A DNA stretch of 64,000 nt from assembly GCA_037200965.1 (NCBI GenBank), contig JBBCGK010000001.1, positions 128,001 to 192,000 of the forward strand, given 5' to 3'. Below, piece after piece: positions 1 through 64,000 of the stretch (within the stretch, counting starts at the first letter, position 1; each line of letters starts with the position of its first letter). The notes beneath the pieces are model-generated. The model ran no database searches, was not told the DNA's origin, and worked only from the letters and a program-made list of their open reading frames with translations. The position numbers and the translations under genes are program-made. Source of the stretch: a bacterium. Its GTDB lineage: Bacteria > Patescibacteriota > Minisyncoccia > Phycocordibacterales > Phycocordibacteraceae.

Positions 1-368
1 ACAAACGAATATGCTTCCTTGTCCAGGTATGTTCCCCTGAGTTCGAATCTGCCGGTGTCGAAGTGAAGCAGCAGGCGCGTCTCGTCGGGCGGTCCCGGGT
101 CCGTAAACGCGCGCGAAGCTCCCTGCCAGTTATTGGCATAGAATTGCACCGTCGAGATCGCCGGAAGCTGCATCGTCTGAAACGCGCCCGGGTACACAAT
201 TCGCATCAGCGCGTGGTCGCTCAAGTCGAAGACATCCGTGCCGCGCGCAAGCCAGAACTCGTTTTCGCCCTGATAGGGGACATCAAGCGTGACGGGTATG
301 GTTTCACCCGGAGCATTGGCCTGGCAGGTGCCAAGGCCATAGGGCGTGATCACTCGTTTCGTTGCCAT
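1..368 (-). CDS. hypothetical protein, N-terminal part (gene runs off the window start)
   Basis: Reverse-strand ATG at 368 opens a stop-free frame to position 1 (MATKRVITPYGLGTCQANAPGETIPVTL...). Balanced amino-acid composition. The overlapping +strand ORF 63..485 is Arg-rich, typical of wrong-frame translation of high-GC DNA. Confidence 0.4.
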   Translation of the reverse strand, partial: MATKRVITPYGLGTCQANAPGETIPVTLDVPYQGENEFWLARGTDVFDLSDHALMRIVYPGAFQTMQLPAISTVQFYANNWQGASRAFTDPGPPDETRLLLHFDTGRFELRGTYLDKEAYSF

Positions 369-481
369 GGCGGCTATCCTTCTGTTGTGCGCTTCCAAGC
401 GCGTTTCATCCGCTATAAAAGTGCCATTTTAGGCCCTATATGTCAAAGCCCGGGTGCTAAGAAGACCACGGCTTTCGGCTA

Positions 482-510
482 TTGACAAATTATGGTGGGT
501 TTGCTATAGT
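482..510 (+). promoter_or_regulatory. sigma70-like promoter (TTGACA-17nt-TATAGT) upstream of the 3D-domain gene
   Basis: TTGACA at 482-487, 17-nt spacer, TATAGT at 505-510, about 45 nt upstream of the ATG at 554. Confidence 0.45.
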
Positions 511-553
511 AGCCCTACGAAGCGACCTTGCGTTGTTTCGTACCAAACCTTAC

Positions 554-1102
554 ATGAATCCACTTATTGCCCTAGTAGGGGCTTTTCTTTTGGCCGGTAA
601 CGCCCAGGCGGCCCCTGCGCCCGAGCCTCTTCCTGCCATCGAGACACCTGCCTATGAGGTGAAGCTCACCGCGTATAATGCGGTGGCGGCCCAGACCGAC
701 AATGACCCCTTCGTGACCGCTTCCGGCGCCTTCTCTAACCCCGAAGTCGTCGCGGCGCGCTCGAAGGACCTCGCGGACAAGCTCCCGTTCGGTACCATTA
801 TCAGCATCGAACGCACGGCGGAAGCGACGCCGACCTGCGGCCTCAACCTGGTCGCGCACCAAGTCGGATACCGCGTCATCGCCGACAGCATGAATTCCCG
901 CAAGGTGAACCAGGTAGACGTGCTCCTTAACCAGAACGATACCGTCTCGCACGAGGGCCGGGCCGTAAACCCAAGTCTCGTGCTCGGTATCTGCGACAGC
1001 GTGACGATCCATGTCGTCGGACATGTCGACCTCAAAGACATCCCGAAGACCCAGGAAGATCTCGCCCGCCTCGTCGAAGGCAGCACGCTCGCGGTACGAT
1101 AA
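554..1102 (+). CDS. secreted 3D-domain (MltA/YuiC-like) protein
   Basis: N-terminal signal peptide MNPLIALVGAFLLAGNAQA. Motif TAYNAVAAQTDNDPFVTASG is typical of 3D (Asp-Asp-Asp) domain cell-wall proteins. Start moved to the internal Met preceding the signal peptide. Confidence 0.7.
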   Translation: MNPLIALVGAFLLAGNAQAAPAPEPLPAIETPAYEVKLTAYNAVAAQTDNDPFVTASGAFSNPEVVAARSKDLADKLPFGTIISIERTAEATPTCGLNLVAHQVGYRVIADSMNSRKVNQVDVLLNQNDTVSHEGRAVNPSLVLGICDSVTIHVVGHVDLKDIPKTQEDLARLVEGSTLAVR

Positions 1103-1123
1103 GCGCGCGCGATATACATACGA

Positions 1124-1151
1124 AAAGCCGCTCCCCGGGGAGCGGCTTTTC
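1124..1151. terminator. bidirectional rho-independent terminator hairpin
   Basis: AAAAGCCGCTCC-CCGG-GGAGCGGCTTTT perfect stem between convergent genes (554..1102 + and 1163..2035 -). Confidence 0.7.
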
Positions 1152-1162
1152 GTATGTGCTTG

Positions 1163-2035
1163 CTAGTCGAAAATGCTTATCAAATACGAATCGATGGTGC
1201 GCTGGTCGAGATCGTAGAAGTTCTTGTCCTGGTTGTGGAGGTACCGGGCGAGCTTTACGCCCACAAAGCGCCAGTGCCACGGCTCGAACTGATAGTACGT
1301 GTTGCCCTGCGGATAGGAGAGTATGAAGCCGTACTTGTAGCCGTATTTCTCCAGCCAGGCGTACGCTTTCGTGGCCGCGAAGCTGTCGAAGGCGGTTCCG
1401 AGCTCGGGGGTCGTGAAGTCAAGAGCGGTCCCGAGCTGGTGCTCGGAATATCCCTGATCCGCGGAAAACTTGTTGGCTCCGGTGCCGTAGGTGACGACGT
1501 AATTCGACTTGAGGGCGGCCTGGGTTCCGAACGAGCGGTACGCGGAAATAACCCGCAAGTCGATACCGTCGTCTTCCGCATCATCGATCATGTCCCGCAG
1601 GAAGGAATACGCGTGTTCTTCGAACTGCGCGGGCTTCTTGGGGTCGAAAAGGTAGTTCGTATCGATATCCGTAAGGTCGGCGGGAACGTAGTTATCGCTC
1701 AGGAAGAAGACTTTCGAATATTTCTGAAGGAGCTCCGGATCGATCTTCGAGAGCTTGGTGAGCGTCCCGACGGTATGCGAAATCTCGCCGATCTGATCCT
1801 CGAATTCCTTGTTTTTGCCTTTCTCCGTTTCATACGCCTCGGAGAGGGAATCGCGGTCGGCATTCGCCTGCGCGAGCTCGGTCGAAAGATTCGCCGCCTG
1901 CTCCTTCGAAGCCGCGAGGTCGTTTGCGAGGGCCTGATAGCGGTACCAGCCGTAGCTTGCGCCTGCGACGGCAAGCGCTACCAGGGCAAGGAAGCCGAGA
2001 ATGACGAGAATGAGGTTTGAGCGCGAGCCGTTCAT
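1163..2035 (-). CDS. VanY / peptidase M15 family D-Ala-D-Ala carboxypeptidase-like protein, membrane anchored
   Basis: N-terminal TM helix, a coiled region, then ISAYRSFGTQAAL...SEHQLGTALDF, resembling VanY/M15B zinc-carboxypeptidase signatures. Confidence 0.75.
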   Translation of the reverse strand: MNGSRSNLILVILGFLALVALAVAGASYGWYRYQALANDLAASKEQAANLSTELAQANADRDSLSEAYETEKGKNKEFEDQIGEISHTVGTLTKLSKIDPELLQKYSKVFFLSDNYVPADLTDIDTNYLFDPKKPAQFEEHAYSFLRDMIDDAEDDGIDLRVISAYRSFGTQAALKSNYVVTYGTGANKFSADQGYSEHQLGTALDFTTPELGTAFDSFAATKAYAWLEKYGYKYGFILSYPQGNTYYQFEPWHWRFVGVKLARYLHNQDKNFYDLDQRTIDSYLISIFD

Positions 2036-2044
2036 GCTTGCATT

Positions 2045-2407
2045 CTACCCCGGAATCCCCTCAAGAAGGGGAAGGAGCTCCGAGAGGCCGATAGGCTTCG
2101 TGAGATGGTGGTCGAAGCCCGCAGCCTCCGCCTTTTCCTTGTCGCCCTCCTGGCCGTAGCCCGTGAGCGCGATGAGGAGGAAAGGCTTTCCAGCCGCCGA
2201 CTCCCGAAGCCGCTTCGCCACTTCATATCCTTCGATATCGGGGAGCCCGATATCGAGAATGACGGTCCCGGGTTCTACGGCAGAGAACTTCCCGAGCGCC
2301 TCGGTACCGCTATAGGCGAGCGTAACGTCATAGCCTGAAAGCGTCAGGAGCTTTCCGAGGCTCCCTGCCGCGATATCATTATCGTCGACCAGGAGAATCC
2401 TTTTCAT
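2045..2407 (-). CDS. single-domain response regulator (CheY-like receiver)
   Basis: MKRILLVDDNDIAAGSL...VILDIGLPDIEGYEV...TGYGQEGDKEKA: acidic pocket DD, phospho-acceptor D and K of a REC domain. The 430-aa ORF in the track is an artefactual upstream extension (S/R-rich). Confidence 0.8.
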   Translation of the reverse strand: MKRILLVDDNDIAAGSLGKLLTLSGYDVTLAYSGTEALGKFSAVEPGTVILDIGLPDIEGYEVAKRLRESAAGKPFLLIALTGYGQEGDKEKAEAAGFDHHLTKPIGLSELLPLLEGIPG

Positions 2408-2432
2408 TGCGCCCAGTATAGCAAACCAGCTT

Positions 2433-3230
2433 CTACGGCCTGTTTTTGCGCCTCCGCTCGCGGAACATAAGGAGTACGACCCGGAACAGTACATACAGGA
2501 TCGCGACGAAGGCGATCCAGAAGAGAATGTCCGACTGGAAGACGACGAGCGCGCCGTGGAGGACTCCGGTCCATGCGCTGCCGATCGTTCCAAGGATTCC
2601 GCGTGCCGCCTGGCCCTTCTTCCAGCCCGAATCCTGCGGCACGGGAACGGTCTTTTGGGTCGAGGTGCCGAGAATTTCGCCGGATGCGGCCGGACCGCTG
2701 CTTCGCGCGATCGCGCGCCCGATCGTATCGATGGCCGACTGGCGGACCGCTCGGACCGTCCCCAGCGTGGTGCCGGCCGCGGCTTTGACCGCCGGGGCAT
2801 TCGCCGCAATAGTGTCGGCTGCCGCGCTTGCGGCCGCGACAACGGGCGAAGGCGGCGGGGGAGGAGCGACGGTGAGCGTAAGGGTGTTCGTCGTTGACAG
2901 GGCACCTTCGGCGCTCGCGTTCTCGATCGAAGCAACGGCCCGGTGTTCGCCTGTTTTCGCGGTCCACGGAAGTGAAAGTACCTGCGTCGTCCCGGGGCCG
3001 AGATTGAAATGCTTCGTGCCGAGCGTGCCGCCGTCGAGTCTGAAGACGACGTCGCCCGAAAGGGATGCGGCGCTTGAGTTATAGACGACCGTATAGAAAG
3101 CCGCGCTGTCCCCGTCGCCAAGCGTTGTTTTGGAGATCCAGAGCGTGCCCGGCTGGAAGCCCGCGGGAAGGGAAGCGGCAAGAACAGGCGTAGTGAAGAG
3201 GAGAAATAGGATGAAGAGAACGAGACGCAT
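2433..3230 (-). CDS. secreted/membrane-anchored hypothetical protein (signal peptide, Pro-rich linker, C-terminal TM)
   Basis: MRLVLFILFLLFTTPVLAAS signal peptide; C-terminal hydrophobic helix followed by RERRRKNRP. Confidence 0.5.
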   Translation of the reverse strand: MRLVLFILFLLFTTPVLAASLPAGFQPGTLWISKTTLGDGDSAAFYTVVYNSSAASLSGDVVFRLDGGTLGTKHFNLGPGTTQVLSLPWTAKTGEHRAVASIENASAEGALSTTNTLTLTVAPPPPPSPVVAAASAAADTIAANAPAVKAAAGTTLGTVRAVRQSAIDTIGRAIARSSGPAASGEILGTSTQKTVPVPQDSGWKKGQAARGILGTIGSAWTGVLHGALVVFQSDILFWIAFVAILYVLFRVVLLMFRERRRKNRP

Positions 3231-3454
3231 ATCCAGATAGTATCATCCGCACGCATAATGCGGATTGAAAAACTTCCGGAATCCGCTATGGTTACGAAAG
3301 ACACCTTAGTATGGAGGTTCTGATGTGGGCAATTCACGCATGGTGCCTGTACATGCTTATCGCGCTTGCGGTCACGATGTACGCCGCCTTTACTATAACC
3401 AGCATGCTCCTGCTGTTCTTTGCGGTCGGCATAATCGTTATCTTCTACAAGACG

Positions 3455-3481
3455 AGGCGTCTCTGAAGTTCAGAGACGCCT
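3455..3481. promoter_or_regulatory. perfect 13-bp-arm palindrome (operator-like) upstream of the GT2 gene
   Basis: AGGCGTCTCTGAA-G-TTCAGAGACGCCT, about 55 nt upstream of the ATG at 3535, followed by a TAAAAT -10-like box. Confidence 0.35.
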
Positions 3482-3534
3482 GTGCTGTTCTCCGCGTGGA
3501 CTTAGTTTTATACTTGTGGTAAAATAGCGGCCAT

Positions 3535-4479
3535 ATGAGAGAAGAAACAATCTATTCCGCCATCGTTCCCGTCTACAACGAAGCCGGGAATCTTGCGGCG
3601 CTCCACGCGGAGCTTGTTTCCGTCTTCCGGAATCTCGGAGAAAGCTTCGAGATCGTGTATGTAAACGACGGCTCGACCGACCCCTCCCTCGCCGAGCTCC
3701 GCGCCCTTTCCGGCGCGACCATCCTCGACCTGCGCCGACGCTACGGCCAGGCTACGGCGCTTGATGCCGGATTTAAGGCCGCCGAAGGGGAGACCGTTAT
3801 CACCCTTGACGGCGACGGCCAGAACGACCCCGCGGATATACCGCGCCTTCTCGCGGTCTTACAGGAAGGGAAATACGACGTGGTCGCGGGGTGGCGGAAG
3901 TCGAGGGCCGACAAGCACTCGGTCCGGATCCTGACGCGCGTCGGCCGCGCGCTTCGCCGCCTCCTTATCTCCGACGTCGTGCACGATACGGGCTGCACGC
4001 TCCGCGTCTATACGCGCGAGGCGGCGAAGAGCCTCGATATCCAGGGCGAGATGCACCGCTATATCCTCGCCCTTCTCCACTGGAAGGGTTTCCGGATCGG
4101 GGAGATCGCCGTGTCGGACCGCAGGCGCATCCACGGCATAAGCAAATACGGGGCGTCGAAGGCGGTCCGCGGCCTTATCGACCTCCTCTACATCTGGTTC
4201 ATCCACAAGTATTCCCAGCGCCCGCTCCATCTCTTCGGCTATCTCTCCCTCGCGTCCTTCACGCTCGGCTTCCTCTCCCTCGTCTGGACCCTCTACGGCA
4301 AGCTCTTCCTCGGGCTCTCGCTTAACAGGAACGGCTGGTTCTTCCTCACGTTCTTCTTCCTTCTGGCCGCCATCCTTTTGTTCAGCTTCGGCGTGATCAT
4401 CGATCTCCTGATGCGGGTGTATCTCAATACCTCGATGAACGAGAAGCGGTATGACGTGCGGGAGGTTATCAGGACCTAG
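3535..4479 (+). CDS. GT2-family polyprenyl-phosphate glycosyltransferase (DPM1/ArnC/GtrB-like) with C-terminal TM helices
   Basis: IVPVYNE...YVNDGSTD...DGDGQNDP motifs of GT-A fold GT2 enzymes; two C-terminal TM segments. Confidence 0.85.
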   Translation: MREETIYSAIVPVYNEAGNLAALHAELVSVFRNLGESFEIVYVNDGSTDPSLAELRALSGATILDLRRRYGQATALDAGFKAAEGETVITLDGDGQNDPADIPRLLAVLQEGKYDVVAGWRKSRADKHSVRILTRVGRALRRLLISDVVHDTGCTLRVYTREAAKSLDIQGEMHRYILALLHWKGFRIGEIAVSDRRRIHGISKYGASKAVRGLIDLLYIWFIHKYSQRPLHLFGYLSLASFTLGFLSLVWTLYGKLFLGLSLNRNGWFFLTFFFLLAAILLFSFGVIIDLLMRVYLNTSMNEKRYDVREVIRT

Positions 4480-4586
4480 CCGGTTGAAAATACGCCGGAG
4501 CCCTGATGATAAATAATGGATTTAGTCTTGTGGATAAATAGGCTATATTTATTGAACATCTTGGCATTATATGATACATAATAAGT

Positions 4587-5774
4587 ATGCCTCCGGAAAA
4601 TAACTCCTTCAAAAACATCCCTCTCGAGCTTTATAAACCGGACTGGGATTCTGCGCTCGCGCGGACGATTCTTGAACTTGAGAAGCTTCGCGTTAAAAAA
4701 CTCGGCGGACCTGTGCCTCCTTATATTTTCTTTCAGTTGAAAAATATTTTTCACATGATGGAGAGCCTTGGTTCCGCGCGCATCGAGGGAAACAACACGA
4801 CGCTTGCCGAGTTTGTCGAGAAGATCATCGACCGCACATCGGAAGAAGCCGGGGACGATCAGCTGCGCGAAATATTGAATATTGAACGCGCTATCGATTT
4901 CATCGAAACCGTCATTACCGATCAGATGCCGCTGACACGGGCGCACTTGTCTCAAATCCACCACAGTATCGTAAACACTCTTCCGCCGCCGCCAGGCGGC
5001 GAAGGTTCGCGTACGCCTGGAGTGTTCCGGTCCATGGCGGTAGCGATAAAGAAATCCGGCCTTGTCCCGCCGGAGCCGATACAGGTTCCGGAATATGTGA
5101 GGGAACTGCTCGATTTCGTGAACGCACCGGTCGACAGCCAGAATGACCTTCTGGTAACGGCGCTTGCACATCACCGCCTGGCGTGGATTCATCCTTTCGA
5201 CAACGGGAATGGTCGTACGGTCCGGTTGTTCACGTACGCCTTGCTTATTAAGCAAGGCTTCAGAGTGAAAGTCGGGCGCATTCTGAATCCTACGGCGATT
5301 TTCTGTATGGACCGCGAACGCTATTACGATATGCTCGCGCGGGCGGATTCCGGCACGCGAGAAGGCGCACTTGAGTGGTGCTCGTACGTGCTTGAGGGCT
5401 TACAGCGGGAAGTAGAGAAGATAGATCGCCTGCTCGACCAGGCCTACCTTACCGAAAACTTGCTGCTGCCCGTGCTTTCGTATGCGCGAGAGCGCGAGCA
5501 TATCACCGCCCGCGAATACGAAATCCTCTTTGCCGTGGTCAAAAGCGAGGAGATGAGCGTCAAATCAGTCGATCTGGAGGCTATTATCGGCCAGGAAACG
5601 CCCCTGCAGCGCTCGCGCATCATCAAGCGCCTTAAAGATAAGGGCATGCTGCGCCCGCTTAAGGAGAACGGGCGTATCTATACGATCGGGTTCGTCAATA
5701 ATTACCTGCTGCGCGGCATATTCGAAACACTCACGAAGAACGGCTTTGTTCCCGAATCGCTTACCAGAAAATAA
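4587..5774 (+). CDS. Fic-family protein with N-terminal SxxxEG inhibitory motif and C-terminal wHTH
   Basis: Fic core HPFDNGNGRTVR (N at the usually acidic position) and upstream SARIEG inhibitory helix motif. AT-rich promoter region at 4500-4586. Confidence 0.8.
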   Translation: MPPENNSFKNIPLELYKPDWDSALARTILELEKLRVKKLGGPVPPYIFFQLKNIFHMMESLGSARIEGNNTTLAEFVEKIIDRTSEEAGDDQLREILNIERAIDFIETVITDQMPLTRAHLSQIHHSIVNTLPPPPGGEGSRTPGVFRSMAVAIKKSGLVPPEPIQVPEYVRELLDFVNAPVDSQNDLLVTALAHHRLAWIHPFDNGNGRTVRLFTYALLIKQGFRVKVGRILNPTAIFCMDRERYYDMLARADSGTREGALEWCSYVLEGLQREVEKIDRLLDQAYLTENLLLPVLSYAREREHITAREYEILFAVVKSEEMSVKSVDLEAIIGQETPLQRSRIIKRLKDKGMLRPLKENGRIYTIGFVNNYLLRGIFETLTKNGFVPESLTRK

Positions 5775-5786
5775 TGTTGTTGCTAT

Positions 5787-5975
5787 ATGGATTGGAGTCC
5801 ATGCAAAAAGTGCGGAAGTCAGAATATACTGCTAGTTGAGCACGGGCTCAACCACCCCGAATTTTATGACGGCATAAGCGAGATAGAGTGCAAATCCTGC
5901 GGGGCCCGCATCGGCCGCTGGTCCGGAAGTGAGTTGGCGCCCGGGGAAGCCGGGCCTCGCTTTGGGAGCATATGA
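5787..5975 (+). CDS. small zinc-ribbon protein (CxxC...CxxC)
   Basis: CKKCGS...CKSCGA pair; stop overlaps the ATG of the downstream GT4 gene (ATGA coupling). Confidence 0.35.
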   Translation: MDWSPCKKCGSQNILLVEHGLNHPEFYDGISEIECKSCGARIGRWSGSELAPGEAGPRFGSI

Positions 5976-7084
5976 AACGCATCCTCGTCCTTAATTACGA
6001 ATTCCCGCCGCTTGGAGGAGGCGGAGGAGTGGCGGCTAAAGTGCTTGCGAAGGGATTCATCCAGAACGGCTGCCAGGTCGACTACCTCACAAGCTCGTAT
6101 ACGGGCCTGAAGCGGTCCGAAGTCGTGGACGGTATTAACGTGTATCGCGTATACGTTCCCGGCCGCACCGGCCTTGCCACCGCAACGATGCTTTCGCTCG
6201 TTCTCTTTCCGTTCGCGGCATTTTGCCAGGGAGTCCGTCTCTGCCGGAAGAACCGCTACGCATTCATCAATACCCACTTCGCCGTCCCTACGGGCCCTCT
6301 CGGCTTCGCGCTCTCGAAGCTCTTCGGCATCAGGAATATCCTTTCGCTCCACGGCGGTGACATTTATGACCCGACGAAGAAAAGCTCGCCGCACCGAAGC
6401 GCGCTCATGCGAAGCGCGGTCCGGTTCGTCATGAACCATGCGGACCGGGTCGTTGCCCAGTCGTCAAATACGAAGGAGAACGCGATCAGGTACTATCATC
6501 CGAGGAAAGACATCGACATCATCCCGCTCCCGTATGAGCCGTTCGAGTTCAGTCCTGCTACACGGGCCGAACTGGGGCTTTCAGACGATCTGTTCTATAC
6601 CGTGAGCGTGGGGAGGCTCGTGCCGCGCAAGGGCTTCGACTTCCTTATCAGGAGCATTGCGGAGATCAGGAACCCGAAGATACACGCGCTTATCATCGGC
6701 GACGGCCCGGAACGGGAGAACTTGCTTAAGCTTGCGCACGAGCTTGGCATCGGGGATCGTATACACTTAACGGGACAGGTGAGCGAGGAGAGGAAGTTTC
6801 AGTATCTCTCGAATGCGAACGTATATGTCCTCTCATCCGTGCATGAGGGCTTCGGTATAGTGCTTCAGGAGGCGATGCAGGTCGGGTTGCCGATTATTTC
6901 GACGGATACCGGGGGGCAACGAGACTTGATTCGCACTGAGAGCGATCTGACTATAATTTATAATGATACAAATGCATTGTCCGATCTTTTGAACATACAT
7001 TTAAGACAATCTCTTTATAATAACACTAAAGTAAATATGCAGGACTTCTCTTTAATGAACATTGGTGCACGATACTTACAATGA
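5972..7084 (+). CDS. GT4-family (GT-B) glycosyltransferase
   Basis: N-terminal LNYEFPPLGGGGGVA and C-terminal ...SSVHEGFGIVLQEAMQVGLPIIST signature of GT4 retaining glycosyltransferases. The 3' ~170 nt are abruptly AT-rich. Confidence 0.85.
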   Translation: MKRILVLNYEFPPLGGGGGVAAKVLAKGFIQNGCQVDYLTSSYTGLKRSEVVDGINVYRVYVPGRTGLATATMLSLVLFPFAAFCQGVRLCRKNRYAFINTHFAVPTGPLGFALSKLFGIRNILSLHGGDIYDPTKKSSPHRSALMRSAVRFVMNHADRVVAQSSNTKENAIRYYHPRKDIDIIPLPYEPFEFSPATRAELGLSDDLFYTVSVGRLVPRKGFDFLIRSIAEIRNPKIHALIIGDGPERENLLKLAHELGIGDRIHLTGQVSEERKFQYLSNANVYVLSSVHEGFGIVLQEAMQVGLPIISTDTGGQRDLIRTESDLTIIYNDTNALSDLLNIHLRQSLYNNTKVNMQDFSLMNIGARYLQ

Positions 7085-8163
7085 AAGTCCTTCATCTCAT
7101 AGATTCGTTAACATTCGGTGGGGCCGCTAGTTTGGTGAAAGATATTTTTGAATTTCAACCCGGCAATACCAATATTTATTTATACCCACTTCGTTTAAAA
7201 GGTAATGTCGTTGATATTGTGCATCCTAACGTAATTCCTACGACTTCTAAATTCAAATACTCACTTTTCCCGTTCTTTGATCTCTATAAAATTATTCGCC
7301 AGAACAATATCGATATATTGCACTGTCACCTTTTCAGATCACAGATGTGTGGATATATATTGAAAGTCTTCTGTTTTCAGCATCTAAAACTTATTTTCCA
7401 TCGTCATGGAGCACCTAATGAATACTGGTTCGCATATGTCCTATTCTTACTCTGTAGTATCTCTCAGGTAGATTACTTTATAGCTATATCTAAAATGGCT
7501 CAAGGTTTTTTATTTGAAAGAGCTCATGTTCCTAAACGAAAGATTCAACTTCTGTATAACTTTGTTAATTTAAGTAAATTTGACGTATCCTCGGTCAACG
7601 TTTCTCAAGCACGAACCAAGCTCGCTTTAAAGAAAACTGATTTTGTAGTTGGCTTTGCGGCAAGAATAGTAGAAGCGAAAGGATGGAAAGAGTTTATAGG
7701 TAGCGCTGTCTTATTAAGGGAGGACAGAGACATTAAGTTTGTTATTGCGGGCGACGGTATTGATAGACCACAATTACTTTCTCAATTGGAGAGACAGCAG
7801 CTTGAAAAGCAGGTTATATATCTTGGGTATCAGTCAAATATGACTGACTTTTATGCTGTGTTGAACTGCTTTATAATTCCTTCTCATTTTGAAACAATGG
7901 GGCTTACAGAAATCGAAGCAATGGCGATGGAAGTGCCTGTTATAGCGTCGAATGTTCCAGGGCTGAATGAAATTATCGAGGATCGTAAAAATGGTTTGTT
8001 GTTCCCAAACAAAGACATAAAGGCACTGACTGATAAAATCCAGCTTTTACGAGACAACGCAACATTGCGGAAAGCTCTTATTGAGCAAGGAAGACGGGAT
8101 TTACAAAAATACTCCTTGCCTGAGTATTTGAAACGATTAGACAATATCTATGCCCAAATCTAA
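7081..8163 (+). CDS. GT4-family glycosyltransferase (low-GC island)
   Basis: ...ETMGLTEIEAMAMEVPVIASNVPGLNEII...; start overlaps the upstream stop by 4 nt. Confidence 0.8.
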   Translation: MKVLHLIDSLTFGGAASLVKDIFEFQPGNTNIYLYPLRLKGNVVDIVHPNVIPTTSKFKYSLFPFFDLYKIIRQNNIDILHCHLFRSQMCGYILKVFCFQHLKLIFHRHGAPNEYWFAYVLFLLCSISQVDYFIAISKMAQGFLFERAHVPKRKIQLLYNFVNLSKFDVSSVNVSQARTKLALKKTDFVVGFAARIVEAKGWKEFIGSAVLLREDRDIKFVIAGDGIDRPQLLSQLERQQLEKQVIYLGYQSNMTDFYAVLNCFIIPSHFETMGLTEIEAMAMEVPVIASNVPGLNEIIEDRKNGLLFPNKDIKALTDKIQLLRDNATLRKALIEQGRRDLQKYSLPEYLKRLDNIYAQI

Positions 8164-8986
8164 CATCTCTGCATATTTGGTTGTATATAACGAAGGCGAG
8201 AAAATAGAGGCTTGTTTGAAAAGTCTGCGTGACGTAGTTAATGAAATAATAGTCGTTCACGACGGTCCTTGTACAGATGATACGTTAATGATTTGTGCAA
8301 AGTATGAGTGTAAGATATTTACCCGAGAGCGACTCGGCAACGCAGAACCACATCGGCCTTTCGCAATTGCACAAAGCAACTATGACTGGGTTTTACAAAT
8401 AGATGCTGATGAGAGATTATCGGAAGGCCTGCGCAGTGCATTAGGAGAATTGACAAACGATCCAGAAGTTGACGCATATACTTTCAGATGGGTTACAGAT
8501 ATAAACGGTACCAAATCTAATTGGCTTGTGAAGCGTATTCTATTCAGAAAGAGTAAAATGTATGCGGTGGGATTCCCTCATATTCAGGCAGAGACAAGAG
8601 GAAGCGAAAAAGATCTTAGTCTCGAATTATTGCATGACACAAAAGAATATAACTCCCCAACTCAGCTACTAAAGAAATACCTTCGCAAAGATAAGGAGTG
8701 GGGTAGGGTAAGCGCCTCCATATTAAATGGACCACTGAGTGCTATTCCAACATATAACTGCGTATTCCCGAGTAAAGACACGAAAGAGTCAGGCCGATTG
8801 CTTCTGATAAAACATCACCCGCTGTTATCAATCCTGAGCATACCCCTCTATGGACTACTCTATGGATACATCATAAAAGGCTCTTTTACACACGGGTATG
8901 TTGGATTTGTATTGAGTTGTCACACGCCCTTGCATTCATTTTATACTTGCTTGTTTTTGTTGAAGAGAAAATTTCCATGGCTCTAG
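8150..8986 (+). CDS. GT2-family glycosyltransferase
   Basis: YLVVYNEGEKIEACLKSL...VVHDGPCTDDT...QIDADE (GT-A DxD region). Confidence 0.7.
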   Translation: MPKSNISAYLVVYNEGEKIEACLKSLRDVVNEIIVVHDGPCTDDTLMICAKYECKIFTRERLGNAEPHRPFAIAQSNYDWVLQIDADERLSEGLRSALGELTNDPEVDAYTFRWVTDINGTKSNWLVKRILFRKSKMYAVGFPHIQAETRGSEKDLSLELLHDTKEYNSPTQLLKKYLRKDKEWGRVSASILNGPLSAIPTYNCVFPSKDTKESGRLLLIKHHPLLSILSIPLYGLLYGYIIKGSFTHGYVGFVLSCHTPLHSFYTCLFLLKRKFPWL

Positions 8987-10254
8987 CAAAGTTATACCTC
9001 GAACATAAGTCGACTATCCACAATCTCGGTTGGAGGATACTTCAAATCACGAGTCAACAGGGAATGGTTCTTTTTCTGTTCATCCTATGCGCCCGTTTTC
9101 TTTCTCCGATAGAATTCGGTTTCTATAATTATACACTGGCGATAGTATTATTCTTAGTAATGTTCGGGGATTTCGGTATTTCCTCGGCAACTTCCAAATA
9201 TGTTGCTGAATATAATGTTACCAATAAAGAAAAATTGCGAGCCATACCTTTCAACGCCGGTATCACTGTTTTTGGGTTCGGATTGCTTACATCCATTATT
9301 GTTCTTATATTTGGCTCATTATACCTCGGCAATCATTTTGAGTCGGTCTTATATGTTTTACCTCTTGTTTTTCTTACCCCTCTCGTTTCGCTCTATGATG
9401 GTATATATCGCGGATTAAGACGTTTCCGCTCTTTAACTTTGATATCAGCTGTCATTGCCTGCCTTTTTGTACCACTAGCTTATTTTTTGGTAAAAACACA
9501 GGGTCTTTTAGGGGCGTTACTGGCGCAAGATGTGTTCTACTTCGTACTATTGGCAGGTCTCGTTATAGGCTATAGGGATTTTGCTTTCAAAATTAATTGG
9601 AAGGTAATTAAAATGATACTAAAGTACTCGGTTATTGTTGGAATTGGTAGTGTGGGATTCTTTTTCTTTGGAAAAATTGATACGATTTTCCTTGGTTCGT
9701 TTGGTTATATCAAAGATATCGGCTATATTGAGATCCTCAATAGGCTTTTTAGCATAGTTGGAACTCTTCCCCTTATTATAGCGAGCGTCATCGGCCCCAC
9801 AATTGCGGGAATCCATAGTCGGAAGGAACATAAACTTTTGCTAATAAAGCTAAATAAATATATTGTACTCTCTTTAATTATTGCGCTGATTGGCAGTCTG
9901 GCCTTTTTGTTCTTTGGCAAGTACGTTATTCAGTTCGCTTTTCCTCAATATTACGATCAGACAATGATAAATATTATTCCTTTATATTCTTTACTACTGT
10001 TTAGTTACTTATGTGCAAGTATAGTGCCCTCGGGCTTTGCTGTATATACGGGCCACGCGAAGATAAGCGCTTATTTTCTTATTGGTTTCGGCATCTTGCA
10101 TGTAATATTAAATTACGTTTTTCTCTCAGCTTTCGGTTTCTACGGACTTATATTCTCAATTCTACTGACCCGTATACCTTCTGACTTATTATTTATATTT
10201 TTTTATAAAACTATTCTTTCTCGAGAACAAACAGCCGAAACGGCTGCATATTAG
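8977..10254 (+). CDS. Wzx-like polysaccharide flippase / MOP-superfamily membrane protein
   Basis: ~12 predicted TM helices; SSATSKYVAEY motif typical of polysaccharide biosynthesis protein (Wzx/RfbX) family. Start chosen at the internal MALAKLY. Confidence 0.65.
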   Translation: MALAKLYLEHKSTIHNLGWRILQITSQQGMVLFLFILCARFLSPIEFGFYNYTLAIVLFLVMFGDFGISSATSKYVAEYNVTNKEKLRAIPFNAGITVFGFGLLTSIIVLIFGSLYLGNHFESVLYVLPLVFLTPLVSLYDGIYRGLRRFRSLTLISAVIACLFVPLAYFLVKTQGLLGALLAQDVFYFVLLAGLVIGYRDFAFKINWKVIKMILKYSVIVGIGSVGFFFFGKIDTIFLGSFGYIKDIGYIEILNRLFSIVGTLPLIIASVIGPTIAGIHSRKEHKLLLIKLNKYIVLSLIIALIGSLAFLFFGKYVIQFAFPQYYDQTMINIIPLYSLLLFSYLCASIVPSGFAVYTGHAKISAYFLIGFGILHVILNYVFLSAFGFYGLIFSILLTRIPSDLLFIFFYKTILSREQTAETAAY

Positions 10255-12157
10255 GCACTTCCCTAAAGCCGACAGCTGACAGCTGATTATAGGTATTCTG
10301 TGTAATGTCTGAGGGCCACGGCCTGATAAAAACAACTACGCTAAAAGGCTCATTATTCATCAAATTCTCGAGATCCTGAATATTAATATAACTTGCGTCC
10401 AAGATGAAATGTTTGCCCGACTTTGCGTTAAAAACATTACCCAGCACATTTTTTTTTCCATAATTTCCAGCGTTTTCATTATAAAAGAAAATCTCTTCGT
10501 CGTACAAAATATATTTAATTGGCAATCCGTAATCGCCAATTTGAACCCCCATGTAATTTGGAATTACGATTGTGTCCTTAGGTAGAGCATTTTTAATAAA
10601 ATTTGCTGGTTGCGAGAAATCTAAAGTTTTAGACCACATAACGTCTTGAGCGTTCAATATTCCTACCGAAAAAAGAGAGGTGGCAATAATTGTTCCAAAA
10701 GCAATTCGCTGCCCTAACGAAAGACCTTTAAAGAATTCAGTAACACTTAGTGCAATTGCCAAAGCCCAGATAGGAGATGTAATAAAAAAGTACCGATACC
10801 CAGCAGGTGTACCTGCTAGCATAATAGGAATGTAAGACACCACAAGCCATATTATGAGATAGATCAGTTTATTCTTAAGAAACTTATCTCTTGCATATAA
10901 CAGCATCGCTATAATACCTGATAATGCAATCGTATTTACTAAAATGGTTGCTATATTACCCCATGAATAAGAATACGGATAAAAAACACTTTCTCTATAA
11001 CTTGCCCACGGAGGAAGACCGCCGATTAAACCATGATAGTAGAAAGCGATGGCGTCAGCAGGATTGCCCTTATAAGCCAGTAGAGCGCACACAGGTAAGC
11101 CTAAAGAAATAAAGAAAAATACCTGATAAAACTCCCGCTTTCTATTTAAAATAACCCACAGAAAAGAAGTGAGGTAAGCCGTAAAAACAAACCAGATATT
11201 AGTGAGATTATTATCTAATAAGATAGCAAGCGCTACGGCAGATAGAATATATTTAAGTATCCTTTGCTGAATACAAACGATCAAAAATAAGAATAGATAA
11301 AATAATGCTACGCTAAAAATATATCCACGAACCTCGTTTTCCAATGTAAGTAGAAAGTAAGAAGTAGAGTAAATTAATAGTGCTAACAAGGCAGTCCTTG
11401 AATTTGTATACTTCTTTGCTAAAGAAAATAAAGGGTATAGTGCGCCAAGGTAAAATAAAAGATTTAAGAATCGACCAGCGTGCAAATAATTATGAGTTAA
11501 TACATTTGCTATATGTAGAAAAAAGAAATAAATAAATCCGGATGATATAGGATTCTCTGATGGAAAATAAGGAAACGAACTAGTGCCATAAATGCTTGCG
11601 GTTTTAATCGATATCCATTCATCTAACCAAAAGGAATGAATAAAAGGCCATTGATAGACAACCATTCCTAAATTTATTACAAATATCGAAACAATAAGAA
11701 CAATATATATAGGACTGTTATCCACTTTATCAATCACATGAGGATCTATTTTTATTTTATGCAAGAAAGACCTTTGGTATACAAGAATACCTGCACAAAT
11801 GCCAATAAGAACTGCGTAATATGCTGAGTCTGGATTAGTTGTCTCAACAAAGCTAAATAATTTATTTAAATCTAAGAGAAGCAGAAAAGTTAAGCAGCTC
11901 CATAATGAGGTAATAGCTACAATAAAAACATATTTATCTAAGACTTTAGAGGTAAAACTACGATACCAATTAAGAAAAGCTGCGTAACTAGATACTATCC
12001 CACATGTTAATAGAAATGTTTTAGGAATAAACCAAGTAAAATCGAGTCCGAAACACGCAATGCAGAACAGTACTATTGAAATAGTAAGAAGAAAAGGCGT
12101 GAGAAAGCGAGTCTCAAGTACTTTAAGTAACCTGAATATTTTGCTTCTACTGAACAT
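10211..12157 (-). CDS. GT-C-type polytopic membrane glycosyltransferase-like protein (ArnT/PMT-like) with C-terminal soluble domain
   Basis: ~450-aa multi-TM N-terminal region plus ~180-aa C-terminal domain; architecture of GT39/GT83 enzymes. No precise family call is possible from sequence alone. Confidence 0.5.
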   Translation of the reverse strand: MFSRSKIFRLLKVLETRFLTPFLLTISIVLFCIACFGLDFTWFIPKTFLLTCGIVSSYAAFLNWYRSFTSKVLDKYVFIVAITSLWSCLTFLLLLDLNKLFSFVETTNPDSAYYAVLIGICAGILVYQRSFLHKIKIDPHVIDKVDNSPIYIVLIVSIFVINLGMVVYQWPFIHSFWLDEWISIKTASIYGTSSFPYFPSENPISSGFIYFFFLHIANVLTHNYLHAGRFLNLLFYLGALYPLFSLAKKYTNSRTALLALLIYSTSYFLLTLENEVRGYIFSVALFYLFLFLIVCIQQRILKYILSAVALAILLDNNLTNIWFVFTAYLTSFLWVILNRKREFYQVFFFISLGLPVCALLAYKGNPADAIAFYYHGLIGGLPPWASYRESVFYPYSYSWGNIATILVNTIALSGIIAMLLYARDKFLKNKLIYLIIWLVVSYIPIMLAGTPAGYRYFFITSPIWALAIALSVTEFFKGLSLGQRIAFGTIIATSLFSVGILNAQDVMWSKTLDFSQPANFIKNALPKDTIVIPNYMGVQIGDYGLPIKYILYDEEIFFYNENAGNYGKKNVLGNVFNAKSGKHFILDASYINIQDLENLMNNEPFSVVVFIRPWPSDITQNTYNQLSAVGFREVPNMQPFRLFVLEKE

Positions 12158-12428
12158 TTAGGTTAATCTTTGAAAGATTTGTAGATGTGCCACTCGCTAT
12201 CGGTATACTCGTCTGTGACCCGCTTACCTGAGTTAAGTAACCATTCGTGTTGGTATCTTTCCGTACCGGAGAAAGCGGTATTCCTTTAAATGCGAAAATT
12301 CCAGCCCGTACATACGAGCCGGAACAGGTCCGTTGCTCCCGGAGAGGTTCTTGAAAAATACGTTTTTCCCGCCAATTAAACAAGTGTTTGTATATTCGCG
12401 TTCAAAACAGGCAAAAGGGCTCGATACC

Positions 12429-13541
12429 TCAAGCTTTTTTGCGTATTTTGACCAACACGGAATTTAACGTAGCTCCGCTTACCTCATATTTATATTTTGC
12501 ATACTTATTAATCAAATTTAGTGGGCTGTAACCTATTTTATATAAACATCCACGATAGAAAGTGGCTGTCCCATGTCCAGCCTTACCGAAAGTTAAGTTT
12601 TGATGACCATTATAATCCTTCCAAATTGTACTGGTCTCTATATACGTTCTTCCAACTAGATTTTCATCAATATACAGTTCGATATAGGCGCTCGTGTCTG
12701 GAAAAGGAGAATACGTAGCGAAAGCGCTGTGCTTGCTATTAAAAAAATCTTCCTTAATTGGATAAGTAATAACATAAAATGGACCTTGTGCGTCGGTCAT
12801 ACGTCCCACTTGAAAAGATACCGTACTTTTATTTTGCAACAGCTCCCAATTATAATGCCCCACAATCTCCTGAAAACCCTGCGTCGGGTCCTCCGGCGTC
12901 CACTCGGCATACACCGTAAACGGTCCGTCTTCGAACATATCGGCAGATCCGGGAAGCTCGAGCTTGCTCTTCCCGTCGAAATACTCGCACCCGTCAAAGT
13001 GAAAGGAATCGCCGACAAGATCGCCCGGCGTACTCGTCGAGAAATCCCACGAATAATCCCAGTCCACCGAGTCCGGATCGAAATCAAGATGCGGCGGGAT
13101 AACCTCGATGCCCGGTCCGCCTTCGACGGAAACCGTCACCCGCGCATTCTTAAGCGCAACGCCTGGATCGAACGTGGCCATGACAAGCCCGTTGAGCTCC
13201 CGATAGGGAATTCCGTTCTCGTCAACCTTCCGCTCGCTTAGCTGCCGGGAAGGCTCGAGGCGGAAAGGACCCGACGTATCGCCCGGAGAGCCCACTTCTA
13301 TAGTAAAGTTCTTCGAGTACCCGAAGGGAAGGAAATTGACGTAGAGAACATAGAGAAGGAAAACGAGCGGGATGGCATACGCGGCAAAGGTCAGCCAGAA
13401 CTCGAGAGTCCGGACGGCCCGCCGGAATCTCGCAGGAGTCTCTCTAATGAAGCGCGTAACTTCCGCAGCGGCCCTGTGAAGGGCCGCTGCCGCGTAGCTA
13501 GCTACGCGCTCGTATATGCCGTTTGCGTCCATGCAATGCAT
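12429..13541 (-). CDS. membrane-anchored hypothetical protein with probable LamG/ConA-like beta-sandwich domain
   Basis: One N-terminal TM helix, then a W/Y/G-rich beta-type sequence. High GC resumes here. Confidence 0.45.
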   Translation of the reverse strand: MHCMDANGIYERVASYAAAALHRAAAEVTRFIRETPARFRRAVRTLEFWLTFAAYAIPLVFLLYVLYVNFLPFGYSKNFTIEVGSPGDTSGPFRLEPSRQLSERKVDENGIPYRELNGLVMATFDPGVALKNARVTVSVEGGPGIEVIPPHLDFDPDSVDWDYSWDFSTSTPGDLVGDSFHFDGCEYFDGKSKLELPGSADMFEDGPFTVYAEWTPEDPTQGFQEIVGHYNWELLQNKSTVSFQVGRMTDAQGPFYVITYPIKEDFFNSKHSAFATYSPFPDTSAYIELYIDENLVGRTYIETSTIWKDYNGHQNLTFGKAGHGTATFYRGCLYKIGYSPLNLINKYAKYKYEVSGATLNSVLVKIRKKA

Positions 13542-13731
13542 TTAGCCACGATTCTCCGATTTCTGCAATGCATCTCGTCCTTAATATCCCATATAATTGA
13601 GACCACACCAAAGATACCAGCGCAATATCCGAACTGCCGCTATCCCCACGATCATTGATTTTTCACTTGCGCGCGCTATACTGCAGTCATACATAGCTTC
13701 GTCCGCTTTCCACGGAACGGAGAAATAATGC

Positions 13732-14581
13732 ATGAAAACGAACAACCGAAAGAGGGTTCCCGCCTCGGACGCGCTTATTTCAAAGCTGGTGCAGCTTGAG
13801 ATAGAGATAAGCAAACTGCCCCGCCTTTCCCCGCTTGAGCAGGCGAAACTTAACAACGGACGCGCGATCGAGCATTTGTATTATTCCAGCAAGCTGGAAG
13901 GCAGCAGCCTCAGCGAAAAGAAAATAGAACACGCCATCTATGGCCGACGGATTTCGGCCGCCTAAAGACAAGGATGAGCTCGAAGACCGCGAAGTGCGCG
14001 GCTTCTGGAAAGCTATCGCGCTTTCAAAGAAAATCGGCGAGAGCAGGGAACGCATCACCCTCGATACTATATTGCGCATCCACCGGACCATGTTCGAGTC
14101 CGTAGCCCCGGCAATGGCCGGTCGTTTTCGCACTGCCGGGGAGGATATAAAGAAGTTGGAATGCCTGGAACCTCCTCCGGGGAGGGTTGTACAGGAAAAG
14201 ATGTATGAATTCTGGAAAATCCTAGACGCGCAGTTGTCAGTACTCCCGTCGCATGCCAAAGGGAATACCGTCACGCAGACAAGAAAATGGAGGACCTCCG
14301 TTTTTGACACAGCGACTTGGACCCAGCATCAGGTTGCCGCAATACACCCGTTCTGCGACGGGAACGGCCGCATGTCCCGGCTCCTCACGAATCTTATACT
14401 CAGCAGATACGGGCTCCCTCCGAGCCAAGTTAAATATGAAGGTGAGGATAAGAAAATGTATCTGAGAGCGCTTTGCCAGATTGATCTCTATGGGGACTAT
14501 GAGCCGCTCAAAAAACTCATCGTGCGGAGCGTCTACGAGGAGTACCGAAAAGAACGCATTTTGAGAAGGAGAAACGGTTAG
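13732..14581 (+). pseudogene. Fic-family protein split by a +1 frameshift (77-aa N-terminal SxxxEG piece plus 213-aa Fic core)
   Basis: ORF 13732..13965 carries YSSKLEGSS (SxxxEG); overlapping ORF 13940..14581 in the +1 frame carries HPFCDGNGRMSR. Together they reconstruct a ~290-aa class II-like Fic. Promoter TTGATT-N17-TATACT at ~13657-13690. Confidence 0.55.
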
Positions 14582-14676
14582 CGGCGAATCTGCGAATTCA
14601 CTCATCGCTTTTTATAAAAATCTTATACGCGGGATGCTATCACATTCCTCATACAAGGAACGATAACGACATCGAC

Positions 14677-14910
14677 ATGCTATCCACGTGCGGAAGATGC
14701 GGATCATTTTCATTCGAACGAAAGGGGCTTGAGCGCGAAACCGCGTTCGCGTTCGTTCAATGCGCGCGGTGCGGGGTTCCCGCGGGGCTTGCGCAGGAGC
14801 GGATTGACGGCGCGGACTCCGTAAGCGCGCTTGCCGTCAAACTCGACGGAATTACATCCGCTCTCGCCGCGCTTACGGAAGCCGTGCGGCAGCTTGAACA
14901 ACGAAACTAA
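14677..14910 (+). CDS. small CxxC...CxxC zinc-ribbon protein
   Basis: CGRCGS...CARCG; followed by a perfect hairpin at 14909-14934. Confidence 0.3.
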   Translation: MLSTCGRCGSFSFERKGLERETAFAFVQCARCGVPAGLAQERIDGADSVSALAVKLDGITSALAALTEAVRQLEQRN

Positions 14911-15046
14911 CTCCGCCACTTGCGTGGCGGAGTTAGTCGGCGCTTGGCTACGGTGTATGTAGTAACCGTGGGAGAACTAGGTCCTCACAAGCGCTGATAA
15001 CAAAATAAGCTCTCGGTCCAGAAAATACAAATACGCCGGGACCTGC

Positions 15047-16594
15047 CTAGAACCGATACACCCAGATTTCGGAATAAGAATTCGTCTTGCTGTAAAACAC
15101 CTCCGTAAAATGCTCCCGGATATAGGCGGTTTCCTCCTCCGGAAGGCGGCCGGGGCTCAGGGCAAGCGTATCAAGGACGAGGTAGCCGCGCGAAGAGGAG
15201 GTGAGCGCCTGAAGCGGGGCGAGTCCGTCGAGCACCCTTGCTCCGACATAGGATTCGCGCCCGTCGGGGGAAACCGCCGCAGGATCGTCAAAACCCAGAT
15301 AGTCATACCGCACCCAATAGCCGGGCTCGCCGAGGAATATCTTGGTGAATTGAGGGAGAGACGAGACGATCGCGTCTCCCGGGACGCGGTGCGACTTGAT
15401 GTACGCGTACGCTCCCGTCCAGTCCGGCTGCGGCGTATAGGCGTAGTAGGGGCGGGCGGCGAGCGCCGCAGGATCGTCCGACTCGAGGAAGTAGAGGCTC
15501 TCGGGCTTCCATACGCCCGTACCCGAGGCAAAGAAGGCCAGAACAACGAGAAGCCCGATACTTATCTTCTGCCACCGCGGGCGCGCCAAGCTTATAAGAT
15601 CGGAAGTCCCGAGCGCGGCGAGAATGAAGATGACGGGCGTGAGGTGGAAGAGGTAGCGGTAGTGCACGATGCCCGTCAGAAATCCGAGCGGAAGGAGATA
15701 CGCGAGAAGGGCGAAGAGAAGGAGCCATACGCCGCGCCGGTCCTCCCGCGTTCGCGCAAGCGCGACCAGGGCAAGAAGGAGGAGCGGCCAATAGGAGCGG
15801 AGGTAGAAGCTCAGGTAGTAGGGAAGTTCGTAGTGGAAACTTATATGGCTCATAAGTCCTGCCAAGGAAGCGGGCGCGAACGCGCAGCCGACGGCACCCG
15901 CGCAGGCCAAGGCAAGCGCTGCGAATCCCGCCTCGCGAAGCCTAAAGAGTTTTCTAAGAATCCAGCGGTCAACCAGAAACCACGCGATAAAGATGCCCGG
16001 CAAAAGCCAGCCAAGGCCGTGCGTGAGAATCGCGAGGGCGGACAGAACGAAGGTGGCGGCGCCGTACATAACGCGCGATGCCCGGCTTCCGCCCGCATAG
16101 AGAAAGCGGTAGAAACACAGGAGCGCGAGCCAGAAGAACAGCTCGAAAAGCGTATACCAGCGAGCCTGCCGCGACCAGGCGATCTGGAAGTACGAAAGGG
16201 CGGTGAAGGCGGCTGCGGCAAGTCCCGCGAAGCGCCCGAACATGCCGGCTCCCGCGAGATACGCGACAAGAATGAAGGCCGTCCCGGCGATCGCGGCGAG
16301 GAGACGGTACGAGAACGGGCCGTCTCCGAATTCCTGCGCGATAACGGCGGTCGGGTAGCAGTACGTAGGACAGGAGTACTGCTTGCCCGAATCGAGCACG
16401 GTCGAGCCGTGCTCCTTTACGGAAAGCACGGCATTTATCGTGTACCCTTCGTCCATCCAGTAGGATTGCGCGGAGAGGCCGTAGAAACGAAAGAAAGCCC
16501 CCGCGAGAATAAGGACCGGAAGGAGCGAGAGGACGAGCCAGGCCGCGCAGCCGTTACCCCCAGCCCGAAACCCCGGATGCCTTGCGTTCTTCAT
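15047..16594 (-). CDS. GT-C-type membrane glycosyltransferase (ArnT/PMT, GT39/GT83-like)
   Basis: Polytopic membrane protein; N-terminal region FYGLSAQSYWMDEGYT resembles the first-loop motif of ArnT/PMT enzymes. Start moved to MKNARHPGF (16594), avoiding overlap with the divergent gene. Confidence 0.6.
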   Translation of the reverse strand: MKNARHPGFRAGGNGCAAWLVLSLLPVLILAGAFFRFYGLSAQSYWMDEGYTINAVLSVKEHGSTVLDSGKQYSCPTYCYPTAVIAQEFGDGPFSYRLLAAIAGTAFILVAYLAGAGMFGRFAGLAAAAFTALSYFQIAWSRQARWYTLFELFFWLALLCFYRFLYAGGSRASRVMYGAATFVLSALAILTHGLGWLLPGIFIAWFLVDRWILRKLFRLREAGFAALALACAGAVGCAFAPASLAGLMSHISFHYELPYYLSFYLRSYWPLLLLALVALARTREDRRGVWLLLFALLAYLLPLGFLTGIVHYRYLFHLTPVIFILAALGTSDLISLARPRWQKISIGLLVVLAFFASGTGVWKPESLYFLESDDPAALAARPYYAYTPQPDWTGAYAYIKSHRVPGDAIVSSLPQFTKIFLGEPGYWVRYDYLGFDDPAAVSPDGRESYVGARVLDGLAPLQALTSSSRGYLVLDTLALSPGRLPEEETAYIREHFTEVFYSKTNSYSEIWVYRF

Positions 16595-16667
16595 GGGATT
16601 GTGCAATACTCGATCACGACAGTATAGGGGGAATATTATCGGATCGCAATTTATTTTATTTCGCATG

Positions 16668-17195
16668 AAAAGCTTTTCAATCAAGAAATCGGCCGTTCTC
16701 GCGACGCTCGTCCTCGTGCTTTCGAGCGTCGGGTTCGGCACGGCCTTCGGCTACGGCAGGAGCGGCCAGAGCGTGCGCGTCCAGCTTCAGCCTACGGTCA
16801 CGACGACGACCGGCGGCCAGGTGCTCGGCGCATCCGCCTTCAACTTCTCGACCGATCTCACGGTCGGCTCGACCGGGGATGCGGTCACCGCGCTCCAGGA
16901 AACCCTTATCGCGGACATCTATCTCAAAATAGACGCCCCGACCGGATACTTCGGGCCGATGACGCTCGCGGCAGTGAAACTCTGGCAGGCGGCGCACGGC
17001 GTTCCGGCAACAGGCTATGTAGGGCCGCTGACCCGCGCAGCTCTCAATTCCGGCAGCCTTCCGACTGCCTCTGACGAAACGAAGGCAATGGCTTCGGTTG
17101 AAGCAAAGGCACAGCTTGCGAAAGCTCTCGAGCAGCTTGCGAAACTCCAGGCCGCCTATGACGCGGCAGTAAAGGCAGGCACCCTTAAGCCGTAA
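16668..17195 (+). CDS. secreted peptidoglycan-binding-domain protein
   Basis: Signal peptide; GDAVTALQETL...YFGPMTLAAVKLWQAAHGVPATGYVGPLTRAAL matches the PG_binding_1 pattern. Confidence 0.7.
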   Translation, partial: KSFSIKKSAVLATLVLVLSSVGFGTAFGYGRSGQSVRVQLQPTVTTTTGGQVLGASAFNFSTDLTVGSTGDAVTALQETLIADIYLKIDAPTGYFGPMTLAAVKLWQAAHGVPATGYVGPLTRAALNSGSLPTASDETKAMASVEAKAQLAKALEQLAKLQAAYDAAVKAGTLKP

Positions 17196-17220
17196 AGAGC
17201 AGGGAAGTTATCCCCTCCCG

Positions 17221-17250
17221 AAAGCGCCCGCTTGTAAAGCGGGCGCTTTC
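17221..17250 (+). terminator. hairpin terminator
   Basis: AAAGCGCCCGCTT-GTAA-AGCGGGCGCTTT. Confidence 0.5.
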
Positions 17251-17269
17251 GTGTCATGCTTATGCCAAC

Positions 17270-18277
17270 ATGGCGAGCCCCCGAAAGCCCTGGTGGAAAC
17301 ACCTCAAGCATACGTTCGTCGCTTCGGTCGAGAACGACCGCCATCCGCATCTCCTCAGGCGCGAAGCGGTGCTTGGCGTCCTCATCCTCGCCATTCTTAT
17401 CGAGGGAGCGGTGTTCGCCCAGGAATTCATCACGTTCAGGCAAAGCGACTATCTCGCAAGCGTCCTTCCGGGGGTCGTGACCGCGCTTACGAACGATGCC
17501 CGCAGCGAAAGCCATCTCGCCGTTCTCACGCCCGACCCCGGGCTTGCCCGCGCGGCGCAGGCCAAGGCCGACGACATGTCCGCCAAGGGCTATTTCTCGC
17601 ATGTGAGCCCCGACGGGACGCTCCCGTGGCACTGGTTTACGGCCGCAGGCTACGACTATACCTATGCCGGGGAAAACCTCGCGGTCAACTTCGGCGACTC
17701 CGAGCAGCTCGTCGACGCCTGGCTCGCTTCGCCCGCGCACCGCGCGAACATCCTTGGCACCCACTTTACGTCGATCGGCATCGGGATGGCGACCGGCACC
17801 TATGAGGGCAAGTCCACGCTCTTCGTCGTGGAATTCTTCGCAAAGCCCGCAGGCGGCGCGAAACTTGCGGCACAGCCTGCTCCGACGGCTCTCAAAGCCC
17901 CGGAGATCGCGAAAGCGACAGCAGTCCCCGCTACGGTTCCGGTCGTGACGGAAAAGGGAGGCGCGACGGAACCGGTCGTTCTTGGCGTGCAGGACGAACG
18001 CGTTTCCCCGGTTGCCGCAGTCCTCGCCTCGCCGCTTAAGTTCTCCGCTTACGCGTTCGGCGCGATCATCCTCGCCTTTCTCCTTGCGATCGGGCTCGGG
18101 CTCGTATTCCACCTTAAGCTCCCGCGCTTTAGCGCCCTTACCGCGGGTCTCGTCGTGATAGCGGTGATGCTCGGTCTTGGGCTTCTCAACCGGAGCCTGG
18201 CATTCCCTCCGCTTGAAATCCCGGCTGATGCGGCAAGCGCGAATGTCCTTACCGGACTCACCCTGCCTTCGCCATGA
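17270..18277 (+). CDS. CAP/SCP (YkwD-like) domain protein with C-terminal membrane anchor
   Basis: HVSPDGTLPWHW...GENLA...AWLASPAHRANIL signatures of CAP superfamily. Confidence 0.7.
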   Translation: MASPRKPWWKHLKHTFVASVENDRHPHLLRREAVLGVLILAILIEGAVFAQEFITFRQSDYLASVLPGVVTALTNDARSESHLAVLTPDPGLARAAQAKADDMSAKGYFSHVSPDGTLPWHWFTAAGYDYTYAGENLAVNFGDSEQLVDAWLASPAHRANILGTHFTSIGIGMATGTYEGKSTLFVVEFFAKPAGGAKLAAQPAPTALKAPEIAKATAVPATVPVVTEKGGATEPVVLGVQDERVSPVAAVLASPLKFSAYAFGAIILAFLLAIGLGLVFHLKLPRFSALTAGLVVIAVMLGLGLLNRSLAFPPLEIPADAASANVLTGLTLPSP

Positions 18278-18448
18278 AGCTCACCTACGGACAGTCCCGA
18301 AGCGCGCGTCCCTGGATCAGGGAATTCTTCCATTTCACGGGCGGCTTTACGCTTATCCTCGGGAGCGCCCTGGTGCTGCTGTTTGTGATCCAGTCGGTAT
18401 TGGAATAATCCGGGCTTTCCCTACAAATTCATCCTTGCATGCGATAAG

Positions 18449-18829
18449 ATGAAAACCATGAACACCAGAGAATCGACCATCAAAGAATACCGGTCCAGGC
18501 TGCCGCAAAGGATAAAGGTATCGATCGAATCCTCGGAAGAGGGGCTCTGGGCGCGCATTTCCGCGGACGACGGGTCTTTGGAGCACTGCTACACGCAGGC
18601 GGCTAATATAACCGAACTCGTTCCGATGGTGAACGACGCGGTGCAGACGCACTTCGAGGTTCCCGAAGAATTCAGGAGCGAGGTAGGCTACTATTCTCCC
18701 TTGTCCGACACCCACATACAACTTGAAGACATGTTCCGAAAGCTCGTATCCATGGAACGGCAGGCAAGCGCTACCGGAAAGAGCGAAGCAATCCTTACCC
18801 TCAAGGATAACCAGCTTGAGGTTTGCTAA
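18449..18829 (+). CDS. hicB: HicB-family antitoxin-like protein
   Basis: VSIESSEEGLWARISADDGSLEHCYTQAANITELVPMVNDAV resembles the HicB N-domain pattern (E-dGgY-a-vpdlPGC-TQG-T-eEA). Confidence 0.5.
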   Translation: MKTMNTRESTIKEYRSRLPQRIKVSIESSEEGLWARISADDGSLEHCYTQAANITELVPMVNDAVQTHFEVPEEFRSEVGYYSPLSDTHIQLEDMFRKLVSMERQASATGKSEAILTLKDNQLEVC

Positions 18830-18841
18830 ACCAGGGAGGAT

Positions 18842-19102
18842 ATGGCGAGGATCGGCAAACCGAAGCTCGCGGCCTGTACTCCCGAGGATGTGTTCAGGGC
18901 CTTGCGAAAGATTGGCGGGTTTGAAATCAGGTACAGCGGCAGCAAGCATACGAAAGCAGTACATCTTGTTTCCGGCAAGTGCGCCACAATTCCAAGGCAT
19001 GCCATAGTCAACAAATTCCTGTTGCGGGATTTCGTGGGAGATTTTCTGGTGCGCAATATCGGTCTTGCGGAGGAGGATATCTATAAGCACCTGTGGTGCT
19101 AG
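18842..19102 (+). CDS. hicA: HicA-family mRNA-interferase toxin-like protein
   Basis: ALRKIGGFEIRYSGSKHTKAVHLVSGKCATIPRHAIVNKFLLRDF matches the YcfA/HicA pattern (GW-vR-GSHH...TvP-H). 12-nt gap from hicB. Confidence 0.55.
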   Translation: MARIGKPKLAACTPEDVFRALRKIGGFEIRYSGSKHTKAVHLVSGKCATIPRHAIVNKFLLRDFVGDFLVRNIGLAEEDIYKHLWC

Positions 19103-19138
19103 CCGAAACGCGTGCGGAGGAGTTATCCACTTGCCGGT

Positions 19139-19150
19139 GAACCGTGGTTC
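19139..19150. promoter_or_regulatory. LexA operator (Cheo-type SOS box GAAC-N4-GTTC)
   Basis: GAACCGTGGTTC inside the longer palindrome GGTGAACC-GT-GGTTCACC, 16 nt upstream of the lexA ATG. Confidence 0.65.
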
Positions 19151-19165
19151 ACCTATCATGTATGC

Positions 19166-19744
19166 ATGAGCGACTACCGCGCGCAGAAGGAGAAAGTCGT
19201 CGCTTTCTACGAGCAGCACTATCGCCTCCCGGGATACGGAGAACTTATGAAGCTCGCGCGGTTCAAGTCGAAGAACGCCGCGTATAAGCTGATCGGCAAG
19301 CTCGTCGAGGACGGCATCGTGGAGAAGGACGCGGGCGGCAAGCTCTCGCCCGGAGAGCGGCTCCGGAGTTCCGGCGTACGGCTTCTCGGCCTCATCGAAG
19401 CGGGCTTTCCGTCGCCCGCGGAAGAAGAGCTTCTCGATGTGATGGATTTCGACGAATACCTCACGCCCCGAAAAGAGTCGACCTATATCCTCAAGGTAAA
19501 GGGCGATTCCATGATCGACGCGGGGATCCGCCCGGGCGATCTGGTCGTCGTCGAGCGCCGGGCGACCTATAAGCCGGGGGAAATCGTCGTCGCCTCGATC
19601 GACGGCGAATACACGATGAAATACCTGCGGAAGAAGGGCGACGCGTACTATCTCGACCCCGCGAACGAAAAGTTCAAACCTATTTATCCGAAGGAAGCTT
19701 TGAGCATAGAGGCGGTGGTGACCGCGGTGGTGCGTAAATACTGA
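19166..19744 (+). CDS. lexA: LexA repressor (wHTH plus S24 peptidase)
   Basis: N-terminal wHTH (SKNAAYKLIGKLVEDGIV), AG cleavage-site region, catalytic GDSM (Ser) and K of S24 fold. Confidence 0.85.
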   Translation: MSDYRAQKEKVVAFYEQHYRLPGYGELMKLARFKSKNAAYKLIGKLVEDGIVEKDAGGKLSPGERLRSSGVRLLGLIEAGFPSPAEEELLDVMDFDEYLTPRKESTYILKVKGDSMIDAGIRPGDLVVVERRATYKPGEIVVASIDGEYTMKYLRKKGDAYYLDPANEKFKPIYPKEALSIEAVVTAVVRKY

Positions 19745-19748
19745 CGGT

Positions 19749-21002
19749 ATGGAGCGCGCTCTTGTCCGCGCCATTTTTCATGTCGACGGGGACGCGTTCT
19801 TCGCTTCCTGCGAGATCGCGAAGAATCCGGCGCTCAGGGGGAAGCCGGTTATCACGGGCAAGGAGCGCGGCATCGTCTCTTCCGCAAGCTATGAAGCCAA
19901 GCGGCTCGGCGTTACCCGCGGCGTTCCGCTCTCCCAGGTGCGGCGCATCTGCCCACAGGCGATCATTCTGTCTTCGGATTATGAGACGTATCAGATGTAC
20001 TCGAAGCGCATGTACGCGATCGCGAGACGCTATACGCCCTTGGTCGAGGAATACGGAATCGACGAATGCTTCGGCGATCTCACGGGACTCGCTACACCCC
20101 CGGAGGAAGCGGTCCGCAGGATGCGGGAGGATCTGAAGCGGGAACTCAACATGACGTTCTCGGTCGGCCTTGGTCCGACCAAAGTTCTTGCGAAGCTCGG
20201 CTCAAAGCACAAGAAGCCCGACGGCTTCACGGTCGTGACGCCGGAGAACGTACCGGAGCTTCTTTCGAAGACGCCCCTTCGGAGGGTCTGGGGTATAGGG
20301 CCGAACATCGCGGCGAAGCTCGAAGGGGAAGGGCTTCATACCGCGCTCGATCTCGCGAATATGTCCGGGGCATGGGTTCGCGCCCGCTTCGCGAAGCCCG
20401 TACTCGAGCTGTGGCAGGAACTGCGGGGCGAATCCGTCATGCCGCTTTCGTGCGGCGCGGATACGGCCCCGCATTCGATACAGGTGACGCGCACGTTCGC
20501 GCCCCGGCAGGGTGCGGAGTATCTGCGGTCCGCGCTTTCGAAGAATATCGAGAATGCGTGCTCGAAGGCGCGGAGGAAAAAGCTTATCGCGGGAGAAGTT
20601 TCCTTTTTTCTCAAGACCCAGAGCTTCCGGTATGCGGGGACGCATTTCAAGCTTGGGGAAGCGACCGCGGCACCCCAGGAAGTCATCGCCGCCGTATTCG
20701 AACGTTTCCCGGAGTTGTTCCGGGAGGGCTCCCTCTACCGGGCCACCGGCGTGACGCTCTACGGGCTCGAGAAGGCGGAAAAGCCGCAGCTTGCGCTCTT
20801 TAGCGAACCGGGGGCCATGAACCGCTTCGGCGGGCTGTATAAGAGCGTGGACGCGCTTGCGAGGCGCTTCGGCCCCGGCACCGTCTATCTCGGTTCAAGC
20901 GCGGCGGCGCTTGAAGGCAAGGGGAACCCACAGGAAGGCCTCTTTAGCGGCGCATACGGCGCGAAACGCCTGCCGGTGCCGTATCTGGGAGAAGTGGGGT
21001 AA
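19749..21002 (+). CDS. Y-family translesion DNA polymerase (DinB/UmuC-like)
   Basis: IFHVDGDAFFASCE (catalytic DxD...E), SIDECFLD-like IDECFGDLTG; 417 aa; 4 nt after lexA, forming an SOS operon. Confidence 0.85.
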   Translation: MERALVRAIFHVDGDAFFASCEIAKNPALRGKPVITGKERGIVSSASYEAKRLGVTRGVPLSQVRRICPQAIILSSDYETYQMYSKRMYAIARRYTPLVEEYGIDECFGDLTGLATPPEEAVRRMREDLKRELNMTFSVGLGPTKVLAKLGSKHKKPDGFTVVTPENVPELLSKTPLRRVWGIGPNIAAKLEGEGLHTALDLANMSGAWVRARFAKPVLELWQELRGESVMPLSCGADTAPHSIQVTRTFAPRQGAEYLRSALSKNIENACSKARRKKLIAGEVSFFLKTQSFRYAGTHFKLGEATAAPQEVIAAVFERFPELFREGSLYRATGVTLYGLEKAEKPQLALFSEPGAMNRFGGLYKSVDALARRFGPGTVYLGSSAAALEGKGNPQEGLFSGAYGAKRLPVPYLGEVG

Positions 21003-21071
21003 AAGAAAAGTTGACGGGAACGACGGGAGCCGATAGTGTCGTATTAGGCCGCACACCGTGGGAGAATTCAA

Positions 21072-21245
21072 ATGAGCGGAGCAAACAAGCGCCGGAAGGC
21101 GAATCGCAAGAAGGGTCCGGGTAGCAGGCCCTCAAGAAAAGACAAAGCCGCGAAACGCGAAAAAGCCAGACTGCGGCGACAGCTGCCTATCGATTGGGGA
21201 AGACCGCTGTATCCCTCAGTCTACAACCGATTTTATTGATGGGAG
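21072..21245 (+). CDS. possible small highly basic protein (57 aa)
   Basis: MSGANKRRKANRKKGPGSRPSRKDKAAKREKARLRRQ...; below the ORF-track size cut-off; followed by a hairpin terminator. Confidence 0.2.
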
Positions 21246-21253
21246 ATTTTGAA

Positions 21254-21285
21254 AGCCGGTTCGCAACGAATGTTGCGAACCGGCT
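21254..21285 (+). terminator. hairpin terminator (+ strand)
   Basis: AGCCGGTTCGCAAC-GAAT-GTTGCGAACCGGCT. Confidence 0.55.
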
Positions 21286-21300
21286 GAATGTATCCGGCGG

Positions 21301-21340
21301 CAAACACAACGTCCCGGCAAATGCCGGGACGTTGTGTTTG
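21301..21340 (-). terminator. hairpin terminator for the csp gene
   Basis: CAAACACAACGTCCCGGC-AAAT-GCCGGGACGTTGTGTTTG, 17 nt downstream of the csp stop. Confidence 0.6.
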
Positions 21341-21356
21341 CGTTACTGACGAAGAT

Positions 21357-21572
21357 TTATGCGGTTGCTTCGACTTTGCTCACATTGACCGCGTTCGGTC
21401 CCTTCGGGCTTTCGCCGACTTCGAAAGAGACGGTGTCTCCTTCCTCAAGCTCGGGGAAGGTGATTCCCTGAACTTCGTTGGCGTGGAAGAAGAGGTCCTT
21501 CTCCATGCCTTCTGCTTTGATAAACCCGAAGCCTTTCTCCTTGACGAGGCGGGCGATGATTCCTGTCTGCAT
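21357..21572 (-). CDS. cspA: cold-shock protein (CspA family)
   Basis: MQTGIIARLVKEKGFGFIKAEG...DLFFH: RNP1/RNP2 motifs of the CSD; 71 aa from the internal Met. Confidence 0.9.
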   Translation of the reverse strand: MQTGIIARLVKEKGFGFIKAEGMEKDLFFHANEVQGITFPELEEGDTVSFEVGESPKGPNAVNVSKVEATA

Positions 21573-21700
21573 ACGATGGTGGTTTAGATGGATAGCGCAC
21601 AAGCACGCGAATAAGATATCAATTCCAGTAAGCTGAAGATCGACACCCTCTTCCGCACCCTTCACTCAGCGCCAGGTTGACTCCTCAAGTATAGCACGCT

Positions 21701-21934
21701 TTAGGAAACGGCGCTTTCACGGGGAAGCCAGTCAATGATCTTCTTCCGGTGGAGGTCCAGGGACCAGAGATCGCCGTGCTTAAAAAGGGAGGCGTTCGAC
21801 TCCTTGAACTTCCGCAGAAGGGCGGTGGTTGCGCGCGGAAAGCTCTCCGGCATGTCCCTATTGTATGACTTCAGGAAGTCGGCAAGAGGCACCAGCATCT
21901 CGCTTATCTTCGCCTCCTCGCCGTATTTCCTCAT
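21701..21934 (-). CDS. hypothetical small protein downstream of marR
   Basis: ORF 21701..22069; start is uncertain (MRKYGEE... chosen to avoid overlap with marR). Confidence 0.3.
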   Translation of the reverse strand: MRKYGEEAKISEMLVPLADFLKSYNRDMPESFPRATTALLRKFKESNASLFKHGDLWSLDLHRKKIIDWLPRESAVS

Positions 21935-22031
21935 TGGGGCTGATAATACCATATGAGAGGGGAAAAGAAAAGCCGCCTTCCCGCACGAGACGGGAAGACT
22001 GAGCTTCTCGTTCGCGCGGATAGGCGGCGGA

Positions 22032-22439
22032 TCACTGGTTGGATTGGAAGGCGCCGACGAGCCGAACAATCCGCCTGGCGGCGAATTCGCCAGAAGACGT
22101 CAGGGTGAGGATCGAGAACTTGGGACTGGCGGGGTCTTTCTTCGCCGTCAGCAATTTCTGGCCACGCCCGCCGAGTTCACGCACCATGGTATTCAAGGTC
22201 GAATCGTCGGTTCCCGTGAGCTTCGCCAGACGGGCCTGGGAAATACCGGGGTGCGCCAGCAGGCACGTAAGCACGACACACTGTCGCGCTGGCGTTCCCT
22301 GCATACCTATGCGGTCCGCAATAGCTTTCTTTGCCTCCCTGAATTTGTGCGTTGCTCGAACGAATTCCATCAAGAGCGACTCTTCTGCGGTTTCCGACGC
22401 GGTCCGCGCAAGATGAATCACTATCATTCTCTTGGCCAT
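22032..22439 (-). CDS. MarR-family transcriptional regulator
   Basis: wHTH region QCVVLTCLLAHPGISQARLAKLTGTDDSTLNTMVRELGGRG. Confidence 0.7.
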   Translation of the reverse strand: MAKRMIVIHLARTASETAEESLLMEFVRATHKFREAKKAIADRIGMQGTPARQCVVLTCLLAHPGISQARLAKLTGTDDSTLNTMVRELGGRGQKLLTAKKDPASPKFSILTLTSSGEFAARRIVRLVGAFQSNQ

Positions 22440-22589
22440 GGCATCCTCTTCGCTACATGTTGCACCAACTAGACTGCTCGGATTCTAGGCCGAACCCTGC
22501 TTGCCGTCAAGCAGCAGCCCGAACCGTGTTATTGCCGAATCTTCCTTTTCCGCTAGAATGCAGAAGTCCCGCATGCGGGGCACAAACAT

Positions 22590-22900
22590 TCCGCGGTAGC
22601 TCAATGGTAGAGCAGCTCCCTGTGGCAAACGCAGCTTCCAAAGGAAACTTTGGTCGAAGAACGAGGTGAATTCGGGGAACCCCGAGCGAGAAATCGCGGG
22701 CAATCCCGAGCCAAGTCCCGAATGTCGGGAAAGGTGTAGAGACTATCTCGCAAGAGAGTACTTGGAAAGACGGATTAATCTTTGTCTTTCCCGGGAAGCG
22801 CCTCGCACCCTTCGGGGTGATGATATAGTCCATCCCTGCCAGTAATGGAAGGAGCGATGTAAGGAGTTGGTTCCAGGTTCGAGTCCTGGCCGCGGAGCCA
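22590..22900 (+). tRNA. tRNA-Asn(GUU) interrupted by a group I intron
   Basis: Exon 1 (22590-22623): acceptor TCCGCGG, D-arm GCTC-AATGGTA-GAGC, anticodon stem GCTCC plus CUGU. Exon 2 (22860-22900): UAA-GGAGT, variable TGGTT, T-arm CCAGG-TTCGAGT-CCTGG, acceptor CCGCGGA, discriminator G, CCA. Spliced anticodon loop CUGUUAA gives anticodon GUU. Confidence 0.75.
22624..22859 (+). ncRNA. group I intron (~236 nt) in the tRNA anticodon loop
   Basis: 5' exon ends in U; intron ends in G. An IGS-like GCAG (22631-22634) can pair with exon CUGU, including a U-G wobble. Conserved core R-like GTAGAGACTA (~22735-22745) and S-like GATATAGTCC (~22822-22831). Confidence 0.7.
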
Positions 22901-24502
22901 GATAGGATTAACATCAGCGAAAGCTGGTGTTTTTCCTTTATTGACGGGCTTTTTTGGCGGTTCGAAAGTTCTTTTTTCGTCTGTTTTTTCTCCCATCATC
23001 TGCATGACACGGTCGGAGATGATTTTGAAGGCTTTATGGTATGAAATCTCCACTTTCTTGCCGTTTATCGTCGAGTTCGAAAATAACAGCGACATCAAAA
23101 GCTTCTTGTCGTCGACCATCTCGAGCGTGCTCCGGTTTACGTAAATCTTCCGCGCCTCCTTGGCCATCTGCAAGAAAGTCGATCCCATGTCGAAGTACTT
23201 GAGATTAGCGTTCTTGTGCTTATTGAGGCTATCCATCACTTCTTCCTGCTCGAGCTTGTACTGCGCGTACTTTTTCTGATAGAAGTCCTCGCTTATTTTG
23301 CCGTCGATCTTATCGTCATATATTTTGTCGAGCCGTTGCGTCGCCGTCTGATATCGTCGCTCCAGCTCGCCGGTTGCCTTTTCCCTGAATTCTATTTCCT
23401 CGCTATGGCTTTCCTTGAGTGCTTCCTGAACCCAGGTGAGCATATGCTCGATGGCCTCGTCATGCTTCGAGCTTAACTGCTCGATATTTTCCATCACTTG
23501 CTCGTCGACCTGCTCCTGCCGGACATATTCTTTCTGCGTGCAGTTTTTATAGTGATTGCAGTGGCCATACCAATGGCCTTTCTGTATCTCCCACGTTACG
23601 CGGCCCTTGCACTCCTCGCACCGAAACACGTTTTTGAAAAGCGAGTTGTGCTTGTTGTATCTCGGCGTGCCGTTGCTGTGCATGATGTCTTGGCACCGCA
23701 TGAATAATTCTTTGGTGATAAGCGGCTCATGTCCGCCCTGGGCGACTTTGCCGTTCCAGCGGTTCATGCCGTAGTAGAACGGATCGCCAAGAAGCTGATG
23801 CACGCGCGAGTGACTTACCTTGTTGCCTCCGCGCGAGCGCATGCCGAGCTTGTACATCTCATCGGCCAGTTTCTTGGTCGAGTGTATATTCGTGGCATAG
23901 AGTTCGAACATTCTTTTGACGATCGGTGCCTTATCCGGATCGAGCACGTGGATTTTGTGTCCCTTCTCGCCGACGGTTTTGTAGCCGAGCGGCGGCTTGC
24001 TCGGCAGCCAGCCTTGCGCGAGCTTTTCTTTCTGGCCTTTCTTCACGTTCTCGGAAAGGAGTCGGATGTAGTACTCGGCCGTGGCTACTTTGACGCGCCA
24101 CATAAACCACTCGTGCGACTTGGAGTCCTTGTGGAGCGTACAGCTCTCTTTGACGAGGTGGATGGTGTGCTTTTCATCGGCCAGTATCCACTCGTCGATG
24201 ACCGGCACGTCGGCAAAGTTGCGCGTGAGGCGGTCGGTCGTCTCGACGAAGATCGTGTTGATCTTCGTCTTGGTCACGTATTCGAGCATCTCGTGGAATA
24301 TCTTGCGCTGGATTTTGCCAGCCGCCGATTCCTGGATGGCGAATACCTTGACCATCTCGTAGCCGTTGCGATCGGCATAGTCGTGCAAGAGCTTTTCCTG
24401 CGCCGGAAGCGAGTAACCGGTATCCTCCTGATCCTTGGATGACACGCGGGCGTACCCCACGGCTCGCAATGGTTGATTTTCTTGATTCATTGTCATGGTC
24501 AT
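22775..24502 (-). CDS. large serine recombinase (phage/ICE-type integrase)
   Basis: AVGYARVSSKDQ catalytic Ser region, recombinase domain, Cys-rich zinc-ribbon (CEECKG...CNHYKNC), coiled-coil C-terminus. Track ORF starts at a GTG (24550); an ATG at 24502 is the more likely start. The 3' ~126 nt run antisense through tRNA exon 2 and the intron 3' end. Confidence 0.85.
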   Translation of the reverse strand: MTMTMNQENQPLRAVGYARVSSKDQEDTGYSLPAQEKLLHDYADRNGYEMVKVFAIQESAAGKIQRKIFHEMLEYVTKTKINTIFVETTDRLTRNFADVPVIDEWILADEKHTIHLVKESCTLHKDSKSHEWFMWRVKVATAEYYIRLLSENVKKGQKEKLAQGWLPSKPPLGYKTVGEKGHKIHVLDPDKAPIVKRMFELYATNIHSTKKLADEMYKLGMRSRGGNKVSHSRVHQLLGDPFYYGMNRWNGKVAQGGHEPLITKELFMRCQDIMHSNGTPRYNKHNSLFKNVFRCEECKGRVTWEIQKGHWYGHCNHYKNCTQKEYVRQEQVDEQVMENIEQLSSKHDEAIEHMLTWVQEALKESHSEEIEFREKATGELERRYQTATQRLDKIYDDKIDGKISEDFYQKKYAQYKLEQEEVMDSLNKHKNANLKYFDMGSTFLQMAKEARKIYVNRSTLEMVDDKKLLMSLLFSNSTINGKKVEISYHKAFKIISDRVMQMMGEKTDEKRTFEPPKKPVNKGKTPAFADVNPIWLRGQDSNLEPTPYIAPSITGRDGLYHHPEGCEALPGKDKD

Positions 24503-24546
24503 AATTGCTAATAATTTGTTGGTTCGAATTCGACGTTCGGTACCAG

Positions 24547-24596
24547 ACACACCATATGCCTATTCGTTTGCGCTGCTAAGCCCGAGTTACCCACAT
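24547..24596. repeat. copy A of an imperfect ~50-60-nt repeat (TATGCCTATTCG...AAGCC...GTTACCCACAT)
   Basis: Shares blocks CCTATGCCTATTCG and GTTACCCACAT with 35475..35534; same orientation; immediately upstream of the intact recombinase gene. Confidence 0.5.
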
Positions 24597-24708
24597 TCCA
24601 CCAGTCTTTTGCTCGAAACGTTGGGTTTTGTTGGCTTTTGTTGGGTATTTGCAGCATTTTCCGGTGGCTACTGGTGGGTTCCGGTGACTCAAAAACGGTT
24701 AAATAAGG

Positions 24709-25293
24709 TCAGTTGCGGTTAAATGACGACCGGCCTTTCATCGTCATTTTTGCTACCAGCTTGGCTTTCATGTCGTTGATCTTCTTGAGGTTCGCGCCGT
24801 TAACTTCTTTATAATTTTCTTTAATTTCTTTTGAACCCTTAGCTTCTCTATCTTCTCCGTGCGATGCGGTATGCGCCGCGTGCCGGCCGGCATTTCGTGC
24901 AGATCGGCCGCCATCCTGCGCCAGATGTAGGACGGAAAGCAAGGTGATGCTTCGTGGCTTGAACTTGGCATCCGCGCCACGCACTTTCGTGGTCACGATA
25001 AATGCCCACGCTTCGAGCGTGTCGAGACATTTCTTGATCGTGCGCCAGTCTTTGAGGCCACAGTAAAGCAAGAGCGTCCGGTTCGACGCCTCGATGGTTT
25101 GGCTCGCTTTGTTCGATGCGATCTCAGTCAGAGCGCAGTAGACATTCCGCAGATTGCGGTACGCATCATCGCTTACGCGCTTGTCGATCCATTCCTGTCG
25201 CATGTACCGCAAAGCCGGCTTGTCTTGATAGGCAAACGGAGCTTCGCGGTAGTCTCGGACCTTATGCTTTTGTTCGCTTTGGTTTGGTGTCAT
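24709..25293 (-). CDS. hypothetical protein of integrative element (possible wHTH replication/regulatory protein)
   Basis: Basic protein; wHTH-like segment ASNRTLLLYCGLKDWRTIKKCLDTLEAW. Confidence 0.4.
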   Translation of the reverse strand: MTPNQSEQKHKVRDYREAPFAYQDKPALRYMRQEWIDKRVSDDAYRNLRNVYCALTEIASNKASQTIEASNRTLLLYCGLKDWRTIKKCLDTLEAWAFIVTTKVRGADAKFKPRSITLLSVLHLAQDGGRSARNAGRHAAHTASHGEDREAKGSKEIKENYKEVNGANLKKINDMKAKLVAKMTMKGRSSFNRN

Positions 25294-25471
25294 ACGGTTC
25301 GATGAGCGTGCGGCCGCTCGTGATGTCCTCGAGGTAAAACCGCGACAGCGCGTCGTAGTACCTCACCAGATTGAAGGCGATGTCGTGCAGGTCTTGGTCG
25401 TTTACGTCCAAGCCAAAGTCATGCTTCAGGATCGCACGGAGCTTCTCCAGCGTTTCCGGTTTGATTTTCAC
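25262..25471 (-). CDS. hypothetical small protein
   Basis: 69-aa ORF; 3' end overlaps the next gene start. Confidence 0.3.
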   Translation of the reverse strand: MKIKPETLEKLRAILKHDFGLDVNDQDLHDIAFNLVRYYDALSRFYLEDITSGRTLIEPYDTKPKRTKA

Positions 25472-25476
25472 AGGTC

Positions 25477-25719
25477 TTAGTCCTCGGCATAAATCCGTAC
25501 TTTGACCTGTTTGAGCTGGTTGAAGAACGCCTGCGGTTCGACCGCAAGCTCGCGATTCCAGTATCGCTTCACCAGAGAATCCAGGTCAGGGCTCTTGCCG
25601 AAACAAAAGAGCACCTTGTGCGGATTTCCCCGATCCACGACCTCCAGAGAATCAGGAATGAATAATAAAAGCACCGCGACCAATGCCAGGTCGGCGGTTT
25701 TGTAATAATTGTTTTGCAT
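25477..25719 (-). CDS. hypothetical small protein
   Basis: 80-aa ORF in the same gene string as the recombinase. Confidence 0.3.
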   Translation of the reverse strand: MQNNYYKTADLALVAVLLLFIPDSLEVVDRGNPHKVLFCFGKSPDLDSLVKRYWNRELAVEPQAFFNQLKQVKVRIYAED

Positions 25720-25868
25720 GTGGCATTTTCATTGTCATTAACGTCCTCTCACACGCATTCATTGTGGCAATTTGGCATACGCTTCTGGAATACTGCGAGC
25801 GTGTAGTCAGACACGAAAAAAGCAGCCATTTTGCTGCTTGTCGCTCCCACTTATTAACTACATCAGAG

Positions 25869-26534
25869 CTACACCTCTTTTATTTTGTATTCCGGATTGA
25901 GTTTGTATCCGTTTACGGCGCGGCCAACGATAAAGCTGTCGATGCCGAGCGCGTAGCGCACCTTGCGGTTGATCATGAGCTTCGCGTTGTGGAGCGACTT
26001 GCGGTTCTTGCTTCCGGTCAATCCTACAAGCTCGTCCGTTGGCACATACCCCTTTCGTTCAAGAAGGACCCGTACGATTTTCTGCCGTTGCTTTTCCGTA
26101 CCCATCGAGTAGCAATGCTTAGCTTTCGGCTCGCGGTACAGGTCGCCATCTTTTGAAAAGTAAACGGTCTTTTTACTATCTGCCGGCTTGGTTCGCTTGC
26201 CGGCAAGGCCGTATGCCGCGCCTTCGGCCGTGAGCTTCGCCACGCTTGTTTCCAAGTCCGCGATTTTGCCAAGCGCAGCCAGATACGCTCGTGTCATTGC
26301 TTCTATGCTCCGGCTGTTTTGATTGAGCGCACCCACCAATGCTTGAATGGCCAGATCGTCGGTCTTTACCAGTTCGGCCGGCCGCTCGATGTCCGCAAAG
26401 TCCCTGAGCGCGGATCGCAGTTCGCCGGTAATCGCAGAGGTAGAAAAGCGATAAGCATTCGCCATACCGACAGACCGGTTCGTATTGAATTTGTACGTCT
26501 TGGCCAATGTGGCCTTTTTCATCTTCATAATCAT
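25869..26534 (-). CDS. hypothetical protein of integrative element
   Basis: 221-aa ORF; C-terminal wHTH-like region; divergent from the AbiE operon. Confidence 0.4.
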   Translation of the reverse strand: MIMKMKKATLAKTYKFNTNRSVGMANAYRFSTSAITGELRSALRDFADIERPAELVKTDDLAIQALVGALNQNSRSIEAMTRAYLAALGKIADLETSVAKLTAEGAAYGLAGKRTKPADSKKTVYFSKDGDLYREPKAKHCYSMGTEKQRQKIVRVLLERKGYVPTDELVGLTGSKNRKSLHNAKLMINRKVRYALGIDSFIVGRAVNGYKLNPEYKIKEV

Positions 26535-26636
26535 CTTTAAGCCGTATTGCTTATTCTGGATAAGCTACTTGTGCTTAAGCTTAGTATATCATATAATGCA
26601 CTGGAAGTTAGCTTTAAACTAACTATAGGTAAGTAT

Positions 26637-27254
26637 ATGGATAATAAACCGACAAAAGGTCAATATGTAGAGGTCTTATTGAGATCTCCCAAAACCGTCT
26701 TTTCAATCAAAGACGTGGCTTTGTTATGGGGAGAAGAAGCTGAAAATGCTGTTCGCGTCAGATTAAACAGCTACGTAAAAAGCGGTAAGTTGATCCGAGT
26801 ACATCGCGGCTTTTATGCTAAAGACAAGAATTACAACCGTTCTGAATTAGCGACTGCGATCTACACTCCCTCTTACATCAGCTTTGAGTCTGTTTTAACT
26901 CGTGCCGGTATCAACTTTCAATACTACGGCAATATTTTTGTTGCTTCATACGTGACCAGAGAGATCGAAGCTGATGGTCAAAAAATCTCTTTCATCCGCA
27001 TGAAAGATTATGTCTTAAGTAACACTGCCGGCATCGAGCATACGGAAGGTATTGCCACAGCAACTAAGGAGCGCGCTTTCTTGGACCGGATTTATGTCAG
27101 CAAAGACTATCATTTCGATAATTTGGATGCTTTGGATTGGGATAAAGTCTTTGAGATGTTACCTATCTACCACAACAAGCGAATGGAAAAGAAAGTAAAG
27201 ACCTATCTCGAGCACTATAAAAGCAACCAGCCCGATAAAGCGAAAAACGTATGA
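26637..27254 (+). CDS. AbiEi-family antitoxin/transcriptional regulator
   Basis: N-terminal wHTH and ...SGKLIRVHRGFYA... typical of AbiEi; stop overlaps the AbiEii start. Confidence 0.6.
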   Translation: MDNKPTKGQYVEVLLRSPKTVFSIKDVALLWGEEAENAVRVRLNSYVKSGKLIRVHRGFYAKDKNYNRSELATAIYTPSYISFESVLTRAGINFQYYGNIFVASYVTREIEADGQKISFIRMKDYVLSNTAGIEHTEGIATATKERAFLDRIYVSKDYHFDNLDALDWDKVFEMLPIYHNKRMEKKVKTYLEHYKSNQPDKAKNV

Positions 27255-28285
27255 CTTTAGATTACTCAAAGCACAAAGCAATATTGCTCCAAATTCTCAA
27301 GGATATTTATTCCGATACTTCGATCGCTCCTCACTTGGGTTTCAAAGGCGGGACGGCCGCGCTTTTATTCTACGGACTCAATCGTAACTCGGTAGACTTG
27401 GACTTCGATCTGTTGGACGAAAGCAAAGAGGCAGAGGTCTTTGAGAAGATTCAGAAAATCACTGCGGCCTATGGAACGATTACCGATTCCTACATTAAAA
27501 AGTTCAATCTCCTGAATGTTATCTCTTACGCACCTGGAGCACAGAAGATAAAAGTCGAAATCAATCGCCGGAACTTTGGCTCGCGCTATGAGCTTAAGAC
27601 CTTGCTTGGTATCTCCATGCTGGTCATGGTGGAAGCTGATACATACGCCCACAAATTGATGGCCATGTACGAGCGCGTCGGTAAGACGAGCCGTGATATT
27701 TTCGACGTGTACTATTTCGAAAAGAAAGGCTGGGATATCAATAAAACTATTGTTGAGGATCGTTCCGGACTGTCATTCAAGGACACCCTCGCCAAGTGCA
27801 TCGATTTGCTGGAAAAGATGGATAACAAGCACATCTTGGATGGCTTGGGTGAATTGCTGACAGATCCGCAAAAAGATTGGGCCCGCGCCAAGCTCAAAGA
27901 AGAGACTATTTTCTTGCTCAAAGTAAAAATGGAAGGCTTGGGCAAGATTGATACCCTGCCGCCATATACTTCGGCCGATGTTGAAGCTATACAAACCATA
28001 CTCAATGATAAGTTCTTTAAGAACACTCCTTTTGCATGCGAGAAATTGACGGTTAAAAAGGATAAAGTGTTTTTCGAAAAGAACAGCTCTGACGAGGATA
28101 GCTACGGGTACGACATTGAGTGCGTGCTTTTGCAGGATGGTAAGAAGGTAGAAGTCTCGATCGATCCGATAACAAACAAGGTCGGCGCAGATCAAGTTGC
28201 CCATCTCATAGCACATACCGTTTGGGCAAAGCTGGATCAATCGATGACCAGTCAGCTTTGGAAGAATTTTCCAACCAACCTATAA
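27251..28285 (+). CDS. AbiEii/AbiGii-family nucleotidyltransferase toxin (DUF1814)
   Basis: GFKGGTAALLFYGLNRNSVDLDFDL, the hallmark NTase motif of AbiEii. Confidence 0.7.
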   Translation: MTLDYSKHKAILLQILKDIYSDTSIAPHLGFKGGTAALLFYGLNRNSVDLDFDLLDESKEAEVFEKIQKITAAYGTITDSYIKKFNLLNVISYAPGAQKIKVEINRRNFGSRYELKTLLGISMLVMVEADTYAHKLMAMYERVGKTSRDIFDVYYFEKKGWDINKTIVEDRSGLSFKDTLAKCIDLLEKMDNKHILDGLGELLTDPQKDWARAKLKEETIFLLKVKMEGLGKIDTLPPYTSADVEAIQTILNDKFFKNTPFACEKLTVKKDKVFFEKNSSDEDSYGYDIECVLLQDGKKVEVSIDPITNKVGADQVAHLIAHTVWAKLDQSMTSQLWKNFPTNL

Positions 28286-28289
28286 ATTT

Positions 28290-29360
28290 ATGCCAAAGGA
28301 AATCGCCAAAAAGTCATTGAATAAGAACTTGCACAAGGCAAGCGCCGCGAAGAAAGATGAGTTTTATACTCAGATTGTTGATATTGAAAAAGAGTTGAAA
28401 CACTACAAAGATCAATTCCGTGGCAAGGTAGTGTATTGCAACTGCGATGATCCATTTGAGAGCAACTTCTTTAAATATTTCGCAGGAAATTTCAATGCAC
28501 TCGGACTGAAAAGACTTATTGCCACTAGTTACAAGCCGTCTCCTATAGCCAATACGCAATTAGGGCTATTTGGCGACATCAAGGCCATAAACACGCCCAA
28601 GGGCCGTCCTAAGGTAACCGCGAACAAATTCATTATCAATGAAGTTGATGATATAGACGGCGATGGCGCATTTGACTTGCGTGATATTGCCGAGCAACTC
28701 AAGGCTAACAAAAACAATGAATGGGCTCCATTAGAGGGTGAAGGAGATTTTAGAAGTGAAGAAAGCATAGAACTGCTGAAGCAAGCTGATATTGTAGTAA
28801 CAAATCCGCCTTTTTCCTTGTTCCGCGAGTATGTCGCACAGCTAGTAGAACACAACAAAAAGTTTTTGATTCTAGGTGACCAAAATGCAGTAACCTATAA
28901 AGAAACCTTTGGCTTCATCAAAGAAAATAAACTATGGCATGGCTACGACAATGGTGGCACAAAATGGTTTCAGGTTCCTGACGATTATGACATTGAGACT
29001 GAATCAAGAATAAAAGTTGAGAATGGTATAAAGTTTTTCAGCATGGGTAGAATTGTGTGGTATACAAACCTCGAGACCACAAAACGTCACGAGAAAATAG
29101 TCTTGTATAAGAAATATACACCAGAGGAATTCCCTAAATATGATAATTCCGATGTTATAAACATCGATAAAGTCTCCGATATTCCGATGGATTATGACGG
29201 AGTGATGGGTGTACCAATTACTTTTGTTGATAAATATAGTCCAGCACAGTTTGAAATTTTGGGTATCGCTAATTCCGCAAGATGGATTGGTTACGAATGT
29301 TTTACCTTGATTAAAGGTAGGAAAATATATAATCGAATTTTAATTAAGCGTAAAAAATAA
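28290..29360 (+). CDS. putative N6-adenine DNA methyltransferase
   Basis: NPPF (VVTNPPFSLF) motif IV and upstream DEFYTQ; 5 nt after AbiEii and 1 nt before the next gene. Confidence 0.55.
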   Translation: MPKEIAKKSLNKNLHKASAAKKDEFYTQIVDIEKELKHYKDQFRGKVVYCNCDDPFESNFFKYFAGNFNALGLKRLIATSYKPSPIANTQLGLFGDIKAINTPKGRPKVTANKFIINEVDDIDGDGAFDLRDIAEQLKANKNNEWAPLEGEGDFRSEESIELLKQADIVVTNPPFSLFREYVAQLVEHNKKFLILGDQNAVTYKETFGFIKENKLWHGYDNGGTKWFQVPDDYDIETESRIKVENGIKFFSMGRIVWYTNLETTKRHEKIVLYKKYTPEEFPKYDNSDVINIDKVSDIPMDYDGVMGVPITFVDKYSPAQFEILGIANSARWIGYECFTLIKGRKIYNRILIKRKK

Positions 29361-29361
29361 T

Positions 29362-30465
29362 ATGAAAATTGATCTAAACAAAATTACTGTGCGGGAAGTC
29401 GTGAATGGCTACAAAGATGGCTCTGAGGAGGGCGTTGTTGCGTATGGTGGAAAGCTTGATGTGCGCCCGAAGTATCAGCGCGAATTCGTATACAAAGACA
29501 AACAGCGCGATGCGGTTATTGATACCGTTAGAAAAGGCTTCCCTCTCAACGTGATGTATTGGGTGAAAACCGATGACGGAAATTTTGAAGTACTTGACGG
29601 ACAGCAGAGGACAATCAGTCTAGGCCAGTATGTAAATGGCGACTTCTCGGTGGATTTCAATGGTCGCCTCGCTATGTTCCATAACCTTACCAAAGAGGAG
29701 CAGGAACAAATTCTGAACTACGAATTGATGATTTATTTCTGCGAGGGAAACGATAAAGAGAAACTTGATTGGTTTAAGACAATCAATATTGCCGGAGAGC
29801 GTTTAACCGACCAAGAGCTACGCAACGCTGTATATACCGGCCCGTGGCTTTCTGATGCAAAGCTAAAATTCAGCAAATCAAACTGTGCGGCGTATTTGTT
29901 GGCAAACGATGGCGGACAGTTAATTAGCGGCTCGCCGATCCGGCAAGAGTATTTGGAAACCGCACTCTCGTGGATAAATAACGATGAAGTGGCCAATTAC
30001 ATGGCCAAACATCAACACGACGAGAATGCAGAGGAATTGTGGGCTTACTTCCAAAGCGTTATTGCATGGGTACGAAAGACGTTCCCAAATTACCGCAAGG
30101 AAATGACGAGTGTGAATTGGGGTGAGCTATACAACGAATTCAAAGACAAGAAATTGAATGAGACTAAGCTCGAAGCCGAAGTTAAGAAGTTGATGCAAGA
30201 CGAGGACGTGACGAAAAAGTCCGGTATCTACCCTTATGTCTTAACGGGACAGGAGCGAGAGCTTTCTATCCGCGCTTTTACCGACAAGATGAAGCGTGAA
30301 GCATACGAGCGGCAAGATGGCATCTGCCCGTTTTGCAAGAAAAAATATGACATCTCAGAAATGGAGGCCGATCATATTGCTCCATGGCATGAAGGTGGAA
30401 AGACTACGGCCGAAAATTGTCAGATGCTCTGCAAACAAGACAACCGGACGAAGTCTGGAAAATAA
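29362..30465 (+). CDS. DUF262 (ParB-like DGQQR NTPase/nuclease) plus C-terminal HNH endonuclease protein (GmrSD-like)
   Basis: DGQQR motif (LDGQQRT) and HNH motif DHIAPWHEGGKTTAENCQMLCKQDN. Confidence 0.75.
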   Translation: MKIDLNKITVREVVNGYKDGSEEGVVAYGGKLDVRPKYQREFVYKDKQRDAVIDTVRKGFPLNVMYWVKTDDGNFEVLDGQQRTISLGQYVNGDFSVDFNGRLAMFHNLTKEEQEQILNYELMIYFCEGNDKEKLDWFKTINIAGERLTDQELRNAVYTGPWLSDAKLKFSKSNCAAYLLANDGGQLISGSPIRQEYLETALSWINNDEVANYMAKHQHDENAEELWAYFQSVIAWVRKTFPNYRKEMTSVNWGELYNEFKDKKLNETKLEAEVKKLMQDEDVTKKSGIYPYVLTGQERELSIRAFTDKMKREAYERQDGICPFCKKKYDISEMEADHIAPWHEGGKTTAENCQMLCKQDNRTKSGK

Positions 30466-30482
30466 GGTTATGAAAGAGTCCC

Positions 30483-32966
30483 ATGAAAATCATCCGAGCT
30501 ATACAATTTTTCTTTCGTAGGATTTCATGGAGACAGAGAACCTCTCCCTCCTTTGCTTTTGAAGTGGACAAAAAACCGAACTGGCTCGTCTATGCTTGGG
30601 GTGTCTTTGCCGGCTTCTTTTACAGCATCTTTCAGCGACGACGCGAGTCATTAAGGGTACTTTACCGCAATCAGGAACGCCGGAAGACTGAGTACACCAT
30701 ACCGATGCAGATCGTGCGGCAGTCTATGGGTACGATCTTGGTTCTAATACTGGCACTGGTCGGAGTAACCCTCGCTGATTGGGGCGTCGAGAAGCTCGCA
30801 AATCTACTCTCTCAGGTGCAGGCCGGCTGGTTTATAGCTTTCGCCGCACACTTTAATTTCTTTACGATTCCCGACAAAGAATTCTTTAAGCTCGTGCTTG
30901 AGATATCTATTGGCGCGATCTCCGCCATCCTCGGACTCTTATTTGCTTTATACGCGGTCGGTCTCCAGCTCACGACCGATAAGTACTCGTCTAAGGTGTC
31001 CGATTACGTCAATCAGGAAACCGTCGGCAATTTCTTTTTCAAACTCCTCGTCTTTACTGATATCTTTGCGATTGCCGTCTTGCTCCGTATTCAGATTCTC
31101 GCGCTTCCGTCACCGATCAGCTTCATTGCCGTTGTCGTTCTAGTAGTTATCTGCTTGCTTGGCATCATTGTTTTCAAGAATCACTACATTCTCACCATCA
31201 AGCCGAAGAACCTTTTTGAGAGGTTGCAGTCCGACATAAAGACGAGCATCCGGCTTGCCTCGGATCGGACCCGGTATTCCTATAAAAGCTGGAGCATTGT
31301 GCAGACTTCGCGCGTGCGAACGCAGGATCATCTCTCAATACTCAAAACTCTCTTTGAAGATCTCTGGCACGCCGAAAATTGGAACGACGTGATTTACACG
31401 CCGATGGTGCTTGCAAACTTGATCACCGACTACGCCAAGCGAAAGAAATATATCGACAGAGAGCGTGGCTGGTGGTTCCCGCAAACGCAGGTGGAGGTCA
31501 AGGCAAACAGCATGTCTACGCTCACCCTGAAGCTGAATTTCGAGCTTCAGGGCAAAGGGCCTCTGCGTATAGGTAGCCCAGACTATTTGTGGTTCGAGAA
31601 CGGTATTTTCGACATTCTCAAAGCGGTAGAGTCTCGTGTTGGAACTGCGCCGCAGGATACTCATCTGCTCAAATACGTCATTGATTTTTATCAGACCGCA
31701 CTTGCTGGCGACTACGAAAAAGATGAGTACAGCCGCTATCAGAAAGCAGTCGCGGGTCTATATGAGAATCAGGAGACCGACGCTTTCGAGAAATATCTCG
31801 ATGGCTTCTTTGCTTTGTATGAGAGAGTGCAAACCGACGACGAGCTGGGCGCGTATCTCAACGCTTACTTTGCGATCGGGCTGACTCTTATCGACGGCTT
31901 CGATTACGCCAAGTATCAGGAGGTAATAAAATCGCTCATCGGCGCAGACGGCCAGCTCACTCGCACCCGTGAGGAGCTTGCTCGGCTCGATCTGCCCGGA
32001 GTGTTTTATAACCAAATCCTCGACTACTGGGATCGCCTCGATCTTGAAGTCCAGTGTGAGGGACGCGTTATAACGCCGCAAGACCGGCTCGAAAAGGAAA
32101 CGCTCGACGATGCCCATGCAAAGGAAAAGCAGTACTTCGCCAAATTCTTTGAGAAGCTGATTACGCACCACAACACCGTTCTCCAAGACCTCTACCAGAA
32201 AGGAAAACATAAGGAGCTTGCGATGTTCATCAAGGCTCGCTTCGAGTGGATCAGTCGCTTGCTTTATATCAACAAGGTTGCTCTGGCCGACGAGTATGGC
32301 GCGAAGATCGCCGGTGCTGGCGTTTACCTTCCATTTCTGCCAAAGCAGATACTTCTCGACTCGGAGTTTTGGGAAGAACTTGAAAAGACTCTATTCCCAT
32401 CAGTCATTGAAAATTGCCCAACGCTTTTTAAGGTGTTGTCCGGATTGCTCACGCTCATGTTGCCAGTCATCAATGCCGACGAGAAAAATGTCGACAACAT
32501 CATGTATCGCAATCGCCTCGGTCTCATTCTTGGCGGATTCGTATACCTCGTCTGCGAATTCAGGCAGGATTACAGCCTGATGATCGAGTACGTGCAAACG
32601 ATTGAAGTTGCGTACCAGCCAGGCCAGTTCGTCAAAGCAATGGAGGTACTCTCGAAGCCGAAGGAAGTCGGAGGTCTCGACCTCACGCTCAAGCTCATAA
32701 ACTGGGAGCTTACTCGCTACCATCACTGGTTCGGCGAAATCCTCGGCCAGATATCGGAGCTTCCTAAGACCTACGATAACGTCCGTGTCTATTCCGGCTT
32801 GCAAGAGGTCGCAGACCATCCGAGCAAGTTCATCCGTGAGTTGAGCTACCGGCCGTACCAGCCGGAGGAAGAATGCGCGGAGGCATTTGTCGAGTGGGCA
32901 AAGAAGCGAGATGCTATCCGACAATTGGTCGAAGTGCTTAAGAAAGTTCAAGAGAAAAAGATATGA
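30483..32966 (+). CDS. large (827 aa) membrane-anchored protein of unknown function
   Basis: ~4 TM helices in residues ~80-230, then ~600-aa soluble region with no recognisable motif; low GC. Confidence 0.5.
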   Translation: MKIIRAIQFFFRRISWRQRTSPSFAFEVDKKPNWLVYAWGVFAGFFYSIFQRRRESLRVLYRNQERRKTEYTIPMQIVRQSMGTILVLILALVGVTLADWGVEKLANLLSQVQAGWFIAFAAHFNFFTIPDKEFFKLVLEISIGAISAILGLLFALYAVGLQLTTDKYSSKVSDYVNQETVGNFFFKLLVFTDIFAIAVLLRIQILALPSPISFIAVVVLVVICLLGIIVFKNHYILTIKPKNLFERLQSDIKTSIRLASDRTRYSYKSWSIVQTSRVRTQDHLSILKTLFEDLWHAENWNDVIYTPMVLANLITDYAKRKKYIDRERGWWFPQTQVEVKANSMSTLTLKLNFELQGKGPLRIGSPDYLWFENGIFDILKAVESRVGTAPQDTHLLKYVIDFYQTALAGDYEKDEYSRYQKAVAGLYENQETDAFEKYLDGFFALYERVQTDDELGAYLNAYFAIGLTLIDGFDYAKYQEVIKSLIGADGQLTRTREELARLDLPGVFYNQILDYWDRLDLEVQCEGRVITPQDRLEKETLDDAHAKEKQYFAKFFEKLITHHNTVLQDLYQKGKHKELAMFIKARFEWISRLLYINKVALADEYGAKIAGAGVYLPFLPKQILLDSEFWEELEKTLFPSVIENCPTLFKVLSGLLTLMLPVINADEKNVDNIMYRNRLGLILGGFVYLVCEFRQDYSLMIEYVQTIEVAYQPGQFVKAMEVLSKPKEVGGLDLTLKLINWELTRYHHWFGEILGQISELPKTYDNVRVYSGLQEVADHPSKFIRELSYRPYQPEEECAEAFVEWAKKRDAIRQLVEVLKKVQEKKI

Positions 32967-34066
32967 GACGACGCGCTTACAAACAAAGAGTGAAAGGCTA
33001 TGTGTTCGATGATCCGTTCCTCGGCTACATTCAAGGCCGCGACCGGCTAGAGAAGGCGTCATGGAACGCAATGGAACTAAGCAACGAGACCGACTCTGTA
33101 CGGTACTCGCTCTTTCCGTTGCGCGATATACCGGTGGCGGATCGTCCCGGCTATGTGACTCACGAACGCAATTACTTCAGCATCGAGTGCGATGATCCAG
33201 TCTTGAAAAAAGACCTCGAGATGTATTTCACCGACGAGCATTCGTTCTATCGGGATGGCCTGTACGGTCAGGGCGATGTGCTAGGAGGCTTTTTGGAGAG
33301 CATCGCGCACGAGCTGTTTGTGGTCGGCGATTCATTCCGCATGATCGAATGGGAGGAGGTCGATATCAAAGGCCGGAAGTATCAATTTCCAGTCGACTTT
33401 GAATATCTCAGGAACGAGACGATGAAAGTGCGCCGCAAGGGAGGGTTGATCGTAGGTTATCGGCAAAAGTACAGCCTCTTTACCTATCTCAAGGAGAAGC
33501 GATTCAAGGGATACGAGGATAAAGAGAAGCCGCGATCGTTTGAGTTTGAAAAAGAGGAGGTTGTGTACTGCAAGTATCCGTTTGCTAAAAAGTCGCCGAC
33601 GGCGCAGAGCATCAAATACCTTAAGCCAATCAAGAAGTTCTGGCAGTTCGGCATTGATCAATCGAAGAGTGGTGTCGAGGTAGAAAATCATTATCTGCCG
33701 CTTGAGCGAGCGCGGTACACCACCTATTCGCGAGAGAAACGGAAGTACGATATCGCTCGTGGAAAGATACGCACCATTTTCAATTACTTGATGGAAACGA
33801 ACGGGCCTAAGCTCACGCAGTATTACGATATATACACCGTGATCCGCTACAAAAAATTCCTCAATGACTTTAGGGATTATTTGGTACGAGAATTCAACGA
33901 GCAGGTGCTGGCGATCGTGGCAAAAAGGAATGGCTTTACTTCCGTCCCTAAACTCGTCTATAGTGGCTTTCTCTCTAATGCCGAACTGGATGCCGCACTA
34001 CAGGGTTACACAGACGGCACGATCACGTTTGATCAGATTGTTCAGCAAATAGTAAAAAAGTCTTAA
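32963..34066 (+). CDS. hypothetical protein (367 aa), translationally coupled
   Basis: ATGA overlap with the upstream gene; no recognisable motif. Confidence 0.45.
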   Translation: MRRRAYKQRVKGYVFDDPFLGYIQGRDRLEKASWNAMELSNETDSVRYSLFPLRDIPVADRPGYVTHERNYFSIECDDPVLKKDLEMYFTDEHSFYRDGLYGQGDVLGGFLESIAHELFVVGDSFRMIEWEEVDIKGRKYQFPVDFEYLRNETMKVRRKGGLIVGYRQKYSLFTYLKEKRFKGYEDKEKPRSFEFEKEEVVYCKYPFAKKSPTAQSIKYLKPIKKFWQFGIDQSKSGVEVENHYLPLERARYTTYSREKRKYDIARGKIRTIFNYLMETNGPKLTQYYDIYTVIRYKKFLNDFRDYLVREFNEQVLAIVAKRNGFTSVPKLVYSGFLSNAELDAALQGYTDGTITFDQIVQQIVKKS

Positions 34067-34072
34067 AAAGAT

Positions 34073-34666
34073 ATGGGAGAAAAAGATAAACAAATTCTAA
34101 AAGATTCCGCGTTGGTCATTGCCGACCAGATAGCGTCCGCATTGCCGGGATTAAATATTGCATGGGGTTTAAGCAAGGCATTGTATGGTGCTGGTCTAAA
34201 ACTTCGTGAACAAAGAGCATTGGAATGGATTGAAATGGTTAGAGATAATCCCTCGGCATTTACTGAAACAATTATGCAAGATGCGAAATTCCAAGACGGA
34301 TTTGTGTACGCGTTGGAGCGTTATATCAGAGAGAAAAACGATAACAAAAGAAAAGCGATGCGCTCCGTATTTCTTGGGTTTGCGCTATCTCCGAATCAGG
34401 ACACTTTTGAGCTAGAGAGGATGTACCATGTATTAGGTATTCTTAGTGCAGAGGATATGATCGTTTTGAAGGATGTCGATTTTACACGAACCGATTTTCA
34501 TCAAGTGTATGAGCAGACTACCGACAAAAATGAGAACGTCTACAATTTGGTGAATGCCGGAATCTTGATGTCTGACTATTCATCTCGCATTGGCCCCATA
34601 GCCGCGCCATTTATAAAAGTAACTGCGTTTGGGAAAAGTTTTGTCGGATTCTTAAAATCAACATGA
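34073..34666 (+). CDS. hypothetical protein (197 aa)
   Basis: 6-nt gap after the upstream gene; stop overlaps the start of the DUF2726 gene. Confidence 0.4.
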   Translation: MGEKDKQILKDSALVIADQIASALPGLNIAWGLSKALYGAGLKLREQRALEWIEMVRDNPSAFTETIMQDAKFQDGFVYALERYIREKNDNKRKAMRSVFLGFALSPNQDTFELERMYHVLGILSAEDMIVLKDVDFTRTDFHQVYEQTTDKNENVYNLVNAGILMSDYSSRIGPIAAPFIKVTAFGKSFVGFLKST

Positions 34667-35175
34667 CAATCTTTTATATAATTATAGGCATCATTATAGT
34701 CATCGCAGTAGCACTCGCAATTTCCCGTGGAGGTTTTGCTGACGTGGCGGAGAAAGCTAAGTATCGCTATAACCGCAAGAATTTCTTCCTTACTCGAGCA
34801 GAGCACGAATGCTATGACGCTCTCGTTGCGGCAGTCGGCGCGGAGTATCGCATTTTCGCACAGGTGCATTTGCCAACACTGGTCGATCACACGGTTCGGG
34901 GGCAGGATTGGCGCGCGGCTCTGGCTCACATCAATCGGAAGTCTGTTGACTTCGTGCTATGCGATAAGGCGTATCTCTCTCCAAAGCTTGCTATTGAGCT
35001 TGATGATAAGTCCCATGAGCGACCCGATCGGCAAGAGCGCGATCGCGAAGTCGAGCGGATTCTGCGCGAAGCCGCCGTGCCGCTTTTGAGGCTAGAGAAT
35101 CATGGCCATTTTGCTCCTGACGAACTAAAAAGATTGATCGAGAACGCTCTGACACCGTCTACTCCAACAACTTAA
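34663..35175 (+). CDS. DUF2726 (NERD/PD-(D/E)xK-like nuclease fold) protein with N-terminal TM helix
   Basis: FLTRAEHECYDAL...RKSVDFVLCDK...AIELDDKSH, characteristic of DUF2726. GC content rises sharply relative to the upstream genes. Confidence 0.6.
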   Translation: MTIFYIIIGIIIVIAVALAISRGGFADVAEKAKYRYNRKNFFLTRAEHECYDALVAAVGAEYRIFAQVHLPTLVDHTVRGQDWRAALAHINRKSVDFVLCDKAYLSPKLAIELDDKSHERPDRQERDREVERILREAAVPLLRLENHGHFAPDELKRLIENALTPSTPTT

Positions 35176-35470
35176 AACGGCGCAGTTCTTTCTGCGCCGT
35201 TTCTATGTCCTCGAGGACTTTGAGATAGATTCGCTTTGTTTTCTTTGATTTCGGATTGCGCTCGGCAAAGAGGACGTCGTCATCCTCGACGAAGCCGGCG
35301 AGCGAGATGTACGCGCCCGCGAGATGTCTCATGCGATCTTTGAGCGCCGCCTTCAGTTTGGCTTTCGGCTCCGGAAGCAAAGAGAGCGGATTGAGCATGC
35401 CTTTCCGGTATTTGAGTCGTATATCTTTCGCAGCGCGGATAGCTGCGTCGATGTCCTCGGTATCTTCCAT
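35159..35470 (-). CDS. hypothetical small protein
   Basis: 103-aa ORF convergent with the DUF2726 gene; the 60-nt repeat lies in its upstream region. Confidence 0.3.
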   Translation of the reverse strand: MEDTEDIDAAIRAAKDIRLKYRKGMLNPLSLLPEPKAKLKAALKDRMRHLAGAYISLAGFVEDDDVLFAERNPKSKKTKRIYLKVLEDIETAQKELRRFKLLE

Positions 35471-35474
35471 CGCA

Positions 35475-35534
35475 ACACGACCCTATGCCTATTCGCGTGA
35501 GAAGCCAAGCTCGTTTTGGCGTAGTTACCCACAT
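35475..35534. repeat. copy B of the imperfect repeat
   Basis: See copy A; lies between ORF 35159..35470 and the recombinase remnant. Confidence 0.5.
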
Positions 35535-35729
35535 CTCGTGCCAAGGCTTCAAATTTCGTCAAACCGGTGGTCGAGGGTGCAAACTGGTATCAGTTGTGGA
35601 TCGCTCCGACAAAGTTCGCTACAGGGGCACACAGGCGGGAAATCGAGGGGTTATAGGTTTTCGTACTTGGCCAGGAGGCCTTTCATTTGGTCGAGCACCA
35701 CGGTCGGATATTTGTACTCCTCCGCCCAG

Positions 35730-36319
35730 TCAAAAGTTCGAAAGTCGTTCAGAAGGGCGAGCAGAATAGGACAGAGAGACTCGAAAGAGTCTTTTATTTA
35801 CCTTGTTATTTTCGAGTTCGAAAGTCTTTCCTAGGTCTATCCTCTCTTGAACACGCTGGGCCAGCTTTTCAACTGGCTTTGTGAGTGTGTAGGCCACTTT
35901 TTCGTCCTTAAGTAGTAGGTTCGAAAAAATTTGACCCAAAAAAGTACCCTCCGCTCCTCAGGGGTTCTGCGTAGGTAGATTTCTCGTGCTCGTGTTGCAA
36001 GATCAACAATGTTAAGCCAAATCTCGAAGTATTTAGCCTCATCATCTTTAAGTCTCGAAATCTGAGACTGGGGGCTTGTTTGCTCCTCGGTTATTTCCTT
36101 CTGCTTAGTTTCCCATTGATAGACGGTAATACGTCCCTCCAAACGATCATCGTAAAGTACGTCCAAACGCCTCTGTAAGGCCTTCCAGCGGGCGTTTAGG
36201 GCACTTACGGTCTTCTCCTTGTATTCGATTTCTTCAGCAGGAAGTTTATTTCGAAAGTAAGCAAAGCACCTTAATGTATCATTTCGAAACCTTCTCGACC
36301 TTGCCAGTCGCCCGATCAA
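35730..36319 (-). pseudogene. remnant of a second large serine recombinase gene (C-terminal coiled-coil/tail only, frameshifted)
   Basis: ORF 35837..36319 (EEIEYKEKTVSALNARWKALQRRLDVLYDDRLEGRI...) aligns with EEIEFREKATGELERRYQTATQRLDKIYDDKIDGKI of the intact recombinase. ORF 35730..35939 (...KLAQRVQERIDLGKTFE) aligns with its tail (...KIISDRVMQMMGEKTDEKRTFE). Confidence 0.55.
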
Positions 36320-37196
36320 GTGAATACTGTCCGCAATCTGCGCATGTTTGTTCGCCTGCGCCGTCTCCCTTCAGATATTTGTAGAACAAGACCTGCGAGC
36401 CGTCTGTTGAGAGAGACGCGCTATCCGAGAAGCCATATGGGAAGCTCTGTACGGTTGCTGCCTTTTTATCAATAACGCAGATGCGAGAAGCACTCATATA
36501 TCCAATCACTTGCAGGTCGTCGGAGAATGCGCCGGGAAATATTTGCGGTTCGATAGGATCGGCATCTGCCGGATTGCACGCCGGAGGCAGTGCCTTTGCA
36601 TACTGCGCGTTGTCGGTGATGAGGCTTGCAGGACCAAATCGCTTGTCGCTTATATAAATCGCATTCTTATCCCTCGAAGCACTCTGAGGCAAAATCTCGA
36701 ATGTTGTAGGGTTGGCACCGGGCAGCTCGCGCCACGTATCCCAGACGCGGTACTGATCTTTGGCATAGCTGCTTCCCGGAATCACACTGAAAGTCCTGGT
36801 ATCCGCGCCGGGCACGAGGTAGTAGCCTCCGTAGACGACATGCGTTGCGTCTTTACCGTAGTTGGCATCAACAACGACAAAGGTCGCTGGATCAAAATTC
36901 GCCACGACATTTGTGCACATGTAGACATTGTTCTTGTCTTTAGCATATGCACTGTTCGACGATGCTTCAAACGTTGCGACGTCCGCTTCGCCTATGGGAT
37001 TTCCCTGGCAATAAATCGTATCGCCATTCATCCAAAACCATTTGTTGTCGCTGACAGAGGGTTCATGTTTGGGCAGGGCGCTCGCCGGAATCCATGTGGA
37101 TTGCTGAGAAGCTGGTGAATACATTTTCCATATCGCAAAACCGCATGCGAGTATCGCTACAATCAGTATCGTGCCAAGAATAGTTTTTCGTTGCAT
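36279..37196 (-). CDS. membrane-anchored DKNYY-repeat protein
   Basis: N-terminal TM; repeats DKNNVY, DKNAIY (DKNYY family). Confidence 0.6.
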   Translation of the reverse strand: MQRKTILGTILIVAILACGFAIWKMYSPASQQSTWIPASALPKHEPSVSDNKWFWMNGDTIYCQGNPIGEADVATFEASSNSAYAKDKNNVYMCTNVVANFDPATFVVVDANYGKDATHVVYGGYYLVPGADTRTFSVIPGSSYAKDQYRVWDTWRELPGANPTTFEILPQSASRDKNAIYISDKRFGPASLITDNAQYAKALPPACNPADADPIEPQIFPGAFSDDLQVIGYMSASRICVIDKKAATVQSFPYGFSDSASLSTDGSQVLFYKYLKGDGAGEQTCADCGQYSLDRATGKVEKVSK

Positions 37197-37200
37197 CTTG

Positions 37201-38028
37201 TTAGAAGGTTAGGTCTACTCCCCGTAGTTTTTTGTTCATCGTCTGCAGCGCATTCGGCTGAGCGTTGGGATTCTGCACGACCTGCGAACCGTCGAACACG
37301 GAAATATGTATCGAGTTGTCGGTATGCGTTTCGTCGACTAGGAGGCTGAAGTCGCCCTTGCCGTTGTGGTACGTTTCGCTGCCAGTGAGCTTTGATCCCG
37401 GCACGAGGACGAACGTACCCTGATCAAGCGTATAGGTATAGATGTCTTCGTAGCCGATATACAGCACAGTCTGTCTGCCGTTCGATGCAGGTTGTGGACG
37501 CTCAAATGGCAGGCGGTGAGCAGCATAACTCGCGGCATTTTGGAGGTAGGAGCTTTCGCCTGTCTGCGAGTCGATCAGCATATCGTAGTAGGTATGCGTA
37601 GGAACCGTGATCAATACATAGCGTTTGCCAATCGCTATCGGCCACGATTGCGAATAGTTGTCCCCGTGCCCGTTAGCGGCTGCTTTGGATGCCAAGATGT
37701 CGGCCACATCGTTCCTGATCTTTTCCTCCTGCGGAGTGAGAGACTTGCCGTCGTAGCTTCTGCTGTCGACAAAGTACGGCGTAATGCCCTGCAGATCCGT
37801 TTGTAGCTTAGTGAGCAATGCAGGATCGACCGCAGTTTTATCAACCACAATTGGTGCGGAAGTGTCAGTAGTTGAGGATGTAGAAGTCGAGGTGGAAGTG
37901 TTCGTGGTGGGCGCGTGCTTTTGAAACACGACGAGCATGGTGACGCCGATTGCTGCCACAATGATAATTATCGCCCCGACCGTTTTACTTATTGGAAATC
38001 GTGTGTTGTTCATATTTTGACGACGCAA
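37201..38028 (-). CDS. membrane-anchored hypothetical protein (paralog of 43483..44868 C-terminal domain)
   Basis: N-terminal TM plus Thr/Ser-rich linker. C-terminal ~150 aa share IGKRYVL...YIGYEDIYTYTLDQG...GSETYHNGKGD...ETHTDNSI...VFDGS...NPNA...LQTM with the other paralog. Confidence 0.55.
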   Translation of the reverse strand: MRRQNMNNTRFPISKTVGAIIIIVAAIGVTMLVVFQKHAPTTNTSTSTSTSSTTDTSAPIVVDKTAVDPALLTKLQTDLQGITPYFVDSRSYDGKSLTPQEEKIRNDVADILASKAAANGHGDNYSQSWPIAIGKRYVLITVPTHTYYDMLIDSQTGESSYLQNAASYAAHRLPFERPQPASNGRQTVLYIGYEDIYTYTLDQGTFVLVPGSKLTGSETYHNGKGDFSLLVDETHTDNSIHISVFDGSQVVQNPNAQPNALQTMNKKLRGVDLTF

Positions 38029-38405
38029 TCAAAATTAATAGCCTTATGGTACTCCTTTTCAGGCTTTTTAGCTTGTGTGAGTGTTATGACGTGCAAAGGC
38101 CTCGTTTCTTGCTGGAGTATAATGAAAGCCTACAGCGACGCGAATTCCCATCAGCTTCGGCTGATGGGAATTTTCGTATAAAAATCACTTTACAAATTCA
38201 AAGGGCGACTCCCGACGTAGCACCTTTACGGCAGCCTCCATCTCGTAGGACTTGTAGCCACTTAAAATAACGGTTCTAAGTTCTCGCACCGCTCGGAGCA
38301 AAGCTGGGCGGACCGACACGAAAGTGTCGGTTTCGTCTTTATTTGCCTAATTCTTTATTTATGATATAGTCCACTCGGCAACTTGAACACGGAAGGAATA
38401 CGGCC

Positions 38406-38771
38406 ATGCCGGTCGGATCTGTCAGACACAAACACGGTCGTGGGCTTGGCGAGCTTGCGGCGAAACTCACCGAGGCGCTGCCTGGCATCGTCGCGCCTGC
38501 GCTCAGCATCGAGGGGCGCGAAATCCACGATGGAAAGGTCACGCCTGACGAAATCATCATCCGGTGCGAAGAAGGAACTGGGGCCGACGCGAACGCGAAA
38601 GACCTCGAAATCATGATCTTCGCGCACGACTTCCCGGAACGCTCCGCGAACCTCGAAGACCGCAAGAAGATCGTCCTCGAAGGTGTCCTTGCGTTCCTCG
38701 CCGACTGGGACCGCAACGTCACGGGCTTCGTGTGGGTCATCCTTGCGCCGACCGCGTTCGGCAGCTTTTAA
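38406..38771 (+). CDS. hypothetical protein
   Basis: 121-aa ORF with typical high-GC codon usage. Confidence 0.4.
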   Translation: MPVGSVRHKHGRGLGELAAKLTEALPGIVAPALSIEGREIHDGKVTPDEIIIRCEEGTGADANAKDLEIMIFAHDFPERSANLEDRKKIVLEGVLAFLADWDRNVTGFVWVILAPTAFGSF

Positions 38772-38837
38772 TTCAATGGGCTTGTGCGAACAGAAGGGCC
38801 GCCGGAGCGATTCGGCGGCCTTTTGTTATACTTTGAA

Positions 38838-39315
38838 TATGACCGACACCGACTTCATTAAGCTCGCGATTGAGGAGGCCAGGAAATCACAGGCTGCGGC
38901 CGGCGCTCCAATCGGGGCTGTCATGGTGAAGGACGGGGAAGTGATCGCGACAGGTTGGAGCTTGGTGTGGCCCAAGAAAGACCCTTCCGCACACGGAGAA
39001 ACCGCTTGTATTCGTGCTGCCTGTGACAAGCTCCAGTCGCTCGATCTCTCCGGCTGTACACTCTATTCAACCCTTGAATCCTGTTCCATGTGCCTCGGCT
39101 GTGCTAGTTGGGCCGGAGTTTCGCGTGTCGTTTTCGGTGCGTACAAAGAAGACATACCGGAGAATCCATACGAACTCACTGACTATCATGCCGAGGAACA
39201 TGCCAAGCGGCTTACTGCTCCGGCAGGACAGAAGGTCGGGGTCATCGGCGGCGTTTTACGCGAGGAGTGCGCGGCACTCATGGCGAAAGTGAAGAATTGG
39301 ACTCCAATGGAATAA
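38838..39315 (+). CDS. CMP/dCMP-type zinc deaminase (TadA/guanine-deaminase-like)
   Basis: HGETACIRAA (H-A/C-E) and SCSMCLGC (PCxxC-type) zinc-binding motifs. Confidence 0.75.
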
Positions 39316-39329
39316 GCTACAGTTCCTGT

Positions 39330-39647
39330 ATGCAAAACTGCATCATCATCCACGGCTGCCCCTCGAACGTCGAGAAGGCGATGAATCCCGAGACTCGGAC
39401 GCATGATAAGCATTGGATTCCATGGGTTAAGAACACGCTTACAAAATTCGGAATTCCGACCGAGGCTCCGCTCATGCCCGAACCGTGGGAGCCGTCATAC
39501 GAGAAATTCAAGGCAGAGTTGCGCCCGCTCCACTACCCTCTAATCGCGAGCCGCCTCTGCGGCAAGATGCCCAGCGAGCGTAGTGATGAAGGTCTTGAGA
39601 CTGGTGAGCTCGCTCATGTCCGAGTAGTCGCCGGTGTCCTTGGCTGA
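39330..39647 (+). pseudogene. truncated RBBP9/YdeN-like serine-hydrolase N-terminal fragment
   Basis: MQNCIIIHGCPS...HWIPWVKNTLTK... resembles the N-terminus of RBBP9/YdeN-family alpha/beta hydrolases. The nucleophile motif is absent or degenerate, and the frame runs into the convergent REase gene. Confidence 0.35.
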
Positions 39648-40274
39648 CTGCGGCGAGAGCATGATGCACGCCGACGTGTAAAGCTGTTCCTGCACGAGCT
39701 TTTTGCAGAGGATGTTGTAGCGATCGGCATAGGATGCGCCTTTGAATTCCGGAAGCAATGGGAAGTGCGGCGAATTATCCGTCACTGGCGAGCGCGAGCC
39801 CGGCGCGTCTTCGAGGAGCATGAGCCAGCCGACGAATGGCTTCGGTTGTTCCCCGAACGCTCCTTCCCGGTACGCGGTCCACAGGTCGTGCGCGGTCCCG
39901 ATTGCTTCTTCTATGCGATTATTGAAATTATTGCCGAACGAGCCGACCTGCGACTTGAATTCGAGCGCGGCGACGAGACGGCCTTCGCTGAGTATGAGGA
40001 AATCCCATTGCTTAGTTGGTCTGAAGAAGCCCGGTAGGGTGACGAGACGCCCGCTATGAATGACCGTCGCATCTGTAAGGCCATTTGCTTCGGCAAGATC
40101 TGCCATCAGCGTGGCGAAGCCATCCATGTTCTTACCCGCAGTGACTGCGCCGCGGGTTCCTTGGTCTACAGTTCCGGATTCCTCCTGTTGCCGGACCGCA
40201 ACACTGCGATTGCCCCAGAACAGTTCGACTGCCTGTTTAGCACGCTTCTCGTATTGCGCGAGGTCTATGGCCAT
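39540..40274 (-). CDS. type II restriction endonuclease, PD-(D/E)xK fold (possibly XhoI/PaeR7I-like)
   Basis: [20 protein letters not shown] gives D...E-x-K. Sits 5 nt downstream of a gamma-class N6A MTase in the same orientation. Confidence 0.5.
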
Positions 40275-40279
40275 ACGTT

Positions 40280-41986
40280 TTATGCCTTGATGGTAGCACG
40301 CTCGGATGGAGAGAGAGAAAACAAGGCGGATACGGCTTCGTCGCGGGCTTCAGAGTCATCACTGCCCGCTGCCGCGCGAAGCGCCTGCTGCAGATCCTTG
40401 GAGACATCGCTCCACCGCGGCAACCGGATACGCCGCAGATACTGTGCCTGAAACCGGAGACAGTTCCCGTGCATGCGCGTCGAGTAGGTCTCGATGAATA
40501 CGCGCGCGATGCCAGAGAGCAAGACGGCACGGAGCGCTTGAAGATCCCATTCGTCGGAGGTGATGTAGTAAAGATTGTGATGAGGATACAGCTTGCCCTC
40601 GTCGTAGACGATATGGGCATCGCCCTTGATATCTGGGATCAGGAGTTTCGGCTTCTGCACGAGCTCCGGATAGATACGGTCGATCGTGCGGTACCAAGCG
40701 CTCGGGTTCTTCTTGGAGACGTGCCGGTTCCTGATCGCCACTTCGTGCTGTCCGAGGTATGCGCGCAGCCGGGGATACTTCTCAAGCGAGACCGGCTTCC
40801 CGTCATTCCCGAATGGATTCACGACGCCCAGTCCGCGCCATGCTACCGTACCCGTCTGAATATCCTTGGTCATTACGAGCGGAAGTTTGCACTCGGCCTC
40901 GACATCGAGCGTATCGAAGGGCGCGATGAACACATCGTCTGCCCCCGTCGCAACGCCGATACCCACCTTGCATCCCGTTTCCTCCAGCGTTGGGAAATCA
41001 CTCTCAAGGCGGCGAATGAGCGCGAGTGTGTCCGACTCCTCAAGCGTCCATGGGTCGCCGCCGGTGATGGTCGTTACTTTTACGGACTCATGGTCGGCCA
41101 ATGCGCCTCGCACGAGCGCGCGGGCCAGATCCTCTAGCGCAGATGCCTCAATCTCCGGGCGCTTCGCCACATAGGTCGGACCGGCCGACTCGCGGGCGAT
41201 TACGGTGATTGCCGGATATGCGATCACTTCCGAATGGAAGGCTGGGGTACCGACCATGTCGACGTATGTCCGCATGTGGAATCGCTTCGCGACAAGTTCG
41301 CGGAGGGGACCTCCGTAGCGATTCTTCATCCAGCGGTCAGCGCAGATAAAACCGAGCGTGCCGCCCTCATCGAGGAGCTTCAGCGAGTATTCGATAAAAG
41401 GGATAAAAATATCTGCTCGATCGTAAATCGTCTCGTACCGGCGACGGTACTCGGCCATCAGCACATTGGGTACCATCTCTTGCCTGATGTACGGCGGATT
41501 TCCGACAACATGAGTAAAGGAGTGCCCGAATGGCGTGAGCAGGAAGTCGCCTTGGACGAGCCAAGCCCCAAGGATTTCTTCGCTTTGATCGATAGTTAGT
41601 CCGTTCTGGAGGAGAATCGCTCGCACTTCCTTCCTCGTCTTATCAAATGACCCCATGTGGAGCTCCACCCCGCGGATACTGTCTCTCAAGAGATCTGCAC
41701 TGGGCTTTATGTTCCTAGTCTTGAGCGAGGACATGAGCCGCTTCACCGCTGGTATGAGGAAATCTCCATGTCCGAACGACGGTTCGAGAAGACGTGCCGC
41801 GTACAGTTCATTGGAAGGCACATAACCGACGAGGTCGAGTATAAAATCCACCACTTCCGACCGCGTGAAAATGGCCCCGCGGTCGTCGGTTCCTGCTGCT
41901 GCAAACTCCTCTATGGCAGACGCGACTGGAGAAAGGCCGGGGAGGAATTCCTGCGCGAGCTGTCCTTTTAGCGTGCCAACTCTCAT
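40280..41986 (-). CDS. N6-adenine DNA methyltransferase, gamma class (Eco57I/TaqI-like)
   Basis: Motif [13 protein letters not shown]; N-terminal AdoMet region [11 protein letters not shown]. Start placed at MRVGTLKG (ATG 41986), preceded by an AT-rich stretch. Confidence 0.8.
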
Positions 41987-42143
41987 GTGTTTAATAATAC
42001 CATTCCCGGGAGTGAGAGAGCGATTTCGAGGTATTGAACCATTACGAAGGACTTGACACAAGTATCTACTTATGATAGAGTCTGTCCTGGTAGTAGATTC
42101 CATTCCGGCATCTCCCCAGCCACGAACCTTACAGGAGGCTTCC

Positions 42144-42485
42144 ATGGCACGTTCAATCATCCTCGAGTCCGACCCCGAAGCACGCGTTGGTTTCAACGCG
42201 CAGGAAGGAGCGGGACACGAGAAGACCGAATCCCGCGTCGTCATCGACATCAGCGGTTACAAGCTGGTGCATGACACGGAAACGGAAGGAGGCCTGCATG
42301 TCGTGCAGCTCTACCTCACCGTTCCTCAAATGGCACAGCTTGTGCGGATGTTTTTCTTGGAGATTGCTAAGGAAAACATCTACGCACAGCTCCTTCGTCG
42401 GCTCCTCCGGCAACGGTGGAAGGTCATGACGAATGGTGCCGCCAAGCACATGGGTTGGATGCCGCGATACGATCAAGGCGTCTGA
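42144..42485 (+). CDS. hypothetical protein
   Basis: AGGAGG RBS 6-7 nt upstream of the ATG at 42144; followed by a canonical terminator. Confidence 0.45.
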
Positions 42486-42508
42486 CCCTAAATATGAGTA
42501 ACCGAATT

Positions 42509-42540
42509 GTCGCCCCGGTGGTTGTGGGCGACTTTTTTAT
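42509..42540 (+). terminator. rho-independent terminator
   Basis: GTCGCCCCGGTGG-TTGT-GGGCGAC followed by TTTTTTATT. Confidence 0.7.
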
Positions 42541-42576
42541 TACCATTACTCGTTCTGGAAGTGTTGGTAAATGAGG

Positions 42577-43419
42577 CTAAAGCGGATCCCGTGCGCCCTG
42601 AAGTCTTTCGGAGTGTCTCGTATTTAGTGTACCCGTCCGCCCCAGCTTATCCCGGTAAATCAAGGAAACAAGCGCGAAGCTTAGTACGAGCAGCAGGAGC
42701 CACGATCCGATCTTCTCGGGCGAAACCGGATGCCAGTGTCCCACCTGATTCGGATACACCCAGATGCGCGCGAACGTCCCGATATTCTCGGCCGCCCAGA
42801 CGAAGAGCGCGGTCAGAACCGCCGTTACGAGAAACGGCATGCTGCGCCTGCGGCGATACACCTCGAAACGCACCCGCGTCTTCCGGAAAACGAGGAGTAT
42901 GTAGATAAAAAGGATGCCGCGGATGTCATAGAAGAAGTGGTGCGTGAAGAAGTTGAGGTAGATGAGCGCCGCAAGCAGCCAGATATGGCCATAGGCAGGG
43001 AAGCGCTCATAGGAAAGTTTGAGGAAGACGAACGCGCGCGAAATATAGCTTCCGACCGCCGAATACAGGAACCCGGTGAACAGCGGCACGGTCCCGAGTG
43101 CAAATACCGTTTCCGCAGCACCGGGATACGTCCACGACCCGATCGCAGGACTCGTCTTAAAGAGCTCCATGCCGGTCGCAAGGAGATGGAACACGACGAT
43201 GACGAGAAACTCCCGCGGATTCTCGAACCGGAAGACAAGCGCACACAGCTGGAATCCGAGCGCGGCGAGGAATATGAAATCGTACCTGCTGATGAGCGGC
43301 ACGGAGACCGCTTCCGTGAAAAGAAACACCGAAAGCAGGAATATGCCGAAATAGCTCGCCCGCGCGTTAGCAATAAAGAAACGCCATAACTCGATGCCGC
43401 GCCCGCGCCATGTTTCCAT
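42577..43419 (-). CDS. polytopic integral membrane protein (DUF817-like)
   Basis: ~8 TM helices; aromatic-rich. Confidence 0.45.
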   Translation of the reverse strand: METWRGRGIELWRFFIANARASYFGIFLLSVFLFTEAVSVPLISRYDFIFLAALGFQLCALVFRFENPREFLVIVVFHLLATGMELFKTSPAIGSWTYPGAAETVFALGTVPLFTGFLYSAVGSYISRAFVFLKLSYERFPAYGHIWLLAALIYLNFFTHHFFYDIRGILFIYILLVFRKTRVRFEVYRRRRSMPFLVTAVLTALFVWAAENIGTFARIWVYPNQVGHWHPVSPEKIGSWLLLLVLSFALVSLIYRDKLGRTGTLNTRHSERLQGARDPL

Positions 43420-43482
43420 GAACGGATATAACGGGCCGCCCGAAGAAGAGGTTGCCGCGCCGCGGAGAACCGGCCTGTTTCT

Positions 43483-44868
43483 TTAAGGCAGGGATAGAGT
43501 GACTTGCCGTATCCTCTTGTACATCGTCTGCATCGCGTTTTCGGGCGCTTCCGGATTCCGGACGATCCGGGAGCTGTCGAACACGGTGAGAGTTATCGAA
43601 TTATCGGTATGCGTTTCTTCCGGATCGAGATAGGCATCAGCGCGCCCGGAATGATATGTTTCGCTTCCGTACAGCTTCGCGCGGAATACGGAGGAAAACG
43701 AACCGCGGTCGAGGCTATAGGTGTACACATCCTGGCTTCCGATATAGACCGCCATCTGCGCAGCGTCAGCCGGCCGGGCCTCCTCCAGGGGCGGATAGAT
43801 CGGCCGGTAGTTCGCGCCGTTCGGGATGGAGGTAGCGTGGCCGGTAGCGGAGTCTATGATCAGGTCATAACTGCTTTCCGCGCTTGGCTGCGAGACAAGC
43901 ACGTATCTCGTTCCTATCGCCCGCAGCCGGAGCCGGGAATAATACTCCGCATTATCGGGTTCCCTTGAGACGAACAGGGCGACGATATCGCTTTTAATCT
44001 TTTCTTCCTGCGGGGTAAGGCGGACATCGGCAAACCCTTTGCCCGCGATAAAATGGGGAACGACTCCCTTCAAGTCGTTTTGCAGCGGAGCGAGCGCCTC
44101 GCGGGAAACCGTCGCTCCTGGGACGAACCTGAACGATTCCGCCATCTTCTCCGCAACCGCATTCCCGAGCGGATAATGGATCATCAATTTGGTCCCGATG
44201 TCGTTTTCCACGAAGATAAATCTATGGACTGCCCCTTCCGGTTCCAACATGTATCCTTCGCCTACCCCCAGAAAGCTTTTTGTGAGGGTAAAGGAATACG
44301 CCTGTCGCCCCGCGAATGTCGTTTCCACGAGATCTCCCACCCGCTTGCCGAAGGCCGCACCATCCCCATCATTCACCTGGTCTTCGCGGATTGTCTCCGC
44401 GAACTCGCGCAACGGGAGCGCGACGCGGTCGGCCTGTGTCTTGTTCGCCTCAGGAATCTCGTTGGTAAAGGGAAGTTCGGCGCTTATCCAGAATATGATC
44501 GGGTGGCCGACTCCCGGGAAGCTCATAACCGCCTCGTCCGATTCCTCGACGGGGATGGTTTCCACCAGGGCAATATAGGAAACATCCATATCCGCGGGAT
44601 GCGAGACTTCATAGCCATGGACCGCATTAACGTATGCCTGCCAGTCCGCCGGAATCTTCGCGGACCGGTATTCCCAGGCGGCAAATACTCCGGCCGTGAT
44701 GATTAGGAAAACCGCCAGACCGATAACCCAGACGTGATGATTCCGTACATATTCGCGCGCGGTCATATATACGCACGATATCATGATGGTCTGGAATAGA
44801 CGCATGGCCTGACAAACAATGCCGTCCGTGGCACTATGCGGGAGGAAAGCTACGGAATAGAAAGGCAA
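43483..44868 (-). CDS. membrane-anchored hypothetical protein (paralog of 37201..38028)
   Basis: N-terminal TM; C-terminal domain shares a motif series with the 37201..38028 product. Confidence 0.55.
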   Translation of the reverse strand: MPFYSVAFLPHSATDGIVCQAMRLFQTIMISCVYMTAREYVRNHHVWVIGLAVFLIITAGVFAAWEYRSAKIPADWQAYVNAVHGYEVSHPADMDVSYIALVETIPVEESDEAVMSFPGVGHPIIFWISAELPFTNEIPEANKTQADRVALPLREFAETIREDQVNDGDGAAFGKRVGDLVETTFAGRQAYSFTLTKSFLGVGEGYMLEPEGAVHRFIFVENDIGTKLMIHYPLGNAVAEKMAESFRFVPGATVSREALAPLQNDLKGVVPHFIAGKGFADVRLTPQEEKIKSDIVALFVSREPDNAEYYSRLRLRAIGTRYVLVSQPSAESSYDLIIDSATGHATSIPNGANYRPIYPPLEEARPADAAQMAVYIGSQDVYTYSLDRGSFSSVFRAKLYGSETYHSGRADAYLDPEETHTDNSITLTVFDSSRIVRNPEAPENAMQTMYKRIRQVTLSLP

Positions 44869-44871
44869 CGC

Positions 44872-45354
44872 ATGAATACGAGAGAAACGCGGTCATGCGG
44901 TACCTGTACCGCATGCTGCAAGACGCACAGCGTATCCGGGTTCACGTTCGAGAAACCCGCGGGCAAGTGGTGCCAGCACTGCACGCCCGGAAAAGGCTGC
45001 AAAATCTACGAGGACCGGCCTCGGGCCTGCGTTCTTTTCAAATGTTCATGGTTGAAGGGTATCGGCGAGGAAGATGACCGCCCCGACCGACGCAAAGTCG
45101 TCCTTGATGCCGTGTATGTCGCAGGCGGACCGCCGGAAGGATATCTCCAGATGTGGGAGGTATCCGAAGGCGCGCTTCGAAAGCCATGGGCGAATGCGAT
45201 GGCGCGGCTGATGGTCGCGAAAGGGGCGATTGTAACCCATATTTATAGTTCAGGACGCAAGAAGATATTCCTTCCCAAGCAATACTCGAAGGAAGACTTC
45301 AGCTTCCGAAAAGCGGATAATTTCGAAATAGGGGATCCTTCGGAACTAAGGTGA
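44872..45354 (+). CDS. YkgJ-family (CxxCxxCC) putative zinc/iron-chelating protein
   Basis: CGTCTACC followed by further Cys pairs (CQHC, CKIY...C). Confidence 0.55.
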   Translation: MNTRETRSCGTCTACCKTHSVSGFTFEKPAGKWCQHCTPGKGCKIYEDRPRACVLFKCSWLKGIGEEDDRPDRRKVVLDAVYVAGGPPEGYLQMWEVSEGALRKPWANAMARLMVAKGAIVTHIYSSGRKKIFLPKQYSKEDFSFRKADNFEIGDPSELR

Positions 45355-45451
45355 TGAGGAACACCCAAGCGCTCCTGTGTCTCAGAAAAGCCGCCCCCGG
45401 AGGGCGGCTTCTTCTTTTGTTATACTTCGTATTATTCCTTAGACATTTCGT

Positions 45452-45793
45452 ATGAAAAAATTTCTTGCTCTCTATATGGCACCCGTCTCGACGCTTGAAG
45501 AGTGGGCAAAGACCGATCCGGGTACAAGAAAAGCGACGGAAGAGAAAATGAAAGCGGAATGGCAGGCGTGGATGGGCGCACACGCCGCGCAAGTCACCGA
45601 AACGGCAGGGCTTGGCTCCACCATGCGCACGACAAAAGAAGGTACTCTGGGTACAAAGAACGGCATCATGCTGTATTCGATGGTCGAAGCGGATTCGATC
45701 GAAGACGCGACAAAGTACTTTGAACACCATCCTCATTTGGAGATTCCCGGCGCGTCGATAGAGATCATGCCGGTCAATCCTCTGGCGGGATAA
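45452..45793 (+). CDS. hypothetical protein
   Basis: 113-aa ORF. Confidence 0.4.
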   Translation: MKKFLALYMAPVSTLEEWAKTDPGTRKATEEKMKAEWQAWMGAHAAQVTETAGLGSTMRTTKEGTLGTKNGIMLYSMVEADSIEDATKYFEHHPHLEIPGASIEIMPVNPLAG

Positions 45794-45809
45794 CCCGAAT
45801 ACATTCCGC

Positions 45810-46385
45810 ATGGAAATCGATCGGGAGATACTCAAGAAGATCAACTCGCTCCCGAATCCGATGCTCATCGCAATCTCGGGCTTTGGGGGATCGGGGAAAT
45901 CGACCGCCGCGGAAAAGCTTGGCGCGTACCTCGACGCTCCGGTGATAGGAGTCGACTCGTTCGCGCGCCACAGGCTTTCCGGCGGAACCGCGTGGAATTC
46001 GGTCGATTTCGGACGCCTTGAACGGGAAGTATTGAAGCCGTTTGAAGCCGGTCAGAATCCCCTCGTATACGGGCACTATGACTGGAGCAGCAACGGCATC
46101 GTGACCACCGCTCCCGTCGAACACCGGGGCCGCCTTATCGTAGAAGGCGTCGGCCTCTTCCGTCCGGAGCTGTATCAATACTTTTCATACATGCTGTGGA
46201 TAGACTGTCCGCTTGAGGAAGCGGCGGCGCGGGGAAAGAAGCGCGACAGGGAAATTCATAACAATCCGCAGGACGAGCGGTGGGACGGGGTTTGGAAAAG
46301 GAACGATCTCGAATACCTTGCGGCCTACAAGCCGGACGAAATGGCGAATGCGGTAATCAAAAACGAGAAGATCGATCTGACTTAA
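45810..46385 (+). CDS. P-loop nucleoside/nucleotide kinase-like protein
   Basis: Walker A ISGFGGSGKST; size typical of uridine/cytidine-kinase-like proteins. Confidence 0.6.
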   Translation: MEIDREILKKINSLPNPMLIAISGFGGSGKSTAAEKLGAYLDAPVIGVDSFARHRLSGGTAWNSVDFGRLEREVLKPFEAGQNPLVYGHYDWSSNGIVTTAPVEHRGRLIVEGVGLFRPELYQYFSYMLWIDCPLEEAAARGKKRDREIHNNPQDERWDGVWKRNDLEYLAAYKPDEMANAVIKNEKIDLT

Positions 46386-46395
46386 ATCAATACGT

Positions 46396-46734
46396 CTATA
46401 GCCACCGACTTACGCCGCCATGATGCGAGCAGGTGCCAGAACGATGCTGGCTGAAACTGTAGGTGCCGTCACGGCACTTCGCGGATGCTCCGGCGGGGGC
46501 GGAGTCGGAATAAGCAGGAGAGTGAACGCGGTTGCCGTCAACGTTGGTGTAGTAAGTATCGTTCGAGAGACTGGAAACTCCCTGCACGGCAGCGGCAGGT
46601 GCGGGAAACGAAGCCTGCGGCGAAGGGGAGGGGGAAGAAAAACCCGCGCTGCCCAGAGCGAGAGCGGCGACAACGCCTACCGGGATGAGGTAGCGCTTTT
46701 TCTTATACCAAGGGCGGTCTGATGCCGGTTCCAT
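46396..46734 (-). CDS. DUF3761-family secreted protein
   Basis: TM/signal, then YYTNVDGNRVHSP...AKCRDGTYSFSQHRSGTCSHHGGVSRW. Confidence 0.55.
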   Translation of the reverse strand: MEPASDRPWYKKKRYLIPVGVVAALALGSAGFSSPSPSPQASFPAPAAAVQGVSSLSNDTYYTNVDGNRVHSPAYSDSAPAGASAKCRDGTYSFSQHRSGTCSHHGGVSRWL

Positions 46735-46815
46735 GGCCGAACCCTACGCTTATAAGGCCGGAATGCAACTGCCCGGCGGTGAATCCCCACCCTAATCGCA
46801 ACAAAGTTTGCAGGC

Positions 46816-47803
46816 TAATTGCAACAGCTCTTTTGGGTTCCACACTCTCTGGATATGGCACATACCCAGATTGGGCCAGGAGACTGGCCGGTGATTGCCC
46901 GCATGCTGCGGGCAGGACACGCGATCCGAGAGATCGCACGTACGCTTGAGAAGGATGCAGGATCGATCTCTCGTCATGTGAACGAATACGGCGGACGTGA
47001 GGGATATGATGTACGCGAAGTACGCAGAAAGAAGAAGCTGAAACGCATTGCTGCAATGGACAGTATTCGCGTGCTCAAGGGTGCGCTCTTGCGCACGGTG
47101 GTGCGTATGCTCAAAGACCACCACTCTCCTGAGCAAATTGAAGGGGTGACGGGTGCAGTCTCCGCCAGCACCATATACCGATATATTGAGGAGCGTGCTC
47201 CGCACCTGAAGCAGTTCCTCAGATCATCCAAAGGCAAATACCGTCGCAGGCGCGGTACCAAAATACGCGAGAAGGCTCGTGAAGCGGCCAAGAAGCAGCG
47301 TATTGATGACCGTCCAACGATTATTGAACGACGAAGCCGGCTCGGCGACTGGGAGGGCGATACGGTGCAAGGCAGCGACAAGCGAGTCCGCATTGTCACC
47401 TTTGTGGATCGCAGGAGCGGATACCTGGTTGCATACTTGTTGCCCAAGATGCGCGCCGAGCTCCTCACGTCGCTTGCGCTCGCACGCTTCCGTCATATTC
47501 CGCGTGCCAAACGCAAGACCATCACGCTCGACAACGGTCCAGAATTTGCCGACTGGAAGCGACTCGGGAAGAAGAGCGGGGCAACCGTGTACTTCGCATA
47601 CCCGCACCGTCCTTGGGAGCGTGGTACCAACGAGAATACCAACGGACTCCTGCGTCAGTACTTTCCTCGTTCGCTCAACTTCAACCTGATCACCCCTGAG
47701 GAGCTGGCGCATGTGGTGAAGAAGCTCAATGACCGGCCGCGCAAGCGTCTGAAATTCGAATCACCGCGCTCGATATTTCTGAGGAAGTGAGTGTTGCAGT
47801 TAG
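46816..47803 (+). mobile_element. IS30-family insertion sequence (~1 kb)
   Basis: Transposase flanked by imperfect inverted repeats: AATTGCAACAGCTC at ~46817-46830 and GAGTGTTGCAGTT at ~47790-47802. Confidence 0.6.
46855..47790 (+). CDS. IS30-family DDE transposase
   Basis: N-terminal HTH; DDE region (WEGDTV...DNGPEF...NENTNGLLRQYFPR) typical of IS30. Confidence 0.8.
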   Translation: MAHTQIGPGDWPVIARMLRAGHAIREIARTLEKDAGSISRHVNEYGGREGYDVREVRRKKKLKRIAAMDSIRVLKGALLRTVVRMLKDHHSPEQIEGVTGAVSASTIYRYIEERAPHLKQFLRSSKGKYRRRRGTKIREKAREAAKKQRIDDRPTIIERRSRLGDWEGDTVQGSDKRVRIVTFVDRRSGYLVAYLLPKMRAELLTSLALARFRHIPRAKRKTITLDNGPEFADWKRLGKKSGATVYFAYPHRPWERGTNENTNGLLRQYFPRSLNFNLITPEELAHVVKKLNDRPRKRLKFESPRSIFLRK

Positions 47804-47925
47804 AGTGGGGTTCAGGCGGCAGTCGATTGACATAATCCGATATGTAGTCCAAAGTCTCGCATGGAAGAGCCCGTGTTCGCGATAACGCGGACACGTCTTG
47901 AAAACAACCAAGAAGGAAGAAGCTG

Positions 47926-49281
47926 ATGGAAAACACGATACTCTATTTCCTGCCCTCACGGGTCGCGAAGAGCATCCCCGATCTCGGAGATGACGTCACG
48001 CTCGGCCCTGAAATGATCTTCAAGGCCGATGACGGATTCTTCGTGCGCGGACACGTGCTCGGTGGTCCCGCAAGCGGCATTCTCAGGCTGCTTCGGGAAG
48101 CCGATCTCACGTCCTGCGGCTCAAGCGCCGCAGACGGCGCACCCGTCGTTATCGTCTCGCGCAAAGCGGACGAAAACGATATCCTCATCACGCATCATCA
48201 GACCGGCGAAAACACGCCGGAGTCGGAACTCTACCCGGTGCTGCTTAACAGCTCCAGAGACGCGCTCATGCGCTTCGCCGCCTATACGGGGCTCGTTCCC
48301 CGGATGCACTTCAGGGCGACGCGCGTTTGCGAACCGTTCGCCGAAGGCGACGATTCCACGATCCACTTCATCGTCGGCGCAAGCCCGCCGGGAGCGATAT
48401 CCGAGCTCGACCGCCGGGACCTGTGCGGCGTGCGTCTGCATCCAAGCGGCCTGTACCGGACTACGAACGGCCCGACGCACGGGCGGGGCTTCCTCATCAA
48501 GGACGAACACGACCAGTTGTGCGCGCAAGTGCTAGACCGGAACGTGTTCCTCTTTACGCCGCGCCTTACTCTCGAGACGTCGGCGCTGTTTTCTTCCGAA
48601 GGGGGCGACCTCCTTCTGAAGATACTCCGCCTTGTTTCGAAGGCCTTGGCCGAAGACCGGAAAGCCGAGACTGAGATATCTCTCGATTCGGCCGAGGCAT
48701 ATGGACAACACGCCTTCGCCAGCATGATCGCCAGCAATAAAGACGTTCTCGCGGCTATCAAGAATGCCGAGAGCGAGATCGAACGGTTACGTACCAGGTA
48801 TCATGAAGCGCTCGCGACACATCGGCACTACATCGCCACCCTTGCGATGGGGAGCGCCATTCTTGAAGGCATGGTGCAGGAAAATGCGGAAAGCGACTGG
48901 AAACGGCTTTCGTCCAATCCGCTCGTCGAGGGGCTATCTGTCCTTGACGGGGCGCTTCATGTGCGGACGAAACCGATTATCGGCATACACGAAGGGCGCC
49001 GCTATGACTATGGGCCCTTCATGATCCGAATGCACTTCCGAGGAACAATCTCGATCTGGGCGCTCGCGCCCACGCATCCCCGCAAACTCCATCACCCGCA
49101 TATCTCGGAACGGAGTTCGCCGTGCTTCGGGAACGCGGGACTGTATATCGAGGAAGCCCTCGAATCGTTTCGGGTCGCCGATGCGCTCGAGCTCGTGCTC
49201 GAGTGGCTCGTGTCCGGGTATGATCCGGCGCTGGCAAGCGTAAAGATCGAAGAGTGGCCTCTCTATCAGGAGGCCGCGTGA
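47926..49281 (+). CDS. protein with C-terminal E2/UBC-like domain (HPH-x7-C motif) and ~340-aa N-terminal region of unknown function
   Basis: LHHPHISERSSPCFGNAGLY matches the HPN-x7-Cys active-site spacing of UBC folds. Following LVLEWLVSGYDPALA resembles the UBC helix-2/PNPDDP region. Stop overlaps the E1 start (TGATG). Confidence 0.5.
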   Translation: MENTILYFLPSRVAKSIPDLGDDVTLGPEMIFKADDGFFVRGHVLGGPASGILRLLREADLTSCGSSAADGAPVVIVSRKADENDILITHHQTGENTPESELYPVLLNSSRDALMRFAAYTGLVPRMHFRATRVCEPFAEGDDSTIHFIVGASPPGAISELDRRDLCGVRLHPSGLYRTTNGPTHGRGFLIKDEHDQLCAQVLDRNVFLFTPRLTLETSALFSSEGGDLLLKILRLVSKALAEDRKAETEISLDSAEAYGQHAFASMIASNKDVLAAIKNAESEIERLRTRYHEALATHRHYIATLAMGSAILEGMVQENAESDWKRLSSNPLVEGLSVLDGALHVRTKPIIGIHEGRRYDYGPFMIRMHFRGTISIWALAPTHPRKLHHPHISERSSPCFGNAGLYIEEALESFRVADALELVLEWLVSGYDPALASVKIEEWPLYQEAA

Positions 49282-49934
49282 TGGGCGCGCTCAATCATTC
49301 GCACCAAGTCAGAATCTTCGATCCGGCCAATGCCCGCAAGACCGTCGTCTTCGGCGTCGGTGCGGTAGGCAGCTGGCTTGTCGAATTTCTCGTCCGGATG
49401 GGCGTGAAGGATATCGAGGTCTGGGACGATGACTTTGTCGCCTCGGACAACCTGCCGTATTCGCGGTACCTGCCGAAGCACCTCCAGATGTATAAAGTGG
49501 ATGCGCTCCGGCAGATACTGGCCGAACTCGGCGTGGAGCTTGCCGTACACCGGGAGCGCTACGTCGGGCAGGTGGAATACCGCAACGTCTCGGTCGTCTC
49601 GTGCGTTGACGACATGATCCCGCGAAACACTATCTGGGACATGGTGAAGCGGCAGAGGATCTCGATCGATCTCTTCTGCGACACCCGTATGGCAGGGGCG
49701 TACGTTGAAGCCTTTGCCATCGCGCCGTGCGATCCGAAGGATGTGCGGCGATACGAAGCAATGCTGTTCCCGAACGAGGAAGCAATTCTTCAAGCGTGCG
49801 GGAATCACAACATCGCCTACGCAGCAAGCCGTGCGGCCGGGATTGTGGCGGCAAACCTGACACAGTTCTGGTCTCACGGCACGAAAGAGTGGCTCCGCCG
49901 CGAGCGTTGTGATACGCTCAAAGTGGTCCCGTAA
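49281..49934 (+). CDS. E1-like ThiF/MoeB-family adenylyltransferase (minimal, 217 aa)
   Basis: Rossmann motif VVFGVGAVGSWLVEFLVRMGV...DDDFVASDNL; AGGAGG RBS upstream. Confidence 0.7.
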   Translation: MGALNHSHQVRIFDPANARKTVVFGVGAVGSWLVEFLVRMGVKDIEVWDDDFVASDNLPYSRYLPKHLQMYKVDALRQILAELGVELAVHRERYVGQVEYRNVSVVSCVDDMIPRNTIWDMVKRQRISIDLFCDTRMAGAYVEAFAIAPCDPKDVRRYEAMLFPNEEAILQACGNHNIAYAASRAAGIVAANLTQFWSHGTKEWLRRERCDTLKVVP

Positions 49935-49967
49935 CCATCAGCCGCCAAACGAGAAGGAGATATTCTC

Positions 49968-50198
49968 ATGGCAAACACCACCGTGACCGTCAAGGTCACT
50001 CCCGCCGGGGGAGATGCCTCGGAACAGTCCGTCGAAATCGAAGCGACCGGCGCACCCGTCAGTGCGGTTCTGGAGAAGGCGGGCATCAAGTACGACCCGA
50101 CCCAGCAGATCATGGTCGACGGCGAGCCGGCCGATCAGCGCACCCACGTTCCGGCAGGCGGCGTGGTATCCATGACCGAAAAGGTGCGCGGTTCCTAA
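49968..50198 (+). CDS. small beta-grasp (ThiS/MoaD/ubiquitin-like) protein ending ...VRGS
   Basis: 76 aa; pattern TVKV...VSAVLEKAGI...QIMVDGEPAD...VPAGGVVSMTEKVRGS resembles ThiS/MoaD but has a single Gly before the terminal Ser. Confidence 0.5.
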   Translation: MANTTVTVKVTPAGGDASEQSVEIEATGAPVSAVLEKAGIKYDPTQQIMVDGEPADQRTHVPAGGVVSMTEKVRGS

Positions 50199-50225
50199 AC
50201 ACTTCGCGCTCAGTGCAAGACAAGG

Positions 50226-50262
50226 CCGTCCGGTAACCCCGGGCGGCCTTTTGCTTTTTATT
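50226..50262 (+). terminator. rho-independent terminator after the Ubl gene
   Basis: GGCCGTCCGG-TAAC-CCCGGGCGGCC followed by TTTTGCTTTTTATT. Confidence 0.65.
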
Positions 50263-50296
50263 GCATATACAGAAAGCACGATATCATCCGGAAGAT

Positions 50297-51460
50297 ATGC
50301 TCCGCGTTCTCATCGCCGACTATAAAAACGCCGATATCTCGGCAGAGATACCCTACCTGTTCAAGAAGGCGGGCTGCGAGGTCGATGTGTATTGCAGAAA
50401 AGGTTCCTGGCTTTTAAAGAACCGCTCATGGGACAGGTGGCACGAGGCAGCGAGCGACCCTGCCGAATATGCAAAGGGCCTTATAGCCCGAGTTGAGAAC
50501 GCCTCGTACGACTGGATTATCCTTACGGACGACCCGGTGCTGAGGATCATGAACGACAGGATCGGCGACGATTCGGCGGCACTCAAGATATTGCCCGTTG
50601 CAAAGCTTGCGAACAGGAATGTGATCGGCTCGAAAGCCGCACTTTCGCTTCTCTGCGAGAAATACCAACTCCGAACTCCTCCGTTCGCGATATATAACGA
50701 GGGAGACGATCTGTCCGCCCTCACGGCAACGGTCGGGTATCCGCTCCTTCTTAAGGTCGACCGGAGCGGCGGCGGGAGCGGCGTATTCCGCTGTATCGAT
50801 GAATCCAAGCTCGCGGAAACACTCCGCCTCCTCGCTCCCGATCAGAGAAAGAATCTCGTATTCCAGAAATACATCGAAGGAGACAACATCGGCGTCGACG
50901 CGCTGTACCGAAAAGGAACGCTGCTCGCCTATGCCCGCTCGAAGGTCGTGCGAACGGTGACGGACGAATTCAGCATTTCTTCGGTGCGTTCGTACGCGCC
51001 GGATGAAACCATCGAACCCGAACTGCGGCGCATAGGGGAAGAGATCGGGATCGACGGCTTTTGTAATTTCACGTTCATGCAGGAGGGAAGGACGGGAACG
51101 TACTACCTCATCGAAGCCGACCTGCGCCCGCACGCCTGGTTCTCCCTCGCGCGCCTCGGCGGCGTCGACTTCTCACTTGCCATACGCAACTACTTGTCCG
51201 GTTCAAATACGCTTATAGGGCAGCCTTGCGCGGCGGAAGTCGAGATCCGGCACTTCTTCAGGGATTTCAATTGGTCGGTCGAGCGGGGGGACTGGCGCGG
51301 CATTCTCATGTGGATCTTCAATAGAGACGGCCGATGGAAATTCGTTCCGCTTCATGACCGGCGGATCTTTTTTGCGACGCTGGGGCAGCTTGCCAGGAAC
51401 CGCCTGCGAAGCCTGCACCGCCTCCTACATGTATCCTTCATGAAGCGCCTGCTAGGGTAG
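50297..51460 (+). CDS. ATP-grasp domain protein
   Basis: GYPLLLKVDRSGGGSGVFRC and downstream E/D-rich Mg-binding region. Start chosen at MLRVLIAD (the track ORF begins 36 nt earlier). Confidence 0.65.
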   Translation: MLRVLIADYKNADISAEIPYLFKKAGCEVDVYCRKGSWLLKNRSWDRWHEAASDPAEYAKGLIARVENASYDWIILTDDPVLRIMNDRIGDDSAALKILPVAKLANRNVIGSKAALSLLCEKYQLRTPPFAIYNEGDDLSALTATVGYPLLLKVDRSGGGSGVFRCIDESKLAETLRLLAPDQRKNLVFQKYIEGDNIGVDALYRKGTLLAYARSKVVRTVTDEFSISSVRSYAPDETIEPELRRIGEEIGIDGFCNFTFMQEGRTGTYYLIEADLRPHAWFSLARLGGVDFSLAIRNYLSGSNTLIGQPCAAEVEIRHFFRDFNWSVERGDWRGILMWIFNRDGRWKFVPLHDRRIFFATLGQLARNRLRSLHRLLHVSFMKRLLG

Positions 51461-51490
51461 GGAAGCAAGGTTTTATAATACTTAATCATC

Positions 51491-52261
51491 ATGCCGGAAT
51501 TCGAGCAGCTCGCGAAGAACGTCGCGCATGAGGCGGGGGCCGTGATGCTGAGGCATTTCGGCCTCAGTGTCGCGCATACGTTCAAGGCCGACCGCAGCCC
51601 CCTTACCCGAGCCGATCGCGAGATAAACGACCTGGTCCTGAAGCGCATCGGCGAGGCGTACCCGGAGCACAGCCTGATCGGAGAAGAAGGAAGCCGAATT
51701 ACCGGAAGCGAGTTCTCCTGGATATTCGATCCCGTGGACGGCACGCAGAACTTCCTGCGCGGGGTGCCGGTAAACGTGTTTTCGATCGCGCTCGCGAAAG
51801 ACGGGAAGCCGATCCTCGGCGTCGTCTATGATCCGCACCAGAAGCGGCTCTATCGGGCAACAAAAGGAGGCGGCGCGTACCTTAACGACGAACCGATCAG
51901 GACCGCTTCCCACACTGAACTCGCCGGAAGCTTCATAGAAGCGGACGGCTTGCGCGAATTCAAGGACATGAATTTCATCGAAACGCTCACGAAAGAAAAA
52001 GCGCGTTTCCTTTCATACGGATCGACCACGTACGCGCAGATGCTCGTCGCGAGCGGGCAGATCGACGCGGCCATCTTCCCGCTTCCGGGACGCCCCTGGG
52101 ACTCGGCGGCGGCGAAGATAATCGTCGAGGAGGCGGGCGGTATCGTCACCGATCTGCAAGGAAAAGAGCAGCGCTACGACATGAATATCGGCGGTACCGT
52201 TTCGGCGGGGAACCGGGAACTCCACGAACGATTGCTTCGCGTTGTTGCGGGTTCGCTCTGA
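51491..52261 (+). CDS. inositol monophosphatase family protein (SuhB-like)
   Basis: LIGEE and WIFDPVDGTQNF motifs. Confidence 0.8.
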   Translation: MPEFEQLAKNVAHEAGAVMLRHFGLSVAHTFKADRSPLTRADREINDLVLKRIGEAYPEHSLIGEEGSRITGSEFSWIFDPVDGTQNFLRGVPVNVFSIALAKDGKPILGVVYDPHQKRLYRATKGGGAYLNDEPIRTASHTELAGSFIEADGLREFKDMNFIETLTKEKARFLSYGSTTYAQMLVASGQIDAAIFPLPGRPWDSAAAKIIVEEAGGIVTDLQGKEQRYDMNIGGTVSAGNRELHERLLRVVAGSL

Positions 52262-52279
52262 TGGGGCTATAAGAGCTGC

Positions 52280-54283
52280 ATGAGAAACGACTTCGCCATA
52301 CTGTACGGAAAGCGGTGGTGGGCGGCAGCCGCGCTTTTTCTCTCGTATGCGGCGGCGCTCCTGTTTCTGGATCCCACGACCTCCGGCCCCGGCGCGCTTT
52401 CTCCGGTATCGGGAATCGCGATCAGCATCCTGTTCTTCGAAGGAGGGGCTTTGTGGCCGATCATCTATATCGCGGCGTTTGCGGCAGGAGTACTGCAGGG
52501 CTGGCCCGCCCTGACCCTTCTTTTCCTCCCCGCCGCATTCGCGCTTGAGGCACTCCTTGCCGCGGCGCTTCTCCAGAAAGCGGAGATCGATCCGCTCTTC
52601 AGGAGCAAGCGGGACGTCCTCTGGCTTTTCGCCACGATCGCGCTCGTTTCCTGCATCGTCCCCTCGGTCGAAGGGCTCCTCGCGCTGCCCGCCTTTACCC
52701 ACCACGGGTACTGGATAGTCTCGCCGCTTGCGTCCTGGGCGCTTTCGTACGCCGGTACCGCGTGTTCGCTCGCGCTCATCACGCCCTTCGTGCTCAGGTG
52801 GCTCGCGAAGCCCCGCTTCAGCCGGCCGTGGCGGGAAATGATCGAAACTGTCGCTGCGCTCCTGCTCCTCGTCGGCATATCGGCGGCGGCGTTCCTCTTC
52901 GGTTTCGATACCGCTGGCGGCGTACCGCTCGCGTATTTCCTTCTCATACCACTCTCGTGGCTCGCGCTTCGCATGCGGCCGCGGTTCGTGAGCCTGGCGC
53001 TTCTCTTCGTTGCGGTATTCGCGCTTTCGGGCACGTTCGCTGGCACTTCGGGCACGACCCTCCTTACGACCGAACTCTTCCTCACGGCCCTCTCGGGCGT
53101 CTTTCTCGTCATAGCGGCGCTTGAGGAAGAACGCCGCCTCCACTCGAACCTGACGCGCTCGCAGGTCGCGACGCTTGAGAACGTCGTCGCCCGCGTCTCG
53201 TCGGAATCGAGGGCGAAGAACGACTTCATCGCCGTGCTCGCGCACGAACTCCGCAATCCGCTCGCTCCGATCCAGAGCGGCATCGATCTCCTCAAGCTCA
53301 CGAGCAAGGGCAGCGACGAACAGGAAACCCTTTCCATGATGGACGGAAGGATGGCGACCATCCGGCGGCTGCTCGACGACTTGCTCGACGTCTCGCGCAT
53401 CTCGGAAGGAAAGATGAGCGTGAAGAAGGAGCGGGTCGACCTTGGCGCGATCATCCGCAGGGCGACCCTTTCGACCGCGCATTATTTCGACGAGCGGCAC
53501 CAGACGCTCACCATAGCCCTTCCGGCGGAACGGCTCAGCATCGAGGGAGATCCGGTCCGCCTCGAGCAGATCTTCTCGAACCTCTTTACGAACGCGTCCA
53601 AATACTCAAGGAGCGGAGGCACCATTTCGATAACCCTGTCGCTTCTCAATAACGAGGCGGAAATACGCGTGGTCGACGACGGGATCGGCATCGAGAAGCA
53701 CGAGCTTGAGGCGATCTTCACGCCCTTCCACCAGGCGAACCAGGGCGTGCGGAGCCGCATGGGCCTTGGCATCGGCCTCGCGCTCGTGCGCAGCCTCGCC
53801 GAGATGCATGGCGGCAGCGTGGCCGCACGAAGCGACGGGCGCGGAAAAGGAAGCACGTTCGTCGTGCGCCTTCCCCTTGACCAGGCGCTTGCTTCAGAGG
53901 CACCGCAAAAGGACGCGCCGTCCAAGCGGGACATACGCGTGCTCGTCGTTGACGATAACGACGCTGCCGCGTGGGGTATCGGGAAAGTGCTCGAGATGCG
54001 CGGCGCGGCCGTCGACTATGCCTATGACGGAAAGCAGGCGCTTGAGAAAGTCGCAAGCCTTCCCCCGCGGGCCATCCTCCTTGATATCGGGCTTCCGGGC
54101 GAAGACGGCTATGCGATCGGGAAGAAACTCCGGTCCGGGGGCTTCGTCGGCAAGCTTATCGCCCTTATCGGCTACGGCGAAAGCGAAGACCGCCGCCGGG
54201 GCAGGGAGGCCGGATTCAACGAATACCTGGTGAAGCCCGCGGGCCTTGAGGATTTGAAGCGGGTAATCCCTGAATTAGGATAA
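52280..54283 (+). CDS. hybrid sensor histidine kinase (multi-TM sensor, HisKA, HATPase_c, C-terminal receiver)
   Basis: H-box FIAVLAHELRNPLAPI; N/G boxes (NLFTNASKYS, DDGIGI, GLGIGLALVRS); receiver VLVVDDNDAA...LLDIGLPGEDGY. Confidence 0.85.
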   Translation: MRNDFAILYGKRWWAAAALFLSYAAALLFLDPTTSGPGALSPVSGIAISILFFEGGALWPIIYIAAFAAGVLQGWPALTLLFLPAAFALEALLAAALLQKAEIDPLFRSKRDVLWLFATIALVSCIVPSVEGLLALPAFTHHGYWIVSPLASWALSYAGTACSLALITPFVLRWLAKPRFSRPWREMIETVAALLLLVGISAAAFLFGFDTAGGVPLAYFLLIPLSWLALRMRPRFVSLALLFVAVFALSGTFAGTSGTTLLTTELFLTALSGVFLVIAALEEERRLHSNLTRSQVATLENVVARVSSESRAKNDFIAVLAHELRNPLAPIQSGIDLLKLTSKGSDEQETLSMMDGRMATIRRLLDDLLDVSRISEGKMSVKKERVDLGAIIRRATLSTAHYFDERHQTLTIALPAERLSIEGDPVRLEQIFSNLFTNASKYSRSGGTISITLSLLNNEAEIRVVDDGIGIEKHELEAIFTPFHQANQGVRSRMGLGIGLALVRSLAEMHGGSVAARSDGRGKGSTFVVRLPLDQALASEAPQKDAPSKRDIRVLVVDDNDAAAWGIGKVLEMRGAAVDYAYDGKQALEKVASLPPRAILLDIGLPGEDGYAIGKKLRSGGFVGKLIALIGYGESEDRRRGREAGFNEYLVKPAGLEDLKRVIPELG

Positions 54284-54365
54284 GACAATCAAGGTTGCAA
54301 AAGTAAAAAAGGATAGTATTGTTACGCCCGGGACTGGGGCTTCGCCCTTACGTAAGGAGCCCGTC

Positions 54366-55007
54366 ATGGACATTACGTTTATGGACGTGACGGCGCTACT
54401 CCTTGCACGAGGAGTAGACCGGGACACGTTCAATGCCAAAAGCCTCAAAACATACGACGACTTGCAGGGAGAGAACGAGAGGCACGAAGTGAGATTTATC
54501 CTTTCTCAGGACGGAAAAATCGTCTGCCTGAGGCGCAGCTCGCTCGTGCTTGCGCAAAGCCGGAAGTACCGGTATATCCAAGTCGCGTGCCTGTATCTCA
54601 AGGGCGGCGTATGGGTACCCGATACTACGGTACGGGGCTGCACCTACAGCGAGACCGCGCGCTGGGGGAAACCGGAAGATCCCCGGGACCTGGGAGAAGA
54701 CCCGGTCGACGCGGCGGTATGGGGAGCGTTTGAAGAATGCGGTGCGCGCGTAAAACGCACTGATTTCCGCCGGGCGCATCTTCGCACCTGGACAAACGAC
54801 AGCATCCTCCAAAGACCCCGTCCTTCAAGGGTATACCACGCCCTCCACAGCCTCACGATCCCGACGCTCCTCAAGATCAGTCCGGTCAAGCTCGGGCTGC
54901 GGCGGGAATGGACCGAGCTGAAGGACGGCCACGCGAAGCGAAGCATCATCCGGCGGATCCCGGTCCTGCACACAAAACAACATACCGGCTGCAACAACCT
55001 CGCGTAA
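54366..55007 (+). CDS. hypothetical protein (weak Nudix-like stretch)
   Basis: ...GEDPVDAAVWGAFEECGARV only loosely resembles a Nudix box. Confidence 0.3.
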   Translation: MDITFMDVTALLLARGVDRDTFNAKSLKTYDDLQGENERHEVRFILSQDGKIVCLRRSSLVLAQSRKYRYIQVACLYLKGGVWVPDTTVRGCTYSETARWGKPEDPRDLGEDPVDAAVWGAFEECGARVKRTDFRRAHLRTWTNDSILQRPRPSRVYHALHSLTIPTLLKISPVKLGLRREWTELKDGHAKRSIIRRIPVLHTKQHTGCNNLA

Positions 55008-55105
55008 GGAAGGGCTCCATGCCCGACTTTGCGCGGGGTTCTTCTTTTTTCCTTTGCATAATCCTGGGGTGGTGTAAACTCAAGGAATAACCACATTCAA
55101 ACGAT

Positions 55106-55531
55106 ATGAACCTTCCACACTGCAGCCGGGCGTATGAGGCATGGGTGCCGGTAGTCGCCCGGGTTATTTTCGGCGGACTCTTTCTTATGGGAGCCGCGTT
55201 CAAAATCCCGATGACGAGCGGGTTCGCGGGCGAGGCGGCGATGACGGCCGCCGCGGGCGTACCGTTTGCCACCCCCGCGGTCTTCCTGGCGTTTATCCTC
55301 GAGGTCGTGCTCGGTGTCGCGCTCATCATCGGCTGGCACGCGCGCACCGCCGGGTTTCTCCTCGCGATCTTCACCCTTATCCTCGCCCTCGTCTTCTACC
55401 GGGACTTTTCGAACCCGATGATCATGGGCCAGTTCGTCTCGCACCTGGGACTCATCGCCGGGCTTCTCTATATCTCGGTGTACGGCGCGCAGCACGTAGC
55501 GGTACGAAGGGATGTCCTTCCGCAGGGCTAA
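55106..55531 (+). CDS. DoxX-family membrane protein
   Basis: Four TM helices with a DoxX-like RIxxGxxF N-terminus. Confidence 0.65.
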   Translation: MNLPHCSRAYEAWVPVVARVIFGGLFLMGAAFKIPMTSGFAGEAAMTAAAGVPFATPAVFLAFILEVVLGVALIIGWHARTAGFLLAIFTLILALVFYRDFSNPMIMGQFVSHLGLIAGLLYISVYGAQHVAVRRDVLPQG

Positions 55532-55537
55532 CGCGCG

Positions 55538-55777
55538 ATGATCCTCTACGTAAAAACCGGGTGCCCGTACTGCGCGAAGGTGCACGCGGCCGCGCAAGAG
55601 CTTGGCATTTCGTTTGACGAAAAGAATATCGCGGACGAGGGCGTTACCGAAGAGCTTCTGGCGCTTGGCGGCAAGAAGCAGACGCCGTACCTTGTCGACA
55701 CCGACCGGGAGGTCTCGATGTATGAGTCGGACGACATTATCGGGTATCTCCGGAAGCACTACCCGGGGGCCGCATAG
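55538..55777 (+). CDS. grx: glutaredoxin
   Basis: CPYC active site, TPY motif; 79 aa. Confidence 0.8.
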   Translation: MILYVKTGCPYCAKVHAAAQELGISFDEKNIADEGVTEELLALGGKKQTPYLVDTDREVSMYESDDIIGYLRKHYPGAA

Positions 55778-55790
55778 AACGGATCAAAAG

Positions 55791-55825
55791 AAAACCCCGC
55801 GCCCATGGGCGCGGGGGTTTTCTTC
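55791..55825. terminator. bidirectional rho-independent terminator
   Basis: AAAACCCCGCGCCC-ATGG-GCGCGGGGGTTTT between convergent grx and prx genes. Confidence 0.75.
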
Positions 55826-55835
55826 TTTGCCTCCG

Positions 55836-56384
55836 CTATTTCGCTCCCCTGAGGTACGCGAGCATGGTATCCGCGTCGGAGACCGTAAACGGATCGTCCT
55901 TACAGTTATCGACCCTGCCCGGCTCGGCGAAGATCTTCTGTACGATGCCGGCCTCCACGTACATGGAGTACCGCCAGCTCCGCTCGCCAAAGCCCAGGTT
56001 TTCCTTCTTCACGAGCATGCCGACGGCGCGCGTGAATTCGGCGTTTCCGTCGGGAAGCATTTTCACTTTCGTAATGCCGAGCTTGTCCGCCCACTGCTTC
56101 ATGACGAACGCGTCGTTCACCGACAGGCAATACACCTCGTCGATGCCAAGCGCCTTGAACTCGTCGTATTTCGCCTCGAATCCCGGAGCGTGGGTGGAGG
56201 AGCAGGTGGGAGTGAAGGCGCCCGGAAGCCCGAAGACGACAACGCGCCTGCCCTTGAAAATGTCGTCGCTTGTCACGTCCTGCCAGCGGAAGGGATTCTC
56301 TCCGCCGACGGCTTCGTCGTGCACGCGGGTCTTAAAAACGACGCTTGGAACGGGGGTGCCCTCGAGTATCGGTTCTTCGCGCAT
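55836..56384 (-). CDS. peroxiredoxin (Prx5-like / AhpC-TSA)
   Basis: PGAFTPTCS peroxidatic-Cys motif. Confidence 0.85.
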   Translation of the reverse strand: MREEPILEGTPVPSVVFKTRVHDEAVGGENPFRWQDVTSDDIFKGRRVVVFGLPGAFTPTCSSTHAPGFEAKYDEFKALGIDEVYCLSVNDAFVMKQWADKLGITKVKMLPDGNAEFTRAVGMLVKKENLGFGERSWRYSMYVEAGIVQKIFAEPGRVDNCKDDPFTVSDADTMLAYLRGAK

Positions 56385-56448
56385 AGTGATCGGTATTAAT
56401 GCCTGATATGCGGGCAGTATAGCAAAACGCGGATGCCGGAGCGACCGG

Positions 56449-57303
56449 TTACCCCAGACCCTTCAGAAAATCCCCGTACGCCATCTCACGTTTGCCCTCG
56501 GGTATGACGCGCTCGACGGCGAACGCGCCGTCCTTGAAGGATGCCTTCGTTATTTTTATGCGCATTCGCATGCCGTCTTTCTTCGTGAAAAAGTACGTGC
56601 CCGGAGACTCGGCGAATGCGCGATACTTCCTCCAGTTCGTTTCCATCGGGGCGCCAAGGTCGAGTTCGCCTTCGGTTTTCGGAATCTTTCGCGCCCGGGT
56701 CGCCAGAGTATGATCCTGGGGTGTGCCTATGAGTTCGCCCGCAAGGTACCGGGGAAGCGTACCGGCAAGAAGCCTGGCACCGGCCTTTATCAACCGCGGG
56801 CGAAGCTCCTTGGTCGTTTCATCAGAGGCGACCGCTACTTCCTCCATCGCAAGGATATCTCCCGCGTCAAGTTCAAGCGCGAGCTTCTGGAGCGCGACGC
56901 CGGTTACGGCCTCACCCGCAAGAAGCGCGGATTCGACCGGGGAAGCGCCGCGGTATTTCGGGAGCAGGGAATAGTGCACGTTTATGAGCCCTTTCGGAAA
57001 GATATCGATGAGCGCCTGCGGAAGTATCTTGCCGTACGCGACGACGATCCCGTACTCGCAACCGTAGTTCTCGATCGCTTCGATCGCGGCAGGGTCGATC
57101 TTTGGGGGAGTGAGCACGGGGATGCCGCGCTCAAGAGCCCAGGTCTTCGTTTCCGGGGGGGTGAGCACAAGGCCCCGGCCGCGCGGTGCGTCCGGTCCCG
57201 TAATGACGACGGCAGGAACGAAACCCTGCTCGCACAGGAACGCGAGCGTATCGCGGGCGACATAAGGCGTTCCGAAGTATGCGAATTTAGAGCTGTTTGC
57301 CAT
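56449..57303 (-). CDS. fmt: methionyl-tRNA formyltransferase
   Basis: N-terminal formyl-transferase domain (HYSLLPKYRGASPV) plus C-terminal domain; start overlaps the def stop. Confidence 0.85.
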   Translation of the reverse strand: MANSSKFAYFGTPYVARDTLAFLCEQGFVPAVVITGPDAPRGRGLVLTPPETKTWALERGIPVLTPPKIDPAAIEAIENYGCEYGIVVAYGKILPQALIDIFPKGLINVHYSLLPKYRGASPVESALLAGEAVTGVALQKLALELDAGDILAMEEVAVASDETTKELRPRLIKAGARLLAGTLPRYLAGELIGTPQDHTLATRARKIPKTEGELDLGAPMETNWRKYRAFAESPGTYFFTKKDGMRMRIKITKASFKDGAFAVERVIPEGKREMAYGDFLKGLG

Positions 57304-57826
57304 GGGTTTCCTCCTCCTCGCGCTTCACTTCGATAAGGTCCTCCGCGTGGTCGATAAACAACGTCCCGTCAAGATGCTCGATCTCATGCTCGAAAATCTG
57401 CGCGAGCAGTCCGCCCCCGCCCCGCTCAAACGATGTACCACCCGCATCTTGTGCCCGCACGGTCGCCCGCTCGTGCCGGAGCGCGCGGCCGTACATGCCG
57501 CGAACCGAAAGGCATCCTTCATCGACGAGCTCCCTGCGGCGGGAGCTTTTGACGAAGCCCGGGTTCGCATAGACGCCGACATCGGCGGGGCGGGGCGGGG
57601 CGCCTTCGGGAAGGGGCGGGAGCGTACGGTCGTAGCGGACGATGAAGAGCCTGAGCGAAACGCCGACTTGAGGCGCCGCAAGCGCCACGCCGTCCGGTTC
57701 CGCGTCAAGCACCTTCTCCATGTCGGCGATGAGCTTAGACAGCTCCTTCCCGCCGAACATGTCGCCGGGTACGGGCTTGCTCACCTGCCGGAGCACGGGG
57801 TCGTCTTTCTGTACGATCTTTCGCAT
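57287..57826 (-). CDS. def: peptide deformylase
   Basis: Motifs GVALAAPQVG, EGCLS, HEIEHLDG. Confidence 0.9.
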   Translation of the reverse strand: MRKIVQKDDPVLRQVSKPVPGDMFGGKELSKLIADMEKVLDAEPDGVALAAPQVGVSLRLFIVRYDRTLPPLPEGAPPRPADVGVYANPGFVKSSRRRELVDEGCLSVRGMYGRALRHERATVRAQDAGGTSFERGGGGLLAQIFEHEIEHLDGTLFIDHAEDLIEVKREEEETHGKQL

Positions 57827-57964
57827 ACGGGGACTATAGCAAAAAAATAACGCCGACGTGGTGCCGGACGTTCGGGAGAAAAGGGCGCGCGCCTATATGT
57901 GCCGATGGGATCTTCGGCGACGTGGGCGCCCGGGGCAGGGACCCCCCTACCGGACTAAATCATT

Positions 57965-59791
57965 TCACCAAAGCGATTCGGGGTCAATGCGGATGCGCAC
58001 AGCAAGAGGCAGCGCGGCGAGGCGTCCGGAGAGAGCCGCATCGGGCCACGCACCCCGCGGAAGCTTGAGGACGCTCGTAGCGGCGTAGCGGCCCTTTGCC
58101 GCAAGGCGCGGCGGAAGCTCGGTTGGCAGAAGCGGCGCAAGCACCTCCTTCACAAGGAGAGCACAAGCGGCAACGCGTTCCTTCGAGCCTTCATGGGAGA
58201 AGGTAACGAGCGTCACATACGGCGGATAGGAAAGCGTCTTGCGAAGCGCCGTTTCTTCCTCGAAAAAAGCGGCGCTCGAAGGACCGGTTATCGCGCCAAA
58301 CACGCTGTCGCCTGGAAGGCGGGTGGCAACGGCGAGATGCTTTGCATGCTGGCGGAGCGAGAGGCCGAAATGGAGAAGCCGCTCCCGCGCCCTCCAGAAC
58401 GGAAGAGCCAAAAGACTGTCAGCGGATGCGATAGCCGCATATTCAAACGGAGGAACTTCGGCCAGCCACGGTACGACCGATTCGGTCGCGGCGAGGATGC
58501 TGCCGGGCTCTTTGATCTTTTCCATGGCGCGTCGCGCTTCCGCCGGAGTCTTCACACTCTCCGCATCAAAGCGCACGATAGTTGCCGTGGGGAAATCGCG
58601 CTCAAGCTCAAGCGCAACCCGCTCGACCCCTATGCCAAGCGGCAGGAGGTTCCAGCTCCCGCATGCGTCGCAGAGCGCTTTCGCGTCCCGGAGCGTTTCG
58701 CCGTCGGCGGAGCGCAGCACGGGTTTCCCGGCGGCGGTACCGACAAGCGAAAGCGCGCGGCCGCGCCCGTCAAGCACCGCCTTGCCGCAGTCGCGGCAGA
58801 TAACCGCGGGCGCGTATCCTTTCCTGACCGCGAACACCGCGGCACGGCCGCCTGCGGCAAGCACACTCCGCACCTCCGCACGCACTGCTTCCGGTACCGC
58901 GGTAAAGGCTGTTTTTTTGCCGGTCGGTTTCTTGCGCACGTCGAGAACCGTCACGGAACCCGGCGGATCTTTCGAAAGCGCTCTCGACGGCGACGGGCGC
59001 CGCTCAAGGCGGAGCGGATAGTCGCCAAGGATAAGCGGGACTTCGCGTGCGCGGGAAAGCGCGCGCGCGGCTATCCGGAGATCGAGATACGGGCGCTTCG
59101 GGGAACTATAGCCCGGGGCGCTGTCGCGCTCGAGGACGATTCCCGCAAGATTGCGGACCGGCGCATACGCAAAGCCCGGCGTTACAACCACGACGCCTTC
59201 CGCCGCGATCGCGGCAGCGAGGGCGGCCGCCCTCTTTTTATCACGCAGCCTTGAGGTCAGCAGTACTGTCGGGATACCGGATTCGCGGAAGTTCCGCGCG
59301 AAGCGCTCCGCTTCGACGATGGCGGGGACGATAAGAAGGAGGGCGTTCCCTGCGGCACGGGCTTTGCCCGCGCGGTCAGCATATTCGCGCATACGGTCCT
59401 TTTCCGGAGATTCCGCGAAGAACTCTTCGAACCCGGGACCGGCCGCAAGCTTCCCGAACCCTTCTTCGGGGAGTACCCCGGGAAGCAGGGCCGTGAGCGC
59501 GGCACCAAGCGGCACCGCATGATACCGGGCCGTTTCTTCCGCCGCGCGCATGAGCGCGGAGGGGAGGGAGCCGACGCGCTTGGCGTCTCCCGCCCGGAGC
59601 ATATAGGAAGCGCTCCGAAGTTCGGCGCGCGCTTCCTTCACGCTCCGGCTTCGGATAACGATGCCAAATACGCGCTGCTTCCGGAGCGGCACTTCAACAA
59701 GCGCCCCCGGGGCAAGTTTCGACGAAGAGCGATAGCTCAGCGTTCCGGCCGGTGCGCTTTTGGAGAAAGTGATGACGTCGATGACGAACAT
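57965..59791 (-). CDS. priA: PriA-like primosomal protein N' with degenerate Walker A
   Basis: N-terminal wing-like region and the Cys4 zinc-binding insert (CRDCGK...CDACGS) typical of PriA. No GxGKT/S found where expected. Confidence 0.6.
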   Translation of the reverse strand: MFVIDVITFSKSAPAGTLSYRSSSKLAPGALVEVPLRKQRVFGIVIRSRSVKEARAELRSASYMLRAGDAKRVGSLPSALMRAAEETARYHAVPLGAALTALLPGVLPEEGFGKLAAGPGFEEFFAESPEKDRMREYADRAGKARAAGNALLLIVPAIVEAERFARNFRESGIPTVLLTSRLRDKKRAAALAAAIAAEGVVVVTPGFAYAPVRNLAGIVLERDSAPGYSSPKRPYLDLRIAARALSRAREVPLILGDYPLRLERRPSPSRALSKDPPGSVTVLDVRKKPTGKKTAFTAVPEAVRAEVRSVLAAGGRAAVFAVRKGYAPAVICRDCGKAVLDGRGRALSLVGTAAGKPVLRSADGETLRDAKALCDACGSWNLLPLGIGVERVALELERDFPTATIVRFDAESVKTPAEARRAMEKIKEPGSILAATESVVPWLAEVPPFEYAAIASADSLLALPFWRARERLLHFGLSLRQHAKHLAVATRLPGDSVFGAITGPSSAAFFEEETALRKTLSYPPYVTLVTFSHEGSKERVAACALLVKEVLAPLLPTELPPRLAAKGRYAATSVLKLPRGAWPDAALSGRLAALPLAVRIRIDPESLW

Positions 59792-59797
59792 TCGTAA

Positions 59798-61117
59798 TTA
59801 TGGCCCCGGCGAGAGTGCCGAGACGTCCGCGCCGATCGTCGCGAGGCGCGCGACGATGTCCTCATAGCCGCGGTTGATCGAATACACGCTCCGGAGCACC
59901 GAGCGGCCGGGAGCGGCGAGCATGGCGATGAGAAGGATGGTCGCGGGGCGAAGCGCGGGCGGACAGACGAGCTCCGCGGCCTTAAGGCGCGAAGGACCCG
60001 TGATCGCGATGCGGTGCGGGTCGTAGAGCATGGTGTCCGCGCCGAGGCGGTCGAGCTCGGTATAGTAGATGGCGCGTTTTTCGTACGACCAGTCGTGGAT
60101 GAGCGTCTTGCCCCTGGCGACCGTCGCGATGACCGCGAAAAAGGGAAGGTTGTCGATATTGAGCGCGGGATAGGGGCGGGCGTGGATCTTTTCGGGAAAC
60201 GCCGTGAGTTCCGAAGGCTCGAGGCGGATGTCCGCGAGCTTCGTGATGCCGTTTTCGGAAACTCCGGCGGGAGTAACGGTAAACGTGAGTCCCATCTTTT
60301 GAAGCACGAACAGCTCGACTTCAAGAAACTCGATCGGGGCCTTGAGGATCGTGAGCGCGCTTTTGGTCACGGCCGCGGCGGCGATGAAGAACATCGCGTC
60401 GGTCGGGTCTTCGGCGATCGTATACTCGGCGTCCGTATTGATATCCGCAATGCCGGTCACGGAAAGCGTACTGGTGCCGACGCCCTCGACGCCGACGCCA
60501 AGGAGCCGCAGGTACCCGCAGACTTCCTGCACCTGATAGTTGGCGGAAGCGTATTTGATGACGCTCGTGCCGGGAATCTTCGCCGCCGCGAGGAGCGCGT
60601 TTATGGTTGCGGTGTCGCTTGCTTCGTATAGAACTACTTCCGCGGGAGAGAGCCCTTCGTGCGAAACCTGGTAGCGGTCGGTCAGCGTCTCGATTGAGAT
60701 GCCGAATTTCTCGAGCACCCAAAGATGCTGGCGGACGGAGCGGAGTCCTAGCGTGCAGCCGCCTGACTGCGGGATCGAAAAAGAAGGGAAGAGATGCACG
60801 AGGGAACCGATAAACATGAGGATGCTTCTCGTGCGCACGGCAGCTTCGGTGTCGATCGTCTCGAGCGTTAGTTCCCTCGGGGGGGTAATGACGATATCGC
60901 GATCCTGCCACTCTACCGAAACGCCGATCGAGCGCAACACCTCTACGAGCCGATGAACTTCTTCGATCTTCGGAACCTTGCGAAGCCGCGTCGTTCCCGC
61001 GTTCAAAAGCGAAGCTGCCAAGAGGGCCACGGCCCCGTTTTTCGAGCGGCTTATAACGACGCTTCCCGAGAGCTTCTTCCCGCCCTCTATCACGAAACTC
61101 ATGCTCTCGGTCGCCAT
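59798..61117 (-). CDS. murA: UDP-N-acetylglucosamine 1-carboxyvinyltransferase
   Basis: Full-length EPT-fold; conserved K22-region (LSGSVVISRSKNGAVALL) and catalytic Cys-region. Confidence 0.9.
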   Translation of the reverse strand: MATESMSFVIEGGKKLSGSVVISRSKNGAVALLAASLLNAGTTRLRKVPKIEEVHRLVEVLRSIGVSVEWQDRDIVITPPRELTLETIDTEAAVRTRSILMFIGSLVHLFPSFSIPQSGGCTLGLRSVRQHLWVLEKFGISIETLTDRYQVSHEGLSPAEVVLYEASDTATINALLAAAKIPGTSVIKYASANYQVQEVCGYLRLLGVGVEGVGTSTLSVTGIADINTDAEYTIAEDPTDAMFFIAAAAVTKSALTILKAPIEFLEVELFVLQKMGLTFTVTPAGVSENGITKLADIRLEPSELTAFPEKIHARPYPALNIDNLPFFAVIATVARGKTLIHDWSYEKRAIYYTELDRLGADTMLYDPHRIAITGPSRLKAAELVCPPALRPATILLIAMLAAPGRSVLRSVYSINRGYEDIVARLATIGADVSALSPGP

Positions 61118-61197
61118 AATGGAGATATTCTAGCATTTCGTACAAAAGCAAACGGGCGCCGATTTTGTCGGCGCCCGAATTAACACTCGGAAGTCTA

Positions 61198-61704
61198 TCA
61201 GGACAGAAGGCCGAGCTCGACTTGTTCGAGGAAAATCTTCGCACGTAGCGCATCGAGCTCGCGGAGCTCGTCTTCGCCCGGGAAAGGACCGTATTGGTCT
61301 TCGAGTTGAGCTTCCTGATCTTGGAGCTTGCCCAGCTTGCTGCCGGGCCCAGTCAAGAATGTCAAGCCGTTCGCCCGTGCGGACGAATCGATAAATCCTT
61401 CGACATTACCGTCTTCCGGACCGCTTCCGTTCACGCGCCATACCGATCCCCTGAAAGTCCATGCACGTCGGTTGGAAGTGCAATCGACGCTGGAAACGGT
61501 CAGATCGTACTCTCCCATTTTCGGAAGTTTGATCCGGACTGTACGGCCCTCGCATACCGCAAGAATACGAAACTGATAGTGCGATGCGCCTGGGCCAGCA
61601 AAGGGAACGAATCCGCGCTTGGAAATGCGTTCGCGTGCGGCTGTGTAGCCATGATCTGGAGCCAGGTAGGCGCGAGCTCCGGTGGCTGTTGTTTGTTGGG
61701 TCAT
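61198..61704 (-). CDS. hypothetical protein
   Basis: 168-aa ORF with plausible composition. Confidence 0.4.
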   Translation of the reverse strand: MTQQTTATGARAYLAPDHGYTAARERISKRGFVPFAGPGASHYQFRILAVCEGRTVRIKLPKMGEYDLTVSSVDCTSNRRAWTFRGSVWRVNGSGPEDGNVEGFIDSSARANGLTFLTGPGSKLGKLQDQEAQLEDQYGPFPGEDELRELDALRAKIFLEQVELGLLS

Positions 61705-61887
61705 CTCGACCTCCGATGAACATGGTTTCCTTGCTTGGGACGGAAACCTGATCCCCTGATCCCTTTACGGGACGACCTATCATCTCGATAGGAATTGCCT
61801 GAAAATATACGTACATACAATAAGTATGTCAAGTATTGCCGCGGCATGGCTTTGCGCCCATGCAGGCAAACGCGGTATCATACGCGC

Positions 61888-62901
61888 ATGAGTTTTTTCT
61901 CTCCCAAGCTTGGCATCGATCTCGGAACGACCAACGTCCTGGTCTATGTCCCGGGCCGCGGCATCGTGCTCAACGAACCGTCCGTCGTCGCGGTATCTAT
62001 GGAGAAGAATAAGGTGCTCGCCATCGGGATCGAGGCCAAGAAGATGGAGGGCCGTACGCCCGACAGCATCAAGGCATACCGCCCGATGAAAGACGGCGTG
62101 ATCGCCGACTATCGCGTGACCGAAGCCATGCTCCGCTACTTCATGCGGAAAGCCCTGGGGAGATGGAACCCGTTCCGCCCGACCGTGCTCATTTCGGTCC
62201 CGGCAGGCGTCACTTCAACCGAGAAGCGCGCCGTTATCGAGGCAGCGGTGAAGGCGGGAGCAAAGGATGCGTATGTCGTAAAAGAGCCCATCCTCGCCGC
62301 AATCGGCGCGGGTATTCCGATCCAGGAACCGATGGGACGCATGGTGGCGGATATCGGCGGCGGCACGATCGACGTGGCCGTAATATCGCTCGGGGGCATT
62401 GTGGCGTCGACCTCGGTCAAGTGCGCGGGCAACAGCCTCGATCGCGCGATCATCGACTACGTGAAGAAGCAATACAATCTTTCGATAGGCGACAAGACCG
62501 CGGAGGAAGTGAAGATCAAGATCGGCTCGGCGGTGCAGGTCGCGGAAGAGACCGCGCTTTCGATAAAAGGACGCGACCTGGTTTCAGGACTCCCGCGCAC
62601 GATAGAACTCAAGACCAACGAGCTCGTCGGCGCCATGAGCCGGGAACTCCGGGAGATGATGGGCGCGGTGCGCAAGGTCCTCCAGGAGACGCCGCCGGAG
62701 CTTGCCTCCGACATCATCGACAACGGCATCATCATGACGGGCGGCACCTCGCAGCTCAAGAACCTGCCCGAGCTCGTCTACCGCCGCACGGGCGTCACGG
62801 CAAAGCTCGGCCAGGATCCCTATTTCTGCGTCGCACGCGGTACTGGTATCGCACTCAAGCATCTCGATACATACAAGCAGAGTATTCTTTCAAAGAAATA
62901 G
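61888..62901 (+). CDS. mreB: rod-shape-determining actin homolog MreB
   Basis: GIDLGTTN phosphate-1, DIGGGT phosphate-2 and adenosine motifs; start at the internal ATG (MSFFSPKLGIDLGT). Confidence 0.9.
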   Translation: MSFFSPKLGIDLGTTNVLVYVPGRGIVLNEPSVVAVSMEKNKVLAIGIEAKKMEGRTPDSIKAYRPMKDGVIADYRVTEAMLRYFMRKALGRWNPFRPTVLISVPAGVTSTEKRAVIEAAVKAGAKDAYVVKEPILAAIGAGIPIQEPMGRMVADIGGGTIDVAVISLGGIVASTSVKCAGNSLDRAIIDYVKKQYNLSIGDKTAEEVKIKIGSAVQVAEETALSIKGRDLVSGLPRTIELKTNELVGAMSRELREMMGAVRKVLQETPPELASDIIDNGIIMTGGTSQLKNLPELVYRRTGVTAKLGQDPYFCVARGTGIALKHLDTYKQSILSKK

Positions 62902-62920
62902 AACAGCGAACCGCAAATGA

Positions 62921-62952
62921 AAAAGGCCCGGCAATTTCTTGCGGGCCTTTTC
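62921..62952. terminator. bidirectional rho-independent terminator
   Basis: AAAAGGCCCGC-AATTTCTT-GCGGGCCTTTT. Confidence 0.7.
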
Positions 62953-62969
62953 CGTATGTCCGCGGGCGA

Positions 62970-63263
62970 CTACGGCTTTTTGGTCGGGAGCCTCAGGTCG
63001 AGGATGGTGTAGTAGCCGGAGTTTTCGGCTCTGTCCTGCCAGCACGACAGCAGCACGACATTGTATTCCTTCACTTTCGAAGGAATATCAGGAATGCCGC
63101 GAACGGTGAGATCGCGCTTGCACGCATCCAGATCCGCGCGTACTTGCTCGAGCGTGACTTCCCCGAACCTGTGTGGACCGGCGGCAAAGACCGGATCCGT
63201 GACGGAACCGATTGCGAGACCGGTAATGACGGCGAAGAACGTGGCGGTTGTGGAAAGTCGCAT
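62970..63263 (-). CDS. small secreted hypothetical protein
   Basis: Signal peptide MRLSTTATFFAVITGLAIGSV. Confidence 0.4.
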   Translation of the reverse strand: MRLSTTATFFAVITGLAIGSVTDPVFAAGPHRFGEVTLEQVRADLDACKRDLTVRGIPDIPSKVKEYNVVLLSCWQDRAENSGYYTILDLRLPTKKP

Positions 63264-63373
63264 GGCATGTCTCCTATCTGCGAGGGGTCGCGTAACCGTT
63301 TGATACCTGAATATACCCTAGCATAGGAGTCAAGGAATGTCAATGGTCAAAATGCGGGATTTAACCGGATACA

Positions 63374-63403
63374 AAAAGGGCGCCCTGTGGGGGCGCCCTT
63401 TGC
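63374..63403. terminator. hairpin terminator
   Basis: AAAAAGGGCGCCC-TGTG-GGGGCGCCCTTT. Confidence 0.6.
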
Positions 63404-63433
63404 TGTATAACCTCCTTTCCGGACTGAATGGAG

Positions 63434-64000
63434 TCAGTTGACCTTCCAGTCGATCTCGATGCTGAACGAGGTGTCCTCGCGCTGGCTCGTGGACGGCTTG
63501 TACTTGCCGATGAGCGAAACGTCTTCGCCAAATCGGATGGTACCGGAGGCGCCCGCATACCAGGGGCTGTAGCAGTTGCCGGAGAGGCAGAACACCTTGC
63601 CGCCTTCGCCCTGGAGCGTGAGCCAGTCGGTCGCCTGGTAGGTCACCGACGCGGGAATGACCCGGACCACACTCTGGAAGGGAAGCTCGCTTGTGCCGAT
63701 GACTCCTTCCAGACGAGCATAGGGAGTGACCGACCAGCGGCCGCCGAGATCGAACGTGTGGCCGACGTTGAGATGCGCGTAGAACGCATCGTCGCGCAGG
63801 TCACCGATCCGATCTTTGCCGAGGGACAGGAAGTAATAGGCGCCTTTGACTTCGTAGTCGAAGAAGCCGAGCTTCCCGTCGTGCCAGCACGACAGATCGA
63901 CTTCGCTTGCCGAGCCGCCAGCGCCGACCGAGCCCCACAGGTCGCAGAAGTTGCCGTTGCCGAAGGAGCGGGTCACTCCGCCCTGGACAACGGCGCTGCG
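63434..64000 (-). CDS. beta-strand-rich (W/Y/G-rich) hypothetical protein, C-terminal part (gene continues beyond window end)
   Basis: Frame open past 64000; track start is a GTG. Alternating aromatic pattern suggests a beta-barrel or beta-sandwich fold. Confidence 0.4.
   Translation of the reverse strand, partial: RSAVVQGGVTRSFGNGNFCDLWGSVGAGGSASEVDLSCWHDGKLGFFDYEVKGAYYFLSLGKDRIGDLRDDAFYAHLNVGHTFDLGGRWSVTPYARLEGVIGTSELPFQSVVRVIPASVTYQATDWLTLQGEGGKVFCLSGNCYSPWYAGASGTIRFGEDVSLIGKYKPSTSQREDTSFSIEIDWKVN

Follow-up and report, generated by a model that had tools for sequence, protein, structure and literature searches.

Rearrangements of the Kobayashi type tie restriction-modification (R-M) systems to changes in genome structure, with R-M complexes acting as mobile units that insert with accompanying deletion or substitution. 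Two DNA methyltransferases, M.TaqI and M.BseCI, both methylate the adenine of a TCGA core, and CTCGAG contains that core. PaeR7I recognizes CTCGAG and cuts after C1, and the fifth base of the site is methylated to N6-methyladenine (m6A) (PMC3031569). Both post-segregational killing and intragenomic movement have been documented for PaeR7I (PMC3031569). On an IncP-6-type plasmid, the restriction endonuclease gene is called paeR7IR (PMC8421773).

Herein, we examine a locus that resembles these systems in a 64-kb stretch of bacterial DNA, termed the window; all positions are counted from its first nucleotide. The segment from about 39531 to 42003 is best explained as a self-contained, 2.47-kb Type IIP R-M cassette of the XhoI/PaeR7I family, with a putative methyltransferase gene (MTase, M) followed by a putative restriction endonuclease gene (REase, R) on the minus strand. 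For the locus as a whole, the best explanation joins an acquired cassette of this family to the truncation of a hydrolase gene, brought about by the arrival of the cassette or by a replacement event; we consider this account quite probable.

The restriction endonuclease and methyltransferase genes

The REase is encoded at 39540-40274 on the minus strand by a full-length, intact ORF of 244 amino acids, and it belongs to the Type IIP XhoI/PaeR7I family. The Pfam XhoI profile (PF04555) matches it at 296.8 bits (the cut-off is 25; E = 9.7e-89) over profile positions 2-190 of 191, and the PADLOC REase_II model PDLC03540 does so over positions 1-244 of 247 (E = 1.8e-106). A protein identical to it bears the NCBI name “PaeR7I family type II restriction endonuclease”. 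Homologs at E <= 1e-20 number at least 7999 in the protein collection; among the matches listed, the nearest are 94-95% identical and equal in length, and several bear the name “PaeR7I family” or “XhoI” in their source records. Because no solved structure has a sequence relation to the REase at E <= 1, a predicted structural model was used to assess its fold; the model features the PD-(D/E)xK fold along with conserved acidic and lysine residues. The initial annotation had tentatively called the system XhoI/PaeR7I-like, and the Pfam match, the NCBI name, the full-length PADLOC match, and the predicted fold all show that this was right. It had also described a 244-aa nuclease with a D-x13-EFK motif, which we locate in this ORF as D91-x13-E105-F-K107. 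D91, E105, and K107 are invariant in 26 homologs and are candidates for the catalytic residues.

The MTase, a predicted gamma-class N6-adenine DNA methyltransferase of 568 amino acids, is encoded at 40280-41986 on the minus strand with its ATG at 41986; the source assembly calls the gene in the same way. Its motif I (EPSFGHGDF) comprises residues 68-76 (FGHG, 71-74), GNPPY is found at residues 162-166 (NPPY, 163-166), and a TaqI-like target-recognition domain (TRD) occupies residues ~422-520 of the 568. Motif I is therefore followed by motif IV (NPPY) and then by a C-terminal TRD, the order of the gamma class, and this arrangement bears out the earlier identification of a gamma N6A-MTase from GNPPY. 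Pfam matches are to PF07669 (Eco57I; 73.3 bits, E = 3e-20), PF12950 (TaqI_C; E = 2e-6), and PF02384 (E = 1.7e-4), and the PADLOC MTase_II model PDLC03313 matches end to end (E = 2.5e-236). Relatives in the Protein Data Bank are M.BseCI, CamA, and M.TaqI; M.BseCI is nearest in the TRD region and M.TaqI in the catalytic domain.

The MTase stop codon is followed after only 5 nt (40275-40279, minus strand) by the REase start codon, an operon arrangement; the measurement agrees with the spacing and the co-directional orientation that had been noted at the outset. M is upstream of R on one strand at every sister locus examined, where the two genes are separated by 6 nt, overlap by 1 nt, or directly adjoin (0 nt). 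Both the MTase and the REase are full length in comparison with the sister genes. The PF04555 and PF07669 matches go far beyond chance. Judged from sequence, the assignment of the two genes as an R-M pair is fully supported.

We infer that the pair is enzymatically active and specific for CTCGAG. The REase most likely works as a homodimer that cleaves C^TCGAG when the site is unmethylated; recognition of CTCGAG and cleavage after C1 are attributed to it from its family membership and from the 62-70% identity that it shares with annotated PaeR7I-family genes. The MTase, in turn, most likely forms N6-methyladenine at the fifth base of the same site (CTCGm6AG). By modifying CTCGAG, the MTase would protect the host DNA, and the REase would destroy incoming unmodified DNA. 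The pair could also act as an addictive selfish element, as shown for PaeR7I. CTCGAG is not depleted in the 64-kb window (31 sites, with 27 +/- 4.7 expected), which therefore carries no genomic footprint of this specificity; the frequency of the site neither supports nor refutes it.

Limits and mobility of the cassette

The M-R pair (565-569 aa plus 244 aa) recurs in unrelated neighborhoods. One sister cassette (L110) has a cupredoxin gene on one side and, after the REase, a FabH gene on the other; another (L111) has a gene for a 457-aa protein after the REase. In loci L112-L118, the cassette lies between PadR and another Eco57I-type methylase, with the methylase after the REase, and that of L119 adjoins IS6100 on a Pseudomonas aeruginosa plasmid. 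When the window was compared to the sister cassettes using blastn, similarity was confined to 39531-42003: the two genes, no more than 9 nt beyond the REase stop codon, and 17 nt ahead of the MTase ATG. On the REase side, the match to L111 (86% identity) reaches 39531, and those to L112-L118 reach 39537; on the MTase side, homology to L110 reaches 42003. The cassette is best explained as having been horizontally acquired.

A compositional case for foreign origin was considered and rejected. The R-M genes had been described as having lower GC content, and this proved not to be so: the values are 57.8% for the REase, 57.4% for the MTase, and 57.3% for the cassette, with a window mean of 53.8%, 56-57% in neighboring genes, 51.3% in the left 5 kb, and 55.8% in the right 5 kb. 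Further, GC3 is 0.67-0.68 in the REase and MTase and 0.67-0.73 in their neighbors p113, DUF817, and p427. Because the GC and GC3 values of the cassette are indistinguishable from those of the neighboring genes, composition gives no sign of a recent foreign origin. The DNA upstream of the MTase, which had been called AT-rich, is moderately so (46.5% GC over the 157 intergenic nucleotides at 41987-42143).

Around the cassette, we found no target-site duplications or terminal inverted repeats, only short repeats at chance level. An 11-nt pair at 39588 and 42046 was considered as a target duplication and dismissed, because one copy is within the conserved REase coding sequence.

At its MTase end, the cassette includes 17 nt upstream of the ATG (41987-42003, minus strand). 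They hold an extended -10-like element, TGGTATTAT, at 42002-41994, which is 7 nt before the ATG, and no Shine-Dalgarno sequence is present. Two sister cassettes keep the element, as TGGTATCAT in L110 and as GTGATACAAT in L112. Its position, its conservation in these two sisters, and the lack of a Shine-Dalgarno sequence suggest a leaderless transcript, and TGGTATTAT is a possible promoter for such an M-R message.

Past this end of the cassette is intergenic DNA upstream of p113 (42144-42485, plus strand), a gene divergent from the MTase whose family is rare and of unknown function and which has a promoter-like site of its own at 42053-42081. It is followed by a DUF817 gene (42577-43419, minus strand). 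Homologs of p113 number 27 among 1.84 billion representatives, all of about 110-140 aa, and they adjoin glycosyltransferase or RNase HII genes, which are housekeeping contexts, not R-M genes. A blastn comparison of the p113 region with the sister cassettes detected no DNA homology. The idea that p113 is a controller (C) protein or otherwise part of the cassette was discarded, given that it has no family or helix-turn-helix match, that it is absent beside the sister cassettes, and that its homologs are found in housekeeping contexts.

A truncated hydrolase gene at the border of the cassette

Convergent with the REase is an ORF at 39330-39647 (plus strand) that encodes 105 amino acids plus a stop codon and begins MQNCIIIHG...HWIPWVKNTLTK. 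The initial annotation correctly noted this ORF and its run into the 3′ end of the REase gene, but the length that it gave, 106 aa, should read 105 aa plus the stop codon, and the overlap of 107 nt is 108 nt when the stop codon is counted. Only codons 1-64 (39330-39521, plus strand) derive from a gene, namely that of a PF06821 (YdeN/RBBP9-type) serine hydrolase. The remainder (39522-39647, plus strand) is a read-through tail that passes, antisense, through the junction and the last 35 REase codons to the first in-frame stop. Its 41 residues, the last of the ORF, have no hydrolase-family homology, and the sequence departs from its relatives after ...KFKAEL. A hidden Markov model made from 61 full-length relatives matches the ORF over positions 2-65 of 189 only (E = 2.4e-34), and tblastn matches with the closest relatives (81-82% identity) end exactly at 39521.

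The 64 residues of this stub are 68-82% identical to a hydrolase family found widely among CPR bacteria and DPANN archaea. The family consensus continues as ...FKxEFEKxxVxExTxLxGHSCG..., and the homology in the stub runs out at residue 64, some 15 positions short of the GHSCG nucleophile of the relatives, such that the catalytic Ser, Asp, and His are all missing. The convergent ORF has no Pfam match even at E <= 10; the intact relatives match PF06821 (41.5 bits; the cut-off is 22) and carry the GHSCG nucleophile elbow. The original description of an RBBP9/YdeN-like N-terminus that lacks a clear nucleophile was right, the family match ending before GHSCG. The intact hydrolase has about 189 aa in most of the 78 complete genome loci. 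In a minority, which includes the two closest relatives of the stub, fusion to a Nudix-like domain gives a length of about 320 aa. By its sequence, then, the convergent ORF is recognizable as a gene remnant, not a functional PF06821 member.

Could the 105-aa ORF nonetheless encode a short protein with a function of its own, or serve as a dedicated antisense control on the endonuclease? The frame stays open through 105 codons, and its last 108 nt, stop codon included, overlap the 3′ end of the REase gene. Further, there is no terminator-like site on the plus strand between the upstream deaminase gene (see below) and the REase, so read-through transcription antisense to the REase is plausible. 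However, the last 41 residues are without a homolog, the catalytic residues are gone, no Shine-Dalgarno sequence precedes the ATG, and the sister cassettes have no such convergent ORF. We regard a dedicated function for this ORF as extremely improbable.

In an alignment of 11 family sequences (stub included), 22 residues are invariant; the stub retains all of them, which argues for a recent event. A single 105-aa product with the same neighbors is recorded in two NCBI assemblies (GCA_037975565.1 and GCA_015689235.1), and the junction is therefore not a one-off assembly join.

Neighborhood and host

The gene immediately preceding the stub encodes a TadA/CDA-type nucleoside deaminase (38839-39315, plus strand; PF00383, E = 1e-22). 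It is co-directional with the stub, which starts 14 nt after it. Translation probably begins at the ATG at 38839: alignments with relatives start only at residue ~20-22 of the protein as called, and a strong terminator-like hairpin (38793-38824) precedes this codon. Farther upstream is p121 (38406-38771, plus strand). Because the relatives of the flanking genes are mostly found in metagenome-assembled genomes (MAGs) of Patescibacteria/CPR and DPANN, a CPR-type host is likely. The wider region contains mobile and defense genes: a serine recombinase, AbiEi/AbiEii, an EcoRI-like methylase, GmrSD, DUF2254, DUF2726, and an rve integrase. We also observed, at 22590-22900, a tRNA-Asn gene that a group I intron interrupts; it adjoins the serine recombinase and a run of defense genes.

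The neighbors bear on the question of whether the stub is a resident remnant at all or had traveled with the cassette as hitch-hiking flanking DNA picked up in an earlier host. Other Patescibacteria/Saccharibacteria MAGs contain the sequences closest to the stub (81-82% identity), and in none of 80 loci is the deaminase beside the hydrolase; both facts are compatible with hitch-hiking. However, no hydrolase sequence follows the REase in the sister cassettes examined (L110, L111, and L112-L118). Moreover, the start codon of the stub is still in place, 14 nt past the end of the deaminase gene. Transport of the stub with the cassette is accordingly very unlikely, and below we treat the stub as resident.

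Origin of the truncation

The hydrolase homology ends at 39521 and the similarity to sister cassettes starts at 39531, some 10 nt away; the junction must therefore fall within about 10 nt, with 39522-39530 as the junction zone. The rest of the hydrolase was not found within the 64-kb window, either in a six-frame HMM search (--max, E <= 100) or by tblastn with full-length relatives, including the Nudix-fused ones. The missing portion amounts to two-thirds of the gene or, had the ancestor carried the Nudix fusion, to four-fifths. When C-terminal hydrolase sequence was used to query the database, in a search limited by its word index and to called genes, no protein was returned from the 960-kb contig JBBCBH010010897.1, on which the window lies. 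Because the distal part is absent from the window, a simple insertion that split the gene is excluded, and truncation or replacement must have occurred. The initial annotation held that the R-M cassette had inserted into the hydrolase gene. The abutment of the truncation point at 39521 and the cassette edge at 39531 agrees with that claim; the absence of the distal two-thirds across the cassette and in the window does not.

The hydrolase gene is uninterrupted in 75 of 80 relatives. In another lineage (L007), an IS630-like transposase splits the same gene, and so agents other than R-M cassettes also disrupt it; the gene is evidently dispensable. This observation is pertinent to the main rival of our account, an earlier and unrelated truncation. 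According to it, the hydrolase had already been cut short by some earlier event, such as a deletion, an IS element, or a former cargo gene, and the cassette later replaced or joined that DNA, making the adjacency something other than the disrupting event. The location of the locus in a stretch rich in mobile and defense genes is consistent with such a history, as are the L007 transposase, the absence of the distal hydrolase part from the window, and the differing genes that relatives carry downstream of the deaminase. However, the two homologies end only ~10 nt apart, leaving no DNA of a previous occupant on that side, and the stub has not decayed at any of the 22 invariant family positions. 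We deem an earlier truncation unlikely, albeit worthy of serious consideration.

Relatives that might reveal the order of events were sought. No synteny with the neighbors in the window is shared among the 80 genome loci that carry the hydrolase family, nor among 27 metagenome deaminase loci (best, 68-78% identity), in which the downstream genes differ. Among these hydrolase- and deaminase-anchored loci, no relative with an empty site or an intact hydrolase at this position was found. A collection of 5.8 billion proteins contains no close strain; above 75% identity, the stub matches nothing in it but its own entry. With no close empty-site relative, the causal order, with the cassette as the agent of truncation, is one that we infer. 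On balance, we favor insertion with accompanying deletion or replacement as the origin of the truncation, and hold this to be fairly probable. The arrival of the cassette, or a replacement at a variable locus, would have removed everything past codon 64 of the hydrolase. A dead N-terminal stub would have been left, with a reading frame that runs on, antisense, into the 3′ end of the REase gene.

A more ambitious reading unites several of these features. The PaeR7I-family pair might spread among CPR-type bacteria as a minimal, “naked” unit of 2.47 kb with a built-in leaderless promoter in its last 17 nt, and it might integrate by illegitimate recombination that deletes host DNA. At this locus, read-through of the deaminase operon across the stub might then provide antisense RNA that dampens the REase, easing establishment. 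We offer this reading as speculation and consider it improbable.

Significance and comparison with known systems

The anatomy of the putative R-M pair departs in nothing from the known, very large, and well-characterized XhoI/PaeR7I family. We take the locus to be a routine case of a mobile defense cassette that landed in a host gene and deleted part of it. As such, it adds one more intact XhoI/PaeR7I-type system, probably from a Patescibacteria-like genome, and its import beyond annotation is small. It is nevertheless a clean example of an R-M cassette border that coincides, within ~10 nt, with a host-gene breakpoint, a coincidence in keeping with the accepted picture in which Type II R-M systems are mobile and rearrange genomes. 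The results may be of use in annotating defense loci and in predicting methylation motifs in uncultured bacteria with small genomes. The conserved -10-like element 7 nt before the MTase ATG is one detail of perhaps mild interest.

The remnant at the border compares with YdeN/RBBP9 (PF06821) proteins only through its intact relatives, which match this family and have the GHSCG elbow; the copy in the window comprises the first 64 of ~189 residues, has no catalytic residue, and is below Pfam detection. The MTase shares with M.TaqI (target TCGA) similarity in the catalytic domain, including NPPY (E = 1.6e-6), and a Pfam TaqI_C match. With M.BseCI (target ATCGAT), it shares similarity in the C-terminal TRD (E = 2e-16, query residues 311-537). 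These similarities are distant, however, and the targets are different, being shorter or differently flanked; the two enzymes are structural analogs of the MTase, not orthologs.

The closest counterparts are the PaeR7I system of a Pseudomonas aeruginosa plasmid and XhoI, its isoschizomer. As in those systems, the PF04555 domain is full length, a gamma N6A MTase with an Eco57I domain is immediately upstream in the same orientation, and the two-gene cassette is found in unrelated DNA contexts. The REase has 244 aa, compared to 246 aa for the product of the plasmid gene. Unlike the IncP-6-type plasmid version, to which the pair is only 62-63% (REase) and 58% (MTase) identical, the MTase of the window has ~20 extra N-terminal residues, and the cassette is chromosomal, set against a truncated gene in what is probably a Patescibacteria MAG. 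Finally, with respect to the R-M units of the Kobayashi type, one difference is that the cassette borders showed no IS element, long target duplication, or inverted repeat. The resemblance to them is otherwise clear: the unit is naked, two genes with hardly any DNA around them, it occurs in unrelated contexts, and it abuts a truncated resident gene.

Genomic context of the restriction-modification cassette

A tRNA-Asn(GUU) gene lies on the plus strand at 22590-22900 of the window, and its anticodon is interrupted between positions 35 and 36 by a group I intron of 236 nt (22624-22859). The intron matches Rfam model RF00028 with 64.1 bits. ARAGORN found no tRNA in the raw window, but joining exon 22590-22623 to exon 22860-22900 yields a sequence that it recognizes as tRNA-Asn(gtt), 75 nt long. 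The splice sites were deduced by hand, with a U preceding the 5' site and a G preceding the 3' site.

The 3' exon of this gene is directly adjoined by a large serine recombinase on the minus strand (22775-24550; Resolvase, Recombinase and Zn-ribbon domains), the tail of whose ORF overlaps the exon. From there a series of defense-type genes continues to about 36000. It comprises AbiEi/AbiEii (26547-28285), an EcoRI-like adenine methylase (28290-29360) with no EcoRI-type REase beside it, GmrSD+HNH (29362-30465), and DUF2254 and DUF2726 genes. Between 24 and 36 kb, the GC content falls to 45-49%. Together, the recombinase and the defense-type genes look like an island integrated at tRNA-Asn. A repeat of the tRNA-Asn 3' end, which would mark the far end of such an island, was sought within the window and not found. 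Elsewhere, a 4-kb block (8001-12000) has a GC content of only 36.8%, compared to the window average of 53.8%, and is probably another foreign segment.

On the lower-coordinate side of the PaeR7I-type cassette lies an 84-nt stretch (38216-38299) with 75% identity to DNA that, in groundwater contigs, precedes a sister R-M cassette by about 1.1 kb (L115, 414-497; L118, 148-231). In the window, this stretch is inside a small minus-strand ORF (...LLRAVRELRTVILSGYKSYEMEAAVKVLRRESPFEFVK) between genes p270 and p121, and in L115 it falls within a called gene of 55 aa. That it lies close to a PaeR7I-type cassette in each case may be coincidental. Downstream of p121, there is a strong terminator-like hairpin on the plus strand (38793-38834; 14 bp, 8 of them GC, followed by a T-run), placed between that gene and 38839, where the deaminase probably starts. 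Given a terminator-like hairpin upstream of 38839, the start in the source gene call (38776) is probably too early, making the called deaminase 21 codons too long.

Expression of the cassette and fate of the hydrolase gene

Three cassettes carry an extended -10-like element (TGGTATTAT, TGGTATCAT and GTGATACAAT) 7-8 nt before the MTase ATG: that of the window (41994-42002, minus strand) and the sister cassettes of L110 (about 1765-1773) and L112 (about 707-716). None of the three has a Shine-Dalgarno sequence before this ATG. The proximity of the element to the start codon, together with the lack of a Shine-Dalgarno sequence, suggests that the M-R mRNA of these cassettes would be leaderless. 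The version carried by the P. aeruginosa plasmid (L119) lacks the element.

Closest to the hydrolase stub that abuts the cassette are fusion proteins of about 320 aa (L003, 9980-10954; L004, 9959-10963), in which the hydrolase is followed by a C-terminal Nudix-like domain (GGEIEEGETPxxAVIRExxEEL); this longer form occurs in 8 of the 78 loci. Another relative, in a Staskawiczbacteria MAG (L007, 2370-4065), is interrupted near codon 122 by an insertion of 1.1 kb encoding an IS630/Tc1-like transposase on the strand opposite to the hydrolase gene. Both halves of the hydrolase gene are retained there, whereas in the window the distal part is gone.

Follow-up and report, generated by a model that had tools for sequence, protein, structure and literature searches.

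Ubiquitination-like systems of bacteria, among them CBASS Cap2, Bil and Bub, have been characterized only recently. To our knowledge, all three carry a peptidase, use glycine-terminated tags and occur in defence contexts. The characterized bacterial E1/E2/Ubl operons are defence systems, and characterized E1s all use a nucleophile located either on the crossover loop or in an inserted domain (PMC11601596). Here we analyse a cassette of three genes within the window (the whole 64,000-nucleotide stretch of DNA under study), which a preliminary description had read as an operon of an E2-like protein, an E1 and a beta-grasp ubiquitin-like protein (Ubl). All three open reading frames are present as described, on the + strand (Table 1). 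They probably make up a so far undescribed minimal Ubl-conjugation cassette that would operate via cysteine thioesters without an E3 or a peptidase, a reading to which we assign a probability of about 0.6.

Gene order and genomic context

Table 1. Positions of the cassette features within the window
Feature	Position	Strand	Length	Basis or remark
E2-like protein	47926-49281	+	451 aa	
E1-like adenylyltransferase, ThiF family	49281-49934	+	217 aa	Pfam PF00899, PDB profile matches
Ubl, predicted beta-grasp	49968-50198	+	76 aa	profile matches to SAMP2 and PF1061
Putative E2 active site HPHISERSSPC	49093-49125	+		translation, invariance in 111 sequences, hhalign
Intrinsic-terminator-like hairpin and T-tract	50222-50260	+		scan and sequence; closes the three-gene unit

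The TGATG overlap noted earlier is real: the TGA of the 451-aa frame (49279-49281) shares one nucleotide with the ATG of the E1 gene. This ATG, preceded by the Shine-Dalgarno sequence caggagg and used in the gene call on the identical contig L003, is the most likely E1 start rather than the GTG at 49254 initially chosen, albeit the assignment to the ThiF type stands. The Ubl gene has a Shine-Dalgarno sequence of its own (aaggag) and ends in VRGS-TAA. The terminator anticipated behind it consists of a 12-bp stem (50222-50250) with nine G-C pairs and a 5-nt loop, followed by a T-run, and is the top terminator-like site in a scan of 6 kb (46500-52500). The sequence thereby shows the trio to be one co-transcribed and translationally coupled unit.

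Upstream, the open reading frame of an IS30-type transposase ends at 47790, 135 nt from the cassette and not 110 nt as first given. Because, among the compared loci, IS30 lies beside the cassette in no genome other than this one and a near-identical copy of it, we attach no significance to the adjacency. The ATP-grasp gene downstream, already suspected to be independent, most likely starts at ATG 50297 (387 aa, as called on the same identical contig) instead of TTG 50261, which falls inside the terminator T-tract. Both the ATP-grasp gene and IS30 are incidental to the cassette. An XhoI-type restriction-modification system is located 6-8 kb from the cassette in the window, and this stretch looks accessory.

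Seventeen independent loci, most of which carry the label Patescibacteria (ultra-small bacteria), have the identical order E2-like/E1/Ubl, and the genomic position of the cassette differs among genomes. No gene beyond the trio is common to all 17 loci, and there is no conserved fourth gene. When the flanking genes were classified by Pfam, none was a JAB, in agreement with the lack of a JAB remarked on before, no other peptidase was common to the loci, and none of the loci contained a CD-NTase. Nor do the 17 loci have a sulfur-pathway gene or a defence-island setting in common. Elsewhere, the cassette is flanked by housekeeping genes (rpsB, GAPDH/PGK, MreB, FtsEX, RF2, IF3-L35-L20, ParAB, TopA).

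These surroundings bear on whether the cassette serves anti-phage defence of the Bil, Bub or CBASS-Cap2 kind, in which infection would lead to attachment of the Ubl to a phage protein. Such a role is compatible with the conjugation mechanism and has its precedent in the characterized bacterial E1/E2/Ubl operons (PMC11601596). The variable position of the cassette, the accessory-looking stretch with IS30 and the XhoI-type system, and the hypervariable first domain of the E2-like protein would also suit it. However, PADLOC matched neither the E2-like protein nor the Ubl, the flanks at the other loci are housekeeping, no regulator of the CapW or CapH-CapP type, effector or peptidase is present, and plasmids, phages and viral contigs yielded no relatives. 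The link to phage defence drawn in the preliminary description therefore found no support, and we regard defence as a possible, albeit doubtful, function.

Features of the three proteins

The E2-like protein begins with a variable alpha/beta domain (residues ~1-95), hypervariable among homologues, followed by a conserved beta-rich middle domain (~100-245) with near-invariant PPG (154-156), GRG (186-188) and Q201, and by a single helix of 74 residues (256-329). As stated previously, this N-terminal region contains no recognizable domain, and some 330 residues of the protein have no assignable function. The C-terminal region (330-445), for which a UBC fold had been suggested, is a UBC-like domain with the N-terminal helix, antiparallel beta-meander and C-terminal helices of that fold. 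A Foldseek search against the PDB gave no match below E 1e-3, UbcH7 reaching a probability of only 0.75. Moreover, the protein matched no Pfam UQ_con, Prok-E2_A-E or NCBIfam E2 model, nor did any of 90 family members at E ≤ 1. Clustered at 50% identity, the family as a whole numbers at least 2,394 representatives, and it is matched by nothing in Pfam, NCBIfam, PADLOC or PHROGs.

The putative active site has the spacing originally reported, H390-P391-H392 followed by seven residues and C400. Among 111 homologues with a mean column identity of 19%, H390, H392, C400 and G402 are the sole invariant columns, and by this measure of conservation the HPH-x7-Cys motif lies far above chance expectation. 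In hhalign comparisons with four human E2s (HPN-x7-C), whose reference sequences were entered by hand, HPH fell opposite HPN, and C400 opposite the catalytic cysteine of the UBC domain, with a score well above shuffled controls. The site deviates from the E2 motif in having His in place of the Asn of HPN. Because of this replacement and the near-invariant His384 close by, C400 may instead belong to a His/Cys hydrolase-like or metal site.

Profile matches of the Ubl to SAMP2 (5lda_B, E 6.3e-5) and PF1061 (1rws, E 8.6e-5), together with a weak PF21965 (SAMP2) match on one homologue, agree at the profile level with the beta-grasp status proposed for it. Its C-terminus reads E-K-V-R-G75-S76 and then stop, the G-S codons lying at 50190-50195. 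Serine is the last residue in all 16 complete homologues, preceded by Gly in 15 and by Ser in one, so that the single-glycine end seen at first in this one protein is typical of the family. The Gly, usually Gly-Gly, C-terminus of ubiquitin-like modifiers is absent from the encoded Ubl across these 16 homologues. We know of no characterized Ubl E1 that activates a C-terminal Ser. As the cassette has no peptidase, the terminal Ser would be either the activated residue or cleaved off, whether by a component of the system or by an enzyme encoded outside the cassette.

Removal could fall to the UBC-like domain, if this were a Cys/His hydrolase or transpeptidase, possibly a carrier as well, whose C400 attacks Gly75-Ser76 with the help of H390, H392 and H384. 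The attack would either trim the Ser cap, making Gly available to the E1 in the way of Atg4 or a JAB peptidase, or form the acyl-enzyme directly, from which the Ubl would pass, as with a sortase, to an amine of the target. Hydrolases typically show H-x-H and Cys-His arrangements, and three invariant or near-invariant His residues surround the invariant Cys, one of them standing for the E2 Asn. The lack of a cassette peptidase despite the invariant extra Ser points in the same direction. Yet the fold and the register of the motif fit E2s and not known Cys-peptidase folds, and a removable cap need not be an invariant Ser. Furthermore, the E1 is strictly kept together with its crossover-loop Cys, which favours an ATP-driven relay and makes a hydrolase or transpeptidase rather unlikely.

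The E1 matches Pfam PF00899 (ThiF) with 46.6 bits against a gathering score of 28.1 and contains the GVGAVGS Rossmann motif (49353-49373) pointed out earlier. Aligned by hhalign with a ThiF reference likewise entered by hand (probability 95.8%, 153 columns), its D110 falls on the Mg/ATP Asp of ThiF (CTDNM) and its C173, in the position of the crossover-loop nucleophile (Cys in UBA5, ThiF, MoeB and Atg7), lies opposite ThiF C184. In 15 sequences, D49, K72, D110 and R115 are invariant, as are the crossover-loop residues Y158 and C173-G-x-H176 (49797-49808). The conserved Arg of the SNLxRQ ATP-phosphate motif is missing in the ThiF alignment and among the 15 sequences; the position is Tyr, Met or variable, and the segment reads S-x-N-x-P-x-S. 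D134 and R136 are family-specific invariants near the adenylation site, where ThiF has A-S-A, and R136 might compensate for the missing Arg. The E1 sequence has no CxxC zinc motif, of which ThiF and MoeB have two.

The PDB profile matches of the E1 comprise Tcd1, UBA5 (E 1e-8), ThiF, PaaA (E 5e-8), MccB (E 4e-7), Cap2 and, weakly, BubCD (E 3.9e-4). The PADLOC E1-E2 (Cap2) models match at E 1e-10, over the Rossmann segment only (~70 residues). ThiF models are the top NCBIfam match (NF006395, E 4e-13; 49.5 bits, cutoff 159), and all equivalog scores (ThiF, MoeB and TcdA models) stay 3- to 20-fold below their cutoffs; the SAMP-activating E1 model gives 20.8 bits against 450.

These ThiF affinities, even if below cutoff, raise the question of a sulfur carrier of the ThiS/MoaD/CysO/TtuB type, in which the Ubl, adenylated by the E1 and then thiocarboxylated, would deliver sulfur to a cofactor, tRNA or metabolite and the large protein would be an accessory relay acting through Cys400. 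By profile, the Ubl is similar to carriers of the ThiS and SAMP types, and C173 aligns with the ThiF Cys that forms the acyl-disulfide. Against such a carrier stand the low equivalog scores, the missing CxxC motifs, the absence of a Gly-Gly end and the strictly linked partner with an E2 fold. The homologous loci also lie outside sulfur-carrier settings: none of the 17 neighbourhoods contains ThiG, ThiH, MoaE, CysM, TtuA, a rhodanese or a cysteine desulfurase. Sulfur transfer is thus an unlikely role, and we give the carrier as a whole little credence.

MccB and PaaA belong to the ThiF family and act on residues other than Gly. Their presence among the profile matches, the invariant terminal Ser, and D134 and R136 in place of the A-S-A of ThiF could mean that the E1 modifies this Ser, for example by nucleotidylation or cyclization, instead of priming it for conjugation; the product would then be the modified protein or a small molecule set free from it. 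The substrate, however, is a folded beta-grasp protein as in E1-Ubl pairs and not a short peptide, the 217-aa E1 has no peptide-clamp N-domain, and a partner with an E2 fold and an invariant Cys would be left unexplained. We consider this chemistry very improbable.

A putative thioester relay and its role

In the minimal conjugation cassette that we favour, the E1, which like ThiF, MoeB and UBA5 is presumably a homodimer, would adenylate the C-terminal carboxylate of the Ubl with ATP, as its family membership suggests. The crossover-loop Cys173, by its alignment with ThiF Cys184, would accept the Ubl as a thioester, comparable to Cys250 of UBA5, and the fold and active-site match suggest that the Ubl is then handed to Cys400 of the UBC-like domain. 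We speculate that the 451-aa protein moves the Ubl to its target without an E3, following the proposal that Bil E2s choose their targets in this way (PMC11601596), and that the long helix serves dimerization or reach while the N-terminal and middle domains pick the target. The cassette contains neither an E3 nor a deconjugating enzyme, which counts against the conjugation reading, as do the Gly-Ser end of the Ubl, the missing ATP-phosphate Arg of the E1, the His in place of the HPN Asn, the Foldseek outcome and the some 330 residues of the E2-like protein with no assignable function.

The biological role could lie in regulation or quality control, with the Ubl as a lineage-typical tag of Patescibacteria, or in defence. 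More tentatively, we picture a vertically kept tagging system typical of the lineage and the simplest complete E1-E2-Ubl cascade known, having no E3 or peptidase, with an end-chemistry unlike that of every characterized Ubl pathway. Gly-Ser might be activated as a Ser-terminated adenylate and thioester, or serine might be freed at Gly-Ser through an N-to-O acyl shift or through transpeptidation, aided by the His-rich HPH/His384 site around Cys400.

The cassette would represent a fourth, large family (2,394 or more clusters at 50% identity) of such systems, reduced to the E1-E2-Ubl core and concentrated in the Candidate Phyla Radiation (CPR). CPR bacteria are almost wholly uncultured, and their reduced genomes retain few accessory systems. 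The cassette could offer a minimal model for E1-to-E2 transfer and E3-independent target choice, a test case for E1 activation of a non-glycine (Ser) terminus, and a way into post-translational regulation in mostly uncultured bacteria. If the defence reading were true, Ubl-based immunity would extend to CPR bacteria.

Comparison with known systems

The cassette matches no described operon type or family, in line with the earlier suggestion of an undescribed variant. The conditions under which that description would have failed (no UBC-like fold, a small protein that is not beta-grasp, sulfur-carrier settings of the homologous loci) were checked, and none of them applied. The closest phage relatives of the E1 are ThiF-family proteins of crAss-like phages (phrog_15670; 44 phage records), which have the same small size, match it over nearly the full length (E 1.5e-11; profile E 2e-28) and likewise lack the NLxRQ Arg. 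Their gene lies in a replication module beside a Prok-JAB protein, with no detectable E2-like or Ubl homologue beside it. The PRTRC model TIGR03736 scores 24.6 bits on the E1 against a cutoff of 144.75, and the E2-like protein and Ubl have no PRTRC matches, although PRTRC systems also comprise a ParB-related protein and PRTRC proteins A-F.

The archaeal pair SAMP/UbaA and the bacterial pairs ThiS-ThiF, MoaD-MoeB and TtuB-TtuC also combine a beta-grasp protein with a ThiF-type E1, and SAMP2 and PF1061 are the nearest solved relatives of the Ubl profile. However, these proteins have Gly-Gly ends, sulfur links and no E2, whereas the cassette has a Gly-Ser end, an obligatory E2-fold partner and no sulfur neighbour. 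In eukaryotes, UFC1 is an E2 without the canonical HPN motif, and UFM1 is processed to its terminal Gly by UfSP proteases. The UBA5/UFC1/UFM1 pathway requires an E3 complex, and the homology seen here between it and the cassette is at the superfamily level, albeit UBA5, itself a minimal E1, has a crossover-loop catalytic Cys (PMC12355090). CBASS type II Cap2/Cap3 and the 6a-6d operons (Iyer et al., 2006) share E1 and E2 domains with the cassette. Cap2, however, is an E2-E1 fusion accompanied by the JAB Cap3 and a CD-NTase substrate, whereas the cassette genes are separate; types 6a-6d all contain a JAB, and none shows the cassette architecture.

Like the cassette, Bil (BilA Ubl, BilB E2, BilC JAB, BilD E1) encodes its Ubl, E2 and E1 in separate genes of a single operon and lacks an E3, and it uses the Cys-based thioester chemistry that we propose here (PMC11601596). 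It differs in its peptidase BilC and in its multidomain E1 (IAD-AAD-CYS), in contrast to the single 217-aa domain with a crossover-loop Cys, and neither the Gly-Ser end of the Ubl nor an E2 domain that closes a multidomain protein of 451 aa is shared. Bub (6E/DUF6527; BubAB, BubCD/BubBD, BubE) also has a minimal homodimer-type E1 without an inserted Cys domain, a non-canonical E2 and an invariant Tyr in the crossover region (Y158 in the cassette, Y370 in BubCD). Bub carries the serine protease BubE (DUF6527) and often a JAB fusion, whereas the cassette has no linked protease. Finally, Bub works through Tyr and Ser oxyesters, with a crossover Tyr in its E1, a catalytic Ser in its E2 and no catalytic cysteines, whereas the cassette keeps an invariant C173 in its E1 and an invariant C400 in its E2-like protein.

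The three-gene operon and its UBC-like protein

The three genes of the cassette form an operon on the forward strand, and all of them, together with the two motifs quoted in the preliminary description, were located in the sequence (see table). The stop codon TGA of the E2-like gene shares one base with the ATG at 49281. We assigned the start of the E1 gene to this ATG instead of the GTG at 49254 that had been proposed, because the Shine-Dalgarno sequence caggagg precedes it and because the same start, giving 217 aa, was called on L003, a contig identical to this region. The Ubl gene follows after a gap of 33 nt with its own Shine-Dalgarno sequence (aaggag) and ends in GGT TCC TAA, encoding Gly-Ser-stop. 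The strong terminator claimed behind it was found as a hairpin with a T-tract 3' of the Ubl gene, the top terminator-like site in a 6-kb scan (46500-52500).

Location of the features discussed, in the window unless a protein or phage record is named
Feature	Position	Strand	Remarks
Group I intron	22608-22852	+	Rfam RF00028, gathering level, 64 bits, full-length model
Large serine recombinase ORF	22775-24550	-	591 aa; 3' end partly overlaps the intron on the opposite strand
Direct repeat pair	37217-37335 and 43502-43620		119 nt, 72% identity, 6.3 kb apart; only repeat family at the settings used
Type II restriction-modification pair	39540-42250	-	6-8 kb upstream of the cassette
IS30-family transposase	46819-47790	+	rve plus HTH_38
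E2-like gene	47926-49281	+	451 aa
HPHISERSSPC motif	49093-49125	+	E2-like translation
E1-like gene	49281-49934	+	ThiF family, 217 aa from ATG 49281
GVGAVGS motif	49353-49373	+	E1 translation
CGNH motif	49797-49808	+	E1 translation
Ubl gene	49968-50198	+	76 aa
Terminator hairpin	50222-50250	+	12-bp stem, 9 G-C pairs, T-tract
ATP-grasp gene	50297-51460	+	weak matches to CPSase_L_D2, ATP-grasp, ATPgrasp_Ter and RimK models
N-terminal alpha/beta domain	about residues 1-95		E2-like protein, AF2 model
Beta-rich middle domain	about residues 100-245		E2-like protein, AF2 model
Single helix	residues 256-329		E2-like protein, AF2 model; 74 residues
C-terminal unit	strands at residues 334-379		E2-like protein, AF2 model; then HPH and Cys400 loop, two helices
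Phage region with the ThiF gene	2224-6226 of PP511520.1 (Dulem virus 41)		ThiF directly 3' of Prok-JAB and two unannotated proteins

The 451-aa protein has no match in Pfam, NCBIfam, PADLOC or PHROGs, and Pfam searches with 90 members of its family returned nothing apart from stray coiled-coil matches. The AF2 model computed with 111 homologues reached a pLDDT of 93.2; a first model from six sequences was discarded (pLDDT 59). With hhalign, the profile of residues 318-451 was aligned with four human E2s (hand-entered reference sequences) at a probability of 77% and a score of 35.3; 30 column-shuffled profiles scored at most 18.2 (mean 11.2), and the reversed profile 10.2. A helix, the G-x-Y-x-G-G-x-F strand region, HPH on HPN and Cys400 on the catalytic Cys all fell into register. 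The sole invariant columns among 111 sequences, with a mean column identity of 19%, were H390, H392, C400 and G402. From the AF2 model, the E2 alignment above its controls and these invariant residues, we concluded that the C-terminal domain, already suspected to be UBC-like, has a predicted UBC fold with a plausible active site. A Foldseek search of the model against the PDB gave no significant match.

The site departs from E2s by a His in place of the catalytic-loop Asn and by an additional, near-invariant His384. The His and Cys residues could also make up the site of a hydrolase or a transpeptidase, which we consider unlikely.

The remainder of the protein had been described as lacking a recognisable domain, and this was borne out by the same database searches. 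The idea that the N-terminal or the middle domain is another E2/RWD domain or Ubl was rejected, as hhalign detected no similarity of either to E2/RWD, the C-terminal domain or Ubl. Their predicted secondary-structure orders (a beta-beta-alpha-beta-beta unit in domain 1; in domain 2, a helix and then a beta-meander bearing a PPG loop) are no more than a hint. The first roughly 100 residues, over which the family profile is unmatched in 92 of 137 full-length members, are the variable part of the protein. Weak matches to BRCC36 (JAMM) at profile positions 36-134 (E 0.5-1.6) were dismissed as noise. JAB models matched none of the 90 members. Foldseek searches of BFVD with the model of 47926-49278 returned four unnamed phage proteins of 474-1146 aa (A0A6J5NL39, A0A516LAI7, A0A516LW79 and A0A516KZW4; E 7e-5 to 4e-4, probability 1.0, high rmsd). 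These were set aside because searches for sequence relatives among plasmids, GenBank phages and IMG/VR contigs came back empty.

A minimal E1 and a Ubl ending in Gly-Ser

The E1 scores above the Pfam gathering threshold for the ThiF family and far under all NCBIfam equivalog cutoffs (ThiF, MoeB, TcdA, SAMP E1, PRTRC ThiF and the 6A-MBL Cap2-like protein); its Rossmann segment matches the PADLOC Cap2 (E1-E2) models. A six-sequence profile matched Tcd1, UBA5, ThiF, PaaA, MccB, UBA3, Uba4, Cap2, MoeB and BubCD in the PDB. Terminal chemistry like that of MccB and PaaA is nevertheless hardly probable in our view. The second-best solved relative of this profile (E 6e-9) is a "THIF-type NAD/FAD binding fold domain-containing protein" of 264-265 aa with seven chains per entry (9egb, 9egc and 9egd), for which a literature search found no paper.

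In the hhalign alignment with E. coli ThiF (95.8% probability, 153 columns; hand-entered reference sequence), D110 coincides with the Asp of CTDNM, and Cys173, invariant in the family, lies across from ThiF Cys184 in the crossover loop. Invariant among 15 homologues were G25, G27, D49, K72, D110, R115, D134, R136, Y158, C173, G174 and H176. The otherwise conserved Arg of the ATP-binding S-N-L-x-R-Q motif is missing in the family, D134 and R136 stand where ThiF has A-S-A, Tyr158 accompanies Cys173 in the crossover region, and the aligned sequences contain no CxxC zinc motif.

Among phage proteins, those closest to the E1 come from crAss-like phages: small members of the ThiF family (phrog_15670, E 1.5e-11; profile E 2e-28), carried by 44 phage records and likewise devoid of the NLxRQ Arg. 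Their gene adjoins Prok-JAB in the replication module. None of the neighbouring genes was detectable as an E2-like or Ubl homologue, one of them being Prok-JAB itself. In Dulem virus 41, a 227-aa neighbour starts by eye with a Ubl-like stretch ending in KKVSSG and a 373-aa neighbour shows HSHCHG...CCLG; hhalign gave no backing for either.

Profile matches of the small protein to SAMP2 (5lda_B, E 6.3e-5) and to the ThiS/MoaD-like PF1061 (1rws) indicate that its earlier assignment as beta-grasp holds at the profile level. The single-Gly end noted for it (VRGS, not GG) was confirmed in the gene. All 16 complete homologues terminate in Ser, preceded by Gly in 15 and by Ser in one, and the usual end is E-R-P-x-G-S. 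In characterised bacterial pathways, the mature tag is Gly-terminated, a JAB peptidase exposing the Gly where needed (PMC11601596).

No feature of the cassette is more unusual than the Gly-Ser end, and we speculated on three possible scenarios. The E1 might activate the Ser terminus, perhaps with the help of D134-T135-R136, which replace the A-S-A of ThiF near the adenylation site. Alternatively, an enzyme encoded away from the cassette, or else the E2-like domain with its His/Cys site, could remove the Ser, or the Gly-Ser bond itself could be put to chemical use.

Distribution and surroundings of the cassette

The E2-like family came into view only with an exhaustive profile search. At 50% identity it returned 2,394 representatives with E <= 1e-3, of which 181 reached E <= 1e-30, while the word-indexed protein search recovered just six relatives (four with the deep alignment). 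The locus search by a restrictive peptide pattern yielded six genomes, a figure that is not a prevalence estimate. Named members come from Candidatus Uhrbacteria and "Patescibacteria group" MAGs, three GTDB loci are recorded under the label "uncultured Gammaproteobacteria" MAG, and a 960-kb contig of a "bacterium" MAG encodes a hypothetical protein with the same sequence as the 451-aa protein.

The order E2-like, ThiF and small protein is strictly kept in 17 independent loci, with overlapping or tightly spaced genes. All-against-all BLAST of the flanking genes found no other gene common to the loci. The flanks are housekeeping genes that differ by locus, among them aldolase, MraZ, rpsB, GAPDH/PGK, MreB, AddA-like, dCTP deaminase, FtsEX, RF2, IF3-L35-L20, LexA/DinB, ParAB, TopA and RelA. 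Peptidases, whether JAB, DUF6527 or of another kind, were absent from all loci, as were CD-NTases, regulators of defence and enzymes of sulfur pathways, which agrees with the JAB-less architecture described before. A sulfur carrier system is very unlikely, given the missing Gly-Gly end, the lack of sulfur genes nearby and ThiF/MoeB equivalog scores that are too low. The suggested link to phage defence found no positive support in this analysis; such a role, compatible with the relay proposed below, remains a doubtful reading.

The ATP-grasp gene, likely starting at ATG 50297 rather than TTG 50261, lies beyond the terminator and lacks homologues in all other loci, so that it was rejected as a cassette member, consistent with the independence surmised for it. 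An inositol monophosphatase and a MASE1 hybrid histidine kinase follow 3' of it. The IS30-type transposase stands 5' of the cassette in this genome and in the near-identical copy, but in no other genome. Both neighbours are incidental. A repeat search found neither terminal repeats of the IS30 element nor further copies in the window; L003 breaks at the element, which suggests that it is multi-copy in that genome.

Further upstream, the restriction-modification pair combines an XhoI-family endonuclease (PF04555, E 1e-88) with an Eco57I/TaqI_C-type N6-adenine methylase. The whole window yielded neither a tRNA nor an rRNA gene, and the host of the group I intron might be a tRNA that ARAGORN overlooked because the intron splits it. 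The direct repeat pair may reflect chance or shared coding sequence.

A proposed relay and its comparison with known systems

We propose, with a probability of about 0.6, that the cassette encodes an ATP-driven conjugation relay. The E1 would adenylate the Ubl with ATP and then take it as a thioester on Cys173. Cys400 of the E2-like protein would be the next acceptor, and the final transfer to a target would occur without an E3, the target presumably being picked by those parts of the E2-like protein that lie outside its catalytic domain. The analysis demonstrates how the operon is built, to which families and folds its products belong, that the proposed catalytic residues do not vary and that the three genes are strictly linked. 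The chemical steps, like dimerisation, target choice and biological role, are what we infer.

Among known systems, Bil is the closest in working to the cassette: in both, Ubl, E2 and E1 are separate proteins, and the cassette, like Bil, would rely on Cys chemistry and dispense with an E3. However, Bil needs a JAB peptidase and a multidomain E1, both of which the cassette lacks; the closest kin type of its E1 are the minimal crossover-loop E1s such as UBA5 and ThiF. Bub is defined by DUF6527 and Ser/Tyr oxyester residues, and CBASS Cap2/Cap3 by an E2-E1 fusion, JAB and CD-NTase; the cassette falls outside both definitions. PRTRC and ThiS/MoaD systems are excluded by the equivalog scores and the absence of a Gly-Gly end and sulfur genes. 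Each of the operon types 6a-6e (Iyer et al., 2006) includes JAB or some other partner, and their fusions differ. No description of this E2-like/E1/Ubl family or of any CPR Ubl system was found in the literature searched. Because the cassette thus fails the defining features of every known family compared (Bil, Bub, CBASS, PRTRC and ThiS/MoaD) and no such description was found, we regard it as an undescribed variant of Ubl systems.
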